Shown here: piece after piece, positions 1 through 64,000 of the stretch
Layout of the letters: each line of letters starts with the position of its first letter
Numbering within the stretch: the first letter of the stretch is position 1
From: Escherichia coli phage NG_S8
Sequence record: LC788711.1
Length of the DNA stretch: 64,000 bases
Direction: 5' to 3' (one strand)
Program-made: the position numbers and the translations under genes
Notes under the pieces: model-generated
What the model was told of the DNA's origin: nothing
The model's database searches: none
What the model saw: the letters and a program-made list of their open reading frames with translations, nothing else

Positions 1-1013
1 AGGTTGTAGAAGTTACGGGGGACTACAAAGTCTCTATGGGCTGTCGTTCGTTCCTGGCTGCTGCGGAAGATGGTGAAACTTCTGGTCGTAACAACTTAGG
101 CGTTGTTTCCGTAAACCTTCCTCGAATCGCTATCGAAGCGGAAGGAAATATTGATCTATTCTTCGATCTGCTTGAGCTGCGTGTGGATACCGCGTTAAAA
201 GCATTGGAGTGGAGGGTTGATCGCTTAAAATACATTCAAGCTAAAGCTGCGCCCATCCTCTATATGTCAGGAGCCTTTGGATTACGTCTGGGGCCAGATG
301 AATATGTATTTGATCATTTCTACAAGCGTGCTTCTGTATCTCTAGGGTATATTGGTTGCCACGAAATGTTGCAGCTCATGTTTGGTAAAGATGTAGATAC
401 AATGTCTGAGTCTTGTATCAAGTTCGTTCAACGTGTGCTACAATACATGCGTGATCGTGCTGATCAGAAGAAGGAAGAGACTCAATTAGGGTATAGTCTG
501 TATGCTACACCATCTGAATCTCTATGTGACCGCTTCTGTCGCCTAGACCGTGAGTATTTCCCAGAGCATGAAGATATTCTGGCTAAAGGATATTACACTA
601 ATTCCCATCACCTTGATGTAGAACGTAAGGTTGCTCCAAATGTGAAGTTTGATTATGAGTCTAACTTTACTCCTATTGCTTCTGGTGGGTGCATTTCCTA
701 TGTGGAATTACCGGATATGAAACGATTCCCTGATGCACTGGAATGGGTTATTAACTATGCTGCAAGTAAAGTTCATTACTTCGGTATTAATACTCCAGTA
801 GACTCTTGTGGGGAATGTGGGTTCTTGGGTGAAACTATAGCTTCTGAGGATGGTTTCAAATGCCCAATTTGTGGCAATCATGATCCTGAGACTCTTGAGG
901 TAACTCGTCGAGTTTGTGGATATCTTGGAAATCCAGGTGCTCGTCCGTTTAACCCAGGTAAACAACATGAGGTTATGGGTCGAGTGAAACATCAAGACAT
1001 TCGCGCTAAATAA
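1..1013 (+). CDS. nrdD: anaerobic ribonucleoside-triphosphate reductase (class III), C-terminal part; 5' end lies upstream of window
   Basis: Frame open to window start; C-terminal RVCGYLG glycyl-radical-type motif preceded by Cys cluster CGECG...CPICG. Confidence 0.75.
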   Translation, partial: VVEVTGDYKVSMGCRSFLAAAEDGETSGRNNLGVVSVNLPRIAIEAEGNIDLFFDLLELRVDTALKALEWRVDRLKYIQAKAAPILYMSGAFGLRLGPDEYVFDHFYKRASVSLGYIGCHEMLQLMFGKDVDTMSESCIKFVQRVLQYMRDRADQKKEETQLGYSLYATPSESLCDRFCRLDREYFPEHEDILAKGYYTNSHHLDVERKVAPNVKFDYESNFTPIASGGCISYVELPDMKRFPDALEWVINYAASKVHYFGINTPVDSCGECGFLGETIASEDGFKCPICGNHDPETLEVTRRVCGYLGNPGARPFNPGKQHEVMGRVKHQDIRAK

Positions 1014-1019
1014 TGAATC

Positions 1020-1056
1020 AGCCAGGTTGCTAGTCGACCTGGCTTTTATTTTATTT
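1020..1056 (+). terminator. rho-independent terminator after nrdD
   Basis: Stem AGCCAGGT/ACCTGGCT then TTTTATTTTATTT. Confidence 0.7.
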
Positions 1057-1083
1057 GCTTTCGAGCTAAAACTTATGTATAAT
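1055..1083 (+). promoter_or_regulatory. sigma70-type early promoter (-35 TTGCTT, 17-bp spacer, extended -10 TGTATAAT)
   Basis: Hexamers read directly; same architecture as the P_N25-like promoter. Confidence 0.6.
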
Positions 1084-1111
1084 TGATTTATAAATTTGAG
1101 AGGAGAAAGCT

Positions 1112-1393
1112 ATGAGCGAATTGCTTCCGAAAGTAGATGTTTCCCATCTTGGAGAGCCTAGTGAAGAACGTAAGGCTCTAGATTGGTTGGGCGGATTTGA
1201 TTATCGTCGTGTTGTTGCAACATGGAATGATAAGAAAGTTAAGAAGTTTCGGGTACATTATGTAGGTAAAGACAAGTGGCTCTGGATTGATTATGAAGAA
1301 TCGAAGGGGTCTACTAAGGCTGTGAAAATTTATCGTATGTATGGGTATTATTATGCTCACTGTGATAAGAATGAATTTACAGTACAGAACTAA
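1112..1393 (+). CDS. hypothetical protein (93 aa)
   Basis: ORF with strong RBS GAGAGGAG, directly downstream of an extended -10 promoter. Confidence 0.6.
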   Translation: MSELLPKVDVSHLGEPSEERKALDWLGGFDYRRVVATWNDKKVKKFRVHYVGKDKWLWIDYEESKGSTKAVKIYRMYGYYYAHCDKNEFTVQN

Positions 1394-1402
1394 GGAATAA
1401 GA

Positions 1403-1606
1403 ATGAAAAACGTAAAACATCTTAAATATCGCTTAATTTACAACGGACGTATGGAAACAGAAGATCTAGCTCAGCTAGCGATCAATTCAGATGAAGTTAC
1501 AGTTCGTGCTTTGTCCATCGAGAAGCTGCGTGCTTCTTATGAAAATCGTATTATGGAATTGGAGGAAAAACTTTATGGACTTCTTGAATCAGAATCTAAA
1601 AAGTAA
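1403..1606 (+). CDS. hypothetical protein (67 aa)
   Basis: ORF with RBS AAGGAA; compact spacing. Confidence 0.45.
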   Translation: MKNVKHLKYRLIYNGRMETEDLAQLAINSDEVTVRALSIEKLRASYENRIMELEEKLYGLLESESKK

Positions 1607-1769
1607 TTTAGAAAATATGCTTATGGAGCAGTGGAATGCTGGGTATAATGCTGGAGTAGCTACCTGTATTGCTGGTTTGGATATGCTTATTAAGCAAGAG
1701 AAGGTTCGCCCAGAAGAAGCAATTCTGCTCCAAAATATCATCGAAGGATTCAAGCAAGGAATCATATAA
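1575..1769 (+). CDS. hypothetical protein (64 aa)
   Basis: ATG 1575 preceded by GGAGG (1561-1565); overlaps end of previous ORF; stop overlaps next start. Confidence 0.4.
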   Translation: MDFLNQNLKSNLENMLMEQWNAGYNAGVATCIAGLDMLIKQEKVRPEEAILLQNIIEGFKQGII

Positions 1770-2620
1770 TGCGTAGACTAATCGTTGTTAGTGGTGCAGG
1801 TTTGAGTGTAGATAGTGGTGTTCGTGCTTTCCGTACTGATACTGCTAGTGGGAAATCCTTGTGGGATGAGTACGATCTAGAGGAAGTATGTAGCTTGCCT
1901 AACTTTGAAGCTGGCTTCCGTCGCTTCTGTGGTGAAGATGATCCTAACTACTTCAGTGCTCGTTTCCCTGGCATTGATAAAGATGGTAACGATCTGTATC
2001 TCAAGACTCATGAGTTCTACAACATGCGTCGTCAGGAATTACAGACTGTTGAGCCTAACATTGCCCATCTGCGAATTGCAGAATGGTTCCAGCGTTATGG
2101 TGCGGATAGCGTGAAGAACTTCACTACTAACGTTGATGACCTTCTGGAACGTGCTGGTATCCCTCGTGATGAAATCATTCACGCTCACGGGTACTTGAAA
2201 GAGGTGATCTATCGTCAGGGTCGCAACCAAATCATCGAAGATGTTGGGTATACTGCGATTGCCCCTGAGGATTACGAATGGGTAAAACCAAACGTAACAT
2301 TCTTTGGTGAGACGGCTCCGTGGTATATGGGTCAGATTAACCTGTTTGATACACTTACTAGCAATGATATGGTTATTGTAGTAGGTTGTAGCAACCAAGT
2401 AATCGACTTCAACTGGGAGCTATTTCCTGCTGTATGTCGTGGAACTAAGATGATGGTTGTTAACCCACAAGTTCGTTATGACGAACAGCTTGAGTATGAG
2501 AAACGTGGTGTTACTGTATGGCGTGCTGGAGCTGCCGAAGTTTTTGGTAATAAACACTTTATTGATCAAGTTGAAGCTTTTATGGAGGGAAATATTTATG
2601 TCCCAGAAAAGCATGTGTGA
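1769..2620 (+). CDS. SIR2-family (sirtuin-like) NAD-binding protein, no zinc ribbon
   Basis: Motifs VVSGAGLSVDSGVRAFR, TTNVDDLLERAG, HAHGY, VVGCSNQV in sirtuin order; no CxxC pairs. Confidence 0.7.
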   Translation: MRRLIVVSGAGLSVDSGVRAFRTDTASGKSLWDEYDLEEVCSLPNFEAGFRRFCGEDDPNYFSARFPGIDKDGNDLYLKTHEFYNMRRQELQTVEPNIAHLRIAEWFQRYGADSVKNFTTNVDDLLERAGIPRDEIIHAHGYLKEVIYRQGRNQIIEDVGYTAIAPEDYEWVKPNVTFFGETAPWYMGQINLFDTLTSNDMVIVVGCSNQVIDFNWELFPAVCRGTKMMVVNPQVRYDEQLEYEKRGVTVWRAGAAEVFGNKHFIDQVEAFMEGNIYVPEKHV

Positions 2621-2780
2621 TCTTTTAGTATGGCCAGACGGTAGTTGGTGCTACCGTTTCGAATTTGCTACTGATGACTTCTCATGGAAGAGTGATGATT
2701 TCTGCGTTATCTATGAGGATACAGCAGAATGGAAAGAGTTCCTTATTAAGGAGGGAGAATATGGTGAAGAAGATTTTTAA
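2598..2780 (+). CDS. hypothetical small acidic protein (60 aa)
   Basis: ATG 2598 after GGAGGG; in-frame part of ORF 2457-2780. Confidence 0.45.
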   Translation: MSQKSMCDLLVWPDGSWCYRFEFATDDFSWKSDDFCVIYEDTAEWKEFLIKEGEYGEEDF

Positions 2781-2946
2781 GGGTATCTGGAAAGGTCTAG
2801 TATGGTTTGTCAACCTAATCGGTATGATTACCATTTATTCTCTGTTCCTATCTGTTATGTGGGGTAAAGGTGAATTGAAGGTTCCAGTTCCTTTTACTGA
2901 TGAAGTTAAAGTCTGGACGTGGGATGCTACTGGTGGAAATAAGTAA
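2761..2946 (+). CDS. hypothetical small membrane protein (61 aa)
   Basis: ATG 2761 after AAGGAGGGAG; hydrophobic segment GLVWFVNLIGMITIYSLFLSVMW. Confidence 0.45.
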   Translation: MVKKIFKGIWKGLVWFVNLIGMITIYSLFLSVMWGKGELKVPVPFTDEVKVWTWDATGGNK

Positions 2947-3440
2947 TACTCCTGTGATTTTCCTGGATATTGATGGGGTGCTCAATTCGAGCATCTCTCA
3001 CCATCATGCTCCAGATAGTGAGAAGCTATTCTTTGGGGGTGATTGGGTTTACAAGCCATTACTCCAGGCTTTTCAGAACTTTCTTGAGCCATCCCCAATA
3101 ATGATTGTTGGGGTATCTTCATGGTTTTCTGTACGAAATGAAATGGAGAACGTTCAGATTATGACCGGACTCGGTTTGATCGATCGTTTTCTTGGTACAA
3201 CAGATTTTACTGGAGGTGGTTTATCTCGGGGGTAATTCTGTTTTACGTTTTGTCGAAAAATATAAGCTCAAGCATTGGTGTGTCCTAGATGATGCTGGTG
3301 CTATGATGTATCAATTTCCTACTGTTATTGTAAACGGCAGGACTGGAATAAACCTTCAAGATTTAAACGCTATCAGCTATATGCTGGAGTTTAGTCCAGA
3401 TCTTGAAATGTGTAAGGCTCTTCAGAAACTTAAGGTATAA
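2924..3440 (+). pseudogene. HAD-superfamily 5'-nucleotidase-like gene (NT5C-like), apparently frameshifted at G-run 3226-3230
   Basis: N-terminal VIFLDIDGVLN (HAD motif I) in frame 2900-3235; downstream HWCVLDDAG (DD motif) continues in frame 3192-3440. Confidence 0.4.
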
Positions 3441-3442
3441 GC

Positions 3443-3871
3443 ATGTTCAATAATATTTTCATGAAAGAGGTAAATCCTATGCTTCTCAACTTCTGGCGCT
3501 CTCTCCCTAATGGTATGTATAATGAAACCATCAATCTCCTTAAGATTTGGTGTGAGAATAACGATATCTTCCTGTCTTTTAAAGGCCCGCTAGAGGAAGC
3601 TCCGTGTATTGGAGTTAGTGTGGATTTAGGCGAGGGAGTAGAAGAGATTGTAGACTGGAAAGAACTTGATGAAATGGGTCTGGTTTTTGCCTTGAACCAT
3701 AAGCTGTTTATGCCTGCAAATCACCGTCTTATTGTAAATTATCGCACTGGTGAAGCTCCTGCTTTCCAGGTAAATGAACGTGAGGGCTGGTCATACTCGC
3801 CCGGGGAAGTAAATGAGGGGATTCAGAAACTTCGTCGTTTCGGGTATATGATCCCAGGTTTAACTGCTTAA
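3443..3871 (+). CDS. hypothetical protein (142 aa), paralog of next gene
   Basis: ORF; C-terminal half alignable by eye with 3881-4276 product (DW.EL..MGL..ALN...F.P......TGE.P..QV......Y.....E......GY..PGL). Confidence 0.6.
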   Translation: MFNNIFMKEVNPMLLNFWRSLPNGMYNETINLLKIWCENNDIFLSFKGPLEEAPCIGVSVDLGEGVEEIVDWKELDEMGLVFALNHKLFMPANHRLIVNYRTGEAPAFQVNEREGWSYSPGEVNEGIQKLRRFGYMIPGLTA

Positions 3872-3880
3872 GGAGGCAGA

Positions 3881-4276
3881 ATGGAACAAGTATTTTGGCG
3901 TCAGATAGATCCTAGTTTGGTAGAGCGTGCTGAGGGGCTCCTTGCACGTTGGTTGGGGGTTGACAAGGTTAGTGTAACATTTCCGTTTACTTCTGTAACA
4001 GACCCTAGTGTAGGAGTCTTTGTGGATGAAGATGAAGATGATGGTTGGGAAGCTGACTGGAATGAATTGTCCAGCATGGGCTTGATTGTTGCCCTCAACT
4101 TCTCTATATTCCATCCACGTGGCTTAGCCATTACACGTGACCCCGAAACTGGTGAATCCCCTTATCTTTTGCAAGTAGAAGATGATATTTGGGAGTACAC
4201 CGAAGATATTCTCGAAGAAGCTAAAGGTCACTTAAATCGCATTGGGATCTATGTCCCAGGCCTAAATGATGATTGA
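3881..4276 (+). CDS. hypothetical acidic protein (131 aa), paralog of previous gene
   Basis: RBS AAGGAGG; acidic stretch DEDEDDGWEADWNE; shared C-terminal motif with upstream ORF. Confidence 0.65.
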   Translation: MEQVFWRQIDPSLVERAEGLLARWLGVDKVSVTFPFTSVTDPSVGVFVDEDEDDGWEADWNELSSMGLIVALNFSIFHPRGLAITRDPETGESPYLLQVEDDIWEYTEDILEEAKGHLNRIGIYVPGLNDD

Positions 4277-4367
4277 TTTTCATTAGCCCAATCCTGATTA
4301 CCGAGTCATTTTGGCTCGGTTTTCTCTGTGCTCAAAGACACTGATAGCACCTTCGGAAAAATTTTAC

Positions 4368-4396
4368 TTGCAGGATGCTCAAAATCTTGATATAAT
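4368..4396 (+). promoter_or_regulatory. sigma70-type early promoter (extended -10 TGATATAAT)
   Basis: -10 TATAAT 4391-4396 with upstream TG; -35-like TTGCAG. Confidence 0.5.
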
Positions 4397-4892
4397 ATTT
4401 ATATTGAATTGAGAGACATTAGTAAAAATTGATTTTGCTAATTTTTCTTGTTTACAATCCGCAATACGGAACAGTTAGGCTGCCCCATTAAGGGTTGTTT
4501 TAACTATTACTAGTGTTTATACTGCATTAGTTAATTATCAATTAAGTGATCTGCGTACCCTGAATTCGGAAAGGTAAATCCAAACCGTGCATATTTAGCT
4601 CGTTATATAGGCAGAGCTTTATATGGGGGTGCGAACGAAAAGAGCAGCGAATGGTGACACGTCCAGTAGCCACCTACCAATAGGATAGTGAGGGCAATCA
4701 GAATCGGCTTAGCGGCCAATGACCTAGGTTCTGATCTGGATAAGAGTTAAGAGAGCGCAGCACTGAGGTATGATAACTTATTCATACTGCTTGATGGTGA
4801 TTAATGTTTGTGTAAATGGTAGTAATAGTTGTTCTATTCTTTTGAATAGTCCTAAAGAAAGATATCCGAATAACCAACATAGGAGTATTGTT

Positions 4893-7682
4893 GTGTTCTC
4901 AATCCTACAAGGTCACGCAGGATTTTCCAGAGATAAAGCCACTGGCATCTGGAAAGAGATCAAAGTGGAAGATTACACCTTTGCAAAGCGATTCTCTAAA
5001 GAGCATCCAGAAGGTAAACCAGCTTCCATGCCCTTCAAATTTGATGTACTTGAAGAACTTGACCCGCAAAACCTTGCTGAAATGTTACCTATCATGCGTC
5101 GTCTTACCAAAGACCCGCATATTGTAGCTATTCGGGGTAAGTGTCTAGCTCCAAAAGATAATGTGCGTCGTACCAGAGGAAACTTTAACGTATCCAATCC
5201 TAGTCATATTATTGCTATGGACGTGGATGGTATTGTAGATACTGGTGGCTATGACAAGTTTAATCTTGTTGGCATGGCACGTCATATTATTAAGATGTTG
5301 AATAGTATTAGTGAGGATATGTTTCCTCTTGATGCAGGGTTTATTGCCCATGCATCGTCTTCGGCTGGATTAAAACCAGGTATCCGAATGCACTTAATGC
5401 TAGAATCTAATGTCAAGGTAACGCAGGGACAGTTAAAGTTCTTATTTACATCTATCAATGATAGTAGTAAGCAAAAGTACGGCTTTGATATTGCTGACTT
5501 AGCTTATTATTCTTCTGTTCAGCTTCACTATTTCGCAGATCCCTTATTTGATGATGGTATAGTCGATCCGTTTAAAGCGGAGAATAAACCACGTCTTGTG
5601 TATGTTAAGGGTTCGAAGGTGAATCTACCTAATAACCTAGTTGACTTTGAAACAACTAGAGGTGAGTTTAAAGAAGAATTCTACTCCTTACTTGACCAAA
5701 TTAAAGGCAAGAAGGCTGCATCTGATAAAGTGGAAGAAACCATCAGCGAACTAGAAGAAGCTGAGGATGGGGTGTACCTGCGTATTATTCCAAAACTTTA
5801 CCACAGAGCGTTAGAAGATGGTGTTGACTTTACATGGTTAGAACGTGAGATTAAACCAGCTTTATCTGAATATATTGCAACTAAAGATAATAGTCGTAAT
5901 ATTCAAGATTACTTTAATAACGGTCGTAAGCAGGCTCTCAAAGCCTTTGTAAATAACTCCAAACGTGAGATTCCACCAAACTTAAAAGGTGTACCATTAA
6001 AACGTCTAGACACAGATTCTCCACCAGAAGTTCCATACCTGAAAATTAACATTGTACCACCAAAAGGACATTTAACATTTGTTAAGGCAAGTCTTGGTAC
6101 GGGTAAAACTACAGCAGTAACTAAGTGGCTAGATGCAGGTGTTCTTCCAGGAAACTTTATTGCAATCACAAATACTAGGGCACTTGTATCTTCTAACGCG
6201 AAGAAATTCGGTGCTGGTCAGTATGATAAGTCAGTTGATATGCTGAACTTCAAACGTGGTGCCATTGATCGTATGTCTTCAACTATTCACTCTATCCATA
6301 AGTTCAAGAGCTTTGTGGGTCAGATTGATACGATCTTTATTGATGAATGTGACGCAGTAATGAATGATCTGTTATTCGCTCCGGTTGTTAAAAACCGTCG
6401 TGAATGTATTCAGGTTCTTCGTGATATCCTTATTACTGCTAAAACTGTTATCTTATCCGATGGTGATATCAGTGCAGAAACGATTGAAGCCTATGGTTCT
6501 TTGATTGATTTTGATAAACCAGTCGCATTTTATAATCACCACCGTAAAATGCTGGCGAAAGCTCATGCTTATGAATTCCCTGATGAATCCAGTATTTGGG
6601 TTGCACTTCAAACATCTTTAGAGATGGGGGAGAAATCAATCCTAGTATCTGACTGTGGCCCGGATGAACTGAATGAGAAGGGAATGGCATTACGTCGTAA
6701 TACTGGTGCGTTAGTTAAAGAAATTCACTCAAACTCTACGTCTGATGTAGATATCCGACGTATTCTGGATTATACAACTAATGAGCTAATTGATCAACAG
6801 ATTGATTGTTTATTATGTAGTCCATCTGTAACGAGTGGTGTTGACTTTAACTATTTTGATAACGTATTCGTAATCACTAGAACCTCAAACCAAGCGCCAA
6901 ACATGCGTTTTCAAGCAATCAGGCGCGACCGTGGTGCTCAGAACATTTATTATTTTATTGATAAATCTACGAGTGGATTTTCTGCGGGTTCCGAGCAATA
7001 TAATATTGACGAAGGTTGGATTGAGTTAGCCCAACAACTGTACGCACGTCGTCGTGAGCTGGAATCTAGAAACTATACTAGTACTTTGCGTTATTATCTG
7101 CTTGATCAGGGTGCAACTATCGATATTTTCAGCGAAAGCTGGGGAACTATCGAAGGTGCAGGCAAAGAGTATACAGAAGAGCGAATCAAAGCTATTTTGC
7201 ACTCAACTCCTGAATATTGTGCACCACGTCATGCAGATGCCTATGAAGCCAAGTTACTTCTGGTTCGCTATTATCATCTGGATTCTATTAAAGATGTAAC
7301 AGTGGAACACGTTGAACAGTATATCAAGGATAAACCAAACGATAGAGCTGCATTCTTCCATAAGATGCACGACATGTTCTGGGAAGATATTAAAAAGTGT
7401 TCAAACGTAACAATCAAACCGTTTATCGAAGCTCTTAAGAATAAGAAGAAGGATTTCTTCCTTAAGACAGGTCAGAGCGCTAACCCAAAATATGCTCGTA
7501 TGTATCTTGGCATGATGGGTATCGGTAAAGATCTGGATACGGAAAAGATTGTGGACTGGTACAGAACTTACTGTAAGATCGAATGTATGCCGATTCCAGT
7601 TAAGTTTATGACAGATGAAGAACGTCAGATGCATGAGGAAGCTCTTGCTGAATTGGGGGCTAGAAATGACAGCGAAGAATAA
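4893..7682 (+). CDS. large replication-associated P-loop NTPase / helicase-like protein (putative origin-binding helicase)
   Basis: Walker A GTGKTT, Walker B FIDECD; start taken as GTG 4893 after AGGAG (first ATG at 4770 gives implausible N-terminus). Confidence 0.6.
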   Translation: MFSILQGHAGFSRDKATGIWKEIKVEDYTFAKRFSKEHPEGKPASMPFKFDVLEELDPQNLAEMLPIMRRLTKDPHIVAIRGKCLAPKDNVRRTRGNFNVSNPSHIIAMDVDGIVDTGGYDKFNLVGMARHIIKMLNSISEDMFPLDAGFIAHASSSAGLKPGIRMHLMLESNVKVTQGQLKFLFTSINDSSKQKYGFDIADLAYYSSVQLHYFADPLFDDGIVDPFKAENKPRLVYVKGSKVNLPNNLVDFETTRGEFKEEFYSLLDQIKGKKAASDKVEETISELEEAEDGVYLRIIPKLYHRALEDGVDFTWLEREIKPALSEYIATKDNSRNIQDYFNNGRKQALKAFVNNSKREIPPNLKGVPLKRLDTDSPPEVPYLKINIVPPKGHLTFVKASLGTGKTTAVTKWLDAGVLPGNFIAITNTRALVSSNAKKFGAGQYDKSVDMLNFKRGAIDRMSSTIHSIHKFKSFVGQIDTIFIDECDAVMNDLLFAPVVKNRRECIQVLRDILITAKTVILSDGDISAETIEAYGSLIDFDKPVAFYNHHRKMLAKAHAYEFPDESSIWVALQTSLEMGEKSILVSDCGPDELNEKGMALRRNTGALVKEIHSNSTSDVDIRRILDYTTNELIDQQIDCLLCSPSVTSGVDFNYFDNVFVITRTSNQAPNMRFQAIRRDRGAQNIYYFIDKSTSGFSAGSEQYNIDEGWIELAQQLYARRRELESRNYTSTLRYYLLDQGATIDIFSESWGTIEGAGKEYTEERIKAILHSTPEYCAPRHADAYEAKLLLVRYYHLDSIKDVTVEHVEQYIKDKPNDRAAFFHKMHDMFWEDIKKCSNVTIKPFIEALKNKKKDFFLKTGQSANPKYARMYLGMMGIGKDLDTEKIVDWYRTYCKIECMPIPVKFMTDEERQMHEEALAELGARNDSEE

Positions 7683-7899
7683 AAAGTGGGAAACAAGGAA
7701 GTTTTCCGTAAAAGAACGGAAAACTTCTGTTTACGATACTGCGGAGAAACTATGTAGGGTTGTACCACCTCGTCTCGCTGGCATCCCTAACGTCTCCATA
7801 TGGTTACTTAAACAACGGAAGACTCGTGTGTCTCTTCGCATTGGCTTTGAGTTAGATAAAGTCTATGCTGAACTTGCTTCTTTGCTCAAAGAATCGTAA
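7666..7899 (+). CDS. hypothetical basic protein (77 aa)
   Basis: In-frame ATG within ORF 7615-7899, overlapping stop of upstream gene; weak RBS. Confidence 0.35.
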   Translation: MTAKNKKWETRKFSVKERKTSVYDTAEKLCRVVPPRLAGIPNVSIWLLKQRKTRVSLRIGFELDKVYAELASLLKES

Positions 7900-7907
7900 A
7901 AATTTAT

Positions 7908-7943
7908 TTGCTTTTAGGAAAATTTTTCTGTATAATAGATTCA
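7908..7943 (+). promoter_or_regulatory. P_N25-like strong early promoter
   Basis: -35 TTGCTT 7908-7913, 17-bp spacer, -10 TATAAT 7931-7936, downstream ATAAATTTGAGAGAGGAG; matches remembered T5 P_N25 except two or three positions. Confidence 0.85.
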
Positions 7944-7967
7944 TAAATTTGAGAGAGGAGTTTAAAT

Positions 7968-8672
7968 ATGGCTGGTTCTCGTAGAAAGAAACTTATCCAT
8001 GAAATCCCTGATGAAACCTTTAAAAAGGTTATTGAACATCTGGAGAATGGTGGTACTAAGAAAGCAGCATGTGAAATGCTCGGTGTTTCTTCTAACCCAA
8101 CTATGGAACGAATGATCGAAGAATGGAGAGATCGTCAGGTTCAAGTTGCGGAAATGAAAAAGAAGAAGCGTGGAACACTGATTGAGGGTGTTGAGCTTGC
8201 AAACGTAATTGAACAGTATCTTTCTGGTGATTCTTTTGAAGAAATTGCTGATCGTAACTATCGTTCTGTAGCGATGATTAAATCTGTTCTGGAACGTTAT
8301 GGTGCTCTGCTTCGTTTAAACGATATTGTTGATCCATTGAATCCTCCGTTGATTCCTGATGATGCAATGGCAGAAGAATTTGAAGTTGGTGAACTTGTTT
8401 GGGTTCCTGGCTATCAGTGTATTGGTGAAATCAAGAAAGCAATGACTAACCCAGTTGGCTGCTACCGTGTTTGGTTGTTATCAGAAGGTAAACAACAGAA
8501 CGTTCACTATATGCACTACGAATTAGCTTCTGTTAAACATCTGGAAAAGCTGGGTGTTGATGTTAAGGCTCTGGGCTTTAAGTGGAGTCGTGAAGAAGTT
8601 ATCACGTTGGTTAATGAAGCTGTTAAAGCTGCCCTGAAACTAGATAAAGAGAAAGGAAAACGTCGTGAGTAA
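7968..8672 (+). CDS. hypothetical protein with N-terminal HTH-like region (234 aa), first gene after P_N25-like promoter
   Basis: RBS GAGAGAGGAG; ACEMLGVS helix-turn-helix-like segment. Confidence 0.7.
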   Translation: MAGSRRKKLIHEIPDETFKKVIEHLENGGTKKAACEMLGVSSNPTMERMIEEWRDRQVQVAEMKKKKRGTLIEGVELANVIEQYLSGDSFEEIADRNYRSVAMIKSVLERYGALLRLNDIVDPLNPPLIPDDAMAEEFEVGELVWVPGYQCIGEIKKAMTNPVGCYRVWLLSEGKQQNVHYMHYELASVKHLEKLGVDVKALGFKWSREEVITLVNEAVKAALKLDKEKGKRRE

Positions 8673-8901
8673 ACTAACTGATCTGTTAAAAGCTGGAGAC
8701 GTAAAATATCTCCAGCGAACTAGTTGGGAAAATAATAAAGATTACACAGTAATCCTGAAATTCTTTGTAGATAGCAATACCGTACGCCAGTACGTGTGGA
8801 TGCCTTTTGATACATCATTATTCCCAAGTGATGAAGTGTGTGAACTAACCCTAGAAGAAGCCCTGGCCGACGATTGGGAGATCGTTGAACTAGATGTGTA
8901 G
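8665..8901 (+). CDS. hypothetical protein (78 aa)
   Basis: GTG start overlapping upstream stop; RBS AAAGGAAAA. Confidence 0.45.
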   Translation: MSKLTDLLKAGDVKYLQRTSWENNKDYTVILKFFVDSNTVRQYVWMPFDTSLFPSDEVCELTLEEALADDWEIVELDV

Positions 8902-8921
8902 CAGTTACTGAAAAATTTCAG

Positions 8922-8950
8922 TTGCTTAATCCTGTAATTCTTGATATAAT
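8922..8950 (+). promoter_or_regulatory. sigma70-type early promoter
   Basis: -35 TTGCTT 8922-8927, 17-bp spacer, TGATATAAT. Confidence 0.6.
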
Positions 8951-9008
8951 ATTCTCATAGTTTGAAAGAACTATTCTGTTTAATTCTTAATTAAGGAAAT
9001 CGAAAAAT

Positions 9009-9419
9009 ATGACTACTCCAACTCAGTGGACTGATGAACTGTTCGAAAAAATGTCTTCCGACTACGTTGCTCGTATGGAGCAATTCCCAGAAGATGAGCG
9101 TCCGGGCGTTAGCATGGAAATTGTTAGCGAAATTGCTCAGGAAAATGGTGTAACTCCGAACGGTTTCCGTATGAAGCTGACCAAAGCAGGTCTGTATATC
9201 AAGAAAGCTGCTGGCTCTACTTCTAAATCAAGCGCATCTACTGGAGAAAAAGCTTCTGGTGGTTCTCGTACTTCCAAAGCTCAGGCTCACTCCGATCTTC
9301 GCTCCGCATTCTCTGATGCTGGCTTAGCCCCGGACTTCCTGGACGACGCAATCATCGACAAGCTGACCGGTAAAGCAGCTGCTCATCTGGCAGAAGCTAT
9401 CCGAGCTATCACTAAGTAA
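9009..9419 (+). CDS. hypothetical protein (136 aa), codon usage suggests high expression
   Basis: RBS AAGGAAAT; biased codons (CTG, GCT, CGT). Confidence 0.65.
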   Translation: MTTPTQWTDELFEKMSSDYVARMEQFPEDERPGVSMEIVSEIAQENGVTPNGFRMKLTKAGLYIKKAAGSTSKSSASTGEKASGGSRTSKAQAHSDLRSAFSDAGLAPDFLDDAIIDKLTGKAAAHLAEAIRAITK

Positions 9420-9455
9420 TTCTTAGATAAATCCACCAACACAAGGAATACAGTT

Positions 9456-9752
9456 ATGAATAAAGCTGAAATTATTGCTCAATGCGAAAAATTTGGTGAG
9501 TTTTATCTTCATTACGAAAAACTTCGTCAGAAAGGAACCACGTACCTTCAGGGTACGATGGAATTTGATCCAGCTCAGGATAAATACCTGGCTGAGCGTA
9601 TTAAACGTGAGCGCATCCGTAAGCCGAAAGAAGATGAAATCCTCGTTTTCTCTCGTACTAACGATAGCTTCCGTTTCATTCCTGTTGCGAAAGTTCGCCG
9701 TGTGACGAGCCTCCAGTCAGAGTTAGATCGTGCTTCTCCAGTAGGCCGATAA
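9456..9752 (+). CDS. hypothetical protein (98 aa)
   Basis: RBS AAGGAATA; followed by terminator hairpin. Confidence 0.6.
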   Translation: MNKAEIIAQCEKFGEFYLHYEKLRQKGTTYLQGTMEFDPAQDKYLAERIKRERIRKPKEDEILVFSRTNDSFRFIPVAKVRRVTSLQSELDRASPVGR

Positions 9753-9762
9753 GAAACCAATT

Positions 9763-9788
9763 AGCCCCTATATGGGGCTTTTTGTGTA
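9763..9788 (+). terminator. rho-independent terminator
   Basis: Stem AGCCCC/GGGGCT then TTTTTG. Confidence 0.6.
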
Positions 9789-9802
9789 TTTGGGATATGT
9801 AA

Positions 9803-10111
9803 ATGAGCGATCAGGTAAATCAAAACTATGAAGGACACGTTGACGACCAGTCCATCATGCTTTGGGAGAAGGAGGGGGAACAAGTAAGACTAACCGTATC
9901 TGAATTTCGTGGGAATCTATACATGGGAATTCGTTACTGGCTCCAAGATATTACTGGAGAGTGGTTTCCAACGAAATCCGGCTTCTCTTTTCCTTATACC
10001 CTAGAAACTACATCACAGCTATTCTACGCTTTTACGCAAATCCTCAGTGAATCCGAGGTCTTGCATGAAGTACAGAAACGAGCTGAAGAACTCAAAGCCA
10101 AGAATGCCTAG
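9803..10111 (+). CDS. PC4/p15-like ssDNA-binding fold protein (102 aa), tentative
   Basis: Size and pattern LWEKEGEQVRLTVSEFRGNLYMGIRYW resemble PC4-like domain; by eye only. Confidence 0.45.
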   Translation: MSDQVNQNYEGHVDDQSIMLWEKEGEQVRLTVSEFRGNLYMGIRYWLQDITGEWFPTKSGFSFPYTLETTSQLFYAFTQILSESEVLHEVQKRAEELKAKNA

Positions 10112-10128
10112 TTCTTGGCTTTTTCTTT
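10096..10128 (+). terminator. rho-independent terminator
   Basis: Stem AGCCAAGAA/TTCTTGGCT then TTTTTCTTT. Confidence 0.7.
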
Positions 10129-10138
10129 ATAAATGTAC

Positions 10139-10167
10139 TTGCTTTCGACTCAGTTTTCATATATAAT
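10139..10167 (+). promoter_or_regulatory. sigma70-type early promoter
   Basis: -35 TTGCTT 10139-10144, 17-bp spacer, -10 TATAAT 10162-10167. Confidence 0.6.
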
Positions 10168-10196
10168 ATTTATATAAATTGATGAGAGGATCAATT

Positions 10197-10397
10197 ATGG
10201 CAATGACAATAACACTTCCAAAGATTCAAGCAAAACTTAATTTGCTCTCCATAGCAAGAATCAATTACCAGGATAGTATCGGCACTCCAAACCAGAAAGC
10301 GTACAAAGATGCGTGGTTGAAAGAAGCTGCTGATTTAGCTGGTATGGCTGCTCAGTATAATAAAGAACTCAAAATGGAAATCGCAGACGATGAATAA
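10197..10397 (+). CDS. hypothetical protein (66 aa)
   Basis: ATG 10197 after GAGAGGA; downstream of promoter. Confidence 0.5.
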   Translation: MAMTITLPKIQAKLNLLSIARINYQDSIGTPNQKAYKDAWLKEAADLAGMAAQYNKELKMEIADDE

Positions 10398-11361
10398 TGT
10401 AAAAGACTTTATCAAACGTTGTCAAGAAGCGTACTACCAGGGAATGAGTCTTATTTCCGATGAAGAATATGATCGTCTGATTAAAAGATTCCCACTAGAG
10501 GAAGAAATCGGACCGAAAGGTGATATCCCTCATTTGTATCGTATGTATTCTTTACAGAAAGTCTATTACGATCGTGGTGATAAAGCTCCATTTAACCCAT
10601 TAGGTCAGGTTGAAACTGATAAGTTAGATGGTTGTGCGATTTCTCTATTATATATTAATGGTGAATTTGTTCAAGCGTTAACTCGTGGTAACGGTATTCT
10701 AGGGAATGATGTAACGCATAATGTTAAAATGCTGAACATTCCCAAAACTATTTCCCAAAAAGTACCAACTCAAATCACTGGTGAAGTTCTCATTACTAAA
10801 GAAGTAGAGAACAAACGTAACTACGCTTCGGGTGCTATTAACCTGAAAGATAGTGATGATTTCATGCAACGTATTGGTGAAGGTGGTTTAATCTTCGTTG
10901 CATATGGTATCCAGTGTTCAGCGGAAACAGTCGGTATTACAGAAGCCTATTTAAAAGATATGCTTTGGCTAGAGAATGAGAACTTCTTGACAGTTATTAA
11001 TGTTCGTTCCTTCTTTAAATGGATTCCGACAGATGGTAAAGTTGTTCGCATTAACGACAACAATAAATTCTTCCGTGAAGGTTGGACTAATAAATTTCCT
11101 CGTGGTGCATTTGCTATTAAAGAGGATGAAGAAGGCGAAATTACCACACTTGTTAAAGTTGAATGGCAAGTAGGGGCTTCTGGTAAAGTAACTCCAGTTG
11201 GTTATTTCGAACCGGTGATTATTGATGATGCCACAATCGTTAAAGCAACTCTTAATAACGTTGATTATATTAACGCTCTCGATTTAGAGATCGGTTGCCA
11301 GATTCGAGTGATTCGTGCTGGTGGTGTAATCCCTTGTATAGTAGAGCGAGTATACGACTAA
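10390..11361 (+). CDS. NAD-dependent DNA ligase, N-terminal adenylation part (323 aa)
   Basis: KxDG adenylation motif (KLDGCAISLLY) and OB-fold region; ends at stop 11359-11361. Confidence 0.8.
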   Translation: MNNVKDFIKRCQEAYYQGMSLISDEEYDRLIKRFPLEEEIGPKGDIPHLYRMYSLQKVYYDRGDKAPFNPLGQVETDKLDGCAISLLYINGEFVQALTRGNGILGNDVTHNVKMLNIPKTISQKVPTQITGEVLITKEVENKRNYASGAINLKDSDDFMQRIGEGGLIFVAYGIQCSAETVGITEAYLKDMLWLENENFLTVINVRSFFKWIPTDGKVVRINDNNKFFREGWTNKFPRGAFAIKEDEEGEITTLVKVEWQVGASGKVTPVGYFEPVIIDDATIVKATLNNVDYINALDLEIGCQIRVIRAGGVIPCIVERVYD

Positions 11362-11411
11362 TTCGTAACCCTTTGCTACCCGTTTACCATGTCGGAATTA
11401 TAAAGTGGTTA

Positions 11412-11440
11412 TTGACATTTTCGCCGCTTAGGTATATACT
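11412..11440 (+). promoter_or_regulatory. consensus-like promoter inside the gap between the two ligase ORFs
   Basis: -35 TTGACA 11412-11417, 17-bp spacer, -10 TATACT 11435-11440. Confidence 0.5.
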
Positions 11441-11504
11441 ATTATCATTCAGTTGAGGGATAGAAAGTTATGGCGAGGGTAAGCAAAGTTAGTTAAAATT
11501 GTAG

Positions 11505-11533
11505 TTGCTAAATGCTTAAATACTTGCTATAAT
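11505..11533 (+). promoter_or_regulatory. sigma70-type early promoter upstream of ligase C-terminal ORF
   Basis: -35 TTGCTA, 17-bp spacer, TGCTATAAT, downstream ATTTATATAAATTGAT shared with other early promoters. Confidence 0.6.
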
Positions 11534-11563
11534 ATTTATATAAATTGATAAGGAAGAAATTTG

Positions 11564-12343
11564 ATGAAAATCGAAATTCCAACACAATGTCCCTCTTGTG
11601 GTTCTAAGCTAGATCTTGTCAACGGGCAATTATTCTGTAGGAATAAGTCCAACTGTCCAGCGCAATCAAGTAAGTTAATCGAGAACTTCTGCACAAAAAT
11701 GAAGTTAAAGGGCTTTGGCCCGAAAACTATTGAGAAGCTGGAGCTGACTAAGATCTCAGAACTGTTTTACCTGACCGAAGAAGATTTGGTCGGAGCTGTG
11801 GGTAGCAAGGTTGCCGCTAAATTGATTAGCGAGTTAAATACTAAGGTTCGCGGAGACATTAACTTTGGTTCAGTTCTCGGTTCTTTAGGAATTCCTCTTA
11901 TTGGAGAGGTTGCAGCAAAGAAACTGTCCCAAAATTGCACTAGCTTCCACGATGTGAAGGCTGACGGCAAGGCTGGAGAAAATTACAAAACCTGGCTAAA
12001 TTCCCCACAAGGCAAGGATGTTATTGAATTACCGTGGAAATTCTCAACGGGTATTCGAGGTGCTAAAGCGGATATCATCATTACAGATGATTTAGTTGCC
12101 CAGCCAAATGGAATCACGGTCTGTATTACCGGATCTTTGCAAGATTTTGCAAATCGAACGGATGCAACAAACTATTTAGAAAGTCTAGGATATACGGTTA
12201 AGAAGTCCGTTACCAAAGACGTCAAATACCTAATCTGTGAGGATGAATCAAAACGTTCTTCCTCATCTTATAAGAAAGCCGAAACGAATGGGATAGAAAT
12301 CCTGTCGATTAAAGAACTATTGGAGAAAAATAATAATGTCTAA
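11564..12343 (+). CDS. NAD-dependent DNA ligase, C-terminal part (Zn finger, HhH, BRCT-like)
   Basis: Four-Cys zinc finger CPSCGSKLDLVNGQLFCRNKSNCPAQ; separate RBS AAGGAAG and ATG. Confidence 0.75.
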   Translation: MKIEIPTQCPSCGSKLDLVNGQLFCRNKSNCPAQSSKLIENFCTKMKLKGFGPKTIEKLELTKISELFYLTEEDLVGAVGSKVAAKLISELNTKVRGDINFGSVLGSLGIPLIGEVAAKKLSQNCTSFHDVKADGKAGENYKTWLNSPQGKDVIELPWKFSTGIRGAKADIIITDDLVAQPNGITVCITGSLQDFANRTDATNYLESLGYTVKKSVTKDVKYLICEDESKRSSSSYKKAETNGIEILSIKELLEKNNNV

Positions 12344-13103
12344 ACTGAACTGGAACGTAGAAGGTGTAACCGAGTCTCTGAAAGCAAAAGCCACTGCTCT
12401 GGGTGTTGCTGTAATCTCTCAAGAACAAGTAGCTGCTATCGCTGCTGAACTGGCTACCGAGACTGGTAAAGACGTTACCGCTCGCTCTGTTGGCTCTAAG
12501 CTGCGTAAAGAAGGTTTCGAAGTACAGAAAGCAAACGAAGTACAGAAATCCCCGTGGACTCCTGAGCAGGAAGCTGAACTGGTTGATTTCCTGAACGCTC
12601 ATGCTGGTCAGTATACTTACGCTGAAATCGCTGCTGCTGTAGCTGGTGGTCAGTTCGGTGCTAAGCAGGTACAAGGTAAGATCCTGAGTCTGGAAATGAC
12701 TGCTTCTGTTAAGCCAACCGAAAAAGCTGCTGCTGTTCGTTCCTTTACTCCTGACGAAGAAACTGATTTCGTTAATCAGGTTGTTGCTGGTGCTACTATT
12801 GAAGCTATCGCTGCTCACTTCGGTCGCAATATTAAGCAGATCCGTGGTAAAGCTCTGAGTCTGCTTCGTGAAGGTCGTATCGCTGCTATGCCGGTACAGG
12901 AAACTTCAAGTGCTAAAACTCGTGAAGATCTGTTAGAAGGTCTGGATCTGGCTAACATGACTGTTGCTGAGATCGCTGAGAAAACTGGTAAGTCTGAGCG
13001 CGGTGTTAAATCTATGCTGTCTCGTCGTGGTCTGGTTGCTAAGGACTATGATGGTGCCGCTAAGCGTGCTAAACTGGATGCAAAAGCTGCGGCTGCTGAA
13101 TAA
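12336..13103 (+). CDS. putative DNA-binding protein with four internal HTH-like repeats (D5-like by position and size)
   Basis: Four ~55-aa repeats (e.g. EQVAAIAAELATETGKDVTARSVGSKLRKEG); strong codon bias; terminator follows. Confidence 0.75.
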   Translation: MSKLNWNVEGVTESLKAKATALGVAVISQEQVAAIAAELATETGKDVTARSVGSKLRKEGFEVQKANEVQKSPWTPEQEAELVDFLNAHAGQYTYAEIAAAVAGGQFGAKQVQGKILSLEMTASVKPTEKAAAVRSFTPDEETDFVNQVVAGATIEAIAAHFGRNIKQIRGKALSLLREGRIAAMPVQETSSAKTREDLLEGLDLANMTVAEIAEKTGKSERGVKSMLSRRGLVAKDYDGAAKRAKLDAKAAAAE

Positions 13104-13120
13104 TCTGGTAAATTAAACCT

Positions 13121-13156
13121 AAGGGGAGGGGGCTATGCTCCTTCCCCTTTTTGCAT
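13121..13156 (+). terminator. rho-independent terminator after D5-like gene
   Basis: GC-rich stem AAGGGGA/TCCCCTT then TTTTT. Confidence 0.7.
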
Positions 13157-13185
13157 TTAGAAGGCACGAAAGCGTGCAAAGGAGA

Positions 13186-14658
13186 ATGACCTTGTTTAAC
13201 GTGCAAGCTGTAGTGTTGAAGATGCTTCTCGCTTCTGGACAGAAGCAAATAGCATTGGAAACATTCTCAAAACTGCATAAAGATCATTTTAATGACGCTT
13301 TCTCCTCAATTTACCAAGCCGTCCAGAATTATTATAAGAAATATAACGCAATGCCGTCCATTGACGCACTGATGCTTGAGGCCAATAGGAACGCCCGCCT
13401 TTCTCAAGCTCTTGTCGTCTTAGCTAACACTCAAATTCCAGAAGTGAGCATGGAACAGGCGCTTGAAGTCCTAGAAGCCGAATATACACAGGATCTATTC
13501 CTGAAACTTCTAGAAACAGACGTGCTTCAAGATTTAACAATGCTGGATCAGGGAGAAATTCTCAACCGAGTTGCCTCCCTTCACTTAAAATTAGAAGAGA
13601 AAGTAACGAATACTGGAAAGGTATTCAACGCAGACACAATGCGTATTTTCCAGAGAGAAGAAGATACCAAACTGAACTTGATCGCTCTTGGTATTTGTAA
13701 TGAGTTCGACGCTCAAATTGGTTTAGCTCGCACAGAAACGTTACTGCTTGGTGGTTGGCGTGGTACTGGTAAATCCATTATCTGTTCAAACATACAGGTT
13801 CAGCAATATTTGAATGGAGACATTGCTCCATATTTCTCAATTGAGATGAAAGAGCACGAAGTGTTTAGACGTAATCTGGCTATGTTAGCTGGAGTATCTG
13901 CATTAGCAATGCGTAACAACACTCTTGAAGGTGCTGCTCTGTTGAGATTAGCCAGAACTAGGGCTAGGATGTTTAATGGTGGTGAAGAGCTTTTCGATAA
14001 CTTCGTTAAGCAATACACTATGGCTAAAATGAGTGACTTCTATGATATGGAAAGTAAACTCCTTGAAGGCTATGAGCTTCACACTCCTATGATCATCGTT
14101 TACGATCCTGAACTGTCTATTACGACGGTTGACGTAGAATTAAATAAACTAGTTGCTAAGTATGGTGATAAGGTTACTGTAGCTCTTCTAGACTATATTA
14201 ACCAAACAAGACTTCCAGATTCAAAGACCATTGATATGTATGACTGGAAAGAACAGATGGTTGTTAGTTCATCTTTCAAATCTATCTGCCAGAAACATAA
14301 CGTGGCTGGTGTTGCCCCTTACCAGATTGACCAAGATGGTAGAACGCGTATGTCTAAAGGGATTCTTGATTCCGCAGATATGGCTGCTAATCTTAATGCT
14401 GCAAAAGCTGATAACGGTCAAGGTGCTATTATGTTTGACTTCGTTAAGACTCGTTCCTCTGATAGTGTGAAGTTTATGCCTAAGATGAACTGGGAAACTC
14501 TACGAATGGATAACACTACCAACCTAGCAATGGAAGATATTGCGCAAATGGAAGCTGAGTTCGTTATTCCTATTGAAAAGGATAAACCAGCTCAACCTAA
14601 ACGTGCTAAGAAAGACAAAGCTGAAAATTCAACAGGTGAACAGGCCAGCGATATATGA
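13186..14658 (+). CDS. replicative DNA helicase, RecA-fold/DnaB-like
   Basis: Walker A GGWRGTGKS; start moved to ATG 13186 because first ATG lies inside upstream terminator hairpin. Confidence 0.7.
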   Translation: MTLFNVQAVVLKMLLASGQKQIALETFSKLHKDHFNDAFSSIYQAVQNYYKKYNAMPSIDALMLEANRNARLSQALVVLANTQIPEVSMEQALEVLEAEYTQDLFLKLLETDVLQDLTMLDQGEILNRVASLHLKLEEKVTNTGKVFNADTMRIFQREEDTKLNLIALGICNEFDAQIGLARTETLLLGGWRGTGKSIICSNIQVQQYLNGDIAPYFSIEMKEHEVFRRNLAMLAGVSALAMRNNTLEGAALLRLARTRARMFNGGEELFDNFVKQYTMAKMSDFYDMESKLLEGYELHTPMIIVYDPELSITTVDVELNKLVAKYGDKVTVALLDYINQTRLPDSKTIDMYDWKEQMVVSSSFKSICQKHNVAGVAPYQIDQDGRTRMSKGILDSADMAANLNAAKADNGQGAIMFDFVKTRSSDSVKFMPKMNWETLRMDNTTNLAMEDIAQMEAEFVIPIEKDKPAQPKRAKKDKAENSTGEQASDI

Positions 14659-15545
14659 GTAGAATAACAGAACTACTTGATCTGAAAGGCATTGAATACA
14701 AAGACACAGGTGGGGACATCCTCATCTGTTGTCTCAATCCAGATCATGATGATAAACACCCAAGCTTGCGTATTGACCCTGAATCAGGTATTATGCATTG
14801 CTTGAGCTGTGGCTTCGGTAGAGGAATACCGAGCATTTACCATTATTTTAATGAGACTCAGTACAGACAGTCACCAAGATTGTCACAAGTACGTAAAAAG
14901 ATTTCAGAGATTAGGAATGGATCTACGAATCTTGCAATTCCTGAATCTGCTTACCTTTTCGAAGGTGATTTCCGAGGTATCAGTTCTAAGACCTTGAAGA
15001 AATATTTTGCTTTCCAACATCAAGCAGACTGGGAAGGCAGAATTGTATTCCCAATAACAGATGCTGTTGGACGCAATATCCTATTTCTGGGACGTTCTAT
15101 AAACAGTTCTGCCCCTCCTAAATACTTAGTAAAACCAAAACAAGTTTCACCACCGATTTTCCCTGTACGATATAATACACCAGTTCTTGTTCTAGTTGAA
15201 GGTATCTTTGATATGTTAAATCTAGAAGATAACGGTGTGGATTATGCTTCTTGCTGCTTTGGTACACATCAGTTTACATCTGATAACATTGCTGATAAGT
15301 TCAGTCCTTACATTATTGCTGGGGTAAGAGTAGTAGTTATCCTATTAGATAATGATGCCTCTGGTAATAAAGCTGCTCAAGCACTAGCGAAGCTAATTCG
15401 TACAAAAACACGTTTAACACCTGTAGTTGGTAACTTCCTTCTTCCAGAAGGCAAAGACCCAGGTGATTTAAATAAAGAAGAGATCGATATGTTGGCTCAA
15501 CGTATTGAAATTTTAGTTGCCGAATCGCTCAAAGATTTGGTATAA
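14655..15545 (+). CDS. DNA primase (zinc-binding plus TOPRIM-like)
   Basis: CCLNPDHDDKHPS...HCLSCG zinc motif; VLVEGIFD and LLDNDASG TOPRIM-like acidic motifs. Confidence 0.75.
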   Translation: MSRITELLDLKGIEYKDTGGDILICCLNPDHDDKHPSLRIDPESGIMHCLSCGFGRGIPSIYHYFNETQYRQSPRLSQVRKKISEIRNGSTNLAIPESAYLFEGDFRGISSKTLKKYFAFQHQADWEGRIVFPITDAVGRNILFLGRSINSSAPPKYLVKPKQVSPPIFPVRYNTPVLVLVEGIFDMLNLEDNGVDYASCCFGTHQFTSDNIADKFSPYIIAGVRVVVILLDNDASGNKAAQALAKLIRTKTRLTPVVGNFLLPEGKDPGDLNKEEIDMLAQRIEILVAESLKDLV

Positions 15546-15607
15546 TATATTGGTAAGTTAGAGAAGAAACACTGAAGTTATACTTACTTACCAAAAGGAG
15601 ACTAAAT

Positions 15608-18175
15608 TTGAAAATTGCAGTAGTTGATAAAGCTCTAAATAACACTCGTTATGATAAACACTTCCAGCTTTACGGTGAGGAAGTTGATGTATTCCATATG
15701 TGTAACGAGAAGTTATCTGGCCGTTTGCTGAAAAAGCATATTACAATCGGAACTCCAGATAACCCGTTCGATCCGAACGATTACGATTTTGTTGTACTAG
15801 TTGGTGCTGAACCTTTCCTGTATTTCGCAGGTAAGAAAGGTATCGGTGATTATACTGGTAAACGTGTAGAGCATGGCGGCTATGCCAATTGGATTGCAAG
15901 TATTAGTCCAGCTCAGTTACACTTTAAACCTGAAATGAAACCAGTTTTCGATGCAACTGTAGAAAGTATTCACGATATTATTAATGGTCGTGAGAAGATT
16001 GCAAAAGCTGGTGATTATCGTCCTATTACTGATCCAGATGAAGCTGAAGAATACATCAAGATGGTGTATAACATGGTTATCGGTCCTATCGCATTCGACT
16101 CCGAAACCTCAGCTTTGTACGCTCGTGATGGTTATCTGCTTGGTGTTTCTATATCTCACCAAGAGTACCAGGGTGTTTATATTGACTCTGACAGCATAAC
16201 CGAAGTAGCTGTACATTATCTCCAGAAAATTCTGGATAGCAAGAATCATCAGATCGTTTTTCATAACTTGAAGTTCGATATGCACTTTTATTCCTATCAC
16301 TTAGGACTTTCCTTTGAGAAAGCACATAAAGAGCGTAGACTTCATGATACCATGTTACAACACTATGTTCTCGATGAACGTCGTGGTACTCACGGCTTGA
16401 AATCTCTGGCTATGAAGTATACTGACATGGGCGATTACGACTTTGAACTGGATAAGTTCAAGGATGATTATTGCAAAGCACATAAAATCAAGAAAGAAGA
16501 TTTCAGCTATGATCTGATTCCATTTGATATTATGTGGCCTTATGCTGCAAAAGATACCGATGCTACTCTGCGTCTGCATAACTTCTTCTTACCGAAAATT
16601 GAGAAGAATGAAAAACTTTGCAGTCTATACTATGATGTTCTGATGCCTGGTTGCGTATTCCTGCAACGTGTTGAAGATCGTGGTGTACCAATTTCTGTTG
16701 ATCGCTTGAAAGAAGCTCAGTATCAGTTAACTCACAACCTGAGCAAGGCTCGTGAAAAGCTGTATACTTATCCAGAAGTCGTTCAGCTAGAGAAAGATCA
16801 GAACGAAGCGTTTAACCCGAACTCTGTTAAGCAACTTCGTGTTCTTCTGTTTGATTATGTTGGTCTGACTCCAACGGGTAAATTGACGGATACAGGTGCA
16901 GATTCTACAAACGCAGAAGCTCTGAATGAATTGGCTACTCAGCACCCGATTGCGAAAACTCTGCTAGAGATTCGTAAGCTGACTAAGCTGATCTCTACTT
17001 ATGTTGAGAAGATTCTTCTGAGCATCGATGCAGATGGTTACATTCGTACTGGTTTCCACGAACACATGACTACTTCTGGTCGTCTGAGTTCTTCTGGTAA
17101 GCTAAACCTGCAACAGTTACCGCGTGATGAATCTATTATCAAGGGTTGTGTAGTAGCTCCCCCTGGATATCGTGTAATCGCATGGGACTTAACAACTGCG
17201 GAAGTTTATTACGCTGCTGTACTGTCTGGTGACAGAAACATGCAACAAGTATTTATCAACATGAAGAATGAGCCTGATAAATACCCTGACTTCCACTCAA
17301 ACATCGCACACATGGTATTTAAACTGACCTGTGAACCACGTGATGTTAAGAAGCTGTTCCCAGCTCTGCGTCAGGCTGCTAAGGCAATTACCTTCGGTAT
17401 TCTGTATGGTTCTGGCCCAGCTAAAGTAGCTCATTCTGTTAACGAAGCTCTTCTGGAACAGGCTGCTAAGACAGGCGAACCGTTTGTTGAATGTACCGTT
17501 GCAGATGCGAAGGACTATATCGAAACTTACTTCGGTCAGTTCCCTCAGCTTAAGCGTTGGATTGATAAGTGCCACGATCAGATCAAGAACTTTGGATTCA
17601 TCTATAGTCACTTTGGTCGTAAGCGTCGTCTGCACAACATCCATTCCGAAGATCGTGGTGTTCAGGGTGAAGAAATCCGTTCTGGATTTAACGCAATCAT
17701 TCAGTCTGCATCTTCTGATAGCCTGCTGTTAGGTGCTATTGATGCTGATGAAGAAATCCTATCCCTGGGTCTAGGAAAAGAGATGAAGATCGTCATGTTG
17801 GTTCACGACTCCGTGGTTGCTATTGTACGTGAAGATCTGATTGATCAATATAACGAGATTCTGATTCGTAACATCCAGAAGGATCGTGGTATTAGTATCC
17901 CTGGCTGCCCAATCGGTATTGATTCTGATTCTGAGAAAGGTGGTTCTCGTGACTACTCTTGTGGTAAGATGAAGAAACAGCACCCATCAATCGCTTGTAT
18001 TGATGATGATGAGTATACTCGTTATGTTAAGGGTGTATTACTCGATGCAGATTTCGAGTATAAGAAGTTAGCTGCAATGGATAAAGAGCATCCAGACCAC
18101 AGCAAGTACAAGGATGATAAGTTTATTGCTGTATGTAAAGATCTGGATAATGTGAAAAGGATTTTAGGTGCTTGA
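15608..18175 (+). CDS. DNA polymerase, family A, with 3'-5' exonuclease domain (855 aa)
   Basis: TTG start after AAGGAG; exonuclease motif FDSETSAL; length matches T5 polymerase. Confidence 0.9.
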   Translation: MKIAVVDKALNNTRYDKHFQLYGEEVDVFHMCNEKLSGRLLKKHITIGTPDNPFDPNDYDFVVLVGAEPFLYFAGKKGIGDYTGKRVEHGGYANWIASISPAQLHFKPEMKPVFDATVESIHDIINGREKIAKAGDYRPITDPDEAEEYIKMVYNMVIGPIAFDSETSALYARDGYLLGVSISHQEYQGVYIDSDSITEVAVHYLQKILDSKNHQIVFHNLKFDMHFYSYHLGLSFEKAHKERRLHDTMLQHYVLDERRGTHGLKSLAMKYTDMGDYDFELDKFKDDYCKAHKIKKEDFSYDLIPFDIMWPYAAKDTDATLRLHNFFLPKIEKNEKLCSLYYDVLMPGCVFLQRVEDRGVPISVDRLKEAQYQLTHNLSKAREKLYTYPEVVQLEKDQNEAFNPNSVKQLRVLLFDYVGLTPTGKLTDTGADSTNAEALNELATQHPIAKTLLEIRKLTKLISTYVEKILLSIDADGYIRTGFHEHMTTSGRLSSSGKLNLQQLPRDESIIKGCVVAPPGYRVIAWDLTTAEVYYAAVLSGDRNMQQVFINMKNEPDKYPDFHSNIAHMVFKLTCEPRDVKKLFPALRQAAKAITFGILYGSGPAKVAHSVNEALLEQAAKTGEPFVECTVADAKDYIETYFGQFPQLKRWIDKCHDQIKNFGFIYSHFGRKRRLHNIHSEDRGVQGEEIRSGFNAIIQSASSDSLLLGAIDADEEILSLGLGKEMKIVMLVHDSVVAIVREDLIDQYNEILIRNIQKDRGISIPGCPIGIDSDSEKGGSRDYSCGKMKKQHPSIACIDDDEYTRYVKGVLLDADFEYKKLAAMDKEHPDHSKYKDDKFIAVCKDLDNVKRILGA

Positions 18176-18665
18176 TTTCAAATTGCCCGTATATGCTTTA
18201 CGGGCGTTTGTATCAATTGAGCAGGAAGGTGATTATTCCGTAATTACAACAAGATATAATAAATATGTGCTAGATAACAGGGAGTTGCCTGGCACATTCT
18301 CTCAACGTAGGTTAGCCTTATTTGAGAAGCGGAAAGAATTACCTTATAAGCTCTATCCTATTCGTGGTAGAATATCAATGTTGTCCCAATTAGTTGGGTC
18401 AAAGCGTAGCCAGTTCATAGATTCTGATGGAAATCTCATTAACTGGAAGAAAACTACGTTCTATGATGTTATCACGTCTAAAGTTCTGCATTCTGCAAGA
18501 ATTTATAATGGAAAGTATCAATGCTATGTGGCTAAAGTCCCGTATCCATTCGTGCTATCCTATGTTCCAGCTTATATAAGCTATATTCTGGTAAATAATA
18601 GCCCTGTTATTTATCAAGTCCATCAAGAGGAGCCTGAAATTCCTAGACTTAGAATAAAATTATGA
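18168..18665 (+). CDS. hypothetical protein (165 aa)
   Basis: GTG start overlapping polymerase stop. Confidence 0.5.
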   Translation: MLDFKLPVYALRAFVSIEQEGDYSVITTRYNKYVLDNRELPGTFSQRRLALFEKRKELPYKLYPIRGRISMLSQLVGSKRSQFIDSDGNLINWKKTTFYDVITSKVLHSARIYNGKYQCYVAKVPYPFVLSYVPAYISYILVNNSPVIYQVHQEEPEIPRLRIKL

Positions 18666-20014
18666 AGGTTGTTATATCTAATAAAGCCTATTTCAAGCCC
18701 GATGATGAACTCTGGGATTATTGTAGTAAGCAAACCACTTATCACATCGAGACAATGACTAGTAAATACCCTATTATGTATAAGAATAGTGGTGTTGTTG
18801 CTAAAGAGATTAAGTGGATTCCCATTACGCGCCTGGATTTACTAGATGCTAAGGGAGTAAAATACGAATTAGTTGATAAACGCACATTAGCTCCGGTAGA
18901 AATACCAGAACCTCAGTTCAAGCTACGTGAAGAAGATCAGCTTCCTATATATGAAGAGTGCGATGATACCTGTATTATTAATGGTAAGCCTGGATTTGGT
19001 AAAACTATCCTAGCTCTAGCTCTTGCATATAAGTTTGGCCAGAAAACTCTGGTAATCTGCACTAACACATCCATTCGTGAAATGTGGGCTGCAGAAGTTC
19101 GTAAATGGTTTGGATTCGAGCCGGGTATTATAGGTTCTGGAAAGTATAACATTGATCCACCAATCGTGGTCAGTAATATACAAACAGTGAACAAACATGC
19201 GAATAATCTTTCTAAGGTATTCGGTACTGTTATAGTTGATGAAGTTCACCACTGTGTAGCTACAACTTTCACTAATTTCCTAGAGATCTCATGTGCTCGC
19301 TACAAGATCGGTCTATCAGGTACATTAAAACGTAAAGATGGGCTACAAGTTATGTTCAAAGATTTCTTTGGATATAAGATCTTTAGTCCCCCTGTTAATA
19401 ACACTGTTCCACCCACAATCCATAGGTACTCCGTACCTGTCGAGTTATCAGGAAACCAGAACGTACCATGGGCACTACGTGCTAATGATGTATATAATCA
19501 TCCTGAATATCGGGAAACTATTATAAACCTAGCACATTTATATGTGTCTATGGGGCATAAGGTTCTCTTTGTAAGTGATAGGACGGAACTAATCCAAACA
19601 ATATTAGAAGCTCTCGCACAACGTGGTGTTACAACCTATGAGATTATAGGTGCAACTCCTTTGGATGACCGATTGAGAATCCAGAAAGATGTAGCGGAGG
19701 GCGGACCCTGTGTGCTTGCAGCAGCTCAGAGTATCTTCTCAGAAGGTATTTCTCTTAACGAGCTGTCTTGTTTAATAATGGGAAGTCTCATTAATAATGA
19801 ATCTCTCATAGAACAGTTAGCAGGCCGCGTTCAACGTATTGTTGACGGAAAGCTAGATCCGATTGTTGTAGATTTAATTATGAAAGGAGGTACTGGTTTA
19901 AGACAGGCTTCTGGACGTATGGCCGTGTATCGCAATAATGCATGGAAAACTATTACTATGACTCCGGAGAAAGCAGTACAATTAGCTAAAATTGCATTTG
20001 GCAACTACTCATAA
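18662..20014 (+). CDS. SF2 DNA helicase (D10-like)
   Basis: Walker A GKPGFGKT, Walker B VIVDEVHH. Confidence 0.8.
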   Translation: MKVVISNKAYFKPDDELWDYCSKQTTYHIETMTSKYPIMYKNSGVVAKEIKWIPITRLDLLDAKGVKYELVDKRTLAPVEIPEPQFKLREEDQLPIYEECDDTCIINGKPGFGKTILALALAYKFGQKTLVICTNTSIREMWAAEVRKWFGFEPGIIGSGKYNIDPPIVVSNIQTVNKHANNLSKVFGTVIVDEVHHCVATTFTNFLEISCARYKIGLSGTLKRKDGLQVMFKDFFGYKIFSPPVNNTVPPTIHRYSVPVELSGNQNVPWALRANDVYNHPEYRETIINLAHLYVSMGHKVLFVSDRTELIQTILEALAQRGVTTYEIIGATPLDDRLRIQKDVAEGGPCVLAAAQSIFSEGISLNELSCLIMGSLINNESLIEQLAGRVQRIVDGKLDPIVVDLIMKGGTGLRQASGRMAVYRNNAWKTITMTPEKAVQLAKIAFGNYS

Positions 20015-20097
20015 TTATTGTATAATATATACATAAATTTGAGAGAGAAAGTTTCGGATTGATAAGAAAGTCCGAAGCAGAAAAATAAAAATTGTAC

Positions 20098-20127
20098 TTG
20101 TCAAATCCTCCCGATTTAATGTATAAT
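20098..20127 (+). promoter_or_regulatory. sigma70-type early promoter
   Basis: -35 TTGTCA, 18-bp spacer, TGTATAAT; a second TGTATAAT lies at 20009-20016. Confidence 0.55.
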
Positions 20128-20154
20128 ATATACATAAATTGATGAGAGACAAAA

Positions 20155-20517
20155 ATGAAATTCTTTGATTACGAGAGAATTTACCTCTTAGCTAGAGGAA
20201 ACTCCGACCTGATTGTCAAGCTATTTAATAGAATGCTTGCAGAGCCTGATGCTTACCAACTACTGGTCGGTTCTTCATTCATCTTGAATGAATCAACTAT
20301 TGTTGATAACCCTTACAAATTGTCTAATAGACAACTGGCAGAATATCTAGGAATTCTAAGTCTACGAAATTATGCCGAATATAAGTTTACAAACGATCCG
20401 AGTTTGGACATGCAATATGTCCCCATATGGATACCACGTTCTGTAATCGACACTAACCCACTAATTGCAATCAATAAATCGAAGATAATCTTTAAAGAGG
20501 AAATAAAATATGGCTAA
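20155..20517 (+). CDS. hypothetical protein (120 aa)
   Basis: ORF after promoter; RBS GAGAGACA. Confidence 0.55.
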   Translation: MKFFDYERIYLLARGNSDLIVKLFNRMLAEPDAYQLLVGSSFILNESTIVDNPYKLSNRQLAEYLGILSLRNYAEYKFTNDPSLDMQYVPIWIPRSVIDTNPLIAINKSKIIFKEEIKYG

Positions 20518-21283
20518 GTCTTGGGGCGAAACTACTGGCGGTTCTAACGATAAAATCGACTTCCTGAAATTCAACAACGGTGTAACTCGTGTTCGTATCG
20601 TTTCTGGTGTTCTTCCACGTTATGTATACTGGCTGACTAACAAAGATGGTAATGCAGCTCCGTTTGAGTGCCTGCGTTTCAACCGTACTAAAGAGAGCTT
20701 CGTTCGCGGTAAAGCTGACCCGATTCACGAAATGGGTTTCTTCGAGAAAGAGCTGGACAAAGATGGTAATCGTGTTCCGCTGAAACCGAAGAAAAACTAC
20801 ATCGCTTTCGTTATCGACCGTTCTGATAACAAACTGAAAGTTATGGAAGTTAAAGCTACGATCCTGAAAGGCATCCAGTCTATCATGAAGCAGCTTGAAC
20901 TGGCAGATCCATTCGATATCGATATTTCTATCGAGAAGAAAGGTAAAGGCTTCGATACTGAGTACGATGTACAGCAGATCGCAGCAATGCAGTTCCAGAT
21001 GAAACTGAAAGATCCTACCAGTGCTGAGTCTAAACTGCACGCCGCTGATGTTGATATCCTCGGTGAAGCTATGTGTGATGATACTGGTGAGTTCATCAAG
21101 TTCGAAAAAGTTCCTTCTCTGGAAGAAACCTACCCGGTTCCGTCCTATGAAGAGCAGAAAGAAGCTATTCTCGCCTTCATGGAAGGTCGTGAGAAGCAAG
21201 AAGGCGGTGACGCTAAGTCTGGTGGAGATGCTGGTTCTCAGAAAGGCATCGACGCTGAAGCTGCTAGCGATCTGGACGACTAA
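20510..21283 (+). CDS. putative ssDNA-binding protein (257 aa) with acidic C-terminal tail
   Basis: Strong RBS AAAGAGGAAA; high-expression codons; C-terminus ...EAASDLDD typical of SSB tails; terminator follows. Confidence 0.55.
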   Translation: MAKSWGETTGGSNDKIDFLKFNNGVTRVRIVSGVLPRYVYWLTNKDGNAAPFECLRFNRTKESFVRGKADPIHEMGFFEKELDKDGNRVPLKPKKNYIAFVIDRSDNKLKVMEVKATILKGIQSIMKQLELADPFDIDISIEKKGKGFDTEYDVQQIAAMQFQMKLKDPTSAESKLHAADVDILGEAMCDDTGEFIKFEKVPSLEETYPVPSYEEQKEAILAFMEGREKQEGGDAKSGGDAGSQKGIDAEAASDLDD

Positions 21284-21289
21284 TAAACC

Positions 21290-21318
21290 AAGGGGAGCTA
21301 CGGCTCCCTTTCTTTTTA
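21290..21318 (+). terminator. rho-independent terminator after SSB-like gene
   Basis: Stem AGGGGAGC/GCTCCCT then TTTCTTTTT. Confidence 0.7.
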
Positions 21319-21322
21319 ACTT

Positions 21323-22300
21323 ATGAGAATACTATTTAGTGCTGATCATCATATCAAATTAGGACAAGATAAAGTTCCAAAGGAATGGCAGAAGCGTCGC
21401 TTCCTGATGCTAGGAGAACGGTTAAATGACGTATTCCATAATCATAACTGTGATCTGCATATTGCTGGTGGTGATATTCTTGATGTTGCCGACCCATCGT
21501 CGGAAGAAATAGAACTTCTTGAACAGTTCATGTCAAGACTTGACCATCCAGGCAAGATCTTCACAGGGAACCATGAAATGTTAACTAAAACTATTTCATG
21601 TCTGTATCACTATGCAGGAGTTATTAATAAAGTAACAAACGGAAATTGGGAAGTCATTACTAAACCATATCGTTCTCCTGAATTTGATATTGTCCCTTAT
21701 GATGAGATCCACAAACCAAAGTGGAAACCATCTGAGTCAAAACTATGTTTCACGCATGTTCGTGGTGAAATCCCTCCACATGTAAAACCAGAGATTGATC
21801 TAACGAGGTATAACTGTTATGACACTGTAATTGCTGGCGATTTACATTCTTATACTAATAGTCAAACTGTTGGTTCTACTAGACTTCTTTATCCAGGATC
21901 TCCATTAACTACATCGTTCCACAGAGAACGCACAAAAGGTACAAATGGTTGTTTTATCATTGATACCGACACATTAAAAGTAGAATGGATTGAACTCGGT
22001 GACTTACCACAGCTGATTCGTAAAACAATCGGAGTTGGTGAGGAAATGGAGCCTAGTGACTATGACCGTGTAATTTATGAAGTCACTGGTGACGTCGTTC
22101 AGTTAAAGTCTATTAAAGATTCCGATCTCTTAGATAAAAAGATTAACCATCGAGTTACTAAAGATGCTAAGTTAAATCTTGTTGATCTTGATATGTTAGG
22201 CGAACTTGAACTTTACTTCCGTGAAGTTGAAAAGCTGTCTCAAGACGACATTGATAGAATCTTAGCTAGAGCTGCTAAATATGTCAAAGATTATAATTAA
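21323..22300 (+). CDS. Mre11/SbcD-like metallophosphoesterase nuclease
   Basis: N-terminal LFSADHH (motif I), GGDILD, GNHE phosphoesterase motifs. Confidence 0.8.
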   Translation: MRILFSADHHIKLGQDKVPKEWQKRRFLMLGERLNDVFHNHNCDLHIAGGDILDVADPSSEEIELLEQFMSRLDHPGKIFTGNHEMLTKTISCLYHYAGVINKVTNGNWEVITKPYRSPEFDIVPYDEIHKPKWKPSESKLCFTHVRGEIPPHVKPEIDLTRYNCYDTVIAGDLHSYTNSQTVGSTRLLYPGSPLTTSFHRERTKGTNGCFIIDTDTLKVEWIELGDLPQLIRKTIGVGEEMEPSDYDRVIYEVTGDVVQLKSIKDSDLLDKKINHRVTKDAKLNLVDLDMLGELELYFREVEKLSQDDIDRILARAAKYVKDYN

Positions 22301-24119
22301 GACACTAAAATTCAGCAACGTTATGTCTTACGGTAAGGATATTGTAATTCATTTCGATAAGAATCCAGTTACTCAGTTAATCGGAGGAAACGGTCTAGGG
22401 AAGTCCACTATTGCTACTGTTATTGAGGAATTGTTTTATAACAAGAACTCACGTGGTATCAAGAAGGACGCCCTATTCTCTTGGGGTTCTCCGAAGAAAG
22501 AGTACGATATGCACGCTTACTTCTCGAAAGATGAAGATGAGTATGAGTTGCATAAAGTAGTTAAATCAACTGCTAAGGTTACACTGATTAAGAATGGAGA
22601 AGATATCAGTGGACACACAGCAACTCAAACGTATAAGATGATTGAAGAGATTATGGGTGGTGACTTCCAAACATTCACTAAACTGATCTATCAATCTGTA
22701 GGTTCCAACCTAGACTTCCTCAAAGCAACTGATGCGACACGTAAAGCTTTTCTTGTTAATCTGTTCAATCAGGAACAGTATAAAGAGATGTCAGAAACTA
22801 TTAAGGCTGATCGTAAAGAAGTGGCAAGTACGTTAAGTAACTTGCAAGGCCAGATGGCCGTAATTACGAAGATCCTCAATGGAAAAGGTAATCTCGGAAG
22901 TTTACAAGAGCCAGTTGAAGTTCCAGAGTTTGATGAAGAACCGTTAGCACAAGAACTTACTGAGTCGAAAATTAAGGCGGCATTAGCCAAATCACAAGAG
23001 GCTAATATTACTAAACTCCGTAATTTGGACAAAGCTGTACAAGTTGCCGAACAATCTTTCGAGCCTTTCAAAAATTTCCCTGCGCCCACTGACCAATCTG
23101 AAGAGATCTCAAGTGTTACGCGTGACCTAACGATTGTTACCTCACGTGCGGGAGAAGTCAAGAAACGTTATCAGAAGTTCAAGCAAGAGGCTTCAAATAC
23201 TGAATGTCCTACTTGTGGCACTCATCTTGATACAACTGCTGCTCAAAAAGCAATGGATATGGCTAGAACAGAGTATGATCCTCTATTTAAAGAGAAGCAA
23301 TCTCTTGAAGCTACGCTAGAGCAGTTGAAGAAAGAACAAGTCGAGTACACTGCGTATACTAGAGCTAAGGATGCTTTGGATAAGGCAATAGCAGCTAGGG
23401 ACGAGTTCAAAAATTCAATGAGTGATGCTTCTTTTGAAGAACTCAATGTGCAAATCCTACAGGTGCAAATCCGACAATTAGAACAGGAAATCGCAGATGG
23501 ACGTTCTAAAGTTGCAATTGCCAAAGAGCATAATGCAAATGTCGAGTTAGCCAATGCAAAGTATAAAGCGAAACTAGAACAGATTGAGAAAGCTGAGGCA
23601 GAAATGTCTGAGATAACGTCCAAACTGGATGGAGTATCAGAAGCTGTCGCTGATCTTGATATTCTGATAGCTGCATTGAAAAATCTGGTAGGATATAAAC
23701 TAGAGCATAGTGTGAAAGTATTTGAGGAATTGATTAATAAATATCTTTCTATTATGACTGGTGGTAAGTTCGCACTTGGATTTGAGCTTGATGAAACTAA
23801 ATTACAAGTAGTAATCTTCAATGATGGAAACCGTACCAGTATGGAGAACTGCTCTACTGGTCAGCAGAGTAGAATTAACCTAGCAACTCTGTTGGCAATT
23901 CGAATGCTGTTAACATCTATCAGCAAAGTTAATATTAATCTTCTATTCCTTGACGAAGTTATTAGCTTTATTGATACGAAAGGACTTGATACTCTTGTTG
24001 AACTATTAAATGAGGAAGATAGTCTGAACTCTATCATTGTTTCTCATGGGCATACGCATCCATTAGCCCATAAGATTACTGTCAAAAAAGATGCAGAAGG
24101 ATTTTCCTACTTAGAATAA
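22281..24119 (+). CDS. Rad50/SbcC-like ATPase
   Basis: Walker A GGNGLGKST, central coiled coil with CPTCG zinc hook, C-terminal LLFLDEV Walker B. Confidence 0.8.
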   Translation: MSKIIIKTLKFSNVMSYGKDIVIHFDKNPVTQLIGGNGLGKSTIATVIEELFYNKNSRGIKKDALFSWGSPKKEYDMHAYFSKDEDEYELHKVVKSTAKVTLIKNGEDISGHTATQTYKMIEEIMGGDFQTFTKLIYQSVGSNLDFLKATDATRKAFLVNLFNQEQYKEMSETIKADRKEVASTLSNLQGQMAVITKILNGKGNLGSLQEPVEVPEFDEEPLAQELTESKIKAALAKSQEANITKLRNLDKAVQVAEQSFEPFKNFPAPTDQSEEISSVTRDLTIVTSRAGEVKKRYQKFKQEASNTECPTCGTHLDTTAAQKAMDMARTEYDPLFKEKQSLEATLEQLKKEQVEYTAYTRAKDALDKAIAARDEFKNSMSDASFEELNVQILQVQIRQLEQEIADGRSKVAIAKEHNANVELANAKYKAKLEQIEKAEAEMSEITSKLDGVSEAVADLDILIAALKNLVGYKLEHSVKVFEELINKYLSIMTGGKFALGFELDETKLQVVIFNDGNRTSMENCSTGQQSRINLATLLAIRMLLTSISKVNINLLFLDEVISFIDTKGLDTLVELLNEEDSLNSIIVSHGHTHPLAHKITVKKDAEGFSYLE

Positions 24120-24122
24120 AAC

Positions 24123-24605
24123 ATGGCCGTAGATAGTAGAGAGAAAGGTAAACGTGGTGAATATCAGGTAAGAGATATACTGCGTGAACGTACAGGTCTT
24201 GAGTGGGAACGTGTTCCAGGCTCTGGTGCTTTTGGCCAGAGCCATGGACTGAAGGGTGACATCTACCTTCCACCACAAAGCGGACACATTAGTAAATACT
24301 GCTTCGAAGTTAAGTGGTATAAAGATGATAACATATCAAGTAATTTATTTAACGTTGGTGAATCCACTCTAGAGAAGTGGTGGCAGCAGTGTTCCCGTGA
24401 AGGTGAACAGATGAACTCCAAACCAGCCTTAATATTCAAGAAAGACAGAGGACAGTGGTTAATTGCTTTGGATAGCTCAGACCCGATGGTTGACAACTTA
24501 ATGAGTCGCACCCATATGGTATTAAATAAGAAAGACATGGAAATCGTAATCGGGTTATTCGAACCGTGGTTACATCACGCATCTGTTGAGGACTTAATTA
24601 AATAA
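24123..24605 (+). CDS. hypothetical protein (160 aa), possible PD-(D/E)xK nuclease/resolvase-like
   Basis: GKRGEYQVRDILRERTG ... GDIY ... FEVKW pattern; by eye only. Confidence 0.4.
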   Translation: MAVDSREKGKRGEYQVRDILRERTGLEWERVPGSGAFGQSHGLKGDIYLPPQSGHISKYCFEVKWYKDDNISSNLFNVGESTLEKWWQQCSREGEQMNSKPALIFKKDRGQWLIALDSSDPMVDNLMSRTHMVLNKKDMEIVIGLFEPWLHHASVEDLIK

Positions 24606-25480
24606 TGAGTAAATCCTGGGGAAAATTTATTGAAGAGGAAGAAGCTGAGCTGGCTTCTCGTCGCAACCTAATGATTGTTGATGGAACTAACTTGGGCTTC
24701 CGCTTCAAACATAATAATAGTAAGAAACCTTTTGCTTCTAGTTATGTATCAACGATTCAATCTTTGGCGAAATCTTATTCTGCTAGAACTACAATTGTTC
24801 TTGGCGATAAAGGAAAGTCTGTATTCCGTTTAGAGCATCTTCCTGATTATAAGGGCAACCGTGATGAAAAGTATGCTCAACGTACAGAAGAAGAGAAAGC
24901 ACTAGATGAACAGTTCTTTGAATACCTTCGTGATGCTTTCGAGTTGTGTGAAACCACATTCCCAACCTTCACTATTCGTGGCGTAGAAGCAGATGATATG
25001 GCAGCTTATATTGTTAAGCTCATTGGTCATTTATATGATCACGTTTGGCTGATCTCTACTGATGGTGACTGGGATACTCTATTAACTGATCGAGTTTCTC
25101 GCTTCTCCTTCACCACACGTCGTGAGTACCATCTTCGTGATATGTATGAACATCATAACGTTGACGATGTAGATCAGTTTATCTCTTTGAAAGCAATTAT
25201 GGGAGATCTCGGTGATAACATCCGTGGTGTTGAAGGCATCGGTGCAAAACGTGGTTATAATATTATCCGTGAATTTGGTAATGTTCTGGATATTATTGAT
25301 CAACTCCCTCTGCCTGGGAAACAGAAATATATACAGAATCTGAACGCATCGGAGGAGTTGCTTTTCCGAAACTTGATTCTAGTTGATTTACCGACCTATT
25401 GTGTAGATGCTATTGCTGCTGTGGGTCAAGACGTATTAGATAAGTTTACGAAAGATATTTTGGAGATCGCAGGACAATGA
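24605..25480 (+). CDS. flap endonuclease / 5'-3' exonuclease (291 aa)
   Basis: N-terminal LMIVDGTNLGFR, GDKGKSVFR, LISTDGDWDTL motifs; length equals T5 D15 exonuclease. Confidence 0.85.
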   Translation: MSKSWGKFIEEEEAELASRRNLMIVDGTNLGFRFKHNNSKKPFASSYVSTIQSLAKSYSARTTIVLGDKGKSVFRLEHLPDYKGNRDEKYAQRTEEEKALDEQFFEYLRDAFELCETTFPTFTIRGVEADDMAAYIVKLIGHLYDHVWLISTDGDWDTLLTDRVSRFSFTTRREYHLRDMYEHHNVDDVDQFISLKAIMGDLGDNIRGVEGIGAKRGYNIIREFGNVLDIIDQLPLPGKQKYIQNLNASEELLFRNLILVDLPTYCVDAIAAVGQDVLDKFTKDILEIAGQ

Positions 25481-25923
25481 TTAAAATTAAACTAACTCAT
25501 CCAGATTGCATGCCGAAAATTGGTTCTGATGATGCCGCAGGTATGGATCTGCGTGCATTCTTTGGTACTAACCTTGCGGCAGATTTACGTGCTATTGCAC
25601 CAGGCAAATCCCTTATGATCGACACCGGTGTCGCGGTGGAAATTCCGCGAGGTTGGTTTGGTTTGGTAGTTCCTCGCAGCTCTTTAGGTAAGCGTAAACT
25701 GATGATCGCAAACACCGCAGGAGTGATCGACTCAGACTACCGTGGTACTATTAAGATGAACCTGTTTAACTACGGTTCTGAAATGCAAACTCTGGAGAAT
25801 TTCGAGAGACTTTGTCAGCTAGTGGTACTACCACACTACTCAACCCATCATTTTGAAATCGTTGACGAACTAGAGGAGACTGATCGTGGAGAAGGCGGCT
25901 TTGGAAGCTCAGGAAGTAAGTAA
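25477..25923 (+). CDS. dut: dUTP diphosphatase
   Basis: dUTPase motifs AAGMDLRA, RSSLG, AGVIDSDYRGT. Confidence 0.9.
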   Translation: MIKIKLTHPDCMPKIGSDDAAGMDLRAFFGTNLAADLRAIAPGKSLMIDTGVAVEIPRGWFGLVVPRSSLGKRKLMIANTAGVIDSDYRGTIKMNLFNYGSEMQTLENFERLCQLVVLPHYSTHHFEIVDELEETDRGEGGFGSSGSK

Positions 25924-26152
25924 TTTTGCTGATCCTAATATGGTAGGGGTAGATGTAGACCAACCTAATTTTTGCAAGATTGATATTAAATACGTTGAAC
26001 CTGAGAAAATAGTATTGAGGGTTGATGTATCTGGTGTAGTAGAACAGTGGGATGAAGAAGGATTTATCGCACTTTGCACTGAATCTCAAGATCATATGCT
26101 TAAAGCCATGCTAGCAGTATATAACTTAGGTAGTATTGCAGGTAGTAGATAA
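25886..26152 (+). CDS. hypothetical protein (88 aa)
   Basis: ORF overlapping dut end; followed by bidirectional terminator. Confidence 0.4.
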   Translation: MEKAALEAQEVSNFADPNMVGVDVDQPNFCKIDIKYVEPEKIVLRVDVSGVVEQWDEEGFIALCTESQDHMLKAMLAVYNLGSIAGSR

Positions 26153-26156
26153 TAAT

Positions 26157-26192
26157 AAACCCCAGTGGACAATCCACTGGGGTTTTCTCTTA
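26157..26192. terminator. bidirectional terminator at early/late convergence point
   Basis: Stem AAACCCCAGTGGA/TCCACTGGGGTTT flanked by A-run upstream and T-run downstream. Confidence 0.75.
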
Positions 26193-26235
26193 TTTAGTAA
26201 GGAGTTGTTTTACTAATTCCTTTATTTTATTAATC

Positions 26236-26303
26236 TTTTTTTTTTTTTTTTGAGAGGATGCAAAACGAACCTCTTGCATTTTGCATTTTGCATTTTGCGT
26301 TTT
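26236..26303. repeat. T16 homopolymer followed by four tandem GCATTTT/GCGTTTT heptamers
   Basis: Read directly: T-run 26236-26251; heptamers 26276-26303. Confidence 0.8.
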
Positions 26304-26439
26304 CATATTGTACATAAGAACAGCCTAAGAATCAGCGAACTGTTAACATAGCAGAACACGCGTTGCGTTGCTAGGATAATCAATGTTCAGGCTTGTTTCG
26401 CAGCAATATTTTTCAGTGACAGATTGCACTCCACTTATA

Positions 26440-29391
26440 TTACGGTAGTTCTGTAATTGTTGGAGCATTTCCGTTAAGCATTGATTTTACAAGATTTTTC
26501 AGTTCATATAACTCATTGCGTAATACGTTAATTTCCTCCTGTTGATTATCAATCTTTGCTTTTTGCTCTTTGAATGCGTTAACAAGAAGTGCGACAACAC
26601 CATTATAGTTAATGCCTTTGATTGCCTCGCCTTTTGGGTCTAGCTGACCATCGTTATTCAAAGAATGAACCGCTTCCGGCAAAACCCTTTCAACATCTTG
26701 TGCGATCAATCCAGCCTCAATACTATAAACGCTGTTTTCATCTTCAATTAGATTGTTGCGCTTGTAGTAAGTATAACCAGTTAGATAATCAATTTTGTCG
26801 GATGCCGTTTCGATCTCTTTTAGATGTGCTTTTAATCTAATGTCAGACCTGCTAACCCAATTTGATGCGCTACCATTTCCAGCACTATCAAAAATAAATT
26901 CAGCGCCCTTAACATAAAGATGTGTTTCAGCGCCGCCAGAAGTCCACGGAACAACATCCATGCCAGCTATCCAATCTTTCCCCCAATAAACAGATTTAAA
27001 TATGGCAACCGCAGAATCAAATCCAATGTGCTCAACAAGCAATCCAGACGCACGACTACGCCAGTCGGCAAATGAACCACCCTCAACTTGACCAGCAATA
27101 AGAGCGTTTGGATCACCGCGCCTAACTCCATTTACATACATACCCCTTGCGTTATCATCAACATAAGATGATATGACCCTGTAAGTGTTTATTCCTGATG
27201 GAGTCCATGCAAATATTCTCGCTGAATCAGCAAACGCGCTTATGTGACCATCACGATCCCATTTAAGACCTGAATCATAATCCCCAATTGCTATAGAGTA
27301 ATCACCAAGAGCCGATTGAGCATCCGGACTTAATAACATCAATTGCCTATCAGATCTTGCTATCCTGTACCATCCACCCCAAGAGCCAGCACTGCAAATG
27401 ATACCCCATTTATTACCGTTCATTGTGGTTGCAACAATATTTCCATACTCAACATGACCGTTTGCATTTTTACCGTGAACATGCAATTCATACATCCACC
27501 AACCAGAGGCTTCAGGTGGTTGATATGTAACAAGTTCTCCACTTGAGTAATAACCGCTTTCTGCGTATGTTGACATAAACCCAAGAATGTTTGAATTATC
27601 AGGAATAATAATTGCTTGACCACCAACAGGAGTATTTAAGTTCTTTCTTGCTCCAACTTCAGTATTAGATCCAGTGCCGCCAGCATCAATTGAAAGAGGA
27701 ATCCATCTTCCAGTTTCATCAGTCCAAACACCCCACGCCGCATCAGGTCTAATTGTGATTCGATAAGGTGAGTTACTCCCTGGTGCATACATCATAGTTT
27801 CTGTTTCTGTTTGCTTTAAACGATCAATGCCAAAGTTTATTTTTGCGCCCTCAACGTTTTCAGCACCAGTACCGCCAGCACCAATAGAAAGCGCAGATGT
27901 GCTGTTATTGTCATTACGCGCAACGCGCCATTCCCCATTGTTAGCGATCCGTAATTCATAAGTCCATGCAGGATTACGAAAAGAATTATAAGCGCCAGCA
28001 TATTGATCTTTTACAGAATTAACAGCCTCAACTTTTAGCGCCTCCCTTGCAAGGTCTTTGTTTGCAAGATCATTAAGGTTCTGATCCTTCTTTAACGACG
28101 CTTGCATAACCTGTTCTGCTGATGCAGCCGCTGTCTCCGCTCTATCTGCTGCACTGGTGGCATTAGTAGCTTTCTCTCCTGCTATTGTAGCGCTACCAGC
28201 GGCCTCCAGGGCCTTGTCTGTTGCTGTCGTTGCAGCAGTAGTGGCGGTATTTTTAAATACCTCTGCTTCGTCTCTGTAGCCTTTGGTTGTGGTCATCGCT
28301 TGCGTAGCTGTATTCGCACTACCTGATGCACTTTGCTGAGCTAGCTTAGCAGCGTCTTCACTAGCTTTTGAGTTAATTTCACTAGTCTTTGTATTAGTTT
28401 CTGAGTTTTTTGCTGCTAATGCTGATGTGGAGGCTTGTGCAGCGAATGCTTCTGCTTCATCCCTGAATCCTTTGGAGTCAGAAGCAGAGGCAGCGGAATC
28501 AGCAGCATTAGTCTCACTAGTTTTTGTTGCTGCTGCATATGCTGCTGCATTAGTCTCACTAGTTTTTGCATTAGTCTCACTAGTTTTTGCATTAATCTCA
28601 CTAGTTTTTGCTGCAGCTGATGATTCTATAGCAGTAGTTTCACTAATTTTTGCTGCAGCTGATGATTCTGCAGCTTTAGTAGCGGATGCAGCAGATTGAG
28701 AAGCAGAAATAGCAGACTGAGAAGCAGAAGCTTCAGAAGCTTCAGCAGAAATAGCAGATTCATTCTCAGAATTCTTAGCATTAAGTTCTGAAGTCTTAGC
28801 AGCTATCTCGGAGTCTTTTGCAGTAGTAGCGTATTCTCCCGCCTCTGTAGCAGAACCAGCAGCAGCAATAGCCTGATTGGTAGACTCAGTAGCAGATGTA
28901 GCAGCATTTTGTTCAGAAGTAGCAGCAGCAGTCTTAGCAGCCTCAGCGTCCTTCTTAGCTTGTTCAGCTAATAGACGACTCTGTTCAGCATTTTGTGCAG
29001 CAAGTTCAGCAGAATCACGGAATCCTTTGGATTCCTCAGCTGACGTAGCAGAGGCATCAGCACTATCTTTAGATAAACCAGCTTGTCTCTCCGCTTCAGT
29101 AGCAGAAGCAGCAGATTGAGTTGCAGAAGTTTCTGAAGAGTTAGCGTAAATTGCAGCTAGGTTCTCCGAGTCCTTAGCATTTGTTTCAGATTCTTTTGCT
29201 GCAATTTCAGAATCTTTTGCTGCCGCAGCAGAAGCAGCAGAGGCCTCAACAGCCCCTGTTAGTTCACTAGCAGTAATAGAACTAATAGAAGTACCTAAAA
29301 CTACCGTATACTTAGGATATTTACTAGCAGTAGTTGTAGTGTCATCTATGTTCAGAATCTGCTGTACAATAATTTTAGTTTTAAGTGCCAT
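26440..29391 (-). CDS. L-shaped tail fibre protein with C-terminal intramolecular chaperone domain (pb1-like, 983 aa)
   Basis: Ala/Ser/Thr/Glu-rich repetitive fibrous region; C-terminal SRSDIRLKAHLKEIE...GINYNGVVALL resembles S74 autoproteolytic chaperone domain. Confidence 0.8.
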   Translation of the reverse strand: MALKTKIIVQQILNIDDTTTTASKYPKYTVVLGTSISSITASELTGAVEASAASAAAAKDSEIAAKESETNAKDSENLAAIYANSSETSATQSAASATEAERQAGLSKDSADASATSAEESKGFRDSAELAAQNAEQSRLLAEQAKKDAEAAKTAAATSEQNAATSATESTNQAIAAAGSATEAGEYATTAKDSEIAAKTSELNAKNSENESAISAEASEASASQSAISASQSAASATKAAESSAAAKISETTAIESSAAAKTSEINAKTSETNAKTSETNAAAYAAATKTSETNAADSAASASDSKGFRDEAEAFAAQASTSALAAKNSETNTKTSEINSKASEDAAKLAQQSASGSANTATQAMTTTKGYRDEAEVFKNTATTAATTATDKALEAAGSATIAGEKATNATSAADRAETAAASAEQVMQASLKKDQNLNDLANKDLAREALKVEAVNSVKDQYAGAYNSFRNPAWTYELRIANNGEWRVARNDNNSTSALSIGAGGTGAENVEGAKINFGIDRLKQTETETMMYAPGSNSPYRITIRPDAAWGVWTDETGRWIPLSIDAGGTGSNTEVGARKNLNTPVGGQAIIIPDNSNILGFMSTYAESGYYSSGELVTYQPPEASGWWMYELHVHGKNANGHVEYGNIVATTMNGNKWGIICSAGSWGGWYRIARSDRQLMLLSPDAQSALGDYSIAIGDYDSGLKWDRDGHISAFADSARIFAWTPSGINTYRVISSYVDDNARGMYVNGVRRGDPNALIAGQVEGGSFADWRSRASGLLVEHIGFDSAVAIFKSVYWGKDWIAGMDVVPWTSGGAETHLYVKGAEFIFDSAGNGSASNWVSRSDIRLKAHLKEIETASDKIDYLTGYTYYKRNNLIEDENSVYSIEAGLIAQDVERVLPEAVHSLNNDGQLDPKGEAIKGINYNGVVALLVNAFKEQKAKIDNQQEEINVLRNELYELKNLVKSMLNGNAPTITELP

Positions 29392-29813
29392 TATTGAGTT
29401 ACTCCATCGCTGATGTATACTTTACCTTCCATAATACGGAAAGAATTGACTTCAGAGCCAATTACATCACGAGTCATTAGGATATCATAATAACCAGCAA
29501 AACGTTGTCTTGGGTTATACTTATCACGTTCTTTAGATGCTTTTTCACCAATATTAGTAGTGTCTGCAATGGAAAGACTAATTGCAGCAGCACCTTGAGC
29601 AGCATCAATAACATGAGTTTTAAAATTAGCTAGAACCTCGGCGTTCTCATCTAAACTAGATTTAATAGTTCCTCTGAGTGAATACCCTGTCAAGTTAACA
29701 GGAAATTCTGTTGGCGGATATACGCTATCATCAACATCCATAAATTGCATGATAAGACTATAAGGCACTTTCTCATCAACAACAATATCAATAACTCGGT
29801 TTTCTGTACTCAT
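29391..29813 (-). CDS. collar / tail-fibre attachment protein (p132-like, 140 aa)
   Basis: Size and position between tail fibre and baseplate genes; start coupled to fibre gene. Confidence 0.55.
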
Positions 29814-29818
29814 TATAA

Positions 29819-31876
29819 TTACCTTATATGGATATACCCACTATTTAGGTCTATCTTCATCTTGTAGTATGCTTCAGGGTTTCCTGATAACGCAGCATTT
29901 CTATCATAGATTATATTAACACCTATTTGTGATAAGAAGGCATTTCCTGCCACAATCTTATCAGCAGTTACAGTTCCATTAACAATCATGTTGCCATGAA
30001 GAACCATTGCAGGGTTAATCCATCCAGCCCCGTTCCATTGACGGGTAAATGCTGTTTGTGGAGCATTACTGTTAAATTGTGTTAGAACATCGTATTTAAC
30101 CGGAGGTTTTCCAAAGTTATTTTGAAAGAATGCGTTAGCTTGTCCATCATCCCAACCGCCTAATCCAGGAATACCCATGGAGTACATCCCAGGACCACGC
30201 TGTCCATCATGTCCTATAGTACCTTCAGTACCACTCCATTGAACCACATCAGACCAGCTAGTACCTTCAAGAAGTTTGTTAGTAACTGGATCAAGTGTAC
30301 CTGTAGTCGCATAGATATTTTGTGTCATATCTGTACGATTAGGTGGAGTTTTTGACCAACCAGGAGGTGGATAATCTTGTTCTAACGGTTTGGCCGGTAA
30401 AGATGTTGCTAACTTATAAACAAATACTGTTTGCTTACCTTGTAAACCAGTTCCAATATCTACGTCACCATTTGGTGTTCCAATTACTACACCACTAGAA
30501 ATACGCAGAGTAGTACCATCATAACGTATCCATTGTGTAGCATTACCAATGTCTAACTTAGCTTTGGCAGAGGTATTATCCATACCCATCCAAATACCAG
30601 AGTTATTATCTCCCCAAGATTTACCTTGAGTATAAATTGCTGGATTATCTTTACCAGATAAGTTAGTCATGATAAAGTTCGCAGCATTAATATCTCTAGT
30701 AATTACTTTACCATCGACGTTAACAACACGATTTATAGGGTCGAAAGAAATAGGTGCTTTTCCTTCTTCATCTAGCAGACCAATGTTAATAGCACCAGTA
30801 GCTGCATCAATTAAGAATGTCTGTCTCCAGATTTCTCCATCTTTCATACTACCCTTAATAAAGGCATAGTTAACATCAATACCAGTCTCATTGACAAAAC
30901 TATTATCTAGAGGAGTATCTTCATTCAATATAAATGTTACAGGAGCTGATTCTGTTATATCTTGCTTATTTGGTCCCCAGGCAATTGATGAAACCTTAAA
31001 GGTATGTTCAACTTTCCATGGGAATGATATAATCGTTGCAGCTCTAGCAGCACCCACGTTTATCTTTTGAGCTTTAGCCCATCCGGTTTTAGCGTATTCC
31101 TCGGAGTTTATATAAGTAACCAAGAACTCACGAACGTTAGCACCAGCACCACGTTCCCATTCCCACTCAATTCTAACATCATATCGTTCTTTACCATCAG
31201 CAATTCGTGCAGCTTTAAAAACAATATCGATAGGTGCAGTAGGTGGAACAAAGTTATAAGCTACAGTTAGAATATTAGGAAACTCGTAGTATCCTGAAGA
31301 ATCAACTGTAACACCATCAGGCATAGTTACTTGACCAGATATTCTGATCTTATAGTCTCCGATAGGAACTCCACCAAATTTAATAGTAGAACCTAAAGCC
31401 CCAATATAATATTTAGTCCAAGGACTGTCTTCAGTGGCTGTACTTTTTAACTCAATAGTACAGTAACTTGCTTCACCAGTTGTTTCCACAACAACTATCG
31501 GTGCGCCCACCCCAACATCCACAGGTTCTGACTCAGATCTTGCTGCGACAATTATTGGCTTCTCTTTTGTTTTAAAGTTAGTTTCATTAGAGAGGTTAAT
31601 ACCAATTTTTGCATTTAAAAGTTCTGAGTCAATAATCGAGTCATAAAAAGCTCCCTGAACCTGATAGGTAGTTGAGGGAGTTAAATTATTGATCATAACA
31701 AAGAAAGTGTCGATTCCAGTGAAATCTCTTCTATCCACTTCTTCGCCAAGTTTAAGCCAGAATGATCTACCGATAACATCGTAGTCGGTATAGATAGAAT
31801 GCTGGATATACGCCATCGTATACCCAGTCATAATACTATTTAAGACCATCTTGGCTGGTGCATTATTCGAAATCAT
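29819..31876 (-). CDS. baseplate tube protein (pb4-like, 685 aa)
   Basis: Position and size in T5-like tail module. Confidence 0.6.
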
Positions 31877-34726
31877 TTAAATAGATGCCCAATCCACAGA
31901 TTGCTCGCCATTATCACCTTCTGCTCTTATACGGAAGCGTAACTTCCTATTAATACCTAGAGCATCCTCGTTATGAAGAGCATAGTCTGCCTTATTGTAT
32001 ATCAGTAGATAATCGTAGACATACTGATCTTCAATTCGTACACTTCTTAATAAACGATCTAGGTTATCGTAGATTTCGAGAGTGTAGAAGATTCCATCAA
32101 TGATATCTTCTTCTGGAATTCTATCCCAGGCCAACTTAACGTCTGGTCCTACAAACTCCGATGCATCTCCTGAAGCTGTGTTAGTAACCCTGAAATTACT
32201 AACGACGCTTAAGTTTTTAGCAGAGTTAAGTTCTACTGATAGTGTTACAGGAGAACTTCGTCTACCATTAATATCTACAGCTCTAATCTCAAAGACTGCT
32301 AAACCAGCAGGTTCTCCAATAATTTCTTGGATCATTCGTAGATTTGGATTAGTTTCTAGTTGCTGTACTATATAAGGATCAGCATGCCCAGAGTGAACGA
32401 TGGAGTAATAAACAACGTTATTAGTTAAGCTAGGAAGCCAAGATAGCTCACCATTCTTACCAATAGATCCTACTTGTCCACCCGGTGTTGGTGTATACAT
32501 AAAGTCTCTAGGAGGCAGTACGTTATTACTAACATCAGGGATATCGTTACCACTATTATCAACCTGCTCGGAGTTAATGAATACATCCTCACCGTACTCT
32601 TGCAGTGTAATATTAATCTTACCTTCTCTAGAGTTTTCAACTTCATCAACTAGGAAGTACTTCTTATCCCAACCATAACGACCATATGTAAAAGCAATTG
32701 GATCGTTAGGCTCAATGCCTATGAAATGATATGGTAATGAGAATGTGAGAGTTCGTGAGTAACGAGACTTTTTCAGTTCTCTATCTGCAAAGCTACGCGC
32801 AGTATAGTAGTTAGTGATGTTTGCAAAAGAAAGCTGAAGTTTTTTATCTAACCCTTTATCTTGTTCTTTAAATACAGAATTAAAGAATGTGATAGAGTTA
32901 GTTTTCCAACTTAATGCAGGATCTAATATAGAGGCTTGTACTGAGTTGAATTTATTTCTGCCAGTAGTATCTGACAATTCCAGATCACCATAGGTATCTA
33001 AGAAGTCAATCTCCAGTGGAGTATTCGAGAACTTCTCAACAGTTATTCTATACTGACCAGATAAGTTGTTGATAGCACCCCCATAAGACTCTATTAATCC
33101 CTGCACGTTTTTAAATACTGACTCAGAGGTATCGAGAATAGTGTTCATTTGAACTATTTGTCTATTCTCTCCTACAGCATCAGTCCATCCAACGTATCTC
33201 CAGTAGGGTTGCCAAGAAACCTGATAGGATTCATCAATTATATCCAGAATAGCTGCTTCTTGAATAAGTTGCTGGAGAGGGAACTGATCAATAGTGATAT
33301 TAGCACCATAGCGATTAGAGGTTAGGTAGTCCAGAGTTTGCCAGATACCATTTAAGCTAGTCTTATCAGCAGTTACTTTACCATCTGAATGATAGATCTT
33401 AATCTTCTTACCTTGAACTTCAGCGCTAACTTCTGGAATTTCTGTTCTGTTTTCATTAATAGTAAAGCGAACAATAGCGTAAGCAGTATCTAACAGTTTA
33501 TAACGAGAGTCCCAGTATTCTGGTCCATTCTCATTCATGTTCTGTAGATAGAAACCTTTCTCTTTTGCAATGTTAACTAGAACATCAGCAGCAGATTGAT
33601 CAGCCTTACCATGATAAGTCCAGATACGGATATCGCCATTACCATCATTATACTTATATTCCTGTCCATGAACAGAAGGTTCAGAGCTTGGTTGACCAGA
33701 AGCAATACGTTGCATGGTATCACCAGCTACTTTCTTAGTACCAAAGCAAGTACGAGACTTACTATCATTAGGATCAATACAGATCATTGGTACATCACCA
33801 AAGTAAAAATCTAGGAACCCATCAATCTCACCCTCACAGAAAGCGTATACTACATATACGATATTAGGATTATGCAGTTCAGTATCTGCAAATACTGGGA
33901 TTCCAGGAATTTTCTGAACTCCATATACTACTGGCAGGAATTTAGCAGCTAAGTTAAAATCAAGATCTACTTCCTTAGTTACAGTCTCATAATATTTCTT
34001 TAGACTATAGCTTCTAGAAAGACCAAATAATTTTTTCTTAGATTGTAACTTATAACGTTCTTCCTGAACCTGATACTTAGCAAGAATAGAGATACTCTTG
34101 TTAGCGTGGAAGAACCCGTAGTCTTCTTGATATTCAGGTCGCTTAGCACCATTAGACGGAACTAATTGGCCGGCAACAATCTCAAGCCCTCTATGGTCAG
34201 CATCATCTGTGAAACGTCCATTTACTCTATCAAAGTCATAGAATTGGTTTGAACAGTTCCATGTAATAACGGATGTACTAACTCCAGAAGTACCAATGTT
34301 ATCCTTAATACCACCACCAGTAATTTTACCACGGAAGTAAAGTAAAGGACCATTAGTGTCTGGATCTACAGGAAGAATATTACCTTCTTCATCAATAACC
34401 GCTTGATGGATTGAAATAGATCTATCTAGGAAGGATACACCATTTTGGACTAGTTTTAATACTTCATCCTCAGCAGTACCTGTGATAGTAAAAGAAAGGC
34501 TACCAATGGAAAGTTTTCTATTTTGTTTATGTGTTGTTATAGACTTAACTTTACCGGATGTGTAAAGAATACCATTATAAATTACATCCCTAAAATAGTC
34601 TGTAAGATAAATGTACGCAGAACTTGATCCGGTAGAGCTTGGCAATTCAAGAGTAATAAGGCATGCAGTTTTTATTTTATTATTGGTTCTTAAATACTCT
34701 CTTGCACTGTCAAGAATTTTCTTCAT
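31877..34726 (-). CDS. baseplate hub protein (pb3-like, 949 aa)
   Basis: Position and size (T5 pb3 is 949 aa). Confidence 0.65.
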   Translation of the reverse strand: MKKILDSAREYLRTNNKIKTACLITLELPSSTGSSSAYIYLTDYFRDVIYNGILYTSGKVKSITTHKQNRKLSIGSLSFTITGTAEDEVLKLVQNGVSFLDRSISIHQAVIDEEGNILPVDPDTNGPLLYFRGKITGGGIKDNIGTSGVSTSVITWNCSNQFYDFDRVNGRFTDDADHRGLEIVAGQLVPSNGAKRPEYQEDYGFFHANKSISILAKYQVQEERYKLQSKKKLFGLSRSYSLKKYYETVTKEVDLDFNLAAKFLPVVYGVQKIPGIPVFADTELHNPNIVYVVYAFCEGEIDGFLDFYFGDVPMICIDPNDSKSRTCFGTKKVAGDTMQRIASGQPSSEPSVHGQEYKYNDGNGDIRIWTYHGKADQSAADVLVNIAKEKGFYLQNMNENGPEYWDSRYKLLDTAYAIVRFTINENRTEIPEVSAEVQGKKIKIYHSDGKVTADKTSLNGIWQTLDYLTSNRYGANITIDQFPLQQLIQEAAILDIIDESYQVSWQPYWRYVGWTDAVGENRQIVQMNTILDTSESVFKNVQGLIESYGGAINNLSGQYRITVEKFSNTPLEIDFLDTYGDLELSDTTGRNKFNSVQASILDPALSWKTNSITFFNSVFKEQDKGLDKKLQLSFANITNYYTARSFADRELKKSRYSRTLTFSLPYHFIGIEPNDPIAFTYGRYGWDKKYFLVDEVENSREGKINITLQEYGEDVFINSEQVDNSGNDIPDVSNNVLPPRDFMYTPTPGGQVGSIGKNGELSWLPSLTNNVVYYSIVHSGHADPYIVQQLETNPNLRMIQEIIGEPAGLAVFEIRAVDINGRRSSPVTLSVELNSAKNLSVVSNFRVTNTASGDASEFVGPDVKLAWDRIPEEDIIDGIFYTLEIYDNLDRLLRSVRIEDQYVYDYLLIYNKADYALHNEDALGINRKLRFRIRAEGDNGEQSVDWASI

Positions 34727-35337
34727 AGACTTTCCCTCAAGGAAAGTGAAATACCAGTATATGTACCATTACTATTTAACGTAGAGCCAAAACTGTCTCC
34801 GTTCATTAATTTAGTTCTAAACAGAATACCATTAAATACCGGTTTCTCACTACCCGTAGTAGTAATGAATAGATCAGGATAAACACTTATATTCCAAGTA
34901 TTTCCTACTGTGTTGATAGAAGTGATTTTATACACTTTTGGATGATTGGACAACTTAAATAAATCGCCTGGTTTAGGCAGTCCACGAAGTGTACCTTTAG
35001 TGTCCATAATAACTGTTGAACCTTTTTGTCCAGCAGGAATATTTACAGCACTAGTATCACCACGAACTCGGAAGGCTTCATATTGTGGTAATAACACATC
35101 AATATAGCTACCTGTTCTTTTATAATCTAGAATGAATGAGTCTAATTTAGCAAATTCATCTGGGAACAATTCTGGATAAGAGATATTAATACCCCAATAT
35201 TGAGCAGACACCTTAACCTCCCTAACTTTACCATTAGGTAATTCATCACGAATCATAGGGTCATTGTCTACTAAGTTAACGCTTTCAAAACCTAACCCTG
35301 ATAGCTCTGGGTTCGTGTATGGGTCTGGTAGTCTCAT
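34723..35337 (-). CDS. distal tail protein (pb9/p140-like, 204 aa)
   Basis: Size and position downstream of tape measure gene. Confidence 0.6.
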   Translation of the reverse strand: MRLPDPYTNPELSGLGFESVNLVDNDPMIRDELPNGKVREVKVSAQYWGINISYPELFPDEFAKLDSFILDYKRTGSYIDVLLPQYEAFRVRGDTSAVNIPAGQKGSTVIMDTKGTLRGLPKPGDLFKLSNHPKVYKITSINTVGNTWNISVYPDLFITTTGSEKPVFNGILFRTKLMNGDSFGSTLNSNGTYTGISLSLRESL

Positions 35338-35363
35338 AGTTAATTTCTCCTCTTAATAACAAT

Positions 35364-35392
35364 ATTATAATAGGATTGGAAAATTTTATCAA
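35364..35392 (-). promoter_or_regulatory. consensus-like promoter (minus strand) between tape measure and distal tail protein genes
   Basis: Minus strand reads TTGATA, 17 bp, TATAAT. Confidence 0.45.
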
Positions 35393-35407
35393 GAAATTTT
35401 TATTTTT

Positions 35408-35438
35408 CCATAAAGAAAAGGAGGACATAAAGTCCTCC
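35408..35438 (-). terminator. rho-independent terminator after tape measure gene (minus strand)
   Basis: Stem GGAGGAC/GTCCTCC; U-rich tract on minus strand. Confidence 0.6.
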
Positions 35439-35445
35439 TCCAGTA

Positions 35446-38400
35446 TTAAGAATTACCAAGTGATTTCAGGGTGGTTCCATTCTCATTAAGAGCCTGTTCC
35501 ACGGCATCCCTGAAAGCAGCACTGTTGCTCGAAGCAAAGTCTCGGAAGCTAGCCGCATCCATCGTACTGATGTTCAGCACAATAGGTCTACCCGATGTAC
35601 CCTTTGAAGATCCTTTGAGTTCATCAGTAGGAGTAGCCTTCATCGGAACCATAGGAGTGATTACTTCGGTACCATGCTCACCCATCTGGTAACTAACTCC
35701 AGGATACATATTACCACCTTCTGCACGAGGTACGAAAGAGTTAGCATTACCAATCCCTTGATCCCCTCGAATATAAGAAAGTTCTCCTGCGTTAGCCGAC
35801 ATAGAAACGTCTACGTTCTTCTGGCGCTCTCCAAGAGTTAAGTAACCAGCTGTCTCAGCACCAGAGTCCCCAATAGAAGACATACCAGATGCAGAGGATG
35901 CTTGAGCAAGAGCCATAGCACCTGCTAAACCAGCCGCAACCATCAGAGGAATAGAAAATGGGTATGGAACAGCTGTTGCTGCTTGCATCACCGCTACTGC
36001 CGTCTGGATAATGATTTGCTTCTTAGCTGCATCTTGCTGGATCTTGAGCTTTTCAGCCTCTAACTTCTTGATCTTAGCTTTGGATTGCTCAGATTTACCA
36101 TCACGTTTCTGTTCTGCTGCAATAGCTGCATCAATAGCACTTACCTGTTGACCAACACTATACTGAATCATTGAAGACACAGTTTGCATACCAGCAGCAA
36201 CTAAAGATGTAGTATCCAGAGATCCCTGAGAGAACTGAATCATAGCATTAGTTAGGTTACCCATACTTTGTGCCACTGCAGTTGCTTCAGAGTTCAGCTC
36301 GGATAGTTTAGAGATAGCCTGGTCATAGGATGCCATTCTATTCTGCATATCCGCGAAAGCTTTGTCATCTCCAGATAGTCCAGTTGTAGGTGTATATGTA
36401 GCTCCTACAGATGAACCTACTTGTTGTTGCATTTGAGCATTTCTTTGGGCTGCTAATGCGGACATTTGTGCTTGAGTTTTTGATATCTCAGAATTCCATC
36501 GCATCTGTTCATCCGCATTACCTTTAGTAAACTCTTTCATTTGTTTATAGAATTCTAACTGCATTTCCATCTTTTGCATTTCCCCTGCTAGAGGGTACAT
36601 GCCAGTTAATGTATTCTCAAATGCTTCCTGTCTTTTTGCTGCAACTCTGGATATATTATCTAACCTAGCTTTCCAGATTTCACGCTCAATCTGTGCCTGA
36701 GCACGTCTTGATTGTTCAGCTTCCTTCTGCTTATCAATCTGCTTGGAGTACCACACATACTTCTCTTTCTCGATAGTCAGTTCAAGGTTCAACTGAGCTA
36801 AACGATATTGAGTATCTGTCATAGTACGGTTATTCAGGAGAGCTATTTCACGATCAACACCAAGAATCTTATCCGTATAGTCCTTAACTTTCTTCTGAGC
36901 TTCCATGTCCTGGTTAGTAATTTTTATACGTTCTAACTGAACCTTAGCTATTTCATTCTCAATTGCCTTGTTACCCTTGTTAGTTTCTAGGACACGCTTA
37001 AGAGCTGCTTCCTGTTCTTCTAACTGTTGGATTTCTAGACGTCTACCCGCTTCCTGTGCTTTCTCTTTATCCTTGGTCTGGTTGTACACTTCGGCAATCT
37101 TCTGCTGAACTTCTAACTGATTCTTAGTCTCATTACCAGTTAATTTTACGTAACCAGCAAGAGCTTGTGAAGCAGTCTTCATCTCACTAAGAGTATTATA
37201 CCCTAAGTTCAGGCTCTTAACATACTCATCAGCATTTTTACCAGTACCCGCAGAAAGAGACTCAATAGTCTTAATCGTATCTGATAGGGATGCACTAGTT
37301 TTAGCCGCAGTATTAGTATTCTGAGCGATGTTCTGGATATCGTTAGCTAAGTCACTGGCAGTTTTCTTAGCTTGGTCATACGCTTTCTGCTGTTCTGTCA
37401 ATCCTTTCAGAGTTGCAGAGTTAAAGTCATAAACCGCATCCGGGTCATTTGCATCTTTCTGTAGGTTAATTTGCTTCTGGAATGCTGTATTAGATTTGGC
37501 TGCGGCAGCACCAGCAGCTTGGTATGCCGATTTCCATGCATTAAGATTGCCAGTTGAATCCTCTACTTCCTTATCAAGACGCTCTACCTGGAGAGCTAAT
37601 GCAGCAGTATCTGCAATGAATTTCTGGTTTTCTTCAGAAGATCCTATGCGAACTCCTCCTACTTCAAAACCTCCTGCAGCTAACCCTACCGGTGCACCTT
37701 GAGCAACTAAACGAATAGCCCCTGCTGTAGATGCATCTGCTTGCTGCATACGCTTGTCTAGATCAGCTTTTAACTTATTACGCTTTTCTAGAGATTCTTT
37801 GTACATATCAAGAGCTTTATTATATCCTTCCTCAGAAGCGGAAAGACTTAAAGCTACAGCACCAACGTTAGCTGGGTCAATCTGGCGGTTAGTTTCTTCC
37901 TGTGCTCTAGCAGCAGAGGCCGAGATAGATGCTTGAGAAGTATAGAACACTGCGTTGATAGAATCAATTACTGGCCCTAAATACTTAGCAGCAGCCTGTT
38001 GAACCTTTCTCAGTGCAGCATCAGCATTAGCAGCAAACTGTTCCCAGGGGGTTGCACGAAGTACATCATCAAGATAGCCGAAACGTTTAGTAGATTCAGC
38101 GATAACTGCGTTAGCATATGCTTGTTGCTTCTGGAAAGTAGAGAGACTATTAACGTTATATGTAATACCTGTGTTAGCAGCATTTAACTGTTTAACGTAG
38201 TCTGCGTAAGCATCGTTAAGACGAATAGTAACACCAAGTTCGTCCAGAAGTTCGATTTCTTGTTTAGATACACCCTTGATTACACGGTTAAGTGCATCAG
38301 TCATATCAACACCAAGAACAGCAGCAGCACGACGAGCTACTAGACCAAATTTATTAAGTTGTTCAGCATCGAATCCATATGCAGAAGCAGAGGATGCCTG

Positions 38401-39156
38401 TCTCATTGCTTCTTCGAAGGAGATTGCATAACCAGCAGCCTCTTGTAGAGATCTAGCTAGAGTTTGTACAGGAGTACCTGTTTGAGTACCAACAATAGTA
38501 CCAAACTTCTCAAGACGGTTTAACTGGTCACCCATCTTAAGTTGTTCGAATGCAGATTGTAGAACGAACACGTTAGACGCGATAGCAGCATACATAAGAG
38601 GTAAACTACCACCCACTTTAGCCATTGCTGCGAAGTCACGAGTAGCACCACGTGCTGAACCAGAAGTATTACCAATTGCACGACTAGCACGTCCTGCGGA
38701 GGTAGTTGTATCGTTAAAGCCTCTAGCAGTATTGCCTAGTGCTCGGTTAGTATCATATAATCTATCTTGAACTTTTTCGGTTGCAGCAGCTACATCGTTA
38801 CCCATAGCCTTAACAGATTTACCCACATGTGTAAATCCAGACTCTAGCTTCTCAGATACTTCGATCATAGCAAGGGCAAGATCATCTAGCTTATCACCAA
38901 TACCTTCAATGGATTTAGTGATACCAGCCATACCTCTACTAGCCTGCATTTTAGTTAGACTTTTAGCTGCTCTATCCGCCGCCCTCTCAATGGAGTAAAG
39001 AGTTTTGGGCATTTTTCCTAACTGCTCATTAGTCAGTTCGGAAGCGGCAGCAGCATTTTCTAACGCATCGGAAACGTTCTCGATAGATTTTGCAGTACGG
39101 GTTGCCCCTTTCTGCTTTACATCTATAAGTAGTTCTCGTATTAGCTTATCAGTCAT
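35446..39156 (-). CDS. tail tape measure protein (pb2-like, 1236 aa)
   Basis: Long alpha-helical, Ala/Gln-rich coiled-coil protein with hydrophobic segment near C-terminus; upstream of baseplate genes. Confidence 0.85.
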   Translation of the reverse strand: MTDKLIRELLIDVKQKGATRTAKSIENVSDALENAAAASELTNEQLGKMPKTLYSIERAADRAAKSLTKMQASRGMAGITKSIEGIGDKLDDLALAMIEVSEKLESGFTHVGKSVKAMGNDVAAATEKVQDRLYDTNRALGNTARGFNDTTTSAGRASRAIGNTSGSARGATRDFAAMAKVGGSLPLMYAAIASNVFVLQSAFEQLKMGDQLNRLEKFGTIVGTQTGTPVQTLARSLQEAAGYAISFEEAMRQASSASAYGFDAEQLNKFGLVARRAAAVLGVDMTDALNRVIKGVSKQEIELLDELGVTIRLNDAYADYVKQLNAANTGITYNVNSLSTFQKQQAYANAVIAESTKRFGYLDDVLRATPWEQFAANADAALRKVQQAAAKYLGPVIDSINAVFYTSQASISASAARAQEETNRQIDPANVGAVALSLSASEEGYNKALDMYKESLEKRNKLKADLDKRMQQADASTAGAIRLVAQGAPVGLAAGGFEVGGVRIGSSEENQKFIADTAALALQVERLDKEVEDSTGNLNAWKSAYQAAGAAAAKSNTAFQKQINLQKDANDPDAVYDFNSATLKGLTEQQKAYDQAKKTASDLANDIQNIAQNTNTAAKTSASLSDTIKTIESLSAGTGKNADEYVKSLNLGYNTLSEMKTASQALAGYVKLTGNETKNQLEVQQKIAEVYNQTKDKEKAQEAGRRLEIQQLEEQEAALKRVLETNKGNKAIENEIAKVQLERIKITNQDMEAQKKVKDYTDKILGVDREIALLNNRTMTDTQYRLAQLNLELTIEKEKYVWYSKQIDKQKEAEQSRRAQAQIEREIWKARLDNISRVAAKRQEAFENTLTGMYPLAGEMQKMEMQLEFYKQMKEFTKGNADEQMRWNSEISKTQAQMSALAAQRNAQMQQQVGSSVGATYTPTTGLSGDDKAFADMQNRMASYDQAISKLSELNSEATAVAQSMGNLTNAMIQFSQGSLDTTSLVAAGMQTVSSMIQYSVGQQVSAIDAAIAAEQKRDGKSEQSKAKIKKLEAEKLKIQQDAAKKQIIIQTAVAVMQAATAVPYPFSIPLMVAAGLAGAMALAQASSASGMSSIGDSGAETAGYLTLGERQKNVDVSMSANAGELSYIRGDQGIGNANSFVPRAEGGNMYPGVSYQMGEHGTEVITPMVPMKATPTDELKGSSKGTSGRPIVLNISTMDAASFRDFASSNSAAFRDAVEQALNENGTTLKSLGNS

Positions 39157-39236
39157 TTATTTTTCCCAATAAAAAAGGCTCTGGGCAAATCACCCAGAGC
39201 CAAGCCTCATCGTGGAACGCCCATTGGAGGAAACTT

Positions 39237-39605
39237 TTACTGAGCTCGAGATCTAGCATGCGGTTTAATGTTCGGAGTACGACCATTAGGTTTACTATGC
39301 TTCTCGGCTCTCTTACGAGCTGCATCTACAGCTTTCGAATCAAATATATTGATGATGTGTAGAACAAACTCTTTCTCTATAGGATCAGTAATCCCATAGA
39401 TATCAAATAAAACACCTAGTGCACTTTTGTCTTTTCCTATAAAGATAGGAAAGTCACCTGGTATGAAACAGTCAATAAGACTGTTATAAATATTCATACT
39501 AGTAGATACAATAGGTGGAAAATCTTCGAGTTCAACAGGCATTGCCTTAGGATCAGGTTCAATACCTAGTGACTCACAAAGCATTAAATATTGTTGTTTT
39601 GTCAT
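39237..39605 (-). CDS. hypothetical tail-assembly-associated protein (122 aa)
   Basis: ORF between chaperone-like gene and tape measure gene; weak RBS. Confidence 0.45.
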   Translation of the reverse strand: MTKQQYLMLCESLGIEPDPKAMPVELEDFPPIVSTSMNIYNSLIDCFIPGDFPIFIGKDKSALGVLFDIYGITDPIEKEFVLHIINIFDSKAVDAARKRAEKHSKPNGRTPNIKPHARSRAQ

Positions 39606-39666
39606 TTTAGATGCTGAGGATTTAATGCATTTATCTGCAAAATCGGCAACAGCATCTAGTAACTGC

Positions 39667-40071
39667 TTACGCTTTTGAGCTACGAAAAGTGTCTAAGTGG
39701 AACACTGTCTGGTTGATCCAAGAATCAAACGCAGCAGAGTTCTGCATAAGCATGATAGCATTATCGCGGCTAAATGGAACTTCAGTAGTAGGATCAGCTT
39801 CAGTTTCGATAAGCATCAGCTTCTCAACATCTCCAATCGTCAAGCCAGTCCAGCCAGCAATTGCAGTATCAACGAAAGCTTCAATAAACTTATCATCATC
39901 CTGAACCTGAATCATAGTACCGTTAACCCACTCATCACGCTTAGCGGAAGAGATAACACGCTTAGATGCAGCACGAGACATGTAGTTCAGTTGCAGCTTG
40001 AAGTTAGGCATACCTGGATAAGCCAGCTCAATAGTACGAGTTTCAAGGGTAATATCTTTTAAATTGATCAT
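39667..40071 (-). CDS. putative tail assembly chaperone (134 aa)
   Basis: Small acidic protein immediately upstream of tape measure region; assignment by position. Confidence 0.5.
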   Translation of the reverse strand: MINLKDITLETRTIELAYPGMPNFKLQLNYMSRAASKRVISSAKRDEWVNGTMIQVQDDDKFIEAFVDTAIAGWTGLTIGDVEKLMLIETEADPTTEVPFSRDNAIMLMQNSAAFDSWINQTVFHLDTFRSSKA

Positions 40072-40967
40072 TTCTTTATTTCTCCAAAGAAGTCGATTCT
40101 TACCGGATCAGAGTCTGCAGTAGGGATTACATCCCATTCAACTCTGTATACATCCGAGAATTGTAGGCGTTTTGTTATACGTGCTGAAGGAAAGTCAATC
40201 GAAATATGTTCATTTCGGATGGTTAATGGTATGTCAGTTTCGGGTTCAATATTATAAAACATATCACCAGCAAATCGCTTAGTGTAGTAAAATGCAATTG
40301 TTGCCGAAGCATTCATCTCATTAACATAAGCTCTCTTATTATTATATATTTTGTTTATGTCAAATACGCTTTTATCTTCTCTCCAAGAACATTGTTGCTG
40401 GAATGACATAGAAGCGGATAAAAGAGCCGGTAAAACGTTACTGTTAGTAGATACTCTAGGAGGACTATATGACATAACTTCACCCTGAACAATAGAACCA
40501 GCAGGAGTAAAAGTAGACACCTCAGAGAACTTACCAGATTCAATTCCTACGTTTAGAATAGGAACGCTTTTATCTAGAGAAAAGTCTACAGTAGATACAT
40601 AGCAATTCTCAAAATACACACAGTTATTATCTTTATTAACTATGTATATATTAAACATTGTTGGCTCAATATTTGTACTATAAAGTGGTAGTAGGAATGT
40701 GTTACCCTCTCGGTCAAAGCCCATCCATTCAAAGAAGTTAGCTTCAGTAAGGGTATTACTAAAATTTATAGCCAGCGATATTGAAGATGGAGTTTGTGCA
40801 TTAATAATAGAGTCAGCATAGTTGGTTCTACGATGGATAGTCCTACGAAGAGTTTTAAATTCCTCATAGGACGTATTGATATCGTAATTTGACAGGGCAT
40901 CAAAATGATAAGCCCTGCCATCATACTCAACTATAACTTTTGACTCCCTCATTAGAGAGTAGTACAT
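40068..40967 (-). CDS. hypothetical tail protein (299 aa)
   Basis: ORF between tail tube gene and chaperone; start coupled. Confidence 0.55.
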   Translation of the reverse strand: MYYSLMRESKVIVEYDGRAYHFDALSNYDINTSYEEFKTLRRTIHRRTNYADSIINAQTPSSISLAINFSNTLTEANFFEWMGFDREGNTFLLPLYSTNIEPTMFNIYIVNKDNNCVYFENCYVSTVDFSLDKSVPILNVGIESGKFSEVSTFTPAGSIVQGEVMSYSPPRVSTNSNVLPALLSASMSFQQQCSWREDKSVFDINKIYNNKRAYVNEMNASATIAFYYTKRFAGDMFYNIEPETDIPLTIRNEHISIDFPSARITKRLQFSDVYRVEWDVIPTADSDPVRIDFFGEIKK

Positions 40968-40971
40968 TTAA

Positions 40972-42381
40972 TTAGCCACCAGAAGCAGTAACTGTAATGC
41001 TCTTAGTACCTTCTACACCAGAACCATCTTTAGCTACAGCTTTCACAGTAACTGCACCAGTCTTAGAAGCATCAGCGGTCAGTAAACCAGAAGTTGCATC
41101 AATAGTAGCAGCAGTACCAGAGGAAATAGACCAAGTTACTTCCTTATTAGTAGCTTCAGCAGGTAAAACGTCTACAGTCATCTGAAGAGTTGCGCTATTC
41201 TCAACGGAAGTTGCATCGCCCGCAGATTTAACAGTAATACCTGTTACCTTAACCGGAGCTGCTTTACCACCGTCACCAGTTGCAATCAGATTTGCAATAG
41301 TAGTTTTGGTGTACTTATTAGAGAAACCAAGATAACCTTCATCACCAGTATCCAGATCAGTAGGAATTGCTTTGAACTCTACAGAAGTACCAAGTACATC
41401 GTCAGTCTCAATAGTTGGGATGTTAACGTGAGCTTGCTTAGCAACTAGAACAGCGGCTGGGCGCTCATCGTCATATTCACCGCCAAGTACTAGAGCGATT
41501 TCGAAACGGTTAACTACCTTCAGGGTCTTAATCAGATCTTTATACAGATCCATAGAACCTAGAGCTTTATCGTTAAGATAAGCGGTCAGAGAACCAGTTA
41601 ATTCGAATGCACCAGTAAATGAACCGATTGGGATGTTAACACGGGACATGACGTTAGGAGTCAGATAGGTGATGTTGTTGTTAATTGTAAAGCTACCACC
41701 AGTGATCGGAATGTCATATGCCTTACCAGTATCCATATCCTTAATTTTGAGGATAGTCAGTTTGTTCTTGATGTAAGAACCCTGGATAGTCATGTAAGTT
41801 TCATCATCAATACCCACAGTATCAGGATCAAAGGGAGCAGCGTCCAGAGGGATCAGCTGGTTACCATTACCCGACCAAGTTACACGACCGATATCTTCGA
41901 TATCAACGTTTACTTCAGCCTGGTTGATCTGACAGGAATCGATGTAGCTCCATGCTTTATCAGTAAGGATGTAAATATGTAGCATTGCCAGCTCGTGGTA
42001 TGCGTTATCCTTAAAGTTAACCATGAAGTTAGTTTCGTTAGTGTGAGCACCTGTATCACCATCTAGGTTGATAGGCTTACCACTAGAAAGAGCATGCCAC
42101 AGCATGTAGTCCGGAACGATCTGCTTACTAGTAGTCTTATCTAAGTAAGGCAGGATGTAAGTAGAGAAACTCCACTCAGCTGCGTTCAGGGAGTCGTTGA
42201 AACGTTTTGAACCACGAGTTGGACGCGGACCAGCTTCGTTAACAGTAATATCGGTTGAGTTACTGTCCTGACCCCAAGAAATATCATCTTGAACTAGAAT
42301 CTCTTGCGTGTTGGTCTTATCGTGACCAGTCTTAACCGTAGACACGAAGATTCGAGTATTACGTAATAGTTGTAAAGACAT
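40972..42381 (-). CDS. tail tube protein with C-terminal Ig-like domain (pb6-like, 469 aa)
   Basis: Size close to T5 pb6; C-terminal Big_2-like segment VKVTGITVKSAGDATSVENSATLQMTVDVLPAEATNKEVTWSISSG. Confidence 0.75.
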   Translation of the reverse strand: MSLQLLRNTRIFVSTVKTGHDKTNTQEILVQDDISWGQDSNSTDITVNEAGPRPTRGSKRFNDSLNAAEWSFSTYILPYLDKTTSKQIVPDYMLWHALSSGKPINLDGDTGAHTNETNFMVNFKDNAYHELAMLHIYILTDKAWSYIDSCQINQAEVNVDIEDIGRVTWSGNGNQLIPLDAAPFDPDTVGIDDETYMTIQGSYIKNKLTILKIKDMDTGKAYDIPITGGSFTINNNITYLTPNVMSRVNIPIGSFTGAFELTGSLTAYLNDKALGSMDLYKDLIKTLKVVNRFEIALVLGGEYDDERPAAVLVAKQAHVNIPTIETDDVLGTSVEFKAIPTDLDTGDEGYLGFSNKYTKTTIANLIATGDGGKAAPVKVTGITVKSAGDATSVENSATLQMTVDVLPAEATNKEVTWSISSGTAATIDATSGLLTADASKTGAVTVKAVAKDGSGVEGTKSITVTASGG

Positions 42382-42407
42382 TTATTTATATTCTCCTAAT
42401 CTGTAAC

Positions 42408-42893
42408 TTATCTGCGAAGTGCCCTACGAGGTGGCTGATACCTCACTGTTACATTTATTTCCGCTAAACCATATGGGGCCAGTAGACCCTCATCTGTAGC
42501 TACTGAGGTGATGCTCATATCAGTTGCCTCACATGGGAAGGTCGATCCATTAGGTTTACTAACAGTATATTCTAAATTTCCACCTGTGTCAATGACGGTT
42601 TTTATGTCAGCTACGAGTTTTTCAAGTTGCTCTTGAATATCTGTTTTCTCTTTGTCATACACGAAGATTGGAAGTTCTAAAAACATCCACTGTTGGCCTG
42701 AAGGAAGATACTGCCCAGTTTCAGTTCCGATATGAACTGCCACGAAAGGAAATTCTCGGATTTCCTCGAATTTATAAGTTTGACGAGAAACGTTTCCATA
42801 AAGGTTATTGAAATACTCGTCAGGTTGTGAACCATCCATTTGTGTGGCGATTCGGTCAACCACTGCTTGTGCAATACTTGTTCTGTGATCCAT
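42408..42893 (-). CDS. tail terminator protein (p142-like, 161 aa)
   Basis: Size and position immediately upstream of tail tube gene. Confidence 0.5.
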   Translation of the reverse strand: MDHRTSIAQAVVDRIATQMDGSQPDEYFNNLYGNVSRQTYKFEEIREFPFVAVHIGTETGQYLPSGQQWMFLELPIFVYDKEKTDIQEQLEKLVADIKTVIDTGGNLEYTVSKPNGSTFPCEATDMSITSVATDEGLLAPYGLAEINVTVRYQPPRRALRR

Positions 42894-42896
42894 TTA

Positions 42897-43664
42897 TTAG
42901 GTTCCTTGATTAACCTTGATTTTATATCTAGAGTGAATCAGGTCTCTTGCAGCTTTTGCGATTGCCTCCCCAATAAGTTTTTGAGGGTTTCGAGCGCCAG
43001 GGTAAGGTCGTAGAGAAAGTCTTCGATATGTAGAAACTGCGGGGTTGAACACAGAGTAAGGACGAACCATATAGTTATACGTCACATTCAGCTCTGGAGC
43101 ACCTTTACTAGTTTCTGCATCACGTAGCATAACGTCTTTAATCTTTAAGGAGTTAGCAAAGCGACCAGTTCTGAACTTCAATGGTGCCCCTGCTTTTTTC
43201 ATATCCTTGATTAAATATTCCTTAGCAACTATCTCAAGAATAGCACGCATGTTACTGTTCGATACGAAACGACCGGAAGCACCTGTTACTGCACCAGAAT
43301 AGCCATCTTCAGTATCTCTAGGATCTCCAAAGTTTACCTGAACTCTACCGGTAGAACGTTTTTTACCAGCAGCAGAACGTTTACCTGCTGTTGCTTGAAT
43401 TAAATTCTCTAGAGCGCCTAAATCACCAGAAAGATCTAAATTAGAAGAAACAGCCTTCAGTATAGATGCTGTCCTAACATTTAATAAGTCTTGAGATACT
43501 GGTTTTGAGAATTTGAAAGATACCTGTGCAACTGTACCATCTCTTGTAGGATCTTTCAAACCTGTCTCAACTGTATACACAACAGTATTCTTATTATTCT
43601 CAGATCGTCCTGCAGTATCTAGCTGCTCTTTAATAATTTGTCTAGCTAGATCAGAAAGAGCCAT
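42897..43664 (-). CDS. head-tail joining / tail completion protein (255 aa)
   Basis: Position between capsid and tail modules. Confidence 0.45.
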   Translation of the reverse strand: MALSDLARQIIKEQLDTAGRSENNKNTVVYTVETGLKDPTRDGTVAQVSFKFSKPVSQDLLNVRTASILKAVSSNLDLSGDLGALENLIQATAGKRSAAGKKRSTGRVQVNFGDPRDTEDGYSGAVTGASGRFVSNSNMRAILEIVAKEYLIKDMKKAGAPLKFRTGRFANSLKIKDVMLRDAETSKGAPELNVTYNYMVRPYSVFNPAVSTYRRLSLRPYPGARNPQKLIGEAIAKAARDLIHSRYKIKVNQGT

Positions 43665-44176
43665 TATACTCTCCTGTAGACTTCGATGATTGTACGAATA
43701 TGCTCTGGAATACCAGACTTAGTATTGTTAAACGTAACTGTCTCACCACCAATAGTCTTGGCTTGACGATAATCTTGCTTATGCCAGTGGTCTACTAACA
43801 GACATGCTGCCAGTTTAAGATCTTCAGGCATTGGATTGAAACCACCTTGAGTATACTCTACATCCATATACCCTTCAGGAGGATTAAACTTAAGAAGAAT
43901 AACACCATCAGGATACAGTTTAAACTGTTCCGGGTCTATTTCATTCTCGTTAATAGTCATCTTTGTAATAGATGTGGCTGAGGGAGAACTCAGGAAATAT
44001 TTCCTACGGCTAGGTTTAGTAGTGATTAATTGATCTACCGCATCCGCGTCGTCCATACCTAAAAGGCTAGTAATCAGCGTATTGGCAGATTTAATCATCA
44101 TATCTACTTGAGTTTCAATTTCAGGACGTTTTGCGTTAGCATATAGTCTGTAATCTTCAACAGTGATGATTTGCAT
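43664..44176 (-). CDS. head completion protein (170 aa)
   Basis: Position directly downstream of major capsid gene. Confidence 0.45.
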   Translation of the reverse strand: MQIITVEDYRLYANAKRPEIETQVDMMIKSANTLITSLLGMDDADAVDQLITTKPSRRKYFLSSPSATSITKMTINENEIDPEQFKLYPDGVILLKFNPPEGYMDVEYTQGGFNPMPEDLKLAACLLVDHWHKQDYRQAKTIGGETVTFNNTKSGIPEHIRTIIEVYRRV

Positions 44177-44236
44177 TTATTTTTTCCCAATAAAAAAGGA
44201 GAGCCGAAGCTCTCCTTATCGGCTGAAAAGCCTGTA

Positions 44237-45613
44237 TTAAGCGGCAGCGTAAGCACCAGATACAACGCCGTTTTCGAAGTAACGTTGCAGGTTAACACGC
44301 TGGGTAACGTAGTATGCGTCACGCTGTTTGCCAGCTTGGCGCTCACGTTCAACAGTAACGGCACGCTGACGCGGCATTACAAAGTTATCTTTATAAACAA
44401 TAACTGCGAATTCAGCGGAAGCAGCTTTAGCTGGGAAGTACTCAGAAACTACAACCGGCAGACCGTAAATACGACCAACCTGACCCTGCAGTTTAACAGC
44501 ATCGTTACCAACCTGGGCAACATCCTGCCATTCTTCATCTTCCAGCAGATCGTAGTAAGCATCCATAGATACGATCAGTACCAGTTTGCTCAGTTTCAGA
44601 CCGTGACGGCCCAGTTTACGACGCAGCTTGGAGATAGTCTTAGCAGTTACCAGAACAGAACCGTCAGCTTTAGCTTCGGTAACAACCTTAGCACCATCAT
44701 CAGCAGCCAGTTTCAGCAGACCCTTAGGCTGACCAGTACCATTACCGGACATGAAAGCTTCTTCGATAGAAACAGCGTGTGCTTCGATCAGACGCTTACG
44801 CAGCAGAGGCAGCAGGGAGAAGATTGCATCTTCTTCAGTTTCATCAGTGATGAAGGACTTAGCAGCCAGCTTGTAAGTTTTGAAGCTGATTTCAGTCAGT
44901 TGACCTTTAACTTCGTCACCAACAGTTTCGTCAGTACCGAATTTGGAAGCATCTACCCAAGTAGCACGACCAGCTTCTGGTTCAACGAGCATAGTAAGGA
45001 TTTTGCTGGACATTGGCAGTTCATCGAACAGTGCACCAACTACCAGTTCCTTCTGCAGGTCACGGATAATACGGGTAGAGAAGATAGTTTCGTATGCTTC
45101 GCTAGACATGGAAACGGAAGAAGAACCGTTAACAGCTTTAACGTGAGCCTTACCATGTTCAGTTTCGAATACGTCTTTCTCCATCATATAAGACAGAAGA
45201 ACCAGTTTCTCAACTTCATCTTCGAAAGCATCCTGAGTGCCATAAAGAGCTTTAGCTACGCTATCACCAACGAAGGAACGACCTTCACGAGCTGCCAACA
45301 GAGACTTGATTTCGTCCTGAAGACCAACGATGGTTTCCTGCTGCTTTTCTACAGTCTGTGCAAACAGTTCTGCGCTCTTCTTAGACTTCTCGTCCAGGTT
45401 CTTAACCAGATCCAGAGCCTCTTCCAGACGCTTACGGTCTTCACCAACAGCTTTAGATACTAGGTCATTCATACGAGACAGTTCTTTTTCTTCCTGCTCT
45501 TCACGCAGACGCTTAGCTTCCGCAGCTTTCTGAGCAGCAGTCAGACCTTCCAGAGATTTAGCCAGATCACCCAGACCAAGTTCTTCCTTCAGCTTATTAA
45601 TATCAATAGTCAT
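44237..45613 (-). CDS. major capsid protein (pb8-like, 458 aa)
   Basis: Strong codon bias; N-terminal coiled-coil scaffolding-like delta domain then HK97-fold-sized body; length equals T5 pb8. Confidence 0.85.
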   Translation of the reverse strand: MTIDINKLKEELGLGDLAKSLEGLTAAQKAAEAKRLREEQEEKELSRMNDLVSKAVGEDRKRLEEALDLVKNLDEKSKKSAELFAQTVEKQQETIVGLQDEIKSLLAAREGRSFVGDSVAKALYGTQDAFEDEVEKLVLLSYMMEKDVFETEHGKAHVKAVNGSSSVSMSSEAYETIFSTRIIRDLQKELVVGALFDELPMSSKILTMLVEPEAGRATWVDASKFGTDETVGDEVKGQLTEISFKTYKLAAKSFITDETEEDAIFSLLPLLRKRLIEAHAVSIEEAFMSGNGTGQPKGLLKLAADDGAKVVTEAKADGSVLVTAKTISKLRRKLGRHGLKLSKLVLIVSMDAYYDLLEDEEWQDVAQVGNDAVKLQGQVGRIYGLPVVVSEYFPAKAASAEFAVIVYKDNFVMPRQRAVTVERERQAGKQRDAYYVTQRVNLQRYFENGVVSGAYAAA

Positions 45614-45630
45614 TTTTAAATAATTCTCCG

Positions 45631-46263
45631 TTATTCTTTAACGTAGCCTAAAGCTATCGCAAGTTTTTCTAGTTCAGAAAGATTACGTTCTTGAGCTGGG
45701 ACAGCCTTAGAACTTGTTGCAGTAAAAGATTTGCGCCATTCAGTGTAATCATGGCCATTCATACTCTTAGCGAGGTTGAACGTTGAGTCCTGATTACAGG
45801 GTACAGAAACTACCGAAACTTCGTATAGTTCTAAATCTTTAATAATAAATATGTCAGTAGCTTCATCCCATTCTGCGTCTAGGCAGCGGAATCCGATACT
45901 GAAGGTTTTCAGTACACCGTTTTTAATTAGTGAAAAGATAGCTGGATCAGAACTTTCATAAATCTCGCATTCAATTTCGAGACCCATTTCAGTAGGGTTA
46001 AGATCAATACACTTGCCGATTGGACGACGATGGTCGTGGCCGAAAAGAATAATCGGGTTTTTCATGTAGTTAGCAAGTGCATTAGACGTTTTCCATGCCG
46101 AAGCAGGAATTACGTCACCAGCGCGATCTTTACTAATTGTATTAGCGAATCCACGGATTTTTACAACACCCTCTTTGGATTCGCTATCAATAGACTTAAT
46201 GTAAGCGTCTAAATGAACCGGTGCTGATTTTAACTTGTTATAGTCAATAGCAGCATTTGTCAT
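45631..46263 (-). CDS. prohead protease (pb11-like, 210 aa)
   Basis: Size and position between decoration/portal and capsid genes. Confidence 0.6.
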   Translation of the reverse strand: MTNAAIDYNKLKSAPVHLDAYIKSIDSESKEGVVKIRGFANTISKDRAGDVIPASAWKTSNALANYMKNPIILFGHDHRRPIGKCIDLNPTEMGLEIECEIYESSDPAIFSLIKNGVLKTFSIGFRCLDAEWDEATDIFIIKDLELYEVSVVSVPCNQDSTFNLAKSMNGHDYTEWRKSFTATSSKAVPAQERNLSELEKLAIALGYVKE

Positions 46264-46266
46264 TTA

Positions 46267-46749
46267 TTAAACCTCCGGCGCAGGGTTGATAGTTGTTACA
46301 CACTCATTAGAAGTAATGGAAGTAGATTTACTATCCGTTACAACAACTTTGTAAGTACCAGAGTCTTCTGCAGCAGCTGTAGCTTTGTTGAAATTAGGGC
46401 CAGTAACACCACTTAGTGGAGAACCGTCTTTAGTCCAAGCATAAGTATATGGTGCAGTACCACCAGTAACTGTTACGCCCAGATTAATTGCTGCACCAGT
46501 ATCAACAGCTAGAGTTTTAGCCAGATTCTTCGTGAAAGCTAGAGCCGGAACAACCGGAACAGTAACTTCGTATGCTTCTTTGAACTTATTCCAAACCTTG
46601 CGGTTGGTATGTGCAGTGGTCATTCCAAACTCTTTACGTAGAGTAGCGTAGTTTGGAACGAACTTGTGTGCTGCAACCGTAGCAAAGAAGATATGAGATT
46701 CTGGCAGCTTTTCACCAAAAATGGCCTTTAGACCATCATAATCAATCAT
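46267..46749 (-). CDS. capsid decoration protein with Ig-like domain (pb10-like, 160 aa)
   Basis: C-terminal Ig-like segment GVTVTGGTAPYTYAWTKDGSPL...GTYKVVVTD. Confidence 0.6.
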   Translation of the reverse strand: MIDYDGLKAIFGEKLPESHIFFATVAAHKFVPNYATLRKEFGMTTAHTNRKVWNKFKEAYEVTVPVVPALAFTKNLAKTLAVDTGAAINLGVTVTGGTAPYTYAWTKDGSPLSGVTGPNFNKATAAAEDSGTYKVVVTDSKSTSITSNECVTTINPAPEV

Positions 46750-47963
46750 TCTTTATCCCCATCGGCAGTGCCTTGCGGTCTACCACCTTCTTGACCAGAT
46801 ACACCTGTTGCAGAACCAGCAACGTTAGCAGGAATACGAATCTTATTCATCTGCTCATCATCTAAAGGTTCAAGGTTAAGCTCTTCACGAGCCTCGTTAC
46901 CAGTCATGATACCGTTATTAACCAAAGAGGTTAAATGTTTAGCCTCAGCTTCTTTATCTGGCGTCAGTGCAGCTACTTCCTTAGTATTAGGAGTAACCTT
47001 GTAGCCAAAGAAGAAAGTAAGAGAACTAGTCAGCTTGTTCAGCATAGGAATGATAGTCATGTAATAGAACAATTCGATGTTTGGTCGAATGTTAGCATTA
47101 TTACCACCATCAAGTAACACTTGCGGAACACCAAAGGCAAGACAGATGGATTTATTAAATCCTTCGATATCTTCCTTGAAGTCTAGATCTTTAAAAGAGG
47201 ATATTTGGGAGTACGGTTTTGCTTTCATACCACCATCTAGAATCAGGACAGTAGACTGACCAGTACTAGGATTATAATCGAGTTGTAATTCTTCTTGTTT
47301 ACGCTCACGCAATTTCTTGTTCAGGATTTCATCCGTCTCAAGAATAAGACCAATCACAGTGCCGTTATCGAGGAACTTCTCTTTAAAGTTAAGCATTTTA
47401 GAACGCTTCTCAAGAGAGTCAATAACTGTAGCAACACGAGATTGTCCAGAAATTTGGGAGTTTGTGCCACACACGTAACTGTTATCCTTTATAAAGATAA
47501 TCTCATCTACGCGATAGTCTATCTGGTTATTAAATATGAATTTTTTGATAAACTTATTGGCATCTGCCTCTACTTGCATTAGTGCAGCAGGGACATGGTA
47601 AAGTGCTGTGCCATCCCAATAGATGTATGCACAACCCTCAAAAAGTAGGTCAGTGACTACAAGTCTACGGAATGTGCTTATATCCATGAATGGATTAGGT
47701 CGTACATTTAAGAGAGTGTCTAGAGTCTTTGCCTTGACGCCATTAGCGTACGTGACAATATTATATTTATCTCCGACAGTATAAGAACACTCCGCCGCAC
47801 TATCGATAACCATGTTAGCAGTTCGGTTGAGAATCTCAATCTTACTGTAGGCTTGTCCAGTGGTAAATGGCTTACGGTTAGTGCGATGACTAACTGGTTC
47901 CATGTCTCTTATAATACGTTGACCCGGATTTAGCTTTTCAGTAATCCAGCTTTTTAAACCCAT
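46746..47963 (-). CDS. portal protein (pb7-like, 405 aa)
   Basis: Size and position downstream of terminase; start overlaps upstream gene. Confidence 0.75.
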   Translation of the reverse strand: MGLKSWITEKLNPGQRIIRDMEPVSHRTNRKPFTTGQAYSKIEILNRTANMVIDSAAECSYTVGDKYNIVTYANGVKAKTLDTLLNVRPNPFMDISTFRRLVVTDLLFEGCAYIYWDGTALYHVPAALMQVEADANKFIKKFIFNNQIDYRVDEIIFIKDNSYVCGTNSQISGQSRVATVIDSLEKRSKMLNFKEKFLDNGTVIGLILETDEILNKKLRERKQEELQLDYNPSTGQSTVLILDGGMKAKPYSQISSFKDLDFKEDIEGFNKSICLAFGVPQVLLDGGNNANIRPNIELFYYMTIIPMLNKLTSSLTFFFGYKVTPNTKEVAALTPDKEAEAKHLTSLVNNGIMTGNEAREELNLEPLDDEQMNKIRIPANVAGSATGVSGQEGGRPQGTADGDKE

Positions 47964-48487
47964 TATAAGAACCTTGCGAATCCTGATTTAGTTTCAGTCT
48001 TGACTTGTGTCTTTTCTTGAGGATTCTGTAGCTTTTCCTTTTGTTTAAGAACCCATGCCTTCTGCTTATTAGCAGAAAAAAGGGGAGGTTCCTTAGTGTA
48101 CACCTTATGTAATAGTTGGTGATGGTGGACACAAAGGGTAACAGTGTCATCTACTAGCTCATGCCTATATCTTTCATAGAATGCCGTCCTATTTGAGAGG
48201 ACTGTTTCTTCGTCAGTGAAATCCAATTGGAGTTCTTTAGCAAATTTTTTAACTAGTAGAGACACTGTATGGTAATGATGAAGCTCTAATTCTTCACCAC
48301 AACCACAGATTTCGCAGCGATCGGCTTTTTTATATTGACTTTTTATACCGTCTCGCATGAGTGATATAGCATCACGTTTATATTTTACATTTCCTGCCAC
48401 AGTATTCTCCTCAACTGTATGAATATAGTATACATAATCATGTCGAATTTGTAAAGGGGATTTTAAAATGCAGGAATGGGATACCAA
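47963..48487 (-). CDS. HNH-type endonuclease-like protein (start uncertain; TTG 48487 or internal start)
   Basis: Zinc-finger HNH pattern CEICGCGEELELHHYH ... LCVHHHQLLH; between terminase large subunit and portal. Confidence 0.6.
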   Translation of the reverse strand: MVSHSCILKSPLQIRHDYVYYIHTVEENTVAGNVKYKRDAISLMRDGIKSQYKKADRCEICGCGEELELHHYHTVSLLVKKFAKELQLDFTDEETVLSNRTAFYERYRHELVDDTVTLCVHHHQLLHKVYTKEPPLFSANKQKAWVLKQKEKLQNPQEKTQVKTETKSGFARFL

Positions 48488-48514
48488 CTGAGTAGTATCC
48501 CATCCTATACTTAT

Positions 48515-49831
48515 TTATTTCCCACGGGAAATTGAGTAAATTCCATAACGCAGTGCGTCACAAAGGTGAGAGTTTGCATCATGACGTGGTTTTTCACGTG
48601 ATAATTTCTCTTCGCCTTCCTGGAAGTCCCACTTGTAGTTCGCTAGGGCGTGGATCAATGAGGTACATGAAGCATCTACGATAATCTTACCTTGCTGGAA
48701 CAGTGCTTGTAGGCATGCCAGACCATCTAGGACAGATTTCTTAGCAGGAGCAGAAGCGATTTCATGTTCATATGCTAAGTCCTGACGGAACTGAGCAGCA
48801 GCGGAGTCTACAAATATACGATCAACATTATAACGATCTATGCAGTGTTGGATATAAGCAGCGTGTTGAGCTGTAGTCTTTTCAGCTTGCTGATATTCTT
48901 CCAGTACGTAATAAACATCAGTATCATAGTGATACTTGATAGTAAGAACTGCTGTAGGGTCACGATAACCAACGTCGATACCAAGTAATGTTTCGAAAGC
49001 CTCATCATCTTTAAAGAAGTGGCGCATACCTTTGAGGTCTTTAACATGTTCGATAGCATTGAAGGTGTCAAAGATCTGACCTTCGAATACAGAGAAGTCA
49101 GCCTCATATTCTTGACGGAAGTAGTTTTTACTAACAGTACGACGCGCTTCTTCGATATCGTTCAGATCAGCACGTGGGTTATCACGATATGTACCATGAA
49201 TAGATACCCAGTTAGGTAGAGTTTCGTTAAATCCTTTCTCATAGAACTCTTTAAACCAGTTACCACCACGAGGTGTGGAAATAAACAGAGCTTTAGAGTT
49301 TGGCTTATCTAGAGTAGGACGTAACTGAATATCGAAAGCTGCACCACCAACGTCGGAAATCGCTGCTTCGTCAAAAATGATGAAGTCATATGAACGACCA
49401 ACCGCGGAGTCAGCCTGCGCCGCAGAAGCCAGCTTAAAGAGAGAACCATTCGCTAGTTCAATCTCTTTATCTTTTGCGTTCTCACGTTCAGTCTGTAATC
49501 CATACTTCTTAATAAGACCACGAATCTGTGACCAACCTATGTTAGCCAGTGAGTAGTTAGGTGCAACTACCAGCACCTTCACATTGGGTTCCAGAAGTTT
49601 TAGGAACCCAAGTGTATATGCGATGAATGACTTACCTACACGACGTGATACACATGCAGTCACGAAGCGGTGTCTTGGGTCTCCCAGCGCATTAATGATT
49701 GCAATCTGAGGGGCATTAGGTGTAATTCCCTCTTGAGCTAGAATGCTAGAGACTGGCAGACGGAAGAATCGTTTGTCAATACCAAAGTCAATAACATCTG
49801 TGGTGTTAATATAGTCTCTAGAGACTTTCAT
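48515..49831 (-). CDS. terminase large subunit (438 aa)
   Basis: Walker A-like segment VSRRVGKSF; C-terminal nuclease-like acidic residues; length equals T5 TerL. Confidence 0.85.
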   Translation of the reverse strand: MKVSRDYINTTDVIDFGIDKRFFRLPVSSILAQEGITPNAPQIAIINALGDPRHRFVTACVSRRVGKSFIAYTLGFLKLLEPNVKVLVVAPNYSLANIGWSQIRGLIKKYGLQTERENAKDKEIELANGSLFKLASAAQADSAVGRSYDFIIFDEAAISDVGGAAFDIQLRPTLDKPNSKALFISTPRGGNWFKEFYEKGFNETLPNWVSIHGTYRDNPRADLNDIEEARRTVSKNYFRQEYEADFSVFEGQIFDTFNAIEHVKDLKGMRHFFKDDEAFETLLGIDVGYRDPTAVLTIKYHYDTDVYYVLEEYQQAEKTTAQHAAYIQHCIDRYNVDRIFVDSAAAQFRQDLAYEHEIASAPAKKSVLDGLACLQALFQQGKIIVDASCTSLIHALANYKWDFQEGEEKLSREKPRHDANSHLCDALRYGIYSISRGK

Positions 49832-50313
49832 TATCTCTTACCTCCTCCTGCTAGAGCGGTAATAAGATTCATATAGTTTTCGTCACCACTTCCAGCAATA
49901 ATATTATTCTGAATATTAGTCTGGTTAGCCGGAGTACGGGCTGCTGCCTTCACTTTCTCCAGTTCTACCATCATTTTCATTTCTTCCATCTTCATCTTGT
50001 GCGCCTTCCAGAGAATATCCATGATATCCTGGTCAGAACCCATGCCAGTTTCTTCGAGTTCTTCCAACTTGCGCTTGATAACTTCATCAAGAACTCCGAA
50101 TAAGCGGTCACGATTACGGAAGCCGCTTTCCATAAAGATATCGTTAAGATAGTTTTTAACTTCCCCACGATTCATTATATCACGGAATGCAATCTCGGAC
50201 ATTCCAAGACTACGAGCGGCGGCAGGAACATCACTACCGCACTGTAAATAGGCTTCAATAACATCCATGCCTTCGGGAGACATGAGATCGGGAACTAATA
50301 CATCATTTGCCAT
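49831..50313 (-). CDS. terminase small subunit (160 aa)
   Basis: N-terminal HTH-like DNA-binding region; immediately upstream of and coupled to TerL. Confidence 0.65.
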
Positions 50314-50323
50314 ATATCCTCCT

Positions 50324-52105
50324 TTAGGTTAGGCGTTGAACTGTTACACGTAGTCTTGGCAAGAAAACAGCTGCCGCTTCTGCAGCGTGAATGATAACAC
50401 CCAACTCAACGTTGCCATTACCAAGGTTTTTAATAGTATAAATATATCCGTTCCTACGGAAAGCAAACTCATCAGGCCTACTAGCCCAAGTTTGTGTATA
50501 ACTATAGGAAGTTGTACTGTGATAAGGTACTAGATATCCAGGTGGCAGAGTAAGAATCTGGTGGAATACACCATCACCAGCTGTATAACTTTGTTGACGT
50601 CTACCCTGTACCTGCCAAGCGCTACCGCCGTAAGTACGCACAGGCATTCCAGCAGTATTAAGATTACCCATAATAACTTCAGTAGTTAATATAACAGTAG
50701 AGTGAGCATTTGGTAATCCCAACCAAACTGTGGCCAAAGGTGTGTAGAAGTCACCAGCACCAGGGTAGGATGGAGTTATATCGTCCCCTACATAAGTACT
50801 TGCAACGTTGCCTGGGAATAACCTGAGGGGTACAGTACTAGGACTCCACACAGGTCCATGTTCATTACCAATGGAGTTGGTATTAGTATCTACATACCAT
50901 TGTTTACCTACACCAAATTTATATAAGCTAATTTGAGAAGCTGCACCACCATAGTTAACAGGAGACCACAACCCGCCATTACTAGAGCCGATAAATTCAC
51001 ATCGTGCAGTATTATCACCAAAAACTCCGGTATACGCAGCGTTATTACCAACATACTCCATATCAGGGCGATAGCCTAAGTTTCCGAAAGCATTCTGGTT
51101 AATGAATTTATATCCTGTATTTGGTAAACTAACACCTTTAATAGTAAAGTTAGATGGAGATATTAGGATATCTGAACCGGTAAATGGATTACCAGAAACT
51201 CCCATACTACCATTAGAATAGCGCAGATTTAGCACATACCAAATAACCTTAGTTGGCGTAACGTTATACCAGTCCTGTACATATACCTTTCTAGCAGACT
51301 GAGCAGCCATATTAGAAGTAGAACCTCTACAAACATATATTTTTTCTGGGTATGCAGGAGATTGGTAAAGAACGTTTACGTTATCTGGTAGTACGCCTTT
51401 TTTACCTGCGAAGCCACGAATATTAGAACTACAAACATAAAACCAATCATGGCCTCTACCAGCAGAACCAATAGGCGCCTGCCAGTTAGGTTCCCAATAA
51501 TCTGCGTTACCACCATCTAAAGGAACAGTAGAGACACCAGTTGGAAAACCCATAAGACTCCAGGCTCTGGAAATAGCTTCACCTGCGGAAACACCACCAG
51601 GTCTAAAGATCTGGAAACCGGAAGATTGTAGCAAAGTACCGCCAGTTCCTTGTCTAGCAATAGATTCCTCATGACCTAGGCTACCATTATAAATATAGGT
51701 ACCATGAGCTAAACTATCACCGATTGCAAAGGCAGATGTTATTGCCAATTCAGCACCAGCACGTGGTTGGTCTTCAAAGAATGTTAAAAACTGGCCAACC
51801 TGAGATTGTGTACCATTAAGGAAACCCCTATGAGTACCGTTTATCTCAATAGCAGTTAGTATAACTCTACCAGGATCATTGGATTTAATATTTATAATAT
51901 CCCAAGGCATTTGACATACAAAATACCCATTGCCTGCATCACCTAGAGCGGCCTCGTAAGTCCCATCAACTAGGACAAATGGCATATCTGAGTGGAAGAT
52001 ACTATTAGTATTTGGAGAGTAGTGCTGATTTATATCACCACCATTAGCAGCGTTTAGAGATAATACAGTTTTACCATCACTAAATTTTCCTGCGAAAAAA
52101 CTCAT
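50324..52105 (-). CDS. receptor-binding tail protein (pb5-like, 593 aa)
   Basis: Position beside divergent lipoprotein gene as in T5 oad/llp; Gly/Asn/Tyr-rich beta-type composition; RBS AAGGAG. Confidence 0.65.
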
Positions 52106-52130
52106 ACAATCTCCTTCTTTAAAAATGTAT

Positions 52131-52159
52131 TTGCTTAGATCCCTCTATTTTGCTATAAT
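52131..52159 (+). promoter_or_regulatory. promoter of lipoprotein (llp-like) gene
   Basis: -35 TTGCTT 52131-52136, 17-bp spacer, -10 TATAAT 52154-52159. Confidence 0.6.
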
Positions 52160-52188
52160 ATATTTATAAATTAAACAGAGGAACGATT

Positions 52189-52455
52189 ATGAAAAAGTTA
52201 CTAGCCATCGTAGTTGCAGCAGTAGTGTTGACGGGTTGTGTGCCAGCTCCCGAGCCATTTTGTAAGGCATATGTGAAGTCTTATGGTCATGTTGGTGAAG
52301 AACACTATGCTTTAGATATTCGAGAAGCACGTACTGTGGGCTACCGATTCCCTAAAACTCAGTTACGCACTAAGTTTGGGTGGTGGGATTTGTCACAGTT
52401 TGATCTCAAATATGGCGATTGCAAATTTAAACTAGAACGATCTGGTCACTTGTAA
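52189..52455 (+). CDS. llp: lipoprotein, Llp-like receptor-blocking candidate (88 aa)
   Basis: Signal peptide MKKLLAIVVAAVVLTGC with lipobox LTGC; own extended -10 promoter; divergent from receptor-binding gene. Confidence 0.75.
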   Translation: MKKLLAIVVAAVVLTGCVPAPEPFCKAYVKSYGHVGEEHYALDIREARTVGYRFPKTQLRTKFGWWDLSQFDLKYGDCKFKLERSGHL

Positions 52456-52784
52456 TTAGTATAAAGTAAAAAGATCTCGAAGTAAACAAAAATTTTTATT
52501 TCTGGGATGAGGTACAGGTAGCAAACACAATGCAAGATGAAGAAAAGTCCTTTCAGGAACCTGTTAACTTTGATATAAATCCCAGGAATAAAAAGCAATA
52601 CATGATGCAATTGATGAAATCATTCAAGACGTCATAGAAGATACAATAGAAGACGTGATGGGAACATCCTTCTTACTAGAAGAATCCGGCTTCGATGAAG
52701 TAATGGATCTTATCGGGACAGTCATAATGGTTCGTGCAATTGCTAGGATATTCCAAATACCAGGACTACAGGAGAAGCAAAGAG

Positions 52785-52919
52785 ATGTCAGACGACAACA
52801 GAAGAAAGAACAGGCGCGGGGAAGTGTACGAAAGTTGGATAAATAGTTTCGGATTCGGGACTGTATTATTCTTTATCTTTGTACTCTTTTGGTTAGCGGC
52901 TATGGCGGGGTGGTTATAA
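52785..52919 (+). CDS. small membrane protein (44 aa), C-terminal TM
   Basis: ATG after AGGAG; hydrophobic C-terminus FGFGTVLFFIFVLFWLAAMAGWL. Confidence 0.4.
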   Translation: MSDDNRRKNRRGEVYESWINSFGFGTVLFFIFVLFWLAAMAGWL

Positions 52920-53024
52920 TGGAAGTAGTAATTATTGCTTTACTAGTTGTGGTAATTATCGGGCAGTGCATCTTAGACAACCACTTAGCTCGTATCGAAC
53001 GTAAGCTGCGGGGAGACAAATAAT
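52920..53024 (+). CDS. small membrane protein (34 aa), N-terminal TM
   Basis: TAATG coupling to previous ORF; EVVIIALLVVVIIG hydrophobic segment. Confidence 0.4.
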
Positions 53025-53217
53025 GGATTGGTTAGGACTTATTACACTTGTAGTATGGCTTGTCTGGATTGTTGGATATATGACTTCACATCGTAACCGT
53101 ATACAGCGGCTAGAGGATAAAGTCACCCAGCTTAATATTAATATGGATAAGTTACTGGACTCCCAACGTAATGATCGGGCACGTATTCACCAACTTGAGA
53201 GGGAATTAGATGTTTAG
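53023..53217 (+). CDS. small membrane protein (64 aa), N-terminal TM plus charged helical tail
   Basis: TAATG coupling; LGLITLVVWLVWIVGY hydrophobic segment then heptad-like charged region. Confidence 0.5.
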   Translation: MDWLGLITLVVWLVWIVGYMTSHRNRIQRLEDKVTQLNINMDKLLDSQRNDRARIHQLERELDV

Positions 53218-53455
53218 CTTTGTAGCTATCTTCATTATCGGGGTGCTTGCGGGAATCTTCGGAACACTCGGGGCTATTAACAAGCATCGTGAATACGTTG
53301 CGGGAGTATCGCGGGAGCTTTCGGAAAGGGAGCGGAAGTTTGCGGAGAAACGTGCGGAGTTTGAGCGAGAGTGGTCGGATGGATCTCGGGCGTCGCAGAG
53401 GAGGTTTCGTATGTCAGAATCAGGAGACAAGCCAGTAGACCGGTGTTCTTCCTAA
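53210..53455 (+). CDS. small membrane protein (81 aa), N-terminal TM plus Arg/Glu-rich tail
   Basis: Overlapping start; FSFVAIFIIGVLAGIFGTLGAI hydrophobic segment. Confidence 0.5.
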   Translation: MFSFVAIFIIGVLAGIFGTLGAINKHREYVAGVSRELSERERKFAEKRAEFEREWSDGSRASQRRFRMSESGDKPVDRCSS

Positions 53456-53567
53456 GTTAGCGCTAATTACCAATTCTCGAAATTTCATAAGATTACACAT
53501 GAAGGTGTGCCCAGAGGTTCCCTAGATGAGAATGAGTCTCATTACCGCCCCGGTACTTAGCAAGCTA

Positions 53568-53614
53568 ATAGTCACACTATGTTATCATCACATAGTGTGA
53601 CTATTTTATTTTTA
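53568..53614 (+). terminator. rho-independent terminator closing the llp / small-membrane-protein unit
   Basis: Perfect 14-bp stem ATAGTCACACTATG/CATAGTGTGACTAT then TTTTATTTTTAA. Confidence 0.7.
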
Positions 53615-53618
53615 ATTG

Positions 53619-54353
53619 TTATGCAACTTTTAATTTATCAATGAATTGTTGCGGGCTGCAACTATATTCCGCGCGTTCTTCCTCGGTCATACCTTCCCAA
53701 CACATTTTTAAACGTTCGGCTAGGAATTGATAATCGTTATCATCATCAAGCGATTCATCAATAAAGGTTTCACCGATCAATGTTACGCCGATTGATAGGA
53801 TATCGTTAACGGCTTGAGCGTCCAGCGTTTTAAATCCAGCACTTGCCGCCGCTGATAATACACCTTTATGATCATCAATCATCATAAAATCAGCGTTAGG
53901 ATATAGCTGTTTAAACAGTTCAAAGTAATAAGACTTATATACAGCGTCTTTGCTGTGATATATTTCGCTAACCTTATCCGCTTCAAAGTATTTGTGCAGT
54001 GTATCGCGGGAAAATACGCGGATATTACTATTTCCGCGCCCTCGCAGCCCTTGTTTGCGTAAATAAAAGTAATCGCTTTTAGACATAAGGCGAGCGGTAC
54101 AAATAATGTTTAAAGTATTTGCATCATTCATACACTGGCGCATATATTCAACCAACGGCAATAAAGAATCCTGCATAATTAAATCATGTTTACAGGCTCC
54201 GCGTGAATACTTATTTAAATTTAAATTCCCGTTATCATCAAAGCAAGGCGCTACACGGTGGAAAGAATTAATGATAGTTCCGTCTAAGTCCCAAATCATA
54301 ACGCGGGAAATATGCGGGAAAGCGCGGGCAATATTCAAGGTTACTTGATTCAT
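53619..54353 (-). CDS. HAD-superfamily phosphatase (dmp-like 5'-deoxyribonucleotidase candidate, 244 aa)
   Basis: N-terminal MIWDLDGTIINSF (HAD motif I DxDGT); size matches T5 dmp. Confidence 0.6.
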   Translation of the reverse strand: MNQVTLNIARAFPHISRVMIWDLDGTIINSFHRVAPCFDDNGNLNLNKYSRGACKHDLIMQDSLLPLVEYMRQCMNDANTLNIICTARLMSKSDYFYLRKQGLRGRGNSNIRVFSRDTLHKYFEADKVSEIYHSKDAVYKSYYFELFKQLYPNADFMMIDDHKGVLSAAASAGFKTLDAQAVNDILSIGVTLIGETFIDESLDDDNDYQFLAERLKMCWEGMTEEERAEYSCSPQQFIDKLKVA

Positions 54354-54440
54354 TTGTTACATTCTCCATTTAAGGGATTTAGGTTAATTCAATCTTGCCA
54401 GCTAATTATATTGGATTAGCTGGCAATGTTCAATTAACTA

Positions 54441-54833
54441 TTAGTTAGTGAGGCCATACGCTAGCGCGTCACCGATAAAGCTAAGATCTTCACCATGTAC
54501 GCTAGAACGAATTCCCGCGCAAGTGTAAACCATTGCGCTAGCTTCTGGATTGCAGACCGGACACGGCTTAACAACTGCAAACGCTAGACCGGATTTAAGC
54601 GCATCAATAATAATTGTTTGCACTGTCAAAGTATCAGCGTAAACGCCTTTTGCTTTTGTATGGCTTGCCACTTTGCCGGTATCATAAGCAAAGGTAGTAA
54701 CCTGCAAAGCGTCGTTATAATTCAGCAAATCGAAATTAACTTGCCCCGCCTCGACGTGATAACGTTCGCCATTAGAATAAACTAGAACGATGGAAGAAGT
54801 AGCGCGGTCAAAAGGAATGTTTTGGTTTTTCAT
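54441..54833 (-). CDS. hypothetical protein (130 aa)
   Basis: ORF in pre-early-like block. Confidence 0.5.
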   Translation of the reverse strand: MKNQNIPFDRATSSIVLVYSNGERYHVEAGQVNFDLLNYNDALQVTTFAYDTGKVASHTKAKGVYADTLTVQTIIIDALKSGLAFAVVKPCPVCNPEASAMVYTCAGIRSSVHGEDLSFIGDALAYGLTN

Positions 54834-54865
54834 GTTTATGACTCCAGATTATTTAATTACGGGAT

Positions 54866-55144
54866 TTATTGAAAAAATACATTTAAAGATAAATCAGTTT
54901 TACGAAAATATGTTTCGTCGCCGTCTTTCCTTTCTTGATTAAGGTAATCGCCTGTCATTACCTGAATAGAATCTTTTCCGAAAAAGATCATATTTTCGCC
55001 AATATTACTATCCCATACGGCGTACATTCCCGCGTACATTCCACGGGTAACTAAATAAACGCAACTATCAAAAGACATTTCCGACCATGCAATATCTTCT
55101 AAACAATTGCTATCAGGGATAGATATATTAATTTTACTAGCCAT
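54866..55144 (-). CDS. hypothetical protein (92 aa)
   Basis: ORF in pre-early-like block. Confidence 0.45.
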   Translation of the reverse strand: MASKINISIPDSNCLEDIAWSEMSFDSCVYLVTRGMYAGMYAVWDSNIGENMIFFGKDSIQVMTGDYLNQERKDGDETYFRKTDLSLNVFFQ

Positions 55145-55196
55145 TTAATAAACCTTTTATTAATGGCGGTATATTTCAACCGCCGATTAAGTTTAA

Positions 55197-56864
55197 TTAT
55201 GCAAAGAATTTACCGTTTTTGAAATCAATCAAAGTACGTTGCCCGTTTGCATAGGTAATTAAATGCGTTTGCGTCCAGCTACTAGCGCCAACGTTGTAGC
55301 CCATATCAAGCGACCCCGCCACGCCAGCGGTATAAACGCCGCCGTATATGCTAGCCGTGTGAGTATGGCCAGTGTTGAGGCGTCCCAACTTTTTAAACTG
55401 CTTAGGATTGCCCCGACTGCCATTAATGCCATTGTGACCATGTACGCCGCATTCAATGCCAGCGATTTTAAACGACTGGTCAGTAGTCAGGAAAATAGCG
55501 TTAAATTCGCAACCTGCGACACTACGCAAGGCGTAATCTAGCACGTTAAAGGTATCATCCTTTTCAGCAATAGCGGCGTATATAGCAGCGTTTAGACGGT
55601 GATACAATTCCGCGTTTGCGGGATCGTCTTTAATGTTAGCGTTACGATCATCTAACCAGCGGGATAAAGCTAAATCATGGTTAGATTCAACAATGATTGT
55701 TTGAGAGAAATCACGTTCCATAGATTCTAATACGCGTCCAGTATCGATAAGATCATCAATAACTTTATCACGTCCGGCGGCGTATTGTTTCGCAAGGAAT
55801 ACACCACTAGCGCGGTTATGATGGTTACGCGATGTAAAATCATGCACGTCATGAATAAATTGATATTTCGGTTTAAGAATATCAAGCAAGCTGTTTTCAC
55901 TAGCCCATGATGCAACGGCGCATTCATCATCTAATTTTTCGGCGTGAATATCGCCATATTGCAAGCCTAGAACATGATCGGACGTTTCAAAACATCCGGT
56001 AGGCATAGCGCAAACATTCAAATCATAGAACATTCCGCTTTCATCCATTGTTTCAAGCTGGCGGCAATAAAATTCCCCGTCGTCGTCAAATTCTACCAGC
56101 AAAGCGCCGAAATTATGCAGAGCCTCAGCTTTTTGACCTGCTTTCTGCTGAATGTAGTTTTTAAGCGTAGCCGTTCCGGTTGAATACATACGGCGCACTA
56201 CTTCACCTTTTAACGCTGGTACACTTTCAGCGGTAATTTTTGCCGCACCAATTGCCAGACCTTCAATATTTAAAGCCGTGGCGGTTTCTGCGAATCCTGT
56301 AAGCGGATAATCTGCCGTTGGTAATACGTTAATTTCAGACATGAAAGCAAAGCGGCGATTATTCAGGAAAACATTTTTATCACAGATATATTTATCAAAT
56401 GCGGGATCGTATTTAATTTTTTCTTTGCTGCCGTCGCCGTTCTGGAATCCATTTTTATTGTAAATGAATTTACTAACCAGCAATTCACCGCCGATATATT
56501 CAGCGAATTTTTCCAGACTTGCTAAAAAGTTTTTATGCGGGAAAGTATTATTTTGAATCGACGTTAGAATAAAACGGCGACCGGATTTAACTTCCCATTG
56601 TTCAATGGTACTAGAAACAATTCCCGCCGCTTCTGGGCGATCATCATTTTTAATCGCCTTTTCAGCTTTTGCCGCTTTCGGTTTAGCTGGCTTATTTGCT
56701 TCCAACCAGTCGCAAATTGCGGTTGAATGTTTCGTTGTATCGTAAACAGCTTTTGATATATCGTCGCAAACTTCCAGCTTAGTAGCGCGTAAACGTTTAC
56801 CGTAGAAATTAAAATCAGCGGCAAGTTTAACGATCTGGGCTTGTTTTTCTGCGGAAATATTCAT
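55197..56864 (-). CDS. A1-like pre-early protein, calcineurin-like metallophosphoesterase/nuclease (555 aa)
   Basis: Motifs GDIHAE, GHNG, GHTHT; size about that of T5 A1 (556 aa); upstream neighbour is A2-sized ORF. Confidence 0.65.
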   Translation of the reverse strand: MNISAEKQAQIVKLAADFNFYGKRLRATKLEVCDDISKAVYDTTKHSTAICDWLEANKPAKPKAAKAEKAIKNDDRPEAAGIVSSTIEQWEVKSGRRFILTSIQNNTFPHKNFLASLEKFAEYIGGELLVSKFIYNKNGFQNGDGSKEKIKYDPAFDKYICDKNVFLNNRRFAFMSEINVLPTADYPLTGFAETATALNIEGLAIGAAKITAESVPALKGEVVRRMYSTGTATLKNYIQQKAGQKAEALHNFGALLVEFDDDGEFYCRQLETMDESGMFYDLNVCAMPTGCFETSDHVLGLQYGDIHAEKLDDECAVASWASENSLLDILKPKYQFIHDVHDFTSRNHHNRASGVFLAKQYAAGRDKVIDDLIDTGRVLESMERDFSQTIIVESNHDLALSRWLDDRNANIKDDPANAELYHRLNAAIYAAIAEKDDTFNVLDYALRSVAGCEFNAIFLTTDQSFKIAGIECGVHGHNGINGSRGNPKQFKKLGRLNTGHTHTASIYGGVYTAGVAGSLDMGYNVGASSWTQTHLITYANGQRTLIDFKNGKFFA

Positions 56865-56973
56865 AACTAATTCAACTCCTATAAAGGGATAAATATTAAT
56901 ACTGGCAATATTGCCAAATATAACGCCTTGCCTGAAGTGAGGACAATTTAAAAGGCGTTATAATTTGCAACAT

Positions 56974-57198
56974 TTAATTAAGCGGCATTAAACTAGAACA
57001 AAAGCCAAATACAATGCCAATTGTAAGAAAGATAATTGACAGATATTTTTGAATGTTCGCGTTTTTGCGGAAATTATTTGCGGCGTAAACGTTATTAATT
57101 CCAATTATTGCCAGAATTGACCTCGTATAATTCAGAATAAAAGCGGCGGCAATAATAAATAAACCTAAAATAAACGCTTCGTTAGGATAAAAGATCAA
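56974..57198 (-). CDS. small two-TM membrane protein (74 aa)
   Basis: TTG start after AAAGGAG; two hydrophobic segments. Confidence 0.45.
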   Translation of the reverse strand: MIFYPNEAFILGLFIIAAAFILNYTRSILAIIGINNVYAANNFRKNANIQKYLSIIFLTIGIVFGFCSSLMPLN

Positions 57199-57248
57199 GA
57201 TTATTCTCCTTTAAGGGTTAGCGGGGAATATTCCCCGCTAGTTAAAAT

Positions 57249-57665
57249 TTATTCACCTGCGGCCTGTTTTACTTCCTCCGCTACGCCTAACAATTGCGCT
57301 ACAGCTTCCAGCGTTTCAAGTTTTGCACTTTCCAGACTTGCCAGATCGTCGGCGTCTTTAATAACGCCAGCGTCAATGGCATGTTTAGCCATAACGCGCA
57401 CATAGTGAGCTTTACGGACACTAGACCCGCCGCCAACTTTACGCGGTTTATCGCTTTTCTGGTATGCTTTTGCGCTTGTCAGTTTAGAACGTACAGAAAC
57501 AGGACTTGCAGCGCCAACGGCGGCGGCAATTTCTTTCAGGCCGTCACTGTTAGCAAATTCAATTCCGCTTTTAGCGACCATTTCAGAATACATAGAAACA
57601 GCTTTTTCGGTGTTTTCTTCGTTCCAAGAGAATTTTGCGGTTTTTTCGGTTTTAACGTTAGACAT
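57249..57665 (-). CDS. A2-like pre-early DNA-binding protein candidate (138 aa)
   Basis: Size and position upstream of A1-like gene; RBS GGAG. Confidence 0.5.
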   Translation of the reverse strand: MSNVKTEKTAKFSWNEENTEKAVSMYSEMVAKSGIEFANSDGLKEIAAAVGAASPVSVRSKLTSAKAYQKSDKPRKVGGGSSVRKAHYVRVMAKHAIDAGVIKDADDLASLESAKLETLEAVAQLLGVAEEVKQAAGE

Positions 57666-57951
57666 AATTTAATACTCCATTCAATTATTAATTAAGGGAT
57701 TATGATTAACTAAATGTTAATCGCTATATATTCTATTAGCTAGAATATATAACGGAAACATTTTATTTTTATTTCCAGTTTCAAGCGGTTTATTAATTCC
57801 CGAATATATTTATATTCTCACCTTATCCGGCTTGCCAGAGAATTAATAAGGCAACATTGTATTTATACGCTGTTTATTATTCCGTTCACGCTAGGAATAT
57901 TTCGAGTTATCTTTATTGCCTAACTAAGCATGATATGTAAGGCGCATTAAT

Positions 57952-58203
57952 TTATGCGATAGCTTGCCATTTATCATCTTTCTGAATGATTTTTACAACG
58001 TCGCCAGATTTAACACGGACGTTATAAATAGGCTTGCCGTGGTTACTGCGTTCCGTTTCCGCATAGACCGCTTCAATCTTATCAAAGGGATCAAGCGCCG
58101 CACCTTTAATACGTTCGGCTTTTCCGGTTAATTCATCCGTTTTAGTTACAAAAGGAATGAATACAGATTGACCTACTTTCGGCGCGGTAATAACGTTTTG
58201 CAT
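57952..58203 (-). CDS. hypothetical protein (83 aa)
   Basis: ORF in pre-early-like block. Confidence 0.5.
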   Translation of the reverse strand: MQNVITAPKVGQSVFIPFVTKTDELTGKAERIKGAALDPFDKIEAVYAETERSNHGKPIYNVRVKSGDVVKIIQKDDKWQAIA

Positions 58204-58334
58204 TTTTAATACTCCGGTTTATTGGGGATTATTCCACAATAGCGCCTCGATACTTTGAAACGCTATTAGATTATAATCCGCTAGGAGTTAGCCTAAACAT
58301 TACCGTTACCCAAATTTTTAAAGAGCAGTTACTA

Positions 58335-58360
58335 CAGGGAACATCTTAAAACCTATCGGC
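58335..58360. repeat. left copy of 26-bp inverted repeat (CAGGGAACATCTTAAAACCTATCGGC)
   Basis: Reverse complement matches 58620-58646 at 24/26 positions. Confidence 0.8.
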
Positions 58361-58367
58361 TAGCGTG

Positions 58368-58586
58368 TTAAGCGTTTTTTAAACTTTTTTCGATTTGATG
58401 GGAGTTATATAAATCAATCATTATATTACGCCACACCATTTCCAGACCTTGCTGCTTGCCTTTCTTGTATTGCTTGAATCGGTATTTTACCGATCGTTGC
58501 GCTACTGTCAACAAATTTTTTGTTCTGCTATCTAATGCACTAGCAGGTTTCGCACTAATCACTAAAGCGTTTTTTGATTTGATCAT
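58368..58586 (-). CDS. small basic protein (72 aa), flanked by 26-bp inverted repeats
   Basis: ORF rich in K/R/Q; TATAAT-like element within 20 bp upstream on minus strand. Confidence 0.5.
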   Translation of the reverse strand: MIKSKNALVISAKPASALDSRTKNLLTVAQRSVKYRFKQYKKGKQQGLEMVWRNIMIDLYNSHQIEKSLKNA

Positions 58587-58619
58587 TATCGTCGATTCCT
58601 TATATTATATAAGTTTACC

Positions 58620-58646
58620 GCCGATAGGCTTTAAGATGTTCCCTAG
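58620..58646. repeat. right copy of 26-bp inverted repeat (GCCGATAGGCTTTAAGATGTTCCCTAG)
   Basis: Partner of 58335-58360; adjacent 12-bp direct repeat TTTTTAAAGAGC also at 58315-58326. Confidence 0.8.
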
Positions 58647-59318
58647 TTTTTAAAGAGCGCGGCGGTAAACTTCCCCGCCGTGTAGTTCGTCATTGCCGCC
58701 CTACGTGATAAATAATAGGAGAATACCGAGAAGGGCGCAACCTTATTTTTGTAAAGAAACGTAAAGACAAACGCCACTGCACCACGTCCAGCGGCGCACT
58801 AAATTTAATGAAACGGGCGCGCGAATAACACCAAAACAACCATTTTAGCAAGTAATTTTTTCATTTATATTTGCTTTGCCCTACTTGACAAAATCTAAAA
58901 TCCTCGTGGTGAGGTTTTCTCGGTGTACCCCTTATGATTGCCTATCTTTTCCTTTGAGGCGCTTAGAATGCGTTACAGAGCGTTTTAGACCCTGTTAATA
59001 ACTTATACAAAAAGCAAAAATGAAATTTAATGAGTTATCCACTTGATTTTTCAAAAAAGTATTTTCTGCTATTATTTTTCATTGACAAATAAGTTTAGAC
59101 GTGCATTGATTGGTTAGCAGACTAACAATCGCTAGGATGATAATCACGCTGGTGGATTGTAACAGCTGAAACAGTTAGCAGACTATTAATACTCTAAAAA
59201 CCTATTAGCCAACTAACTATTTCATATTATATAATATACTTATAAATTAAAGAGAAATAATAACTATAAGAAACTATCGGCTAAGTGAGAACCACTATCA
59301 TTTAGGTTATTCACAAAG

Positions 59319-59376
59319 TTATCCACAGCACAAAATAACTTGACGCAATAGGCGACGTTTTGGCGACTTATCCACA
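59319..59376. promoter_or_regulatory. pair of perfect DnaA boxes (TTATCCACA at 59319-59327 and 59368-59376) plus near-matches
   Basis: Exact 9-mers; near-matches TTATTCACA 59308-59316 and TTATCCACT 59033-59041. Confidence 0.6.
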
Positions 59377-59396
59377 GACTTATATACAGGTTATCC

Positions 59397-59416
59397 TACT
59401 GTATAAATATACAGGG
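59397..59416. promoter_or_regulatory. LexA (SOS) box-like palindrome TACTGTATAAATATACAGGG
   Basis: CTGT-N8-ACAG with AT-rich spacer, close to E. coli consensus TACTGTATATATATACAGTA. Confidence 0.55.
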
Positions 59417-59663
59417 TAAATAGGTAGCAGTAACAACCGCAATCAAATTTAAGCGGCCTAGAACGCATTCTAAGCGATTTTCTCACTGCTACCCTTATTA
59501 TAATAAAGCCTTGTGTACGCTTACAGAGAGCTAGAAATAGAAAACGCGCGGTTATCATAAAAACAGGCAGTAAGCAAGAAATAAAAAACCTTTTCTTTTT
59601 TCTTGCCCCTAGCGAACAATTATCTATATCATTCACTCACCGATTAACGAGGGAGACAAAGAA

Positions 59664-60683
59664 ATGTCTACTGTAAGAATTGCAGTACCAGCAAACGCCA
59701 CTATTATTAAGGGTAGTTTGCGCAACCTGCTAGATGGTAGTAGTGCGGCAAGCGTACAACATACCGCTACTATTGTAGAAAAGATTCACGATGAAATTTT
59801 AGACAATAATGATACTCATTATTCAGTTGATGATTTCACGCTATTACTAGACCAGACAAGGGCGCTAGTAATTTTCAACCGTGATTATCACATTTTCCGT
59901 AATAGTCGGGGAACTGATATTGATTTTATCATTGTTGGTTATAGTGAGTCTCATAGTGGTTACATTGCGCGATTATATAACGTGCAAGAAAAAGAGCAGG
60001 TAACAGCAACAAAAGTAAATAATATCAGACTGGATAGTGTCGGATCGTTATTAAATAGTATCTGGCGTGAATTATCATCCAGTTATAAAGGTGCTGATAG
60101 TGACGCAATCGAAACAACTGGCGTATTGTGTTTTGAACGCGGTAGCGGTAACATGTTGATTCCTAACGATTATTTAGAGTATGGGAATGAATCAAACGTT
60201 GCAAACGCTGGATTTACACTTTTCCCGCTTGACAATGTAACAAAACAGGCTGTAAACTCTCAAACTTCAAGCGCAATTGCGCAAACTACTGAAAATAAAG
60301 GAAATAACACTATGTCTAAAGTAACCGCTATCGTTGCCGCTAATAAATCCGCCGCCGCTACCGCTGCAAAACTGGAAGCGGGTAAAGTAGCACTAACTCA
60401 GCTTACAAAAGTAGCGGCTAAAGCCCTGCCTTCTGGTATGGCTGGCATGTTCGCTAAACAGTATTTAGATACTCCGGTCGGGCGCGTTGTTGTTGCCAAC
60501 TTGTTAAATCTGGCAATCGAACAATACGCACCGAATAACCAGAAAGCGCGAATTGTTGCTAAAGCCGCAATGGATGCCGCAATGCTGGAAGTGGTACAGA
60601 GTTTCAATATTTCTGAAATGATCGACAAGGCAATCGAGGGAATCAACATTGATGCTTTGACTGCTAATATTTCAGAAGAGTAA
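59664..60683 (+). CDS. hypothetical protein (339 aa) with Ala-rich helical C-terminal half
   Basis: RBS GAGGGAG; first gene of plus-strand block after 1-kb non-coding region. Confidence 0.65.
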   Translation: MSTVRIAVPANATIIKGSLRNLLDGSSAASVQHTATIVEKIHDEILDNNDTHYSVDDFTLLLDQTRALVIFNRDYHIFRNSRGTDIDFIIVGYSESHSGYIARLYNVQEKEQVTATKVNNIRLDSVGSLLNSIWRELSSSYKGADSDAIETTGVLCFERGSGNMLIPNDYLEYGNESNVANAGFTLFPLDNVTKQAVNSQTSSAIAQTTENKGNNTMSKVTAIVAANKSAAATAAKLEAGKVALTQLTKVAAKALPSGMAGMFAKQYLDTPVGRVVVANLLNLAIEQYAPNNQKARIVAKAAMDAAMLEVVQSFNISEMIDKAIEGINIDALTANISEE

Positions 60684-60741
60684 TAATAACAAGCGGGAAT
60701 TAATTTTCCCGTTTTCTTCCCTTTTAGTTAGGAGACTAATT

Positions 60742-61233
60742 ATGTTTGGTAGCAGAAATTATGGCAACCCTATTGAAGCACGATCCCTTAATCATGACGC
60801 AATTGTATTCACTCATGCGTCTACCGGTTATTGTGGATCAGATGGGAATGATTATCATTTCGTTCCCGCTGGTGACGATATTGATGATCTATGTAATGAG
60901 GCAGGTTATGAAAATGCTTGCTCTTATGGTCTAGAAGTTATTGAAGTAGACGACGGCGAATATGAGGATAATGATAATATTGAATGCTCCGCTTATCATT
61001 ATCAGTTAAGTGAATCAGGTTGTTATATTGGCGGCGGCGATCCTATTAATTCCATCACTGAAATAATTATTGAAAATGGTGGCGTTTCGCTGAATGGTAA
61101 CAAGGCGTTACTATATGCAAACCGATTAAAGCAACTTGTATATATTCCTGATGGGAAAGAATGGGAAGAATACAACGTTCTAATTGCAGAATTGAAAAGC
61201 TGTTTCGGCGTGGAAGTGGTAGAAATAGCCTAA
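60742..61233 (+). CDS. strongly acidic protein (163 aa), candidate DNA mimic
   Basis: RBS TAGGAGACT; about 32 Asp+Glu against about 7 Lys+Arg. Confidence 0.65.
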   Translation: MFGSRNYGNPIEARSLNHDAIVFTHASTGYCGSDGNDYHFVPAGDDIDDLCNEAGYENACSYGLEVIEVDDGEYEDNDNIECSAYHYQLSESGCYIGGGDPINSITEIIIENGGVSLNGNKALLYANRLKQLVYIPDGKEWEEYNVLIAELKSCFGVEVVEIA

Positions 61234-61341
61234 TGTAAAGTTTTGTAAAGGTCGCCTATTATGGCGGCCTTTTTTGTTATAATGCCTTTACACCGAAACG
61301 GTGGATTGAAAATTTTCCCTGATTTCTAGGAGGCGTTAAAA

Positions 61342-61572
61342 ATGGTTGCTTTCTCTTCTTCTGACTCTCTTTTCACTGGTAAAGGTTGGGTATCTAATCG
61401 CTGGATTATTGATCAGATGGTTTCTGAATTTGGGATTGGTAAAACTTATGTTACCATTCAGGCGCTTTATGATAATGATCAGATTGATCAGCAAACCGCC
61501 GGATTTTTGCTGGACACGTTGAAAGCAGAACATTGCACTAAAAAGCAAGCGGCAAAAATCGTTTTAATGTAA
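61342..61572 (+). CDS. hypothetical protein (76 aa)
   Basis: RBS CTAGGAGG. Confidence 0.55.
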   Translation: MVAFSSSDSLFTGKGWVSNRWIIDQMVSEFGIGKTYVTIQALYDNDQIDQQTAGFLLDTLKAEHCTKKQAAKIVLM

Positions 61573-61619
61573 TTATTAAAAGGGGGTATATTATCCCCTA
61601 AGTTCTAGGAGCTAATAAA

Positions 61620-61769
61620 ATGGTTATTTTTCGATCTATTCTGGCTAGTATCTTGGGCGCTATTTTATCGCTGTTTGTAATAGCTTTCGGCGTTCACGTG
61701 GTTATTATTGGAGCAGGTATCGCGGGGTTTTCTTACTTGTTAGGCTGTATGACTGGTAAAGGGGAATAA
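61620..61769 (+). CDS. small two-TM membrane protein (49 aa)
   Basis: RBS CTAGGAGC; hydrophobic segments ILASILGAILSLFVIAF and VVIIGAGIAGFSYLL. Confidence 0.5.
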   Translation: MVIFRSILASILGAILSLFVIAFGVHVVIIGAGIAGFSYLLGCMTGKGE

Positions 61770-61771
61770 AA

Positions 61772-61984
61772 ATGTTAAAGAATGTTTCCCTTGCCCGTTC
61801 CAAAGGTTTTAAGCTGGTGGATGTTAACACGTTCGAGCGTCCAGATTGTAAAATCGAATATGTAGCACGCAACAAAAACGCTTTCCGTGTTACAGAAAAG
61901 AAATTTGACAAGCGGGGCAATTTGGTAGCCGAAACGATTAAACACTTTGCCACCTTTTACGCTGCATTTCGTGGGGTATTATGA
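61772..61984 (+). CDS. hypothetical protein (70 aa)
   Basis: RBS AAAGGGGAA. Confidence 0.5.
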   Translation: MLKNVSLARSKGFKLVDVNTFERPDCKIEYVARNKNAFRVTEKKFDKRGNLVAETIKHFATFYAAFRGVL

Positions 61985-62082
61985 GATCCTTATATATTGC
62001 TCTAGCGTTTGCTACCGTTGGCGTTATTTGCTCATTCGCTGCATTTGTTTTAAAAATGTACCTGATATTTTCCCAGCTTTAG
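61981..62082 (+). CDS. small hydrophobic protein (33 aa)
   Basis: ATGA overlap with upstream stop; single TM-like segment. Confidence 0.3.
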   Translation: MRSLYIALAFATVGVICSFAAFVLKMYLIFSQL

Positions 62083-62093
62083 GAGCTTGACAA

Positions 62094-62438
62094 ATGGTAA
62101 TTTATGAGGGCAATCGCTTTATTACTAATTGCCGTCCGGCATTATTAGCAAACTATTTAAATCAGCTTTCACCAGTTTATAAAGGCGTAGTTAATATCTA
62201 TGAGGGCAAAGCACATTATAAAATTTCTGCCGTTGTCGCCCGTGAACTAGCGTTTCAATTTTTAACTTTTGGGTCTTGTGACGTTCAGGTTATGGGGGAA
62301 GCGTTAATAGCGGAAAATGAAAATGAATTTATTGACATTTTCCGCAAAGTATGTACGGAGCGCCTGATTATGAAAGGCGCATATATTCAATCAACCGCTG
62401 AAAGTATTGAAACAGCGTTTCGAAAGGTGGCGCAATGA
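62094..62438 (+). CDS. hypothetical protein (114 aa)
   Basis: RBS TTAGGAGC. Confidence 0.55.
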   Translation: MVIYEGNRFITNCRPALLANYLNQLSPVYKGVVNIYEGKAHYKISAVVARELAFQFLTFGSCDVQVMGEALIAENENEFIDIFRKVCTERLIMKGAYIQSTAESIETAFRKVAQ

Positions 62439-62635
62439 CTAAAGATGAAGCACTAGAAAAAATGAAACAAGGTTTCAAAGTTAGTAATCAATATTTTACT
62501 AGCGATGAATTTTTGTACATGAAAGAAAACGGCGTGATCATGTCAGAAGATGGTTACAATTTTAATGATTGGTTTTTCAATATTCGCAAGGGGGAGGAAT
62601 GGAAGCTAGACGGTTGGAGCGTTTACCGTGAATAG
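62435..62635 (+). CDS. hypothetical protein (66 aa)
   Basis: ATGA overlap with upstream gene. Confidence 0.5.
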   Translation: MTKDEALEKMKQGFKVSNQYFTSDEFLYMKENGVIMSEDGYNFNDWFFNIRKGEEWKLDGWSVYRE

Positions 62636-62761
62636 CTGGTGGCGAAAAACACAAAGCCATAAATCTAATAATACCGCTGGGAAACATTCCCAGCGTTTAC
62701 GATTTGGTAATGGCTTTACAATGATATTGATAATCATTCTCATTCTAGGAGCGATGGCGTT

Positions 62762-62956
62762 ATGAGTGATAAAATTGTTGTAACTAAAACTACTGTTACC
62801 GTTGATACTTTCTTTGTGCCTGATACGCTGGAAAATCGGCAAGCGGTGGAGCGTGGCGATTATGATAAAGTGATTTATGATAACGATGGTTACTACCAAC
62901 ATTTGGTAGACTCCTACGGCGAAAGCGAAAAGATCACACATCGACTACCAGACTAA
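62762..62956 (+). CDS. hypothetical acidic protein (64 aa)
   Basis: RBS CTAGGAGC; followed by hairpin plus T-run. Confidence 0.5.
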   Translation: MSDKIVVTKTTVTVDTFFVPDTLENRQAVERGDYDKVIYDNDGYYQHLVDSYGESEKITHRLPD

Positions 62957-62962
62957 TAATAA

Positions 62963-62990
62963 CGGGGCCGATAGTTGCGCCCCGCCTTTT
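62963..62990 (+). terminator. terminator-like hairpin after last gene of plus-strand pre-early block
   Basis: Stem CGGGGC/GCCCCG then CCTTTT. Confidence 0.45.
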
Positions 62991-63102
62991 CTGCCTGCAA
63001 ACAAATTTCCCCTTATTAAAGTACCTCCTCCAAAAATAAACGCGTTAGGATGCGTTACAGAGCGTTTTAGAGCTATATTAGAGTTATTCACTACGTAGGA
63101 AT

Positions 63103-63122
63103 ACTGTATAAATATACAGTAG
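63103..63122. promoter_or_regulatory. LexA (SOS) box-like palindrome TACTGTATAAATATACAGTA
   Basis: Matches consensus at 18 of 20 positions, both CTGT/ACAG half-sites perfect. Confidence 0.6.
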
Positions 63123-63202
63123 AATAACCTGTTGATAAGTCTGTTGAAAACGCCTCAAAACCGCTAGGATTTTGTCAAATCAAATCGTGCTGTTAATAAA
63201 CC

Positions 63203-63211
63203 TGTGGATAA
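63203..63211. promoter_or_regulatory. DnaA box (TGTGGATAA, reverse orientation)
   Basis: Exact reverse complement of TTATCCACA. Confidence 0.5.
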
Positions 63212-63232
63212 CTTAAATAACAGTGTTTCTCA

Positions 63233-63388
63233 CTTCGCTTTCTAAATGCGACTCATTCTCATTATGCGACTCATTCGTACTCAACTCTGTAAAGGATAAC
63301 CATTCTCATTCCGCTTTCTAAATGTGAATCATTATCATTCGCATTCAACTTCTCAAATGCGAATCAATCTCATTATCATTCGCATTTC
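63233..63388. repeat. three degenerate ~36-40-bp direct repeats with internal palindrome AAATGCGAAT...ATTCGCATTT
   Basis: Units starting near 63233, 63311 and 63349. Confidence 0.7.
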
Positions 63389-63424
63389 GGCAGGCAGGGC
63401 ATTTTCATTTTGCCCTGCGCTTTT

Positions 63425-63992
63425 GTGCAAATCCGACATTTGCCCCCACGGATTACGTGCCAGCGTGCATGTGCGAATCCGACAATTTTTGGTAGTGTGC
63501 AAATCCGATGGGAAATATTTTTTATATGTGCGAATCCGACAATGAATTTTCCTAAAAACTCCAGCAATCAGCAACTGCGATGCAATCCAGCTGGATTTAC
63601 TAGAGTATGTGCAAATCCGACATGAGTTTATTTGTGCAAAACCGACAAGATTTTTGTGACTTCGATGAGAGGGTGTGTGATTGTGTGGGTTTGGGGAGAA
63701 GTGCGAATCCGACGAGGTTTTTGGGAGGAACTATGGAGGGTGCAGCTGTAGTGGTGCTTCAGCACCGGTTTGCTGCGTTTTTGGGGATAATGTGGGATGT
63801 TTTGGCTAGAATTGAGATTAGTGGAGATAAAGCGAAATTTTATTAGCAAAATGGGGCAAAATCGCTTGACAAGTGAAAATTCCTGTGGATCTAAAAAACT
63901 CAGGCAAATATGGGCCTTCGGCCCGAAATAATGCTGCTATTTTCAGTGTTCCTAAAAACTTTGGAGACTCCTATCAATGTGCAAATCCGACC
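63425..63992. repeat. array of eight direct 14-bp repeats, consensus GTGCRAATCCGACA, irregular spacing
   Basis: Copies at 63425, 63471, 63497, 63528, 63609, 63634, 63701, 63979, all same orientation. Confidence 0.85.
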
Positions 63993-64000
63993 ATAAATTT

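What the first reader, a model, noticed from the sequence alone, without database searches (positions are those of the whole stretch)
59664..62956. Plus-strand pre-early gene block with a recurring TCTAGGAG ribosome-binding context
Nine small genes, transcribed divergently from the A1/A2-like genes, begin after the 1-kb DnaA/LexA non-coding region. Five of them are preceded by the same extended Shine-Dalgarno context (T)CTAGGAG(C/G), which is not used in the replication module. This suggests a co-evolved, possibly horizontally acquired cassette. None has a recognisable enzymatic motif, and two are tiny membrane proteins.
Basis: seen in the sequence. Interest (0 to 1): 0.45.

Follow-up and report, generated by a model that had tools for sequence, protein, structure and literature searches.

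The report
T5-like phage pre-early accessory gene arm
This is the already described, variable right-hand half of the DNA that a T5-like Salmonella phage injects first. Its repeated ribosome-binding motif is real but specific to this lineage, and one 66-residue protein in it folds like a known phage anti-immunity sponge.

Summary
The window is a T5-like phage (Epseptimavirus; 97.8% identical to phage NBSal002). Region 59664-62956 is the rightward pre-early operon of the terminal repeat (first-step-transfer DNA). It lies between two 148-nt inverted repeats that carry DnaA and LexA boxes.

Six ORFs are orthologues of T5.011-T5.015 and T5.017. In T5 this whole arm is deletable, 011 and 013 are toxic, and 015 is an Ung-dependent AP-site nickase.

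- TCTAGGAG is exact at three starts and TTAGGAG at two.
- TAGGAG sits in the SD window of 5 of 10 block genes against 2 of 72 elsewhere.
- It is not conserved at the same genes in T5. One copy's TAG is the stop codon of the upstream ORF, and one lies inside an unannotated conserved 45-aa ORF.

The "horizontally acquired, co-evolved cassette" reading is not supported. GC equals the rest of the genome, the backbone is syntenic with T5, and each gene has its own distribution. Only single genes (O2 allele, O6, O8) come and go, at the translation-start seams.

Overall the block is a known kind of locus, of modest interest.

The parts
59280..59427 (.). Left arm of the 148-nt inverted repeat that flanks the block. 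It carries DnaA boxes and the LexA box at 59397-59414, and corresponds to Davison's IRC-spacer-IRD (Repeat Region 2).
   Evidence: I1, D7, I6; described for T5-like phages in the text read.
59603..59632 (+). Sigma-70 promoter-like site (TTGCCC, 18 nt, TATCAT) upstream of O1. It is homologous to the promoter annotated upstream of T5.011.
   Evidence: scan; in the alignment with T5, EPS7 and Shivani the -10 and the leader are nearly invariant; the T5 promoter feature lies at 6411-6489.
59664..60683 (+). O1, 339 aa, orthologue of T5.011 (47% identity). It belongs to DUF7566 / phrog_4263. SD is GAGGGAG, without the motif.
   Evidence: T5 011 is toxic and disorganises the nucleoid. The AF2 N-terminal domain is confident but gave no informative fold match.
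60691..60714 (+). Terminator-like hairpin after O1.
60728..60734 (+). Motif copy 1: TTAGGAG, the SD of O2 (lacks the C).
60742..61233 (+). O2, 163 aa, acidic (pI 4.05; 30 D+E against 7 K+R), phrog_6741. It is absent from T5. This allele is rare: only 6 records reach 90% identity or more, and the others are about 50% identical.
61247..61283 (+). Strong terminator (10-bp stem plus T6) followed directly by an extended -10 element, TGtTATAAT (61275-61283). This module is nearly invariant in T5, EPS7, Shivani and Spc35, whichever gene precedes it.
   Evidence: T5 annotates the terminator. The promoter reading is my inference from the sequence.
61325..61332 (+). Motif copy 2: TCTAGGAG(G), the SD of O3.
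   Evidence: In T5, Spc35, SP3, IME178, EscoHU1 and one IMG/VR contig the same site reads TTTTGGAGG.
61342..61572 (+). O3, 76 aa, orthologue of T5.012 (91% identity), phrog_5145, function unknown.
61581..61599 (+). Hairpin GGGGGUAUAUUAUCCCC between O3 and O4, with no T-run after it.
61604..61611 (+). Motif copy 3: TCTAGGAG(C), the SD of O4.
   Evidence: T5-type phages have CTAGGGGAG here, and IME178 and Gostya9 have CTAGGAG.
61620..61769 (+). O4, 49 aa, strongly hydrophobic (GRAVY 1.69) small membrane protein. Its T5 orthologue T5.013 (62% identity) is annotated with two transmembrane domains. phrog_5607.
   Evidence: T5.013 annotation. T5 013 causes lysis when over-expressed.
61772..61984 (+). 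O5, 70 aa, basic (pI 10.1), orthologue of locus_tag T5.014 (91% identity). It is translationally coupled, starting 2 nt after the O4 stop, with SD AAGGGG.
   Evidence: RefSeq and PHROG label it the Ung-dependent nuclease, probably by a numbering slip.
61981..62082 (+). O6, 33 aa, single-TM peptide. Its ATG overlaps the O5 stop, and its own TAG stop is the TAG of motif copy 4.
   Evidence: (74 records).
62079..62085 (+). Motif copy 4: TTAGGAG(C), the SD of O7. It overlaps the O6 stop codon.
   Evidence: Phages with other ORFs or none in this slot have other SDs.
62094..62438 (+). O7, 114 aa, orthologue of locus_tag T5.015 (88% identity). It is most likely the Ung-dependent AP-site nickase.
   Evidence: (UniRef name). 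Function from PMC8201957.
62435..62635 (+). O8, 66 aa, with a Tad2/AcrIIA7-like (DUF2829-like) fold. Its ATG overlaps the O7 stop. It is absent from T5.
62628..62765 (+). Ox, an unlisted 45-aa ORF with a GTG start, a basic N-terminus and a hydrophobic C-terminus. It overlaps the O8 stop by 8 nt and the O9 start by ATGA. It contains a conserved hairpin (62675-62695) and motif copy 5.
62744..62751 (+). Motif copy 5: TCTAGGAG(C), 10 nt upstream of the O9 ATG. It lies inside Ox, in codons Ile-Leu-Gly-Ala.
62762..62956 (+). O9, 64 aa, acidic, orthologue of T5.017 (80% identity), phrog_6973.
62963..62984 (+). G+C-rich hairpin followed by CCUUUUCU, the likely end of the operon.
   Evidence: last fold. 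T5 annotates a terminator at the equivalent place.
63091..63238 (.). Right arm of the inverted repeat, carrying a second LexA box at 63102-63119 and a DnaA box. It corresponds to IRD'-spacer-IRC' at the start of the injection-stop region.

Best explanation
The region is the rightward pre-early operon of the first-step-transfer (terminal repeat) DNA of an Epseptimavirus.

How it is transcribed (inferred):
- Host RNA polymerase starts at a conserved sigma-70 promoter upstream of O1 during the injection pause.
- Transcription is punctuated by a terminator after O1.
- A conserved terminator plus extended -10 module follows O2.
- A terminator follows O9.

What it encodes: small, individually dispensable host-takeover and probable anti-defence effectors.
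- O1: a T5.011-type toxic protein.
- O4: a T5.013-type membrane toxin.
- O7: the T5.015-type Ung-dependent AP-site nickase.
- O8: a Tad2-like protein.
- Several products of unknown function.

What the recurring T(C)TAGGAG is: simply the strong AGGAG Shine-Dalgarno of the cistrons that must start translation on their own.
- These are the cistrons after a hairpin, a terminator or a non-overlapping stop. The tightly coupled cistrons (O5, O6, O8, Ox) have weak SDs.
- The shared flanks (ATTTTCCC...TT(C)TAGGAG...AAATGGT) reflect related translation-initiation modules within this arm, plus two local constraints.
- Constraint one: the TAG of the O7 copy is the stop codon of O6.
- Constraint two: the O9 copy lies inside the coding sequence of Ox. 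It was brought next to O9 by a deletion of about 110 nt.

These look-alike start regions are the seams at which single genes are lost or swapped.

Shown: identity, synteny, motif counts, the deletion junctions and the O8 fold. Inferred: the transcription map, the functions transferred from T5, and the role of the modules in shuffling.
For: Identity and setting:
- 97.8% identity to NBSal002, and 533 T5-like records match.
- annotations of EPS7, T5, NBSal002 and Seafire place the block in the terminal repeat.
- the flanking inverted repeats match published T5 features.
- orthology to T5.011-015 and T5.017.
- the promoter and the terminator/promoter module are conserved.

Function (from the papers read):
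- in T5, hegG to 017 can be deleted; 011, 013 and 015 are toxic.
- 015 toxicity, and its Ung dependence.

Motif:
- enrichment, and the split between stand-alone and coupled cistrons.
- the extended context.
- the motif is absent at T5 orthologues, yet CTAGG(G)(G)AG appears before different genes in different phages.
- CTAGG-type SDs in 24/95 right-arm genes against 0/72 left-arm genes over 12 loci.

Seams:
- in Shivani the O3 leader is joined to the O4 coding sequence at the shared (A)AAATGGTT.
- the window joins the end of Ox to O9 at GGCGTTA..ATGAG, whereas EPS7 keeps about 110 nt between them.
- the O5-O7 slot holds four unrelated tiny ORFs, or none.
Against: - The enrichment was noticed first and tested afterwards.
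- My gene starts are heuristic.
- The 12 loci are related, so the counts are not independent.
- Only two recombination junctions were examined. Both crossovers lie at the start codon and its first bases, not in the TCTAGGAG itself, so a role of the motif proper in shuffling is not shown.
- Why C/T-T-A precedes AGGAG is not explained by pairing with the 16S 3' end (my reasoning from the known anti-SD sequence).
- No expression data exist for this phage.
- The internal extended -10 promoter is a sequence inference.
Confidence: 0.75

Rival explanations
1. The nine genes are one co-evolved cassette acquired horizontally as a unit, and the shared SD context is the signature of its foreign origin.
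For: - The motif is concentrated in the block.
- Codon usage of the block differs from early and late genes: RSCU r = 0.74, outside the null range of 0.79-0.97.
- O8 has 333 distant relatives in unrelated enterobacterial phages.
- The O2 allele is only about 50% identical to the common one.
Against: - GC and GC3 are the same as the rest of the genome.
- The universally conserved dmp-A1-A2 arm deviates even more in codon usage (r = 0.55).
- Gene order is syntenic with T5.
- Each gene has its own distribution, from 74 to 495 records.
- The motif varies between alleles of the same leader: TCTAGGAGG against TTTTGGAGG.
Confidence: 0.08
2. CTAGG-type Shine-Dalgarno contexts are a cis-acting signal. 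Examples would be a site for an endoribonuclease (as T4 RegB cuts GGAG in early-gene SDs) or for a factor that shuts off pre-early translation.
For: - CTAGG(G)AG recurs before different right-arm genes in 12 T5-like phages: 24/95 against 0/72 left-arm genes.
- Hairpins lie just upstream of several copies.
- The mechanism of pre-early shut-off is unknown, according to the papers read.
Against: - The motif is absent from the left arm, which is shut off too.
- T5 itself has one copy only.
- The same gene carries or lacks the motif in close relatives.
- Two copies are explained by overlapping coding sequence.
- There is no Rfam match.
Confidence: 0.05
3. The recurrence is chance plus ordinary selection for AGGAG. 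Nothing is shared beyond the SD core.
For: - Over the whole window CTAGGAG and TAGGAG are at chance level.
- Only three copies are exact.
- The test was made after the pattern had been seen.
Against: - Among AGGAG-type SDs, T precedes 5/5 in the block against 2/13 elsewhere (p = 0.0025).
- The extended context occurs at 3 sites, all in the block, against 0.48 expected.
- The same bias is seen in the right arms of 12 phages.
Confidence: 0.15

Closest known systems
Phage T5 first-step-transfer DNA, rightward pre-early genes T5.011-T5.017 (between Repeat Regions 2 and 3)
   Same: - Position in the terminal repeat.
- Divergent orientation to dmp-A1-A2.
- Flanking inverted repeats with DnaA boxes.
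- Homologous promoter and terminator/promoter module.
- Orthologues of 011, 012, 013, 014, 015 and 017 in the same order.
   Different: - It lacks T5.016.
- It has O2, O6, O8 and Ox, which T5 lacks.
- O1 is only 47% identical to T5.011.
- The SD contexts differ: T5 has one CTAGG-type SD, the window three to five.
Tad2 / DUF2829 family of phage immune-signal sponges (SPO1 Tad2, ModTad2) and AcrIIA7
   Same: - Foldseek ranks SPO1 Tad2 first.
- There are weak sequence matches to PF11195 and to 8SME.
- It is a small phage protein expressed very early.
   Different: - It is 66 aa against 86-104 aa in the matched chains (SPO1 Tad2 is 89 aa).
- It scores below the Pfam gathering threshold (17.8 against 25 bits).
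- The broader family profile loses the SPO1 Tad2 hit.
- Of the pocket residues, W25 aligns with an invariant Phe, N26 aligns with Thr, and the C-terminal ones could not be aligned.
- Oligomer state and ligand are unknown.
Promoter-early stem-loop (PeSL) cassettes of T4-type phages and 'moron' units of lambdoid phages (from my own knowledge, not tested here)
   Same: Short, similar regulatory segments (hairpin or terminator, promoter, SD) bound small early accessory genes. They coincide with the points where genes are gained or lost.
   Different: - Here the shared segments are much shorter.
- The two junctions examined lie at the start codon.
- No case of gain by this route was shown.
T4 RegB-targeted GGAG Shine-Dalgarno sequences (from my own knowledge)
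   Same: A particular SD flavour is over-represented in one temporal class of genes.
   Different: - No nuclease is known or found.
- The motif is not shared by the other pre-early arm.
- It is not conserved at orthologues.

Membership tests
T5-type FST right-arm pre-early operon | Lies in the long terminal repeat, between the IRC-spacer-IRD and IRD'-spacer-IRC' inverted repeats that carry DnaA boxes. | tested here: met
   148-nt inverted repeat, arms 59280-59427 and 63091-63238; relatives annotate the region as terminal repeat; published description.
T5-type FST right-arm pre-early operon | Transcribed divergently from the dmp-A1-A2 operon, from a sigma-70 promoter upstream of the 011 gene. 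| tested here: met
   Orientation. Promoter homology to the annotated T5 promoter. Activity was not measured.
T5-type FST right-arm pre-early operon | Orthologues of T5.011-T5.017 in the same order. | tested here: met
   011 (47% identity), 012 (91%), 013 (62%), 014 (91%), 015 (88%) and 017 (80%). T5.016 is absent.
T5-type FST right-arm pre-early operon | Expressed before second-step transfer. | not testable with these tools
   Shown for T5 and Bas33 in the literature, not for this phage.
T5.015 Ung-dependent AP-site nickase | Full-length close sequence relative of the protein with locus_tag T5.015 (114 aa). | tested here: met
   O7 is 87.7% identical over 114/114 residues. UniRef names this cluster 'DNA-(apurinic or apyrimidinic site) endonuclease'.
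T5.015 Ung-dependent AP-site nickase | Binds host Ung and nicks abasic DNA. | not testable with these tools
   Biochemistry from PMC8201957 only. Which T5 ORF the paper's '015' is could not be read from the text held; I inferred it from the locus-tag style and from gp013 having two TM domains.
Tad2 / DUF2829 sponge family | Match to Pfam PF11195 above the gathering score. | tested here: not met
   O8 scores 17.8 bits against a cut-off of 25 (E = 0.005). 13 of 60 family members reach E <= 0.01, the best at 1.5e-5.
Tad2 / DUF2829 sponge family | Fold: N-terminal helix packed on a small antiparallel sheet with short helices in the loops. | tested here: met
   [not shown]
Tad2 / DUF2829 sponge family | Ligand-pocket residues (SPO1 Tad2 W25, N26, W73, D79 and others). 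| tested here: inconclusive
   In the phmmer alignment W25 pairs with F21, which is invariant in the O8 family, and N26 pairs with T22. The C-terminal pocket residues fall outside the alignment.
Tad2 / DUF2829 sponge family | Homo-oligomer that sequesters gcADPR, His-ADPR or cyclic nucleotides and blocks Thoeris or Pycsar. | not testable with these tools
   Only a monomer could be modelled.
Horizontally acquired cassette | Base composition differs from the host genome of the element. | tested here: not met
   GC 0.40 against 0.38-0.44 elsewhere. GC3 0.34 against 0.30-0.36.
Horizontally acquired cassette | Present or absent as one unit among relatives. | tested here: not met
   Record counts range from 74 (O6) to 495 (O1). 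Single-gene differences are seen in 12 loci.
Regulatory SD motif (RegB-like target) | Conserved at orthologous sites and shared by the co-regulated gene class. | tested here: not met
   T5 orthologues lack it. No left-arm pre-early gene has a CTAGG-type SD (0/72).

The most novel reading that the evidence does not exclude
O8 (62435-62635) is a natural, miniaturised (66-aa) Tad2-like sponge. It is carried in the first-injected DNA of about one in eight T5-like phages. It would be made during the injection pause to mop up a nucleotide immune signal (Thoeris, Pycsar or a related system) before the rest of the genome enters. It would also stand for a large unannotated family: 580 cluster representatives, about 65 aa each, in many enterobacterial phages.
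Probability: 0.35. Interest if true: 0.5.

Novelty: already known. Interest (0 to 1): 0.27.

Why it matters
The block itself adds little. The T5 pre-early right arm has been mapped, compared across relatives, deleted, and tested gene by gene for toxicity.

Three by-products are useful:
- A testable anti-defence candidate (O8) sits in the DNA that meets host immunity first. Researchers have inserted a Tad2 sponge artificially near A1 in T5 to defeat Pycsar, so a natural equivalent would be informative.
- RefSeq/PHROG and UniProt disagree on which ORF is the Ung-dependent nickase. This will propagate errors through hundreds of phage annotations.
- A conserved small ORF (Ox) and a hypervariable slot of tiny membrane peptides are missing from several of the annotations examined.

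The look-alike translation-start modules give a concrete, small-scale picture of how accessory genes are lost or swapped in this arm.

Tried and rejected

2. O2 as a DNA mimic. This stays open.

3. O5 and O7 against PDB sequences: no hits. NCBIfam: nothing useful for any ORF.

4. CTAG avoidance, or Dcm/Vsr-driven origin of CTAGG. CTAG is not depleted, and CTAGG is at expectation (42 observed, 37.5 expected). CCWGG is only mildly low. Rejected.

5. 'Pre-early genes are host-adapted because phage tRNAs are not yet present.'
- The relative NBSal002 has 28 tRNA genes in its early region, including Arg-TCT and Lys-CTT.
- Pre-early genes use AGA and AAG less.
- However, only the left arm is closer to E. 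coli usage (r = 0.53 against a null of 0.25 +/- 0.125). The block is not (r = 0.30).
- So this does not explain the block.

6. The search for related loci in IMG/VR with O1 gave only two loci, so the comparison rests on 12 loci plus record counts.

7. Supplementary files of PMC8201957, and Davison 2015 (PMC4743489), are not held.

8. Rfam: no match in 58000-64000.

Full report
**Where we are**

The window is a T5-like phage of the genus Epseptimavirus.
- Region 58600-63200 is 97.8% identical to phage NBSal002 and 89% identical to EPS7. In all, 533 phage records match it.
- The window runs from early/replication genes (+ strand, 1-26 kb), through late genes (- strand, 26-52 kb), to dmp, A1 and A2 (- strand, 53.6-57.7 kb).
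- Relatives annotate the last stretch as the long terminal repeat, that is, the first-step-transfer (FST) DNA.
- The finding is the + strand arm of that repeat.
- A 148-nt inverted repeat brackets it: 59280-59427 and 63091-63238, 72% complementary. Each arm holds a perfect LexA box (TACTGTATAAATATACAG) and DnaA boxes.
- These arms are the IRC-spacer-IRD and IRD'-spacer-IRC' elements described for T5-like phages. [quoted passage not shown]
- Downstream, seven copies of TGTGCRAATCCGACA (63423-63994) belong to the injection-stop repeat region.

**The genes**

All nine ORFs are present as listed.

| ORF | Coordinates | Size | T5 counterpart (aa identity) | Family or property |
|---|---|---|---|---|
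| O1 | 59664-60683 | 339 aa | T5.011 (47%) | DUF7566 |
| O2 | 60742-61233 | 163 aa | none | acidic, pI 4.05 |
| O3 | 61342-61572 | 76 aa | T5.012 (91%) | phrog_5145 |
| O4 | 61620-61769 | 49 aa | T5.013 (62%) | hydrophobic membrane protein |
| O5 | 61772-61984 | 70 aa | locus_tag T5.014 (91%) | basic, pI 10.1 |
| O6 | 61981-62082 | 33 aa | none | single TM |
| O7 | 62094-62438 | 114 aa | locus_tag T5.015 (88%) | phrog_4379 |
| O8 | 62435-62635 | 66 aa | none | Tad2-like (see below) |
| O9 | 62762-62956 | 64 aa | T5.017 (80%) | phrog_6973 |

T5.016 is missing from the window.

A tenth ORF, Ox (62628-62765, 45 aa, GTG start), was overlooked.
- It is found in 227 phage records.
- It starts with ATG in phages that lack O8.
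- Its differences from relatives are mostly synonymous: EPS7 4 synonymous and 0 non-synonymous; EscoHU1 7 and 2; changes by codon position 1, 1 and 8.

**What is known about the T5 counterparts**
- Ectopic expression of 011, 013 and 015 is toxic. The phenotypes are nucleoid disorganisation, lysis, and Ung-dependent nicking of AP sites, respectively.
- A T5 mutant lacking hegG to 017 is viable but gives smaller plaques.

**The motif**

Exact TCTAGGAG precedes O3, O4 and O9. TTAGGAG precedes O2 and O7.

With heuristic gene calls for the whole window:
- TAGGAG lies in the SD window of 5/10 block genes and 2/72 others, namely A1 and one late gene (p = 1.7e-4).
- CTAGGAG lies there in 3/10 against 0/72.
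- Among AGGAG-type SDs, a T precedes in 5/5 against 2/13.
- The similarity extends upstream as ATTTTCCC-N-TT(C)TAGGAG. There are three such sites, all in the block, against 0.48 expected.
- It also extends downstream: O3, O4 and O7 all begin AAATGGT, encoding Met-Val.

The five motif-bearing genes are those that start after a gap, and four of the five leaders carry a hairpin or terminator upstream (O2, O3, O4, O9). O5, O6, O8 and Ox abut or overlap the previous stop and have weak SDs.

Two copies have a local explanation:
- The TAG before O7 is the stop codon of O6.
- The copy before O9 lies inside Ox, in the codons for Ile-Leu-Gly-Ala.

Composition does not explain the pattern. CTAG is not depleted in this genome, and CTAGG is at expectation.

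**Comparison across relatives**

Twelve loci were compared: T5, EPS7, NBSal002, Seafire, EscoHU1, IME178, Shivani, SP3, Spc35, Gostya9 and two IMG/VR contigs.

The motif is not conserved at orthologous genes:
- T5.012 has TTTTGGAGG.
- T5.013 has CTAGGGGAG.
- T5.017 has ACGGGGCG.
- The O3 leader exists as two alleles in an otherwise almost invariant terminator-promoter module.

Yet CTAGG(G)(G)AG turns up before different genes in different phages:
- O5 in EscoHU1.
- O7 in EPS7.
- O9 in Spc35 and one IMG/VR contig.

Over the 12 loci, 24/95 right-arm genes and 0/72 left-arm genes have a CTAGG-type SD. The loci are related, so this count is descriptive only.

I therefore read the motif as a flavour of strong SD that circulates within this arm, not as a conserved signal.

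**Seams**

Two junctions show how genes disappear.
- In Shivani, O3 is missing. The complete O3 leader, including TTCTAGGAGGCGTTAAA, is joined to the O4 coding sequence at the shared (A)AAATGGTT.
- In the window and NBSal002, about 110 nt that EPS7 keeps between Ox and O9 (a T5.016 remnant) are missing. The join lies in GGCGTTA..ATGAG, which occurs at both ends. This deletion is what places TCTAGGAGC in front of O9.

The slot between O5 and O7 holds four unrelated tiny ORFs, or none, in different phages.

Gene-by-gene record counts differ widely:

| Protein | Phage records with a tblastn match | Note |
|---|---|---|
| A1 | 1134 | about 531 at 60% identity or more |
| O1 | 495 | |
| O7 | 437 | |
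| O5 | 436 | |
| O3 | 372 | |
| O2 | 325 | only 6 at 90% identity or more |
| O9 | 293 | |
| Ox | 227 | |
| O6 | 74 | |
| O8 | 403 | about 70 are T5-like phages |

**Was the block acquired horizontally?**
- GC and GC3 match the rest of the genome.
- Codon usage of the block is unlike that of early and late genes: RSCU r = 0.74, against a null for equally small gene sets of 0.92 +/- 0.03 (minimum 0.79).
- But the conserved dmp-A1-A2 arm deviates more (r = 0.55). The deviation therefore belongs to the FST DNA as a class.
- I tested whether this reflects translation before the phage's own tRNAs arrive. NBSal002 carries 28 tRNA genes in its early region.
- The left arm is closer to E. coli usage than early and late genes are (r = 0.53 against 0.25 +/- 0.125). 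The block is not (r = 0.30).
- So the idea may hold for A1/A2 but does not explain this block.

**O8**

This is the one product for which I obtained new information.
- Pfam gives a sub-threshold match to Tad2-like PF11195 (E = 0.005).
- The best PDB sequence hit is SPO1 Tad2 (E = 0.02).
- A full HMMER scan finds 580 cluster representatives, mostly about 65 aa. Of 60 aligned members, 13 touch PF11195.
- The AF2 model is very confident (pLDDT 96.7).
- Foldseek ranks SPO1 Tad2 first and second, though weakly (E = 0.17, probability 0.89, TM 0.58).

The fold assignment is solid, but family membership in the functional sense is not.
- O8 is about 20-40 residues shorter than the matched chains.
- Only one pocket position (W25 to an invariant Phe) can be aligned.
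- Oligomer state and ligand cannot be tested here.

Tad2 proteins are now known to bind several signals: gcADPR, His-ADPR, cCMP/cUMP and N7-cADPR. A Tad2 placed near A1 lets T5 escape Pycsar. That makes a natural pre-early copy plausible.

**Dead ends**
- O1 gave no informative fold match.
- O2, O5 and O7 have no solved relatives by sequence.
- There is no Rfam family in 58000-64000.

**Verdict**
- The locus is already known in kind and, nearly base for base, in public genomes.
- The RBS observation is real but lineage-specific, and is best explained by shared start-region modules plus overlapping coding constraints.
- The cassette-transfer interpretation fails.
- Interest is modest. It is raised slightly by the O8 lead, the annotation conflict over the Ung-dependent nickase, and the unannotated small ORFs.

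Noticed in passing
window 61772-61984 (O5) and 62094-62438 (O7): There is an annotation conflict. RefSeq NC_005859 and PHROG phrog_4227 put 'endonuclease nicking abasic sites generated by host Ung' on the 70-aa protein (locus_tag T5.014, called ORF015 in another T5 record). UniRef puts 'AP endonuclease' on the 114-aa protein (locus_tag T5.015). The locus-tag style of the original paper, and gp013 being the two-TM protein, point to the 114-aa protein. If so, the RefSeq/PHROG label is probably shifted by one gene and has already been copied into other phage records (e.g. EPS7, L6jm, fuchur, S133).
   Followed up: partly
window 62628-62765: An ORF of 45 aa (Ox) with a basic N-terminus and a hydrophobic C-terminus, left unannotated in NBSal002, EPS7 and Shivani. 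It is conserved in 227 phage records with mostly synonymous differences. It contains a hairpin (62675-62695) whose inner segment is inverted, not mutated, in one relative, so the stem is kept.
   Followed up: partly
window 61985-62093 and the same slot in loci L001-L012: The gap between O5 and O7 is a hypervariable slot. It holds a 33-aa TM peptide here, two unrelated 41-46-aa hydrophobic peptides in other phages, a soluble 47-aa ORF in Shivani, and nothing in T5 and IME178.
   Followed up: partly
window 53619-58586 and 59664-62956 against 1-52000: Both pre-early arms have codon usage clearly different from early and late genes, at equal GC3. Examples: AGA RSCU 0.29 against 1.23, and CGC 2.2 against 0.56. 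The dmp-A1-A2 arm is closer to E. coli usage, whereas the right arm is not. The close relative NBSal002 encodes 28 tRNAs in DNA that enters only at second-step transfer. I found no description of this in the searchable library.
   Followed up: partly
window 61231-61300: A terminator directly followed by TGtTATAAT (an extended -10) is almost invariant in T5, EPS7, Shivani and Spc35. The flanking coding sequences, by contrast, differ or are absent. It looks like a conserved internal restart point of the operon.
   Followed up: partly
window 59664-60683 (O1): Many UniRef entries name O1 homologues 'DNA N-6-adenine methyltransferase'. No methyltransferase domain is detected (only DUF7566), so the name appears to be a propagated error.
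   Followed up: partly
window 60742-61233 (O2): O2 is strongly acidic (30 D+E against 7 K+R, pI 4.05) and absent from T5. Its allele here is only about 50% identical to the common one. A DNA-mimic or anti-restriction role is conceivable but was not tested.
   Followed up: no
window 58336-58360 / 58620-58644 and 58963-58989 / 63045-63071: Further repeats lie around the block. One is a 25-nt inverted repeat (96% complementary) flanking the 72-aa ORF at 58368-58586. The other is a 27-nt direct repeat (TTAGRATGCGTTACAGAGCGTTTTAGA) on either side of the block, outside the large inverted repeat.
   Followed up: no
window 63423-63994: Seven copies of an 18-nt direct repeat (ATGTGCGAATCCGACAAT and variants) occur at irregular spacing. 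They probably correspond to the DRD repeats of the T5 injection-stop region.
   Followed up: no

Follow-up and report, generated by a model that had tools for sequence, protein, structure and literature searches.

The closest described counterparts of the protein considered here are Ocr (T7 gp0.3) and ArdA, which like it are small, have a pI of about 4 and are specified by the DNA that enters the cell first. ArdA is also of almost the same length and net charge. Precedent within the T5 group comes from Ptr1 (ORF094) and Ptr2 (ORF103) of T5, highly acidic small proteins that are sensed by PARIS, as is the DNA mimic Ocr, and they are evidence for several charged proteins of the Ocr kind in T5-like phages (PMC11464382). 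Ptr1 and Ptr2 resemble our protein in phage group, in small size, in pI (4.1) and in having an uncharacterised primary function. They differ from it in timing, being the products of early genes on the second-step DNA whereas the present gene is pre-early, and they have no homology to it (BLASTP E = 0.46 and E = 33).

A further set of comparisons is provided by the pre-early region itself, which decides host takeover and nuclease evasion and most of whose genes are functionally uncharacterised. Several T5 pre-early takeover proteins act by binding a host protein (FtsZ, Ung). The genes for A1, Hdi/T5.008, the Ung-dependent nickase T5.015 and T5.011 share operon system, timing and accessory character with the gene described here, but their products have no homology to the acidic protein. 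Phages of the T5 type find wide use in phage therapy and in the biocontrol of Salmonella and E. coli. They resist restriction unless the sites lie in the first-step-transfer DNA (PMC10644984; bioRxiv 10.1101/866236). Resistance to restriction-modification (R-M) is, more precisely, a property of Tequintavirus, the sister genus Epseptimavirus being sensitive (PMC10644984; PMC8594841).

The acidic gene and its pre-early neighbourhood

We analysed a 64,000-nucleotide stretch of DNA from Escherichia coli phage NG_S8 (LC788711.1), referred to below as the window. Salmonella phage 1-29 (Epseptimavirus, Demerecviridae) matches the window at 100% identity throughout the 2.9 kb that were compared (59600-62500), and its gp006 is 100% identical to the acidic protein. 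The features that frame the gene are the following.

53619-54353, minus strand: dmp, pre-early block, from synteny
55197-56864, minus strand: A1, pre-early block, from synteny
57249-57665, minus strand: A2, pre-early block, from synteny
59664..60683, plus strand: homologue of T5.011, 339 aa, operon partner upstream of the acidic gene (PHROG 4263)
60691..60714, plus strand: weak hairpin between the 011 homologue and the acidic gene, from a terminator-like scan, within the ~540-bp segment that is absent at the T5 junction
60730..60734, plus strand: ribosome-binding site AGGAG, 7 nt 5' of the ATG, read from the sequence
60742..61233, plus strand: CDS of the 163-aa acidic protein (PHROG 6741), an intact ORF from ATG to TAA
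61247..61280, plus strand: rho-independent terminator closing the transcription unit of the 011 homologue and the acidic gene, from a scan, the T5 annotation and the sequence

The initial annotation had placed the gene in the pre-early block next to A1/A2-like genes, and this placement is upheld by synteny with dmp, A1 and A2 as well as by the left terminal repeat annotations that enclose homologues of the gene in BF23, My1, Stitch, Shivani and others. In the window the gene lies within the terminal-repeat block, between dmp/A1/A2 and the injection-stop repeats, and the rightward operon that contains it comprises homologues of T5.011, T5.012, 013, 014, 015 and 017. The 011 homologue is 47% identical to T5.011 and 72-85% identical to its counterparts in other Epseptimaviruses. 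At the 3' side of the acidic gene a 10-bp G+C-rich hairpin with a T run (61247-61272) forms part of a strong terminator that is homologous to the one annotated right after T5.011 in T5.

The product was described at the outset as a small, strongly acidic pre-early protein, and its position (60742-61233), length (163 aa) and number of Lys plus Arg (7) were all exact. It contains 13 Asp and 17 Glu, or 30 acidic residues, against 4 Lys and 3 Arg, together with 6 Cys; the figure of about 32 Asp plus Glu given previously was thus slightly high, the acidity itself being essentially right. Similarly, the computed pI of 4.05 (net charge about -23) lies just above the predicted range of 3.5-4 and bears out the strong acidity. 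The Asp/Glu cluster that had been quoted, EVIEVDDGEYEDNDNIE, was found at residues 64-80. Per residue the protein ranks second in acidity among the window's 71 non-overlapping ORFs of 60 aa or more, with a charge of -0.141 compared to a window mean of -0.009 (sd 0.051), or roughly 2.6 sd below. With 163 aa, a net charge of -23 and a pI of 4.05 it has the small size and strong negative charge of the DNA-mimic class. The ORF is a genuine gene, as judged by homologues in more than 300 phage records, dN/dS values of 0.12-0.65 and a confident AlphaFold2 model.

Several observations were made on the surrounding DNA. Dense, iss-like direct repeats are found at 63227-63994, right after the last pre-early gene, where they occupy the place of the T5 injection stop signal; an 18-nt unit (ATGTGCGAATCCGACAAT-like) occurs 7 times in them and a 37-nt unit 4 times. 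The interval of about 1 kb between the divergent pre-early operons (58590-59660) is without a long ORF in the window, and at the matching place T5 and phage SH9 have an HNH homing endonuclease (hegG). Positions 62000-62099, which lie between the 014 and 015 homologues, are only 38% identical to phage TrudiRoth while both flanks are 95-100% identical, and TrudiRoth and SH9 have an extra 35-aa ORF between these two genes. The 70-aa ORF at 61772-61984 (plus strand) is labelled by RefSeq/PHROG 4227 as 'endonuclease nicking abasic sites generated by host Ung'. It is the T5.014 homologue (91% identical). The T5.015 studied by Mahata et al. (AY543070 numbering) is a 114-aa ORF, and its homologue in the window is at 62094-62438 (plus strand). 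The Ung-nickase label on the T5.014 homologue may therefore be an off-by-one annotation that has been propagated.

Distribution and allele classes

In T5 (AY543070) the acidic gene is absent; the stop codon of T5.011 is followed by about 30 nt, the terminator and then T5.012, and a tblastn search with the T5 left repeat (bases 1-11000) gave no trace of the gene at E <= 1e-3. The pre-early set of T5 itself has no orthologue of it. Relative to T5 the window has a clean extra segment of about 540 bp, made up of the weak hairpin, the ribosome-binding site and the acidic gene, between the stop side of T5.011 and the terminator. A3 is a classical T5 gene, that of ColIb abortive infection; we considered whether the acidic gene could be A3 and rejected this, as T5 has A3 but not the acidic gene.

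The same alternation between an empty and a filled site is found among other phages. The empty site is a single 611-bp piece in T5, NBSal003, VSe12, HdH2 and others, and the filled site, present in chee24, EC100, GEC_vB_N3 and others, is about 550 bp longer. The flanking DNA occurs in about 427 records, the common, BF23-type allele of the acidic gene in 229 phage records and the window's own allele in only 6. By this rough count carriers make up somewhat more than half of Markadamsvirinae, and the gene is accessory, being present or absent among close relatives.

In every lineage that we examined the acidic gene is located just 3' of the T5.011 homologue, sometimes with one small gene between them, and the order of the two is kept in five lineages: Epseptimavirus, Tequintavirus, Myunavirus My1, Sugarlandvirus IME260 and Serratia phage Kamaji. 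This conserved placement suggests, as we infer the direction of change, that the acidic gene is an old pre-early component that was lost by T5.

The slot between 011 and the acidic gene has other occupants. In several Epseptimaviruses it holds an extra 102-aa protein (pI 4.4-4.6) that is missing from the window.

2633-2941 of the SE18 locus, with the same position in two further loci: extra 102-aa gene
1182-1490 of the Bas28 locus: extra 102-aa gene

In IME260 the slot holds an extra 164-aa acidic protein with 32 Asp plus Glu and a pI of 4.3 (locus positions 2833-3327). The 011-012 interval thus behaves as a hotspot for accessory genes. The family member of Klebsiella phage vB_Kpn_IME260 (KX845404.2) is itself an unannotated 178-aa ORF (locus positions 3369-3905), the record annotating only a 49-aa CDS at the 3' end of this ORF.

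Where the gene is present its sequence varies far more than its surroundings. The protein of the window is 50-53% identical to those of other Epseptimaviruses and about 25% identical to that of SH9, an Epseptimavirus with a third allele class. Overall the allele classes are 25-54% identical, compared with 75-100% for the flanking genes 012-016 between the same phages and 95-100% for the neighbouring genes 014 and 015. Between about 60400 and 61200 nucleotide identity to TrudiRoth is down to 53-72%, and at the terminator it is back to 94%. The 011 homologue (59664-60683, plus strand) is also mosaic, ranging from 98% to 53% identity to TrudiRoth in 100-nt windows, and its dN/dS of 0.2-0.35 is above that of its neighbours.

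With regard to selection, dN/dS for the acidic gene takes values of 0.12-0.31 among members of the common allele class and of 0.33-0.65 when the window allele is set against the other classes, a comparison in which synonymous sites are saturated. The ratio is below 1 in the whole gene and in each half, and these pairwise comparisons detected no positive selection in either. Fast evolution under diversifying selection is accordingly not supported, dN/dS being below 1 throughout. The picture is instead one of ancient alleles held under purifying selection and swapped by recombination, and such shuffling of old alleles is typical of genes that face variable host factors. The family is among the few pre-early genes that are both widespread in Demerecviridae and variable between near-identical phages, and a role in determining host range or anti-defence is therefore a natural one to propose for it.

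Family, conserved charge and predicted fold

Residues 5-162 of the 163 match PHROG 6741 (E = 2.2e-48), a family without functional annotation to which the present analysis adds distribution, conserved charge, fold novelty and allele structure. Scans against Pfam (E <= 10), NCBIfam and PADLOC gave no match, and hence no enzyme or DNA-binding family signature in these collections. An exhaustive phmmer search of 1.84 billion representative proteins returned only 22 clusters, 2 of them spurious; the long repeat proteins P0024 and P0035 from this search were rejected as low-complexity artefacts. A profile search of 5.8 billion proteins yielded no additional match that bore a name or a domain. The phmmer and hmmsearch homologues all belong to the PHROG 6741 family, and the identifiable members are all Demerecviridae (Epseptimavirus, Tequintavirus, Myunavirus My1, Sugarlandvirus of Klebsiella, Serratia phage Kamaji and Pantoea phage AAS21). 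Vibrio phages provide weaker structural matches, and no plasmid homologues were found. Literature searches by locus tag and accession returned no paper on the protein; the literature on JSS1_004, OLD and immune-signal sponges was considered and found to be irrelevant to it.

All 33 family members of normal length are strongly acidic, with net charges of -10 to -26 and pI values of 4.05-4.8, even where identity to the window protein falls to 21-30%. That the charge is kept in every member down to this level argues that it is functional. Columns with at least 60% Asp/Glu are at positions 33, 37, 46, 48, 53, 57 and 65-78, that is, in helix 47-61 and the loop after it, and basic residues make up only 1-2% of the N-terminal domain. 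The best-conserved residues are not acidic: they are T28-G29-x-C31-G32, A55, N58, A59, Y85, Y87, S92, Y95 and G98-G99-D-P101, with G98 and G99 invariant in the family alignment and Y85, S92 and P101 nearly so.

An AlphaFold2 model built from a 16-sequence alignment was confident (pLDDT 85.9, pTM 0.79) and predicts two domains, an N-terminal beta-beta-alpha-beta-beta-beta arrangement (20-86) and a C-terminal alpha-beta-beta-alpha-alpha-beta arrangement (102-162).

60799..60999, plus strand: N-terminal alpha/beta domain, residues 20-86, from model secondary structure and acidic columns
60928..60981, plus strand: variable acidic loop, residues 63-80, from the alignment, with columns of 60-83% Asp/Glu
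61000..61044, plus strand: most conserved motif, Y-x-Q-x-S-x-S-G-x-Y-x-x-G-G-D-P, residues 87-101, in the interdomain loop, from the alignment
61045..61227, plus strand: C-terminal alpha/beta domain, residues 102-162, from the model

The N-terminal domain holds the TGxCG turn, the acidic helix 47-61 and the acidic loop, and between alleles the N-terminal part is the most variable (36-42% identity, as against 61-66% for the C-terminal half). In about half of the distant relatives the acidic loop contains a CxxC...CxxC insert, and a Pfam scan of 23 aligned relatives gave only weak zinc-ribbon matches, in the members that bear the insert. The interdomain loop is modelled less confidently (mean pLDDT 62 for residues 91-100), and the C-terminal domain is conserved among close relatives (NKALLYANRLKQLVYIP).

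Comparison with Ocr, ArdA and Ugi structures had been suggested as a check on the DNA-mimic idea, and the model matched none of them. Ocr gave no Pfam match (E <= 10) and no Ocr PDB chain was among the profile matches at E <= 10; moreover, Ocr is an elongated all-helical dimer whereas the protein is modelled as a mixed alpha/beta two-domain fold. There was no sequence, profile or structural match to ArdA (PF07275; PDB 2W82) and no sequence or structural match to the uracil-DNA-glycosylase inhibitors Ugi and p56. A neighbouring pre-early gene product exploits Ung activity (PMC8201957), and so inhibition of Ung would be expected to work against the phage. In structure comparison the protein matched neither known mimics nor any other structurally known family. 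The predicted fold is thus new, unlike any solved structure, and the proteins constitute a lineage-restricted ORFan family. DNA mimics share no common fold, so a novel fold does not exclude mimicry and is compatible with it.

Candidate functions of the acidic protein

We tentatively favor the possibility that the protein uses its charge to decoy or inhibit a host protein that binds nucleic acid, as a means of anti-defence or host takeover, and regard this reading as plausible while falling somewhat short of probable. Our reasoning for this is based on: (i) the conservation of charge; (ii) the pre-early timing; (iii) the accessory and allelic behaviour of the gene; (iv) the lack of an enzymatic signature and (v) the precedent of Ptr1 and Ptr2. 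The parts that we infer are the binding to a host protein, the identity of that protein and nucleic-acid mimicry as the mode of action. Of the original proposal of a candidate DNA mimic, the charge, size and pre-early location are retained, while the connection to T5 restriction is not supported; the protein belongs to no known mimic family. Several findings count against the decoy reading: known mimics gave no structural match, positive selection was not detected, and carrier Epseptimaviruses are still subject to restriction. In addition, the strongest conservation falls on Gly, Thr, Ser, Tyr and Asn in two loops (TGxCG and NGGDP) and not on acidic residues, an arrangement that would fit a ligand pocket too.

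The protein is made in the first minutes of infection. If it is such a decoy, it would act after the terminal repeat has entered the cell and during the first-step-transfer pause, and would bind and block a host protein that normally binds nucleic acid. Candidate targets would be a defence nuclease or sensor and a nucleoid or repair factor. The N-terminal domain, with helix 47-61 and acidic loop 63-80, might be the electrostatic decoy and contact surface, and the C-terminal domain and the interdomain GGDP loop might serve as a scaffold or second contact. An extended version of the same idea, which we think unlikely, is that these proteins form a new-fold family of nucleic-acid mimics in Demerecviridae in which the variable acidic N-terminal domain, with or without the zinc ribbon, neutralises a host defence, DNA-end-processing or nucleoid protein during the first-step-transfer pause; the allele classes (1-29, BF23, SH9 and zinc-ribbon types) would then match variants of the target, making the gene a swappable anti-defence cassette. 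Were mimicry or decoy action true, the protein would represent a new fold for its class and a new reagent with which to inhibit a host protein.

An alternative is that the protein is a partner of the adjacent T5.011-like protein, acting as a chaperone, a modulator, an antidote of its toxicity or a second subunit. The gene order kept in the five lineages named above would fit with this, as would the single transcription unit that holds both genes and the fact that 011 alone shares with the acidic gene, in this region, a mosaic structure and fast divergence. In addition, T5.011 has a toxic effect on E. coli and perturbs the nucleoid (PMC8201957; bioRxiv 10.64898/2026.04.02.716235). Nevertheless, T5 and many relatives retain 011 without the acidic gene, extra genes can intervene between the two, and their alleles do not co-vary. 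For example, SH9 and Bas28 are 93% identical in 011 but only 33-34% identical in the acidic protein, and BF23 is 60% identical to Epseptimaviruses in 011 but 82% identical in the acidic protein. The allele classes of the acidic gene do not track those of 011, and we consider a partnership distinctly unlikely.

It also seems quite improbable that the protein belongs with the classical DNA mimics of the Ocr/ArdA type, blocking type I R-M (and BREX) and accounting, as a pre-early factor, for the restriction insensitivity of T5-like phages. Such a role would be in keeping with a size and charge like those of ArdA or Ugi, with a location on the first DNA to enter the cell and with the family-wide conservation of charge, and the literature agrees with the initial annotation that the anti-restriction determinant of T5 is still unidentified (PMC10644984; bioRxiv 10.1101/866236). 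However, T5 is fully insensitive without the gene (PMC10644984). In addition, we found intact homologues in the Epseptimaviruses Bas27 (bas27_0186), Bas28 (bas28_0192) and Bas30 (bas30_0188), which belong to the R-M-sensitive genus, and Bas27 was the most BREX-sensitive phage tested and is also restricted by EcoR124I (PMC10644984). These results, together with the lack of sequence or structural similarity to Ocr, ArdA and Ugi, speak against the proposed link to T5 restriction insensitivity. With T5 insensitive in its absence and carriers in a sensitive genus, the acidic gene is neither necessary nor sufficient for insensitivity of the T5 type, and the factor responsible should be looked for among genes that are present in T5 and missing from Epseptimaviruses. 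Avoidance of host methylation was rejected as a function on similar grounds, as T5 shows this phenotype without the gene (PMC10644984).

Ocr and ArdA protect against type I systems, whereas phages with the acidic gene show no general protection from either type I R-M or BREX (PMC10644984). As carrier Epseptimaviruses are still restricted by type II systems, some type I systems and BREX (PMC10644984), any anti-defence activity of the protein would be narrow or aimed elsewhere. The protein may still have a narrow activity, directed for example at one type I family or at a different defence system.

We find it very improbable that the protein binds a small molecule or metal, as an immune-signal sponge or enzyme, through a pocket formed by TGxCG and NGGDP, its acidity being incidental. 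The top-conserved positions (T28, G29, C31, G32, N58, Y85, Y87, S92, Y95, G98, G99 and P101) are indeed glycines and polar or aromatic residues located in loops, a pocket-like character, and many relatives have a Cys4 zinc ribbon. Against this, no enzyme or sponge family or structure was matched and the strict conservation of net charge would be left unexplained. A resemblance to a ribose-5-phosphate isomerase A motif (GIYVDGADEIN, E = 0.31 with a narrow PDB profile) was lost with a broader profile and is without structural support, and we attribute it to chance. Finally, that the gene is a dispensable passenger without important function is extremely improbable, for while it is missing from T5 and roughly a third or more of relatives, and T5 can do without 13 of its 17 predicted pre-early genes under laboratory conditions (bioRxiv 10.64898/2026.04.02.716235), it is under purifying selection within and between alleles, its position is conserved across subfamilies and its fold is predicted confidently.

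Outside the pre-early block, the window contains another ORF of similar character. The 131-aa ORF at 3881-4276 (plus strand; PHROG 2502) is even more acidic, with a net charge of -20 and a pI of 4.05. It is not homologous to the T5 PARIS trigger Ptr1 and could be another Ocr-like charged protein.

Follow-up and report, generated by a model that had tools for sequence, protein, structure and literature searches.

Two-step DNA transfer of the T5 type is defined by the pre-early genes A1 and A2. T5 DNA stops after 8% of it has entered the cell, and the only recent proposal for a host factor behind the stop is DnaA. Annotation of T5 (AY587007 and AY692264) has placed several elements in this part of the genome: the st0 record carries an "injection stop signal" at 9140-10144, and in AY587007 positions 6022-6152 are assigned to inverted repeats C and D, positions 9332-9462 to D' and C', and positions 9330-9349 to palindrome D, which is 20 bp long. 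In a comparison of 25 T5-like phages, Davison (2020; bioRxiv 10.1101/866236) described a 131-bp IRD'-spacer-IRC' element with an inverted partner and a spacer of fixed length, bearing eight DnaA or near-DnaA (DnaA*) boxes that are paired 3 bp apart, with two pairs per copy. The repeats were strongly conserved, whereas the gene block between them was poorly so. The T5 element lies 150-300 bp to the left of the point at which first-step DNA shears, and two-step transfer has been demonstrated only for T5 and BF23 (Davison, 2020). The stop signal has been assigned to this sub-region by position, from the shear point near 7.9%. The T5 stop needs no phage protein synthesis and is absent in vitro with FhuA proteoliposomes (Davison, 2020), and these two properties together suggest a host factor.

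We analysed a 64,000-nt stretch of Escherichia coli phage NG_S8 (LC788711.1; hereafter the window). Its segment 58800-64000 is 97% identical to T5-like Salmonella phages, in which the match covers roughly kilobases 5.2-10.4 counted from the left end of the genome; in Salmonella phage EH3 it spans positions 5252-10449, at 97% identity. Records of relatives label the corresponding stretch as terminal repeat. The region is the long terminal repeat of a T5-like phage, that is, first-step-transfer DNA. Within this long terminal repeat, A1, A2, and an accessory block of pre-early genes all lie to the left of the flagged module, as they do in a T5-type injection-stop repeat. The block ORF of 339 aa encodes a DUF7566 protein homologous to the non-essential 37-kD pre-early protein of T5, and the 70-aa ORF a protein homologous to the abasic-site-nicking endonuclease of T5. 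Coordinates of all features are collected in Table 1.

Table 1. Features of the terminal-repeat region, in window coordinates
Feature	Position	Strand	Remarks
A1	55197-56864	-	555 aa, pre-early
A2	57249-57665	-	138 aa, pre-early
Triple 10-bp unit, third copy, T5 IRB type	58960-58989	+	direct relative to 63042-63071
Module 1, equivalent of T5 IRC-spacer-IRD (Repeat Region 2)	59280-59427	-	inverted partner of module 2
DnaA-type pair, module 1	59307-59315, 59319-59327	+	
DnaA-type pair, module 1	59368-59376, 59380-59388	+	
Partner LexA-like box TACTGTATAAATATACAGGG	59397-59416		in module 1; 3 mismatches to consensus
Triple 10-bp unit, inverted copy, T5 IRB' type	59451-59480	-	
Accessory pre-early block	59664-62956	+	eight ORFs
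Three phased 10-bp units, ~GCGTTNNAGA	63042-63071	+	30 nt upstream of LexA box
Module 2, equivalent of T5 IRD'-spacer-IRC'	63091-63238	+	inverted-repeat search; T5 alignment; Davison (2020)
LexA-operator-like palindrome TACTGTATAAATATACAGTA, T5 palindrome D	63102-63121	none	1 mismatch to LexA consensus
IRD' of module 2	~63104-63144	+	
DnaA-type pair 1	TGTTGATAA 63130-63138, TGTTGAAAA 63142-63150	-	each 1 mismatch to TTWTNCACA
Spacer of module 2	~63145-63195	+	
DnaA-type pair 2	TGTTAATAA 63191-63199, TGTGGATAA 63203-63211	-	1 mismatch; consensus
IRC' of module 2	~63196-63234	+	
~37-nt direct repeats, in place of T5 direct repeats C and palindromes E to J	63227-63400	+	directly right of module 2
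CCCTGCGC, octamer of T5 "major single-stranded nick 1, 7.9%"	63413-63420	+	T5 annotation
TGTGCRAATCCGAC, eight copies (T5 "direct repeat D")	63422-63992	+	repeat search; T5 annotation

A repeat search recovered modules 1 and 2 as an inverted pair with 148-nt arms that are 72% complementary and 3663 nt apart. The original prediction had likened 63100-63190 to the reverse complement of 59330-59420, and the similarity proved to be larger than proposed, extending over the whole of both arms. As expected of the ~131-bp T5 repeat, module 2 has its inverted partner a few kb to the left. A four-way alignment of both modules with both T5 copies is gapless over the palindrome, both box pairs, and the spacer, and the two window modules align to each other almost without gaps. 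The ~52 bp between the arms of each copy is likewise preserved, with no gaps relative to T5 Repeat Region 3.

The two modules together contain eight DnaA-type boxes, of which four match the consensus and four deviate from it at one position; they are paired, with 3 bp between the members of a pair, as described for the T5 element. Over the whole window, consensus DnaA boxes are not enriched (6 versus 7.7 expected); of the six, however, the two 148-nt modules contain four (Poisson P ~6e-8). The reverse-orientation box TGTGGATAA lies exactly where it had been predicted, at 63203-63211.

Triple 10-bp units lie ~30 nt from each LexA box, on the side facing the block, and their counterparts in T5 are inverted repeats B and B' together with a third copy that is not annotated. 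A 27-nt direct repeat with 96% identity (58963-58989 and 63045-63071) is part of these units. The repeat GCGTTACAGAGCGTTTTAGA of the original prediction does occur in direct orientation, with both copies shifted by one nucleotide to 58970-58989 and 63052-63071 (not 58969-58988 and 63051-63070). The 10-bp motif is recognisable in Klebsiella, Pantoea, Aeromonas, and Vibrio phages. After module 2 come direct repeats of the C/E type and of the D type, together with the 7.9% nick site.

The flagged stretch is thus almost certainly IRD'-spacer-IRC' with palindrome D, in Repeat Region 3 of a T5-like terminal repeat, as its alignment to T5 indicates. In T5, the non-coding region that bears the injection stop signal annotation has this element as its left part. 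The repeats and DnaA boxes of the element were already known (Wang 2005 annotation; Davison, 2020). What we describe up to this point is therefore the rediscovery of a known element in a close relative; it is textbook T5 anatomy, and its recovery adds little. The known T5 pair IRC-spacer-IRD / IRD'-spacer-IRC' had not been recognised in the original prediction.

A LexA-type palindrome and its conservation

T5 palindrome D is TACTGTATAAATATACAGTA, identical to the box in module 2, and its T5 partner is CACTGTATAAATATACAGGG. The palindrome has the form CTGT-N8-ACAG and matches the LexA consensus (TACTGTATATATATACAGTA) at 19 of 20 positions. The near-perfect SOS box that had been predicted is therefore present, and only its coordinates needed correction, from 63103-63122 to 63102-63121. 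Allowing up to three mismatches to the 20-nt consensus, we found two sites only in the 64 kb, where 100 shuffles gave an expectation of 0.00; CTGT-N8-ACAG as such occurs four times in the window versus 0.93 expected. On a scoring matrix built from twenty E. coli operators, palindrome D reached 28.6 bits, above all twenty matrix operators, with a heterology index of ~0.9; on the same sites, the partner box had a heterology index of ~3.8. By sequence, palindrome D is a consensus LexA operator, and LexA probably binds it in vivo. An RNA element was considered and rejected: the module folds modestly better than shuffles (z = -3.0), the fold is dominated by the palindrome hairpin, and no Rfam family matched within 58000-64000 at E <= 1.

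We then compared relatives at loci that were anchored on A1, not on the box itself (37 loci from IMG/VR, of which 27 distinct genomes had enough upstream sequence). Two LexA-type boxes occur at the expected places in all 27 of these close relatives. The distal box hardly varies among them, whereas some proximal boxes are weakened (for example, to CTTGTAT). Strong distal boxes are also found in Sugarlandvirus (Klebsiella phages IME260 and Sugarland), Pantoea AAS21, Pectobacterium My1, Proteus Stubb, and Aeromonas TS3, as well as in the Vibrio phages pVp-1, ABurr, 70E35-1, and PG07. In these distant Demerecviridae, whose A1 proteins are 32-73% identical to that of the window, the boxes are intergenic and sit at the borders of the accessory block of pre-early genes. 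A box is present at the equivalent place in every Demerecviridae lineage sampled, where simulations gave 0.007-0.03 matches per locus. In records with annotated ends, the distal box is 0.2-1.0 kb inside the right end of the terminal repeat. A1-bearing phages of hosts with a different LexA motif were sought, as a comparison that would separate LexA from a phage protein as the ligand. The Rhizobium and Agrobacterium phages that this returned were rejected: they are Autographiviridae in which A1 sits in a replication module, with no A2 or terminal-repeat region.

Conservation within the box amounts to 1.53 bits per position versus 0.37-0.49 in the flanks, a difference that is partly an ascertainment effect, the boxes having been chosen by their score on the matrix described above. 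Variation is confined to the four central and the outermost bases, and the centre shows a recurrent AAAT/ATTT flip among relatives. LexA tolerates change at the central four and outermost positions of its operator. At the A2-proximal position of Proteus and Vibrio phages, the LexA box is kept and the DnaA boxes are gone, and the LexA box is therefore at least as universal as the DnaA boxes. Among the matches listed, the hosts of phages with A2 homologues are Enterobacterales and Vibrio, which share one LexA motif.

Our search of the literature returned no link between LexA and T5 or the Demerecviridae in searchable text, a scope that an older mention may escape. LexA is absent from the 2026 T5 preprint on pre-early genes. 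Davison (2020) contains neither "LexA" nor "SOS" and treats PalD as one of several palindromes for a hypothetical A1/A2 nuclease. The LexA reading of palindrome D and its family-wide conservation thus go beyond the literature that we found.

A possible docking role and competing functions

We suggest that the module could act in cis as a docking site where DNA-binding proteins of the host attach to the DNA that enters the cell first. In the order in which it enters, that DNA would present the three phased 10-bp units, then the near-consensus LexA operator, and then two same-strand DnaA-box pairs, with 3 bp within a pair and ~40 nt between pairs. Once inside the cell, the module would be bound by host LexA and DnaA and, so occupied, might help to keep the entering DNA held or paused at the cell envelope while A1 and A2 have yet to be made. 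Such a mechanism would add LexA, as a second candidate partner from the host, to the DnaA model of Davison. We infer both that LexA and DnaA bind and that their binding serves the pause. Taken as a whole, docking and holding is the explanation towards which we lean slightly. Considered separately, a role of the module in the DNA-transfer pause is plausible, and we hold it tentatively. A more specific proposal is that LexA is a real part of a complex on first-injected DNA, with an operator selected throughout the Demerecviridae whose occupancy by LexA, alone or together with DnaA, aids the pause or the setting of the pre-early programme; this we regard as possible but rather doubtful.

Several observations weigh against involvement in the pause. 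Transfer is not stopped by the partner copy, which lies 3.7 kb upstream and carries the same motifs. A viable T5 mutant with a deletion from hegG to 017 has probably lost that copy. One mismatch separates half of the DnaA boxes from the consensus. As a stop signal, the D repeats further to the right are just as good a candidate; they would occupy the tail or the portal while transfer is paused. Moreover, recA laboratory strains are sensitive to T5, and RecA-driven cleavage of LexA therefore cannot be required for the second transfer step or for release.

An operator is ordinarily a transcriptional element, and the same boxes could, as the original prediction allowed in speaking of paired regulatory sites, be paired operators at which LexA, possibly with DnaA, represses or insulates promoters at both edges of the block, so that expression of the block, or antisense transcription into it, would depend on the SOS state of the host. 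LexA operators elsewhere are transcriptional by definition, and the boxes here are always intergenic, at the inner side of the two block edges. A weak promoter-like site on the minus strand (TTATCA-16-TATATT, 63138-63111; 9/12 match) overlaps the module-2 box, and a TTGACA/TTGACT hexamer directly adjoins the A2-proximal box of Proteus Stubb and Vibrio pVp-1. However, promoter-like matches in the region are at background (21 versus 15.9 +/- 4.1 in shuffles), and any LexA box has TATA-like sequence, so that promoter scans tend to pick it. A consensus scan found no convincing promoter at either box, and in no copy does the conserved TTGACA/TTGACG of the spacer have a -10 element that could serve it at 16-19 nt. 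A TTGCTT stretch near 58870 was considered as the T5 PN25 promoter and discarded because PN25 maps to 7898-7962. The T5 promoters that have been annotated or mapped (P-D/E20, P-H22, and one before the 37-kD gene) are off palindrome D and its partner, and module 2 lies past the block terminator with no gene to its right inside the repeat. We consider paired transcriptional operators unlikely as the main function.

Phage proteins might instead be the ligands: the palindrome and its neighbours could be a target that A1/A2 binds or cleaves so as to release the paused DNA, the likeness to a LexA operator being incidental or competitive. The triple 10-bp units are conserved as deeply as the box and, to our knowledge, match no known host site; A2 is one candidate to bind them. 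The second step requires A2, a dimeric DNA-binding protein, and PalD is among the candidate cleavage palindromes of the restriction-enzyme model, although no nuclease activity has been shown for A1 (Davison, 2020). Against a phage-protein target stands the box itself, which agrees with the host LexA consensus at 19/20 positions, varies only at LexA-tolerant positions, and keeps the LexA-critical CTGTAT / ATACAG even where A2 is only ~40% identical. An A1/A2 target is, on this evidence, quite improbable as the primary function. Operator, A1/A2-target, and recombinational roles are not mutually exclusive.

Orientation of the accessory block and the remaining alternatives

The two boxes are 3705 nt apart in the window and between 1606 and 4076 nt apart in the 27 close relatives, and the gene content of the block differs among these relatives. 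Where close relatives keep block genes, all of these are on the strand opposite A1. Sugarlandvirus (IME260, Sugarland, and K7_rec17; three independent genomes) and Pectobacterium My1 have homologues of the 339-aa and 163-aa proteins (and My1 also of the 64-aa protein) in the same order and on the A1/A2 strand. The block is therefore inverted in these phages, with its internal gene order kept. In Sugarland, the inner flank of module 1 is 81% identical to the reverse complement of the module-2 inner flank of the window, which places the breakpoint at or near the LexA box, as expected from recombination between inverted arms. The inner flanks of Pantoea AAS21 are ambiguous, its own two modules being nearly as alike as the counterparts. 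Davison (2020) noted ORFs "read in the opposite direction" in My1 and Sugarland and described the block as replaced; the conserved gene order identifies it as an inversion and not a replacement.

The original prediction had pictured the repeats as cassette-like brackets around 59664-62956 and as possible recombination boundaries, and had asked whether the block is present, absent, or inverted in related phages. Inverted modules do flank this plus-strand block. The comparison of relatives gave the requested answer, a block that varies from 1.6 to 4.1 kb and is inverted in Sugarlandvirus and My1, and on an evolutionary scale the idea of recombination boundaries holds: the inverted repeats have served as such over evolutionary time. 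Recombination between the inverted copies has flipped the accessory block in some lineages, and the conserved flanks also let block content turn over. What did not stand is an active invertible cassette. Neither a serine invertase of the Gin/Hin/Cin type nor any other recombinase family was matched in PHROGs or Pfam by the eight block ORFs, A2, and the 72-aa ORF; close relatives have one orientation, and the inverted state occurs only in other genera.

The repeats could also be mainly recombination substrates, that is, homology arms for inversion or swapping of the block between co-infecting relatives, with the motifs secondary. The variable length between conserved flanks, the order-preserving inversion, and the Sugarland breakpoint all favour such a function. 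Homology arms, however, need no particular sequence, whereas the LexA box, the DnaA-pair geometry, and the 10-bp units persist where the flanks of different genera no longer align. The single orientation in close relatives that retain block genes and the lack of a recombinase also count against it, and we give it a slim chance as the main explanation. Chance similarity, for which it can be said that the region is AT-rich and dense in short repeats, has a negligible probability and is already refuted: zero expected LexA-consensus matches, a 148-nt inverted repeat, gapless homology to T5, and recurrence throughout the phage family.

Significance and comparison with known systems

Docking of host proteins, the reading that we prefer, matters mainly for its LexA component. 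The best-conserved motif of the region is a consensus LexA operator as judged from its letters, which supplies a cheap and direct host-factor hypothesis, and T5 genome engineering makes palindrome D mutants feasible. If the hypothesis is true, LexA would name a host partner for a step that has lacked one since the 1960s, and the AAAT/ATTT flips and block inversions would be by-products of a palindrome pair under selection. Two observations are worth carrying forward: a LexA-type box occurs family-wide within the injection-stop region, and in two lineages the block is truly inverted.

The closest known system is the T5 element itself. In both phages, the element follows A1-A2 (dmp-A1-A2 in T5) and the accessory block, with the same 20-mer as palindrome D, the same box pairs 3 bp apart at the same spacing, and the same downstream repeats and nick octamer. 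The two differ in detail. The window has eight DnaA-type boxes versus seven in T5, and the HNH gene that splits Repeat Regions 1 and 2 is found in T5 but not in the window. The window block has additional ORFs of 163 and 66 aa, and its DUF7566 protein is 38-47% identical to that of T5.

With oriC and DnaA-titrating clusters, the module shares several same-strand 9-mers near TTATCCACA in fixed phasing. Unlike at oriC, origin function is not expected here, T5 origins having been mapped near the genome centre (cited in Davison, 2020).

The invertible segments of the Mu Gin/G, P1 Cin/C, and Hin type resemble the window block in that a block of genes lies between inverted repeats and both orientations occur among relatives. 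In contrast to those systems, the window block has no invertase gene, and its arms are ~150 bp long versus ~26-bp crossover sites. Within a genus the block has a single orientation, and only separate genera differ in it, a pattern that fits rare homologous recombination rather than a switch.

Finally, the box shares CTGT-N8-ACAG, an AT-rich centre, and TA flanks with the SOS boxes of Gammaproteobacteria (recA, sulA, umuDC, colicin genes, and SOS-sensing mobile elements), and it is nearer to consensus than most chromosomal operators in the list used for comparison. It differs from them in three respects. First, there is no demonstrable promoter beneath it. Second, it lies in the first-injected, non-coding DNA of a virulent phage. 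Third, the putative operators form an inverted pair 1.6-4.1 kb apart, beside DnaA boxes.

State of the palindrome centre

Across the close relatives (loci L002-L038), as at both sites in the window, one in each of the two inverted 148-nt modules, the LexA-like palindrome has AAAT or ATTT as its central four bases. Neither of the intermediates AATT and ATAT occurs among ~27 close-relative genomes, and both observed states are dispersed over near-identical phages throughout these loci. One example is L002, with an A1 protein 97% identical to that of the window and a distal box that is flipped. This pattern looks like recurrent hairpin-loop inversion, or like gene conversion over a very short tract between the two inverted copies. 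Separately, an annotated block gene of Proteus phage Stubb (L041) contains a third LexA-like box, CACTGTATAAATAATCAGTG, which scores 19.3 bits and may be either a chance match or an additional site.

Elements flanking the modules

A triple, helically phased 10-bp unit (approximately GCGTTNNAGA) is present in three copies adjoining the modules. The motif is kept in phages of Klebsiella, Pantoea, Aeromonas, and Vibrio; in T5 (L001), the third copy, adjoining palindrome D, carries no annotation. To the right of module 2 lie an octamer identical to that of the T5 7.9% single-strand nick and a set of eight repeats. During the injection pause, the repeats would sit within the tail or at the portal, which makes them an alternative stop-signal candidate.

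Two stretches resemble promoters. One, in the non-coding DNA that separates the leftward genes from module 1, has TTGCTT/TTGACA and is directly followed by a terminator-like hairpin (CCTCGTGGTGAGG and a T run); it could yield a very short transcript, or nothing. The other lies a long way from the pre-early region and matches, at 98%, the sequence of the T5 PN25 promoter, which is in use in pQE-type expression vectors.

Coordinates of the features (in the window unless a locus is named)
Feature	Location	Strand
LexA-like palindrome, module 2	63102-63121	
LexA-like palindrome, module 1	59397-59416	
Third LexA-like box, Stubb	L041 4015-4034	
Triple 10-bp unit	58960-58989	
Triple 10-bp unit	59451-59480	minus
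Triple 10-bp unit	63042-63071	
Third triple-unit copy, T5	L001 ~4768-4800	
Nick octamer CCCTGCGC	63413-63420	
Eight TGTGCRAATCCGAC repeats	63422-63992	
Promoter-like stretch with hairpin	58870-58914	plus
PN25-like stretch	7898-7962	
A1 and A2	55197-57665	
66-aa ORF	62435-62635	
Inverted block, Sugarland	L048 6116-9216	
Inverted block, IME260	L039 4102-6960	
Inverted block, My1	L050 8019-10487	

Similarity to other phages, and orientation of the accessory block

A1 and A2 share 100% protein identity with their counterparts in Obesumbacterium phage Ob_P (PQ664488.1), and the DNA from 58800 on is closest to Salmonella phages EH3 and 1-29 (97%). This combination may reflect a mosaic or a record cut within the repeat.

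Within the accessory pre-early block, a 66-aa ORF matches the Pfam Thoeris anti-defence Tad2-like domain weakly (17.8 bits, below the cut-off of 25) and was found in only 3 of 37 close-relative loci, which makes it a possible anti-defence gene of variable occurrence. Homologues of the window's 339-aa, 163-aa, and 64-aa ORFs show that Sugarlandvirus and My1 carry the block as an inversion with respect to A1/A2 in which the genes retain their order. The block in these phages is described in the literature as replaced (Davison, bioRxiv 10.1101/866236).

Follow-up and report, generated by a model that had tools for sequence, protein, structure and literature searches.

A short motif is repeated in one orientation near the right end of a 64,000-nucleotide stretch of Escherichia coli phage NG_S8 (LC788711.1; hereafter the window), and the question that this locus raises is what the repeats are and which event in the life of the phage they might serve. 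The initial annotation described eight irregularly spaced copies, regarded the motif as undefined, and offered an injection-stop signal or a replication origin as possible functions. We present evidence below that the repeats belong to a family long annotated in phage T5, and that their most likely role is to mark the right DNA end for the packaging enzyme, where we infer the protein, its binding and the purpose alike.

Structure of the repeat array

A search with GTGCRAATCCGACA, allowing up to two mismatches, returned 10 matches in the 64-kb window, 10/10 of them on the + strand, when 0.42 were expected from shuffled sequences and 0/100 shuffles reached 10. Eight of the ten cluster at 63425-63992, with start-to-start spacings of 46, 26, 31, 81, 25, 67 and 278 bp. 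This mismatch-tolerant search confirms the eight same-orientation copies at the places first described, and the irregularity of their spacing (25-278 bp) is equally real; the two remaining matches, which are adjacent (23448 and 23463), had been overlooked. Within the array, the copy at 63497 has two mismatches (...GATG) and those at 63634, 63701 and 63979 have one each. The copies are listed here under the name that they carry in T5, direct repeat D (DRD).

63425-63438, + strand: DRD copy 1, GTGCAAATCCGACA; position and sequence as T5 DRD copy 1
63471-63484, + strand: DRD copy 2, GTGCGAATCCGACA
63497-63510, + strand: DRD copy 3, GTGCAAATCCGATG
63528-63541, + strand: DRD copy 4, GTGCGAATCCGACA
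63609-63622, + strand: DRD copy 5, GTGCAAATCCGACA
63634-63647, + strand: DRD copy 6, GTGCAAAACCGACA
63701-63714, + strand: DRD copy 7, GTGCGAATCCGACG; without a T5 counterpart, within a G-rich tract
63979-63992, + strand: DRD copy 8, GTGCAAATCCGACC; counterpart of T5 DRD copy 7, 88 bp outside the terminal repeat

The unit is better described as 15 nt, T-GTGC-R-AATCCGA-Y-A, usually with a run of T 5-7 nt later (at +19 to +21); TTTT follows 55% of DRD copies against a background of about 20%. Unit and T-tract together occupy about 26 bp, and the spacing of units is flexible (13-81 bp). The end of the window cuts the array: the closest relatives of like spacing have a ninth copy 35 bp past copy 8 (at about 64014) and a tenth some 1.8 kb further on, within the first early gene.

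Identity with direct repeat D of T5

The window derives from a T5-like (Epseptimavirus) phage, as had been supposed. Its array region matches more than 500 T5-like phage records, the closest being Salmonella phage 3-29 at 99.6-99.7% identity, and its A1 and A2 proteins match their counterparts in Obesumbacterium phage Ob_P at 100% identity.

The T5 record AY587007.1 annotates 'direct repeat D' copy by copy, with the unit TGTGCAAATCCGACA: copies 1-9 lie at 9672-10409, copy 10 lies inside ORF019 (12073), and copies 11 and 12 lie inside exo2/D13 (79019, 79035). The window copies match the T5 unit TGTGCRAATCCGACA at 12-14 of 14 positions, and the spacings of T5 copies 1-6 (46/26/31/81/25) are those of the window. 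In T5 a nick site at 9661-9668 is followed by DRD1 at 9672, and in the window a nick site at 63413-63420 is followed by DRD1 at 63425. The two arrays therefore agree in unit, strand, spacing of copies 1-6 and place after palindrome J and nick 1, as well as in having copies just outside the terminal repeat and a pair inside D13/exo2; T5 differs in lacking the inner copy at 63701, while its copies 8-10 correspond to positions past the end of the window. By sequence and arrangement, then, the array is the DRD repeat family of the T5-like phages, and the view that its motif was undefined was mistaken. It was already known as a sequence feature, DRD having been annotated since the publication of the T5 genome. 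Davison (10.1101/866236) includes 'nine DRD repeats' in an inventory of the injection-stop region, describes their order as conserved in T5-like phages, and presents a model that 'assigns no role' to them.

The two overlooked copies belong to the same family.

23448-23476, + strand: two adjacent DRD copies in the D13/exo2-like gene, peptide VQILQVQIRQ; T5 copies 11 and 12

Their starts are 15 bp apart, in an ORF of 612 aa (22281-24119), and the pair is identical to that of T5. No extra synonymous conservation was found at the pair (12% of equal-sized windows of the gene match or exceed its conservation), and distant D13 genes lack the two copies. Functional constraint on the pair was rejected on these two counts, and these are probably stray copies.

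The right boundary of the terminal repeat

To place the array within the genome, the following genes are needed.

48515-49831, - strand: terminase large subunit
49831-50313, - strand: small terminase (TerS), homologue of the T5 'SciB' ORF; phrog_3802 'terminase small subunit', E 2e-90
53619-54353, - strand: dmp
55197-56864, - strand: A1
57249-57665, - strand: A2, pre-early DNA-binding protein; phrog_1725 'DNA binding protein', a putative rival partner of the array

TerS has 160 aa and its gene is directly upstream of that for the large subunit, just as sciB adjoins the large-terminase ORF in the T5 annotation. Homology with phage Stitch puts the left end of the terminal repeat at about 53509, which, with a right end at 63891, gives a repeat of about 10.4 kb (~53509-63891). 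The array lies in non-coding DNA between convergent transcription units, in 'Repeat Region 3', with DRD copies 1-7 inside the terminal repeat and copy 8 outside. Its assignment to the inner (right) boundary of a repeat of about 10.4 kb, some 9.8 kb beyond dmp, is thus upheld. The elements that accompany the array at this boundary are as follows.

63103-63120, unstranded: perfect palindrome ACTGTATAAATATACAGT, counterpart of T5 'palindrome D' (9330-9349); left edge of the conserved repeat region
63130-63150, - strand: pair of DnaA-box-like 9-mers, TGTTGATAA/TGTTGAAAA (reverse complement)
63191-63211, - strand: pair of DnaA-box-like 9-mers, TGTTAATAA/TGTGGATAA (reverse complement)
63227-63388, + strand: four 37-nt partly palindromic repeats (TTCTCA...AAATGCGAATCATTCTCATT) with associated inverted repeats, from a repeat search
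63393-63418, unstranded: hairpin GGCAGGGCA-N8-TGCCCTGC, counterpart of T5 palindrome J (9650-9666)
63413-63420, - strand: nick site CCCTGCGC, homologue of T5 'major single-stranded nick 1, 7.9%' (9661-9668)
63450-63457: second nick-site element GGATTACG, common to nick sites
63648-63867, + strand: G-rich tract, poor in C, that separates the inner DRD copies from the terminus
63866-63891, + strand: terminus element TTGACAAGTGAAAATTCCTGTGGATC; predicted right end of the terminal repeat after 63891
63912-63924, unstranded: conserved hairpin GGGCCTTCGGCCC, immediately beyond the terminal repeat

To the left of the array, palindromes related to ACTGTATAAATATACAGT hold the same place in the phages Stubb, TS3 and D124. 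The boxes within each DnaA-box-like pair are 3 bp apart and are the counterpart of T5 IRD'spacerIRC'; Davison describes paired DnaA/DnaA* boxes 3 bp apart and considers IRD'spacerIRC' a candidate injection-stop signal. The longer palindromic repeats that had been noticed upstream are genuine, being four copies of a 37-nt repeat, placed at 63227-63374 by the repeat search, and are the counterpart of direct repeats C/E and palindromes E-I in the T5 annotation. So is the hairpin just upstream of the array (63393-63418), whose right arm overlaps the nick site.

To the right, no other 220-nt stretch of the window is as GC-skewed as the G-rich tract (skew 0.56, against a window mean of 0.02 with sd 0.14), which has equivalents in T5 (skew 0.69), Stubb, TS3 and D124. 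In six independently annotated genomes (T5, BF23, SPC35, EscoHU1, Sw2 and Sepoy) the repeat ends at GTGG(A/C)TC↓TAAAAA (arrow, end), and in Stitch the annotated end is 5 bp beyond this point; the window reads GTGGATC↓TAAAAA, with the cut point at 63891, where both the terminal repeat and the physical genome are accordingly predicted to end on the right. The surrounding block (63830-63950) is about 90% or more conserved across 32 sequences. The array starts 4 bp past the nick site and its inner copies end about 180 bp short of the terminus; since further copies lie at least 88 bp beyond it, the DRD copies flank the cut site, as they also do in Sugarland/IME260 and AAS21.

The nick site next to the array bears on both its annotation and its interpretation. 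The published consensus, 5'-R/GCGCRGG-3', places the nick in the - strand (PMC3517423). The four T5 nick sites have in common CCCTGCGC, which nick 4 has as CCCGCGC, and a TTAC element that follows about 35-40 nt further downstream, and of these four only nick 1 is followed by DRD, so that DRD is not a general part of nick sites; as a constituent of the nick site it was rejected, T5 nicks 2 and 3 having none. The 'repeat ends' called by PhageTerm in the phages Seabear, Sugarland and Stubb fall exactly on the nick site and differ from the terminus mapped in seven other genomes, and we infer that these calls picked up the nick. The practical point is that in three deposited genomes the software-called repeat boundary falls on the nick site and not at the terminus mapped elsewhere. 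The nicking ('sci') genes sciA and sciB map to the late region, and T5 mutants without nicks are viable (PMC3517423). The ORF classed by PHROGs as small terminase is named sciB in the T5 records, an assignment that an older GenBank record calls 'putative'.

Conservation among T5-like phages

The motif search in other T5-like genomes that the initial annotation had suggested shows that DRD is kept across the family, either as the same unit or as a lineage variant. All copies are on one strand in about 60 genomes, and opposite-strand copies were found neither in the window (10/10 +), nor among the 12 strong matches in T5, nor in 48 IMG/VR loci. Klebsiella phage Sugarland has flanks that are only about 67% identical, yet it carries nine copies of the unchanged unit. 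Pantoea phage AAS21, whose A1 is 63% identical, has eight copies, and two metagenomic contigs (L019 and L055) with unrelated upstream repeats have five units in a 15-bp tandem run; in AAS21 and in both contigs the unit is unchanged although the flanks cannot be aligned. Lineage variants occur in Aeromonas phage TS3, with five same-strand units of the AGTACTAAACCGACA type after CCGGCGCC, and in Vibrio phage D124, where ATGTGCGAAACCT units follow CCGCGCCC sites and three of the units form a 13-bp tandem run. In both phages the units always lie between a GCGC-type site and a TTGACA...TGTGG element. Proteus phage Stubb has a single degenerate unit, GTGCGTAATCGACT, and no array, while retaining the palindrome, the DnaA-box pairs, CCCTGCGC, the G-rich tract, the terminus-like TTGACA element, and TerS, A1 and A2. 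Neither packaging nor transfer can therefore depend on an array in every lineage.

Among close relatives the difference in conservation between unit columns (0.88) and other columns (0.83) is modest, and the DRD units do not exceed the terminus block (63830-63950) in conservation. Between T5 and the window, identity is 88% over the array and 82% inside and 87% outside the right terminus, whereas the first 110 nt inside the left terminus are 0.60 identical against a random level of 0.58; for comparison, identity is 84% for dmp and about 94% for TerS. With the right terminus conserved, the left at random level and TerS about 94% identical, a conserved recognition apparatus at the right boundary is indicated. 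Where the unit changes, in the Aeromonas and Vibrio phages, TerS is 41-48% identical and A2 diverges in parallel; both proteins drop to about 40-64% identity in the same lineages. Such lineage-wise change of the unit is a pattern typical of a site that may co-evolve with a phage protein. Covariation does not choose between TerS and A2, because the two diverge at similar rates across the family.

A proposed role in packaging

Our essential proposal is that the DRD array provides binding sites for the small terminase (SciB), in the manner of a cosB or pac site. We advance this tentatively, as the possibility that we favour while holding it short of probable, and TerS, as the SciB homologue, would be the candidate protein partner through this putative link. 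A terminase role is favoured because the units flank the cut, because the right boundary is conserved and the left is not, and because the unit varies with lineage; furthermore, the array and its outer copies make up, with the nick site, G-rich tract and terminus sequence, a single unbroken block of conserved non-coding DNA, in which the nick and the end-forming cut are the only mapped biochemical events. The model supposes that the array would act together with its three neighbours (nick site, G-rich tract and terminus sequence) as one composite cis-acting element that marks the right end of the terminal repeat. In replicated concatemers, TerS would load on DRD units on both sides of the cut site, and the loaded TerS would position the large subunit to cut GTGGATC↓TAAAAA (63891). 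DRD-bound TerS would also fix the direction of packaging, as do the lambda cosB R-sites or SPP1 pacL/pacR. The model assumes that the right end is packaged first, which is deduced from left-end-first injection; the opposite order is stated in one paper (PMC3517423).

A unit that with its T-tract takes up about 26 bp, at flexible spacing, fits multiple independent helix-turn-helix (HTH) contacts on bendable DNA. In the model of TerS, which also has long helices, the N-terminal domain resembles an HTH and is weakly similar to the DNA-binding domain of SF6/SPP1 TerS. The AlphaFold models of TerS and A2, made from single sequences, are of low confidence (pLDDT ~59), and a Foldseek search with them returned no significant match, only weak matches to HTH domains, that of SF6/SPP1 TerS included; a search of solved structures for TerS and A2 found nothing, and structure prediction does not choose between the two proteins. 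In the general model given in the PhageTerm paper, long direct terminal repeats need site-specific recognition at fixed positions and arise from site-specific staggered nicks followed by extension synthesis, and a terminase role for the array fits this. The nick beside the array belongs to the 'sci' system, and as sciB is the ORF that PHROGs classes as small terminase, we have counted this for the terminase role. No DRD copy was found at the left terminus, so DRD is not a general cut-site signal. It should also be said that the shared polarity of the copies may simply come from local duplication, and that the start of the array coincides with the stop of first-step transfer, which fits a role in injection equally well.

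The proposed structure has analogues in other phages. In lambda cosB the sites R1-R3 are bound by the small terminase gpNu1 and adjoin the cut site cosN, while in SPP1 the pacL and pacR boxes flank pacC. Like the array, both consist of several short asymmetric repeats within a few hundred bp of a terminase cut, in bendable DNA and defining an orientation, and in SPP1 the repeats are also found on both sides of the cut; the DRD copies lie about 180 bp before it (inner) and 88 bp after it (outer). The analogy is not complete. Lambda cosB has three sites, bound by gpNu1, whereas DRD has 8-10 copies, whose binding is putative; lambda and SPP1 form cohesive ends or make headful cuts, whereas the DRD phage has 10-kb direct terminal repeats of which the other terminus lacks an array. 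There is a further resemblance to the short repeat arrays SRL and SRR of T7, which Dunn and Studier are said to have described in 1983 as flanking the 160-bp terminal repeat. These too are short direct repeats abutting terminal-repeat boundaries, with a poorly defined role, but they are regular 7-bp units on both sides, whereas DRD is an irregularly spaced 15-nt unit at a single boundary of a 10-kb repeat.

Alternative explanations

The most serious alternatives concern DNA transfer. The point at which first-step DNA is sheared in T5 is put at about 9618, with old size estimates uncertain by several hundred bp, and those who mapped the stop signal look for it further left, in IRD'spacerIRC'/DRE, where the DnaA boxes are (Davison). 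The T5 array starts at 9672 (63425 in the window), right of the estimated shear point, with the published candidates for the stop signal on the left. The injection-stop placement first given to the array was thus right about the region, Repeat Region 3, and wrong in singling out the array, which is not a published candidate and starts right of the shear point. That the repeats themselves are nevertheless the stop signal, with a protein or a structure on them halting DNA exit at 8%, we consider improbable: the array belongs to the DNA that was cloned as the stop-signal region, its conservation is family-wide, and its extent in T5 (9672-10409) is near the length of DNA that would occupy the tail at the pause by our own estimate, but it lies to the right of the stop and so is still outside the cytoplasm at the pause, where cytoplasmic proteins cannot reach it, and Stubb does without it. 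Rather less unlikely, though still doubtful, is that the array is a track for second-step transfer, bound by A2 (with A1) or by a host protein; as the first DNA out after the pause, it would offer successive sites in one orientation on which the DNA could be caught or ratcheted, so that entry resumes. The array is about 50 bp right of the estimated shear point and 4 bp past the 7.9% nick, its polarity matches one-way entry, A2 is kept in all array-bearing lineages, and, in the literature, A1 and A2 are needed for second-step transfer while A2 is a DNA-binding dimer without a known site; the absence of a role for DRD in Davison's model leaves room for such a function. Set against this, a dimeric HTH protein is expected to prefer symmetric sites and the DRD unit is asymmetric; Stubb has A1 and A2 yet no array; and neither the tight link to the terminus block nor the conserved right and diverged left ends are explained. 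The missing array of Stubb weakens the terminase and the transfer ideas equally. It is unlikely, to a slightly greater degree than a transfer track in general, that the A1/A2 proteins have in the DRD array the cis-acting partner they have lacked so far; if this were true, the 50-year-old problem of two-step transfer would gain a defined DNA site and a testable mechanism.

Three other explanations are less likely still. An element that lends specificity to the nicking (sci) system or enhances it, acting on the major nick (7.9%/99.5%), would explain why a unit is found 4-18 nt past a GCGC-type site in T5, the window, Sugarland, AAS21, L019, Stubb, TS3 and D124 (twice), and T5 nick 4 is 368 bp from the D13 pair; we regard it as a slim prospect, because T5 nicks 2 and 3 have CCCTGCGC and TTAC with no DRD nearby, because one unit would suffice and an array of 8-10 goes unexplained, and because the array is strongly conserved although T5 mutants without nicks are viable. 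Local duplication without function predicts a same-strand orientation, and both the tandem runs of 15 bp (L019/L055) and 13 bp (D124) and the stray intragenic copies without extra constraint agree with it, but as an explanation it is very unlikely when the unit does not vary between genera with unalignable spacers and its position is fixed family-wide, with lineage variants at that very position. Least credible of all are replication-origin iterons. The units are direct repeats with DnaA-box-like sequences 220-300 bp upstream, and origin iterons and ParR-type centromere repeats are, like DRD, clusters of same-oriented protein-binding repeats of 10-20 bp (the binding being putative for DRD). 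Unlike those systems, however, DRD has no adjoining initiator or partition gene, none for an initiator being found in the flanks of the array, and it sits at the end of the chromosome between convergent operons; T5 origins are mapped near mid-genome, and replication genes are silent during first-step transfer (Davison). The suggestion of an origin made in the initial annotation consequently finds no support.

Several further classes of element were rejected. The argument against CRISPR put forward earlier is borne out by the length of the unit (14-15 nt against 24-48 bp), by the spacing (25-278 bp), by spacers that are conserved between phages and by the lytic nature of the genome. A search of 62700-64000 with Rfam covariance models gave no match at E<=1, and an RNA element was rejected. 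Promoter or terminator clusters were rejected since counts did not exceed those in shuffled sequence and the CCGACA of the unit is not followed by a usable -10. A scan of 185,579 genomes for DRD arrays in host chromosomes found only T5-like DNA binned in two MAGs and unrelated tandem repeats, none of them in Enterobacterales, and by eye there was no convincing resemblance to CRP, IHF, dif/XerC or Ter sites.

Implications for the T5-like phages

The array described here is a fresh instance of a long-annotated repeat family, and its comparison across phages sharpens the hypotheses for its role without settling them. What the comparison adds is that DRD is a strictly polar, family-wide element lying between a nick site and a very conserved right terminus, with a unit that varies between lineages, and that the conserved signals are carried by the right end of the terminal repeat and not by the left.

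Nick sites and the called ends of the terminal repeat

In three deposited genomes the conserved nick site, CC(C)TGCGC, immediately precedes the ends of the terminal repeat derived by PhageTerm:

Seabear, 3522 (L002): PhageTerm-derived repeat end on the nick site
Sugarland, 2861 (L058): PhageTerm-derived repeat end on the nick site
Stubb, 11415 (L059): PhageTerm-derived repeat end on the nick site

These positions lie several hundred base pairs before the terminus or a terminus-like TTGACA element, the distance in Seabear being approximately 470 bp from the terminus as placed by homology, whereas in seven other genomes it is the terminus proper that has been mapped. The nick probably imitates a terminus in read-start statistics.

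Tequintavirus (T5, BF23) and Epseptimavirus (Stitch and the window) have unrelated left termini: over the terminus and its first 110 nt (window 53509-53618 against T5 1-110) identity is 60%, no higher than for random sequence. Their right terminus is conserved. Read inward, the two ends of T5 have a short inverted motif in common (TCCACTG versus TCCACAG), a comparison based on two or three genomes.

Composition and Chi octamers ahead of the terminus

The array of direct repeat D (DRD) units and the terminus are separated by a tract with the highest GC skew anywhere in the window (0.56), the G-rich strand of which runs 5' to 3' toward the genome end. Equivalent tracts are present in T5 (skew 0.69), Stubb, TS3 and D124, and those directly ahead of the terminus in Stubb and Vibrio phage D124 contain Chi. 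Exact Chi octamers (GCTGGTGG) number six on the plus strand of the window and none on the minus strand; for the two strands combined, 0.78 would be expected. The corresponding counts in T5 are five and one. All six are oriented so as to be readable by RecBCD coming in from the right genome end, and half of them fall in the terminal repeat's final 5 kb.

63648-63867: G-rich, C-poor tract between array and terminus
11317, 12642, 21464, 59148, 61813, 62635 (plus strand): Chi octamers, exact matches

DRD units, their spacing and look-alikes

DRD units are arranged head-to-tail in two metagenomic contigs, with five at a 15-bp period (L019 7880-7999; L055 5102-5221), and in D124, with three at a 13-bp period (reverse complement of L062, 5150-5190); outside these lineages the spacing is 17-81 bp. 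Whatever its nature, the reader of these units accepts widely differing spacings.

Two adjoining units also occur within D13/exo2; in T5, major nick 4 lies 368 bp upstream of them:

23448-23476 (T5 79019-79048): two adjoining DRD units, in frame in the coiled-coil region of D13/exo2, peptide VQILQVQIRQ

This pair is under no extra synonymous constraint, and D13 of more distant DRD-bearing phages lacks it. The DRD core GTGCGAATCC (for example, window 63471-63481) is one base apart from the universal tRNA T-arm GTTCGAATCC, which is why a weight-matrix scan matched a T5 tRNA pseudogene (T5 41373, minus strand); the likeness is probably coincidental.

Short contigs of T5-like phage DNA, derived from the array region itself, were present within two metagenome-assembled genomes labelled 'Spirochaetia' and 'Clostridia' (L093, SABI01000336.1; L105, RZZU01000077.1), and look like binning contamination.

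A second element at nick sites and a candidate nicking enzyme

Recognition of nick sites is reported in the literature to require 'additional sequence'. A second element, common to all four of the unique major nick sites of T5, lies approximately 35-40 nt downstream of CCCTGCGC and may be this additional sequence; its variants in T5 are GGATTACG, GGATTACGG, ATATTACATG and GTGTTACGCG.

T5 9661, 22250, 39660, 78651 (T5 stretches L004, L008, L009): unique major nick sites
63450-63457: second element, GGATTACG
47963-48487 (minus strand): first ORF downstream of the large terminase; weak match to an HNH endonuclease (phrog_8048, E 2e-5)

The putative HNH nuclease encoded by this neighbour of the terminase is a candidate nicking enzyme for the sci system.
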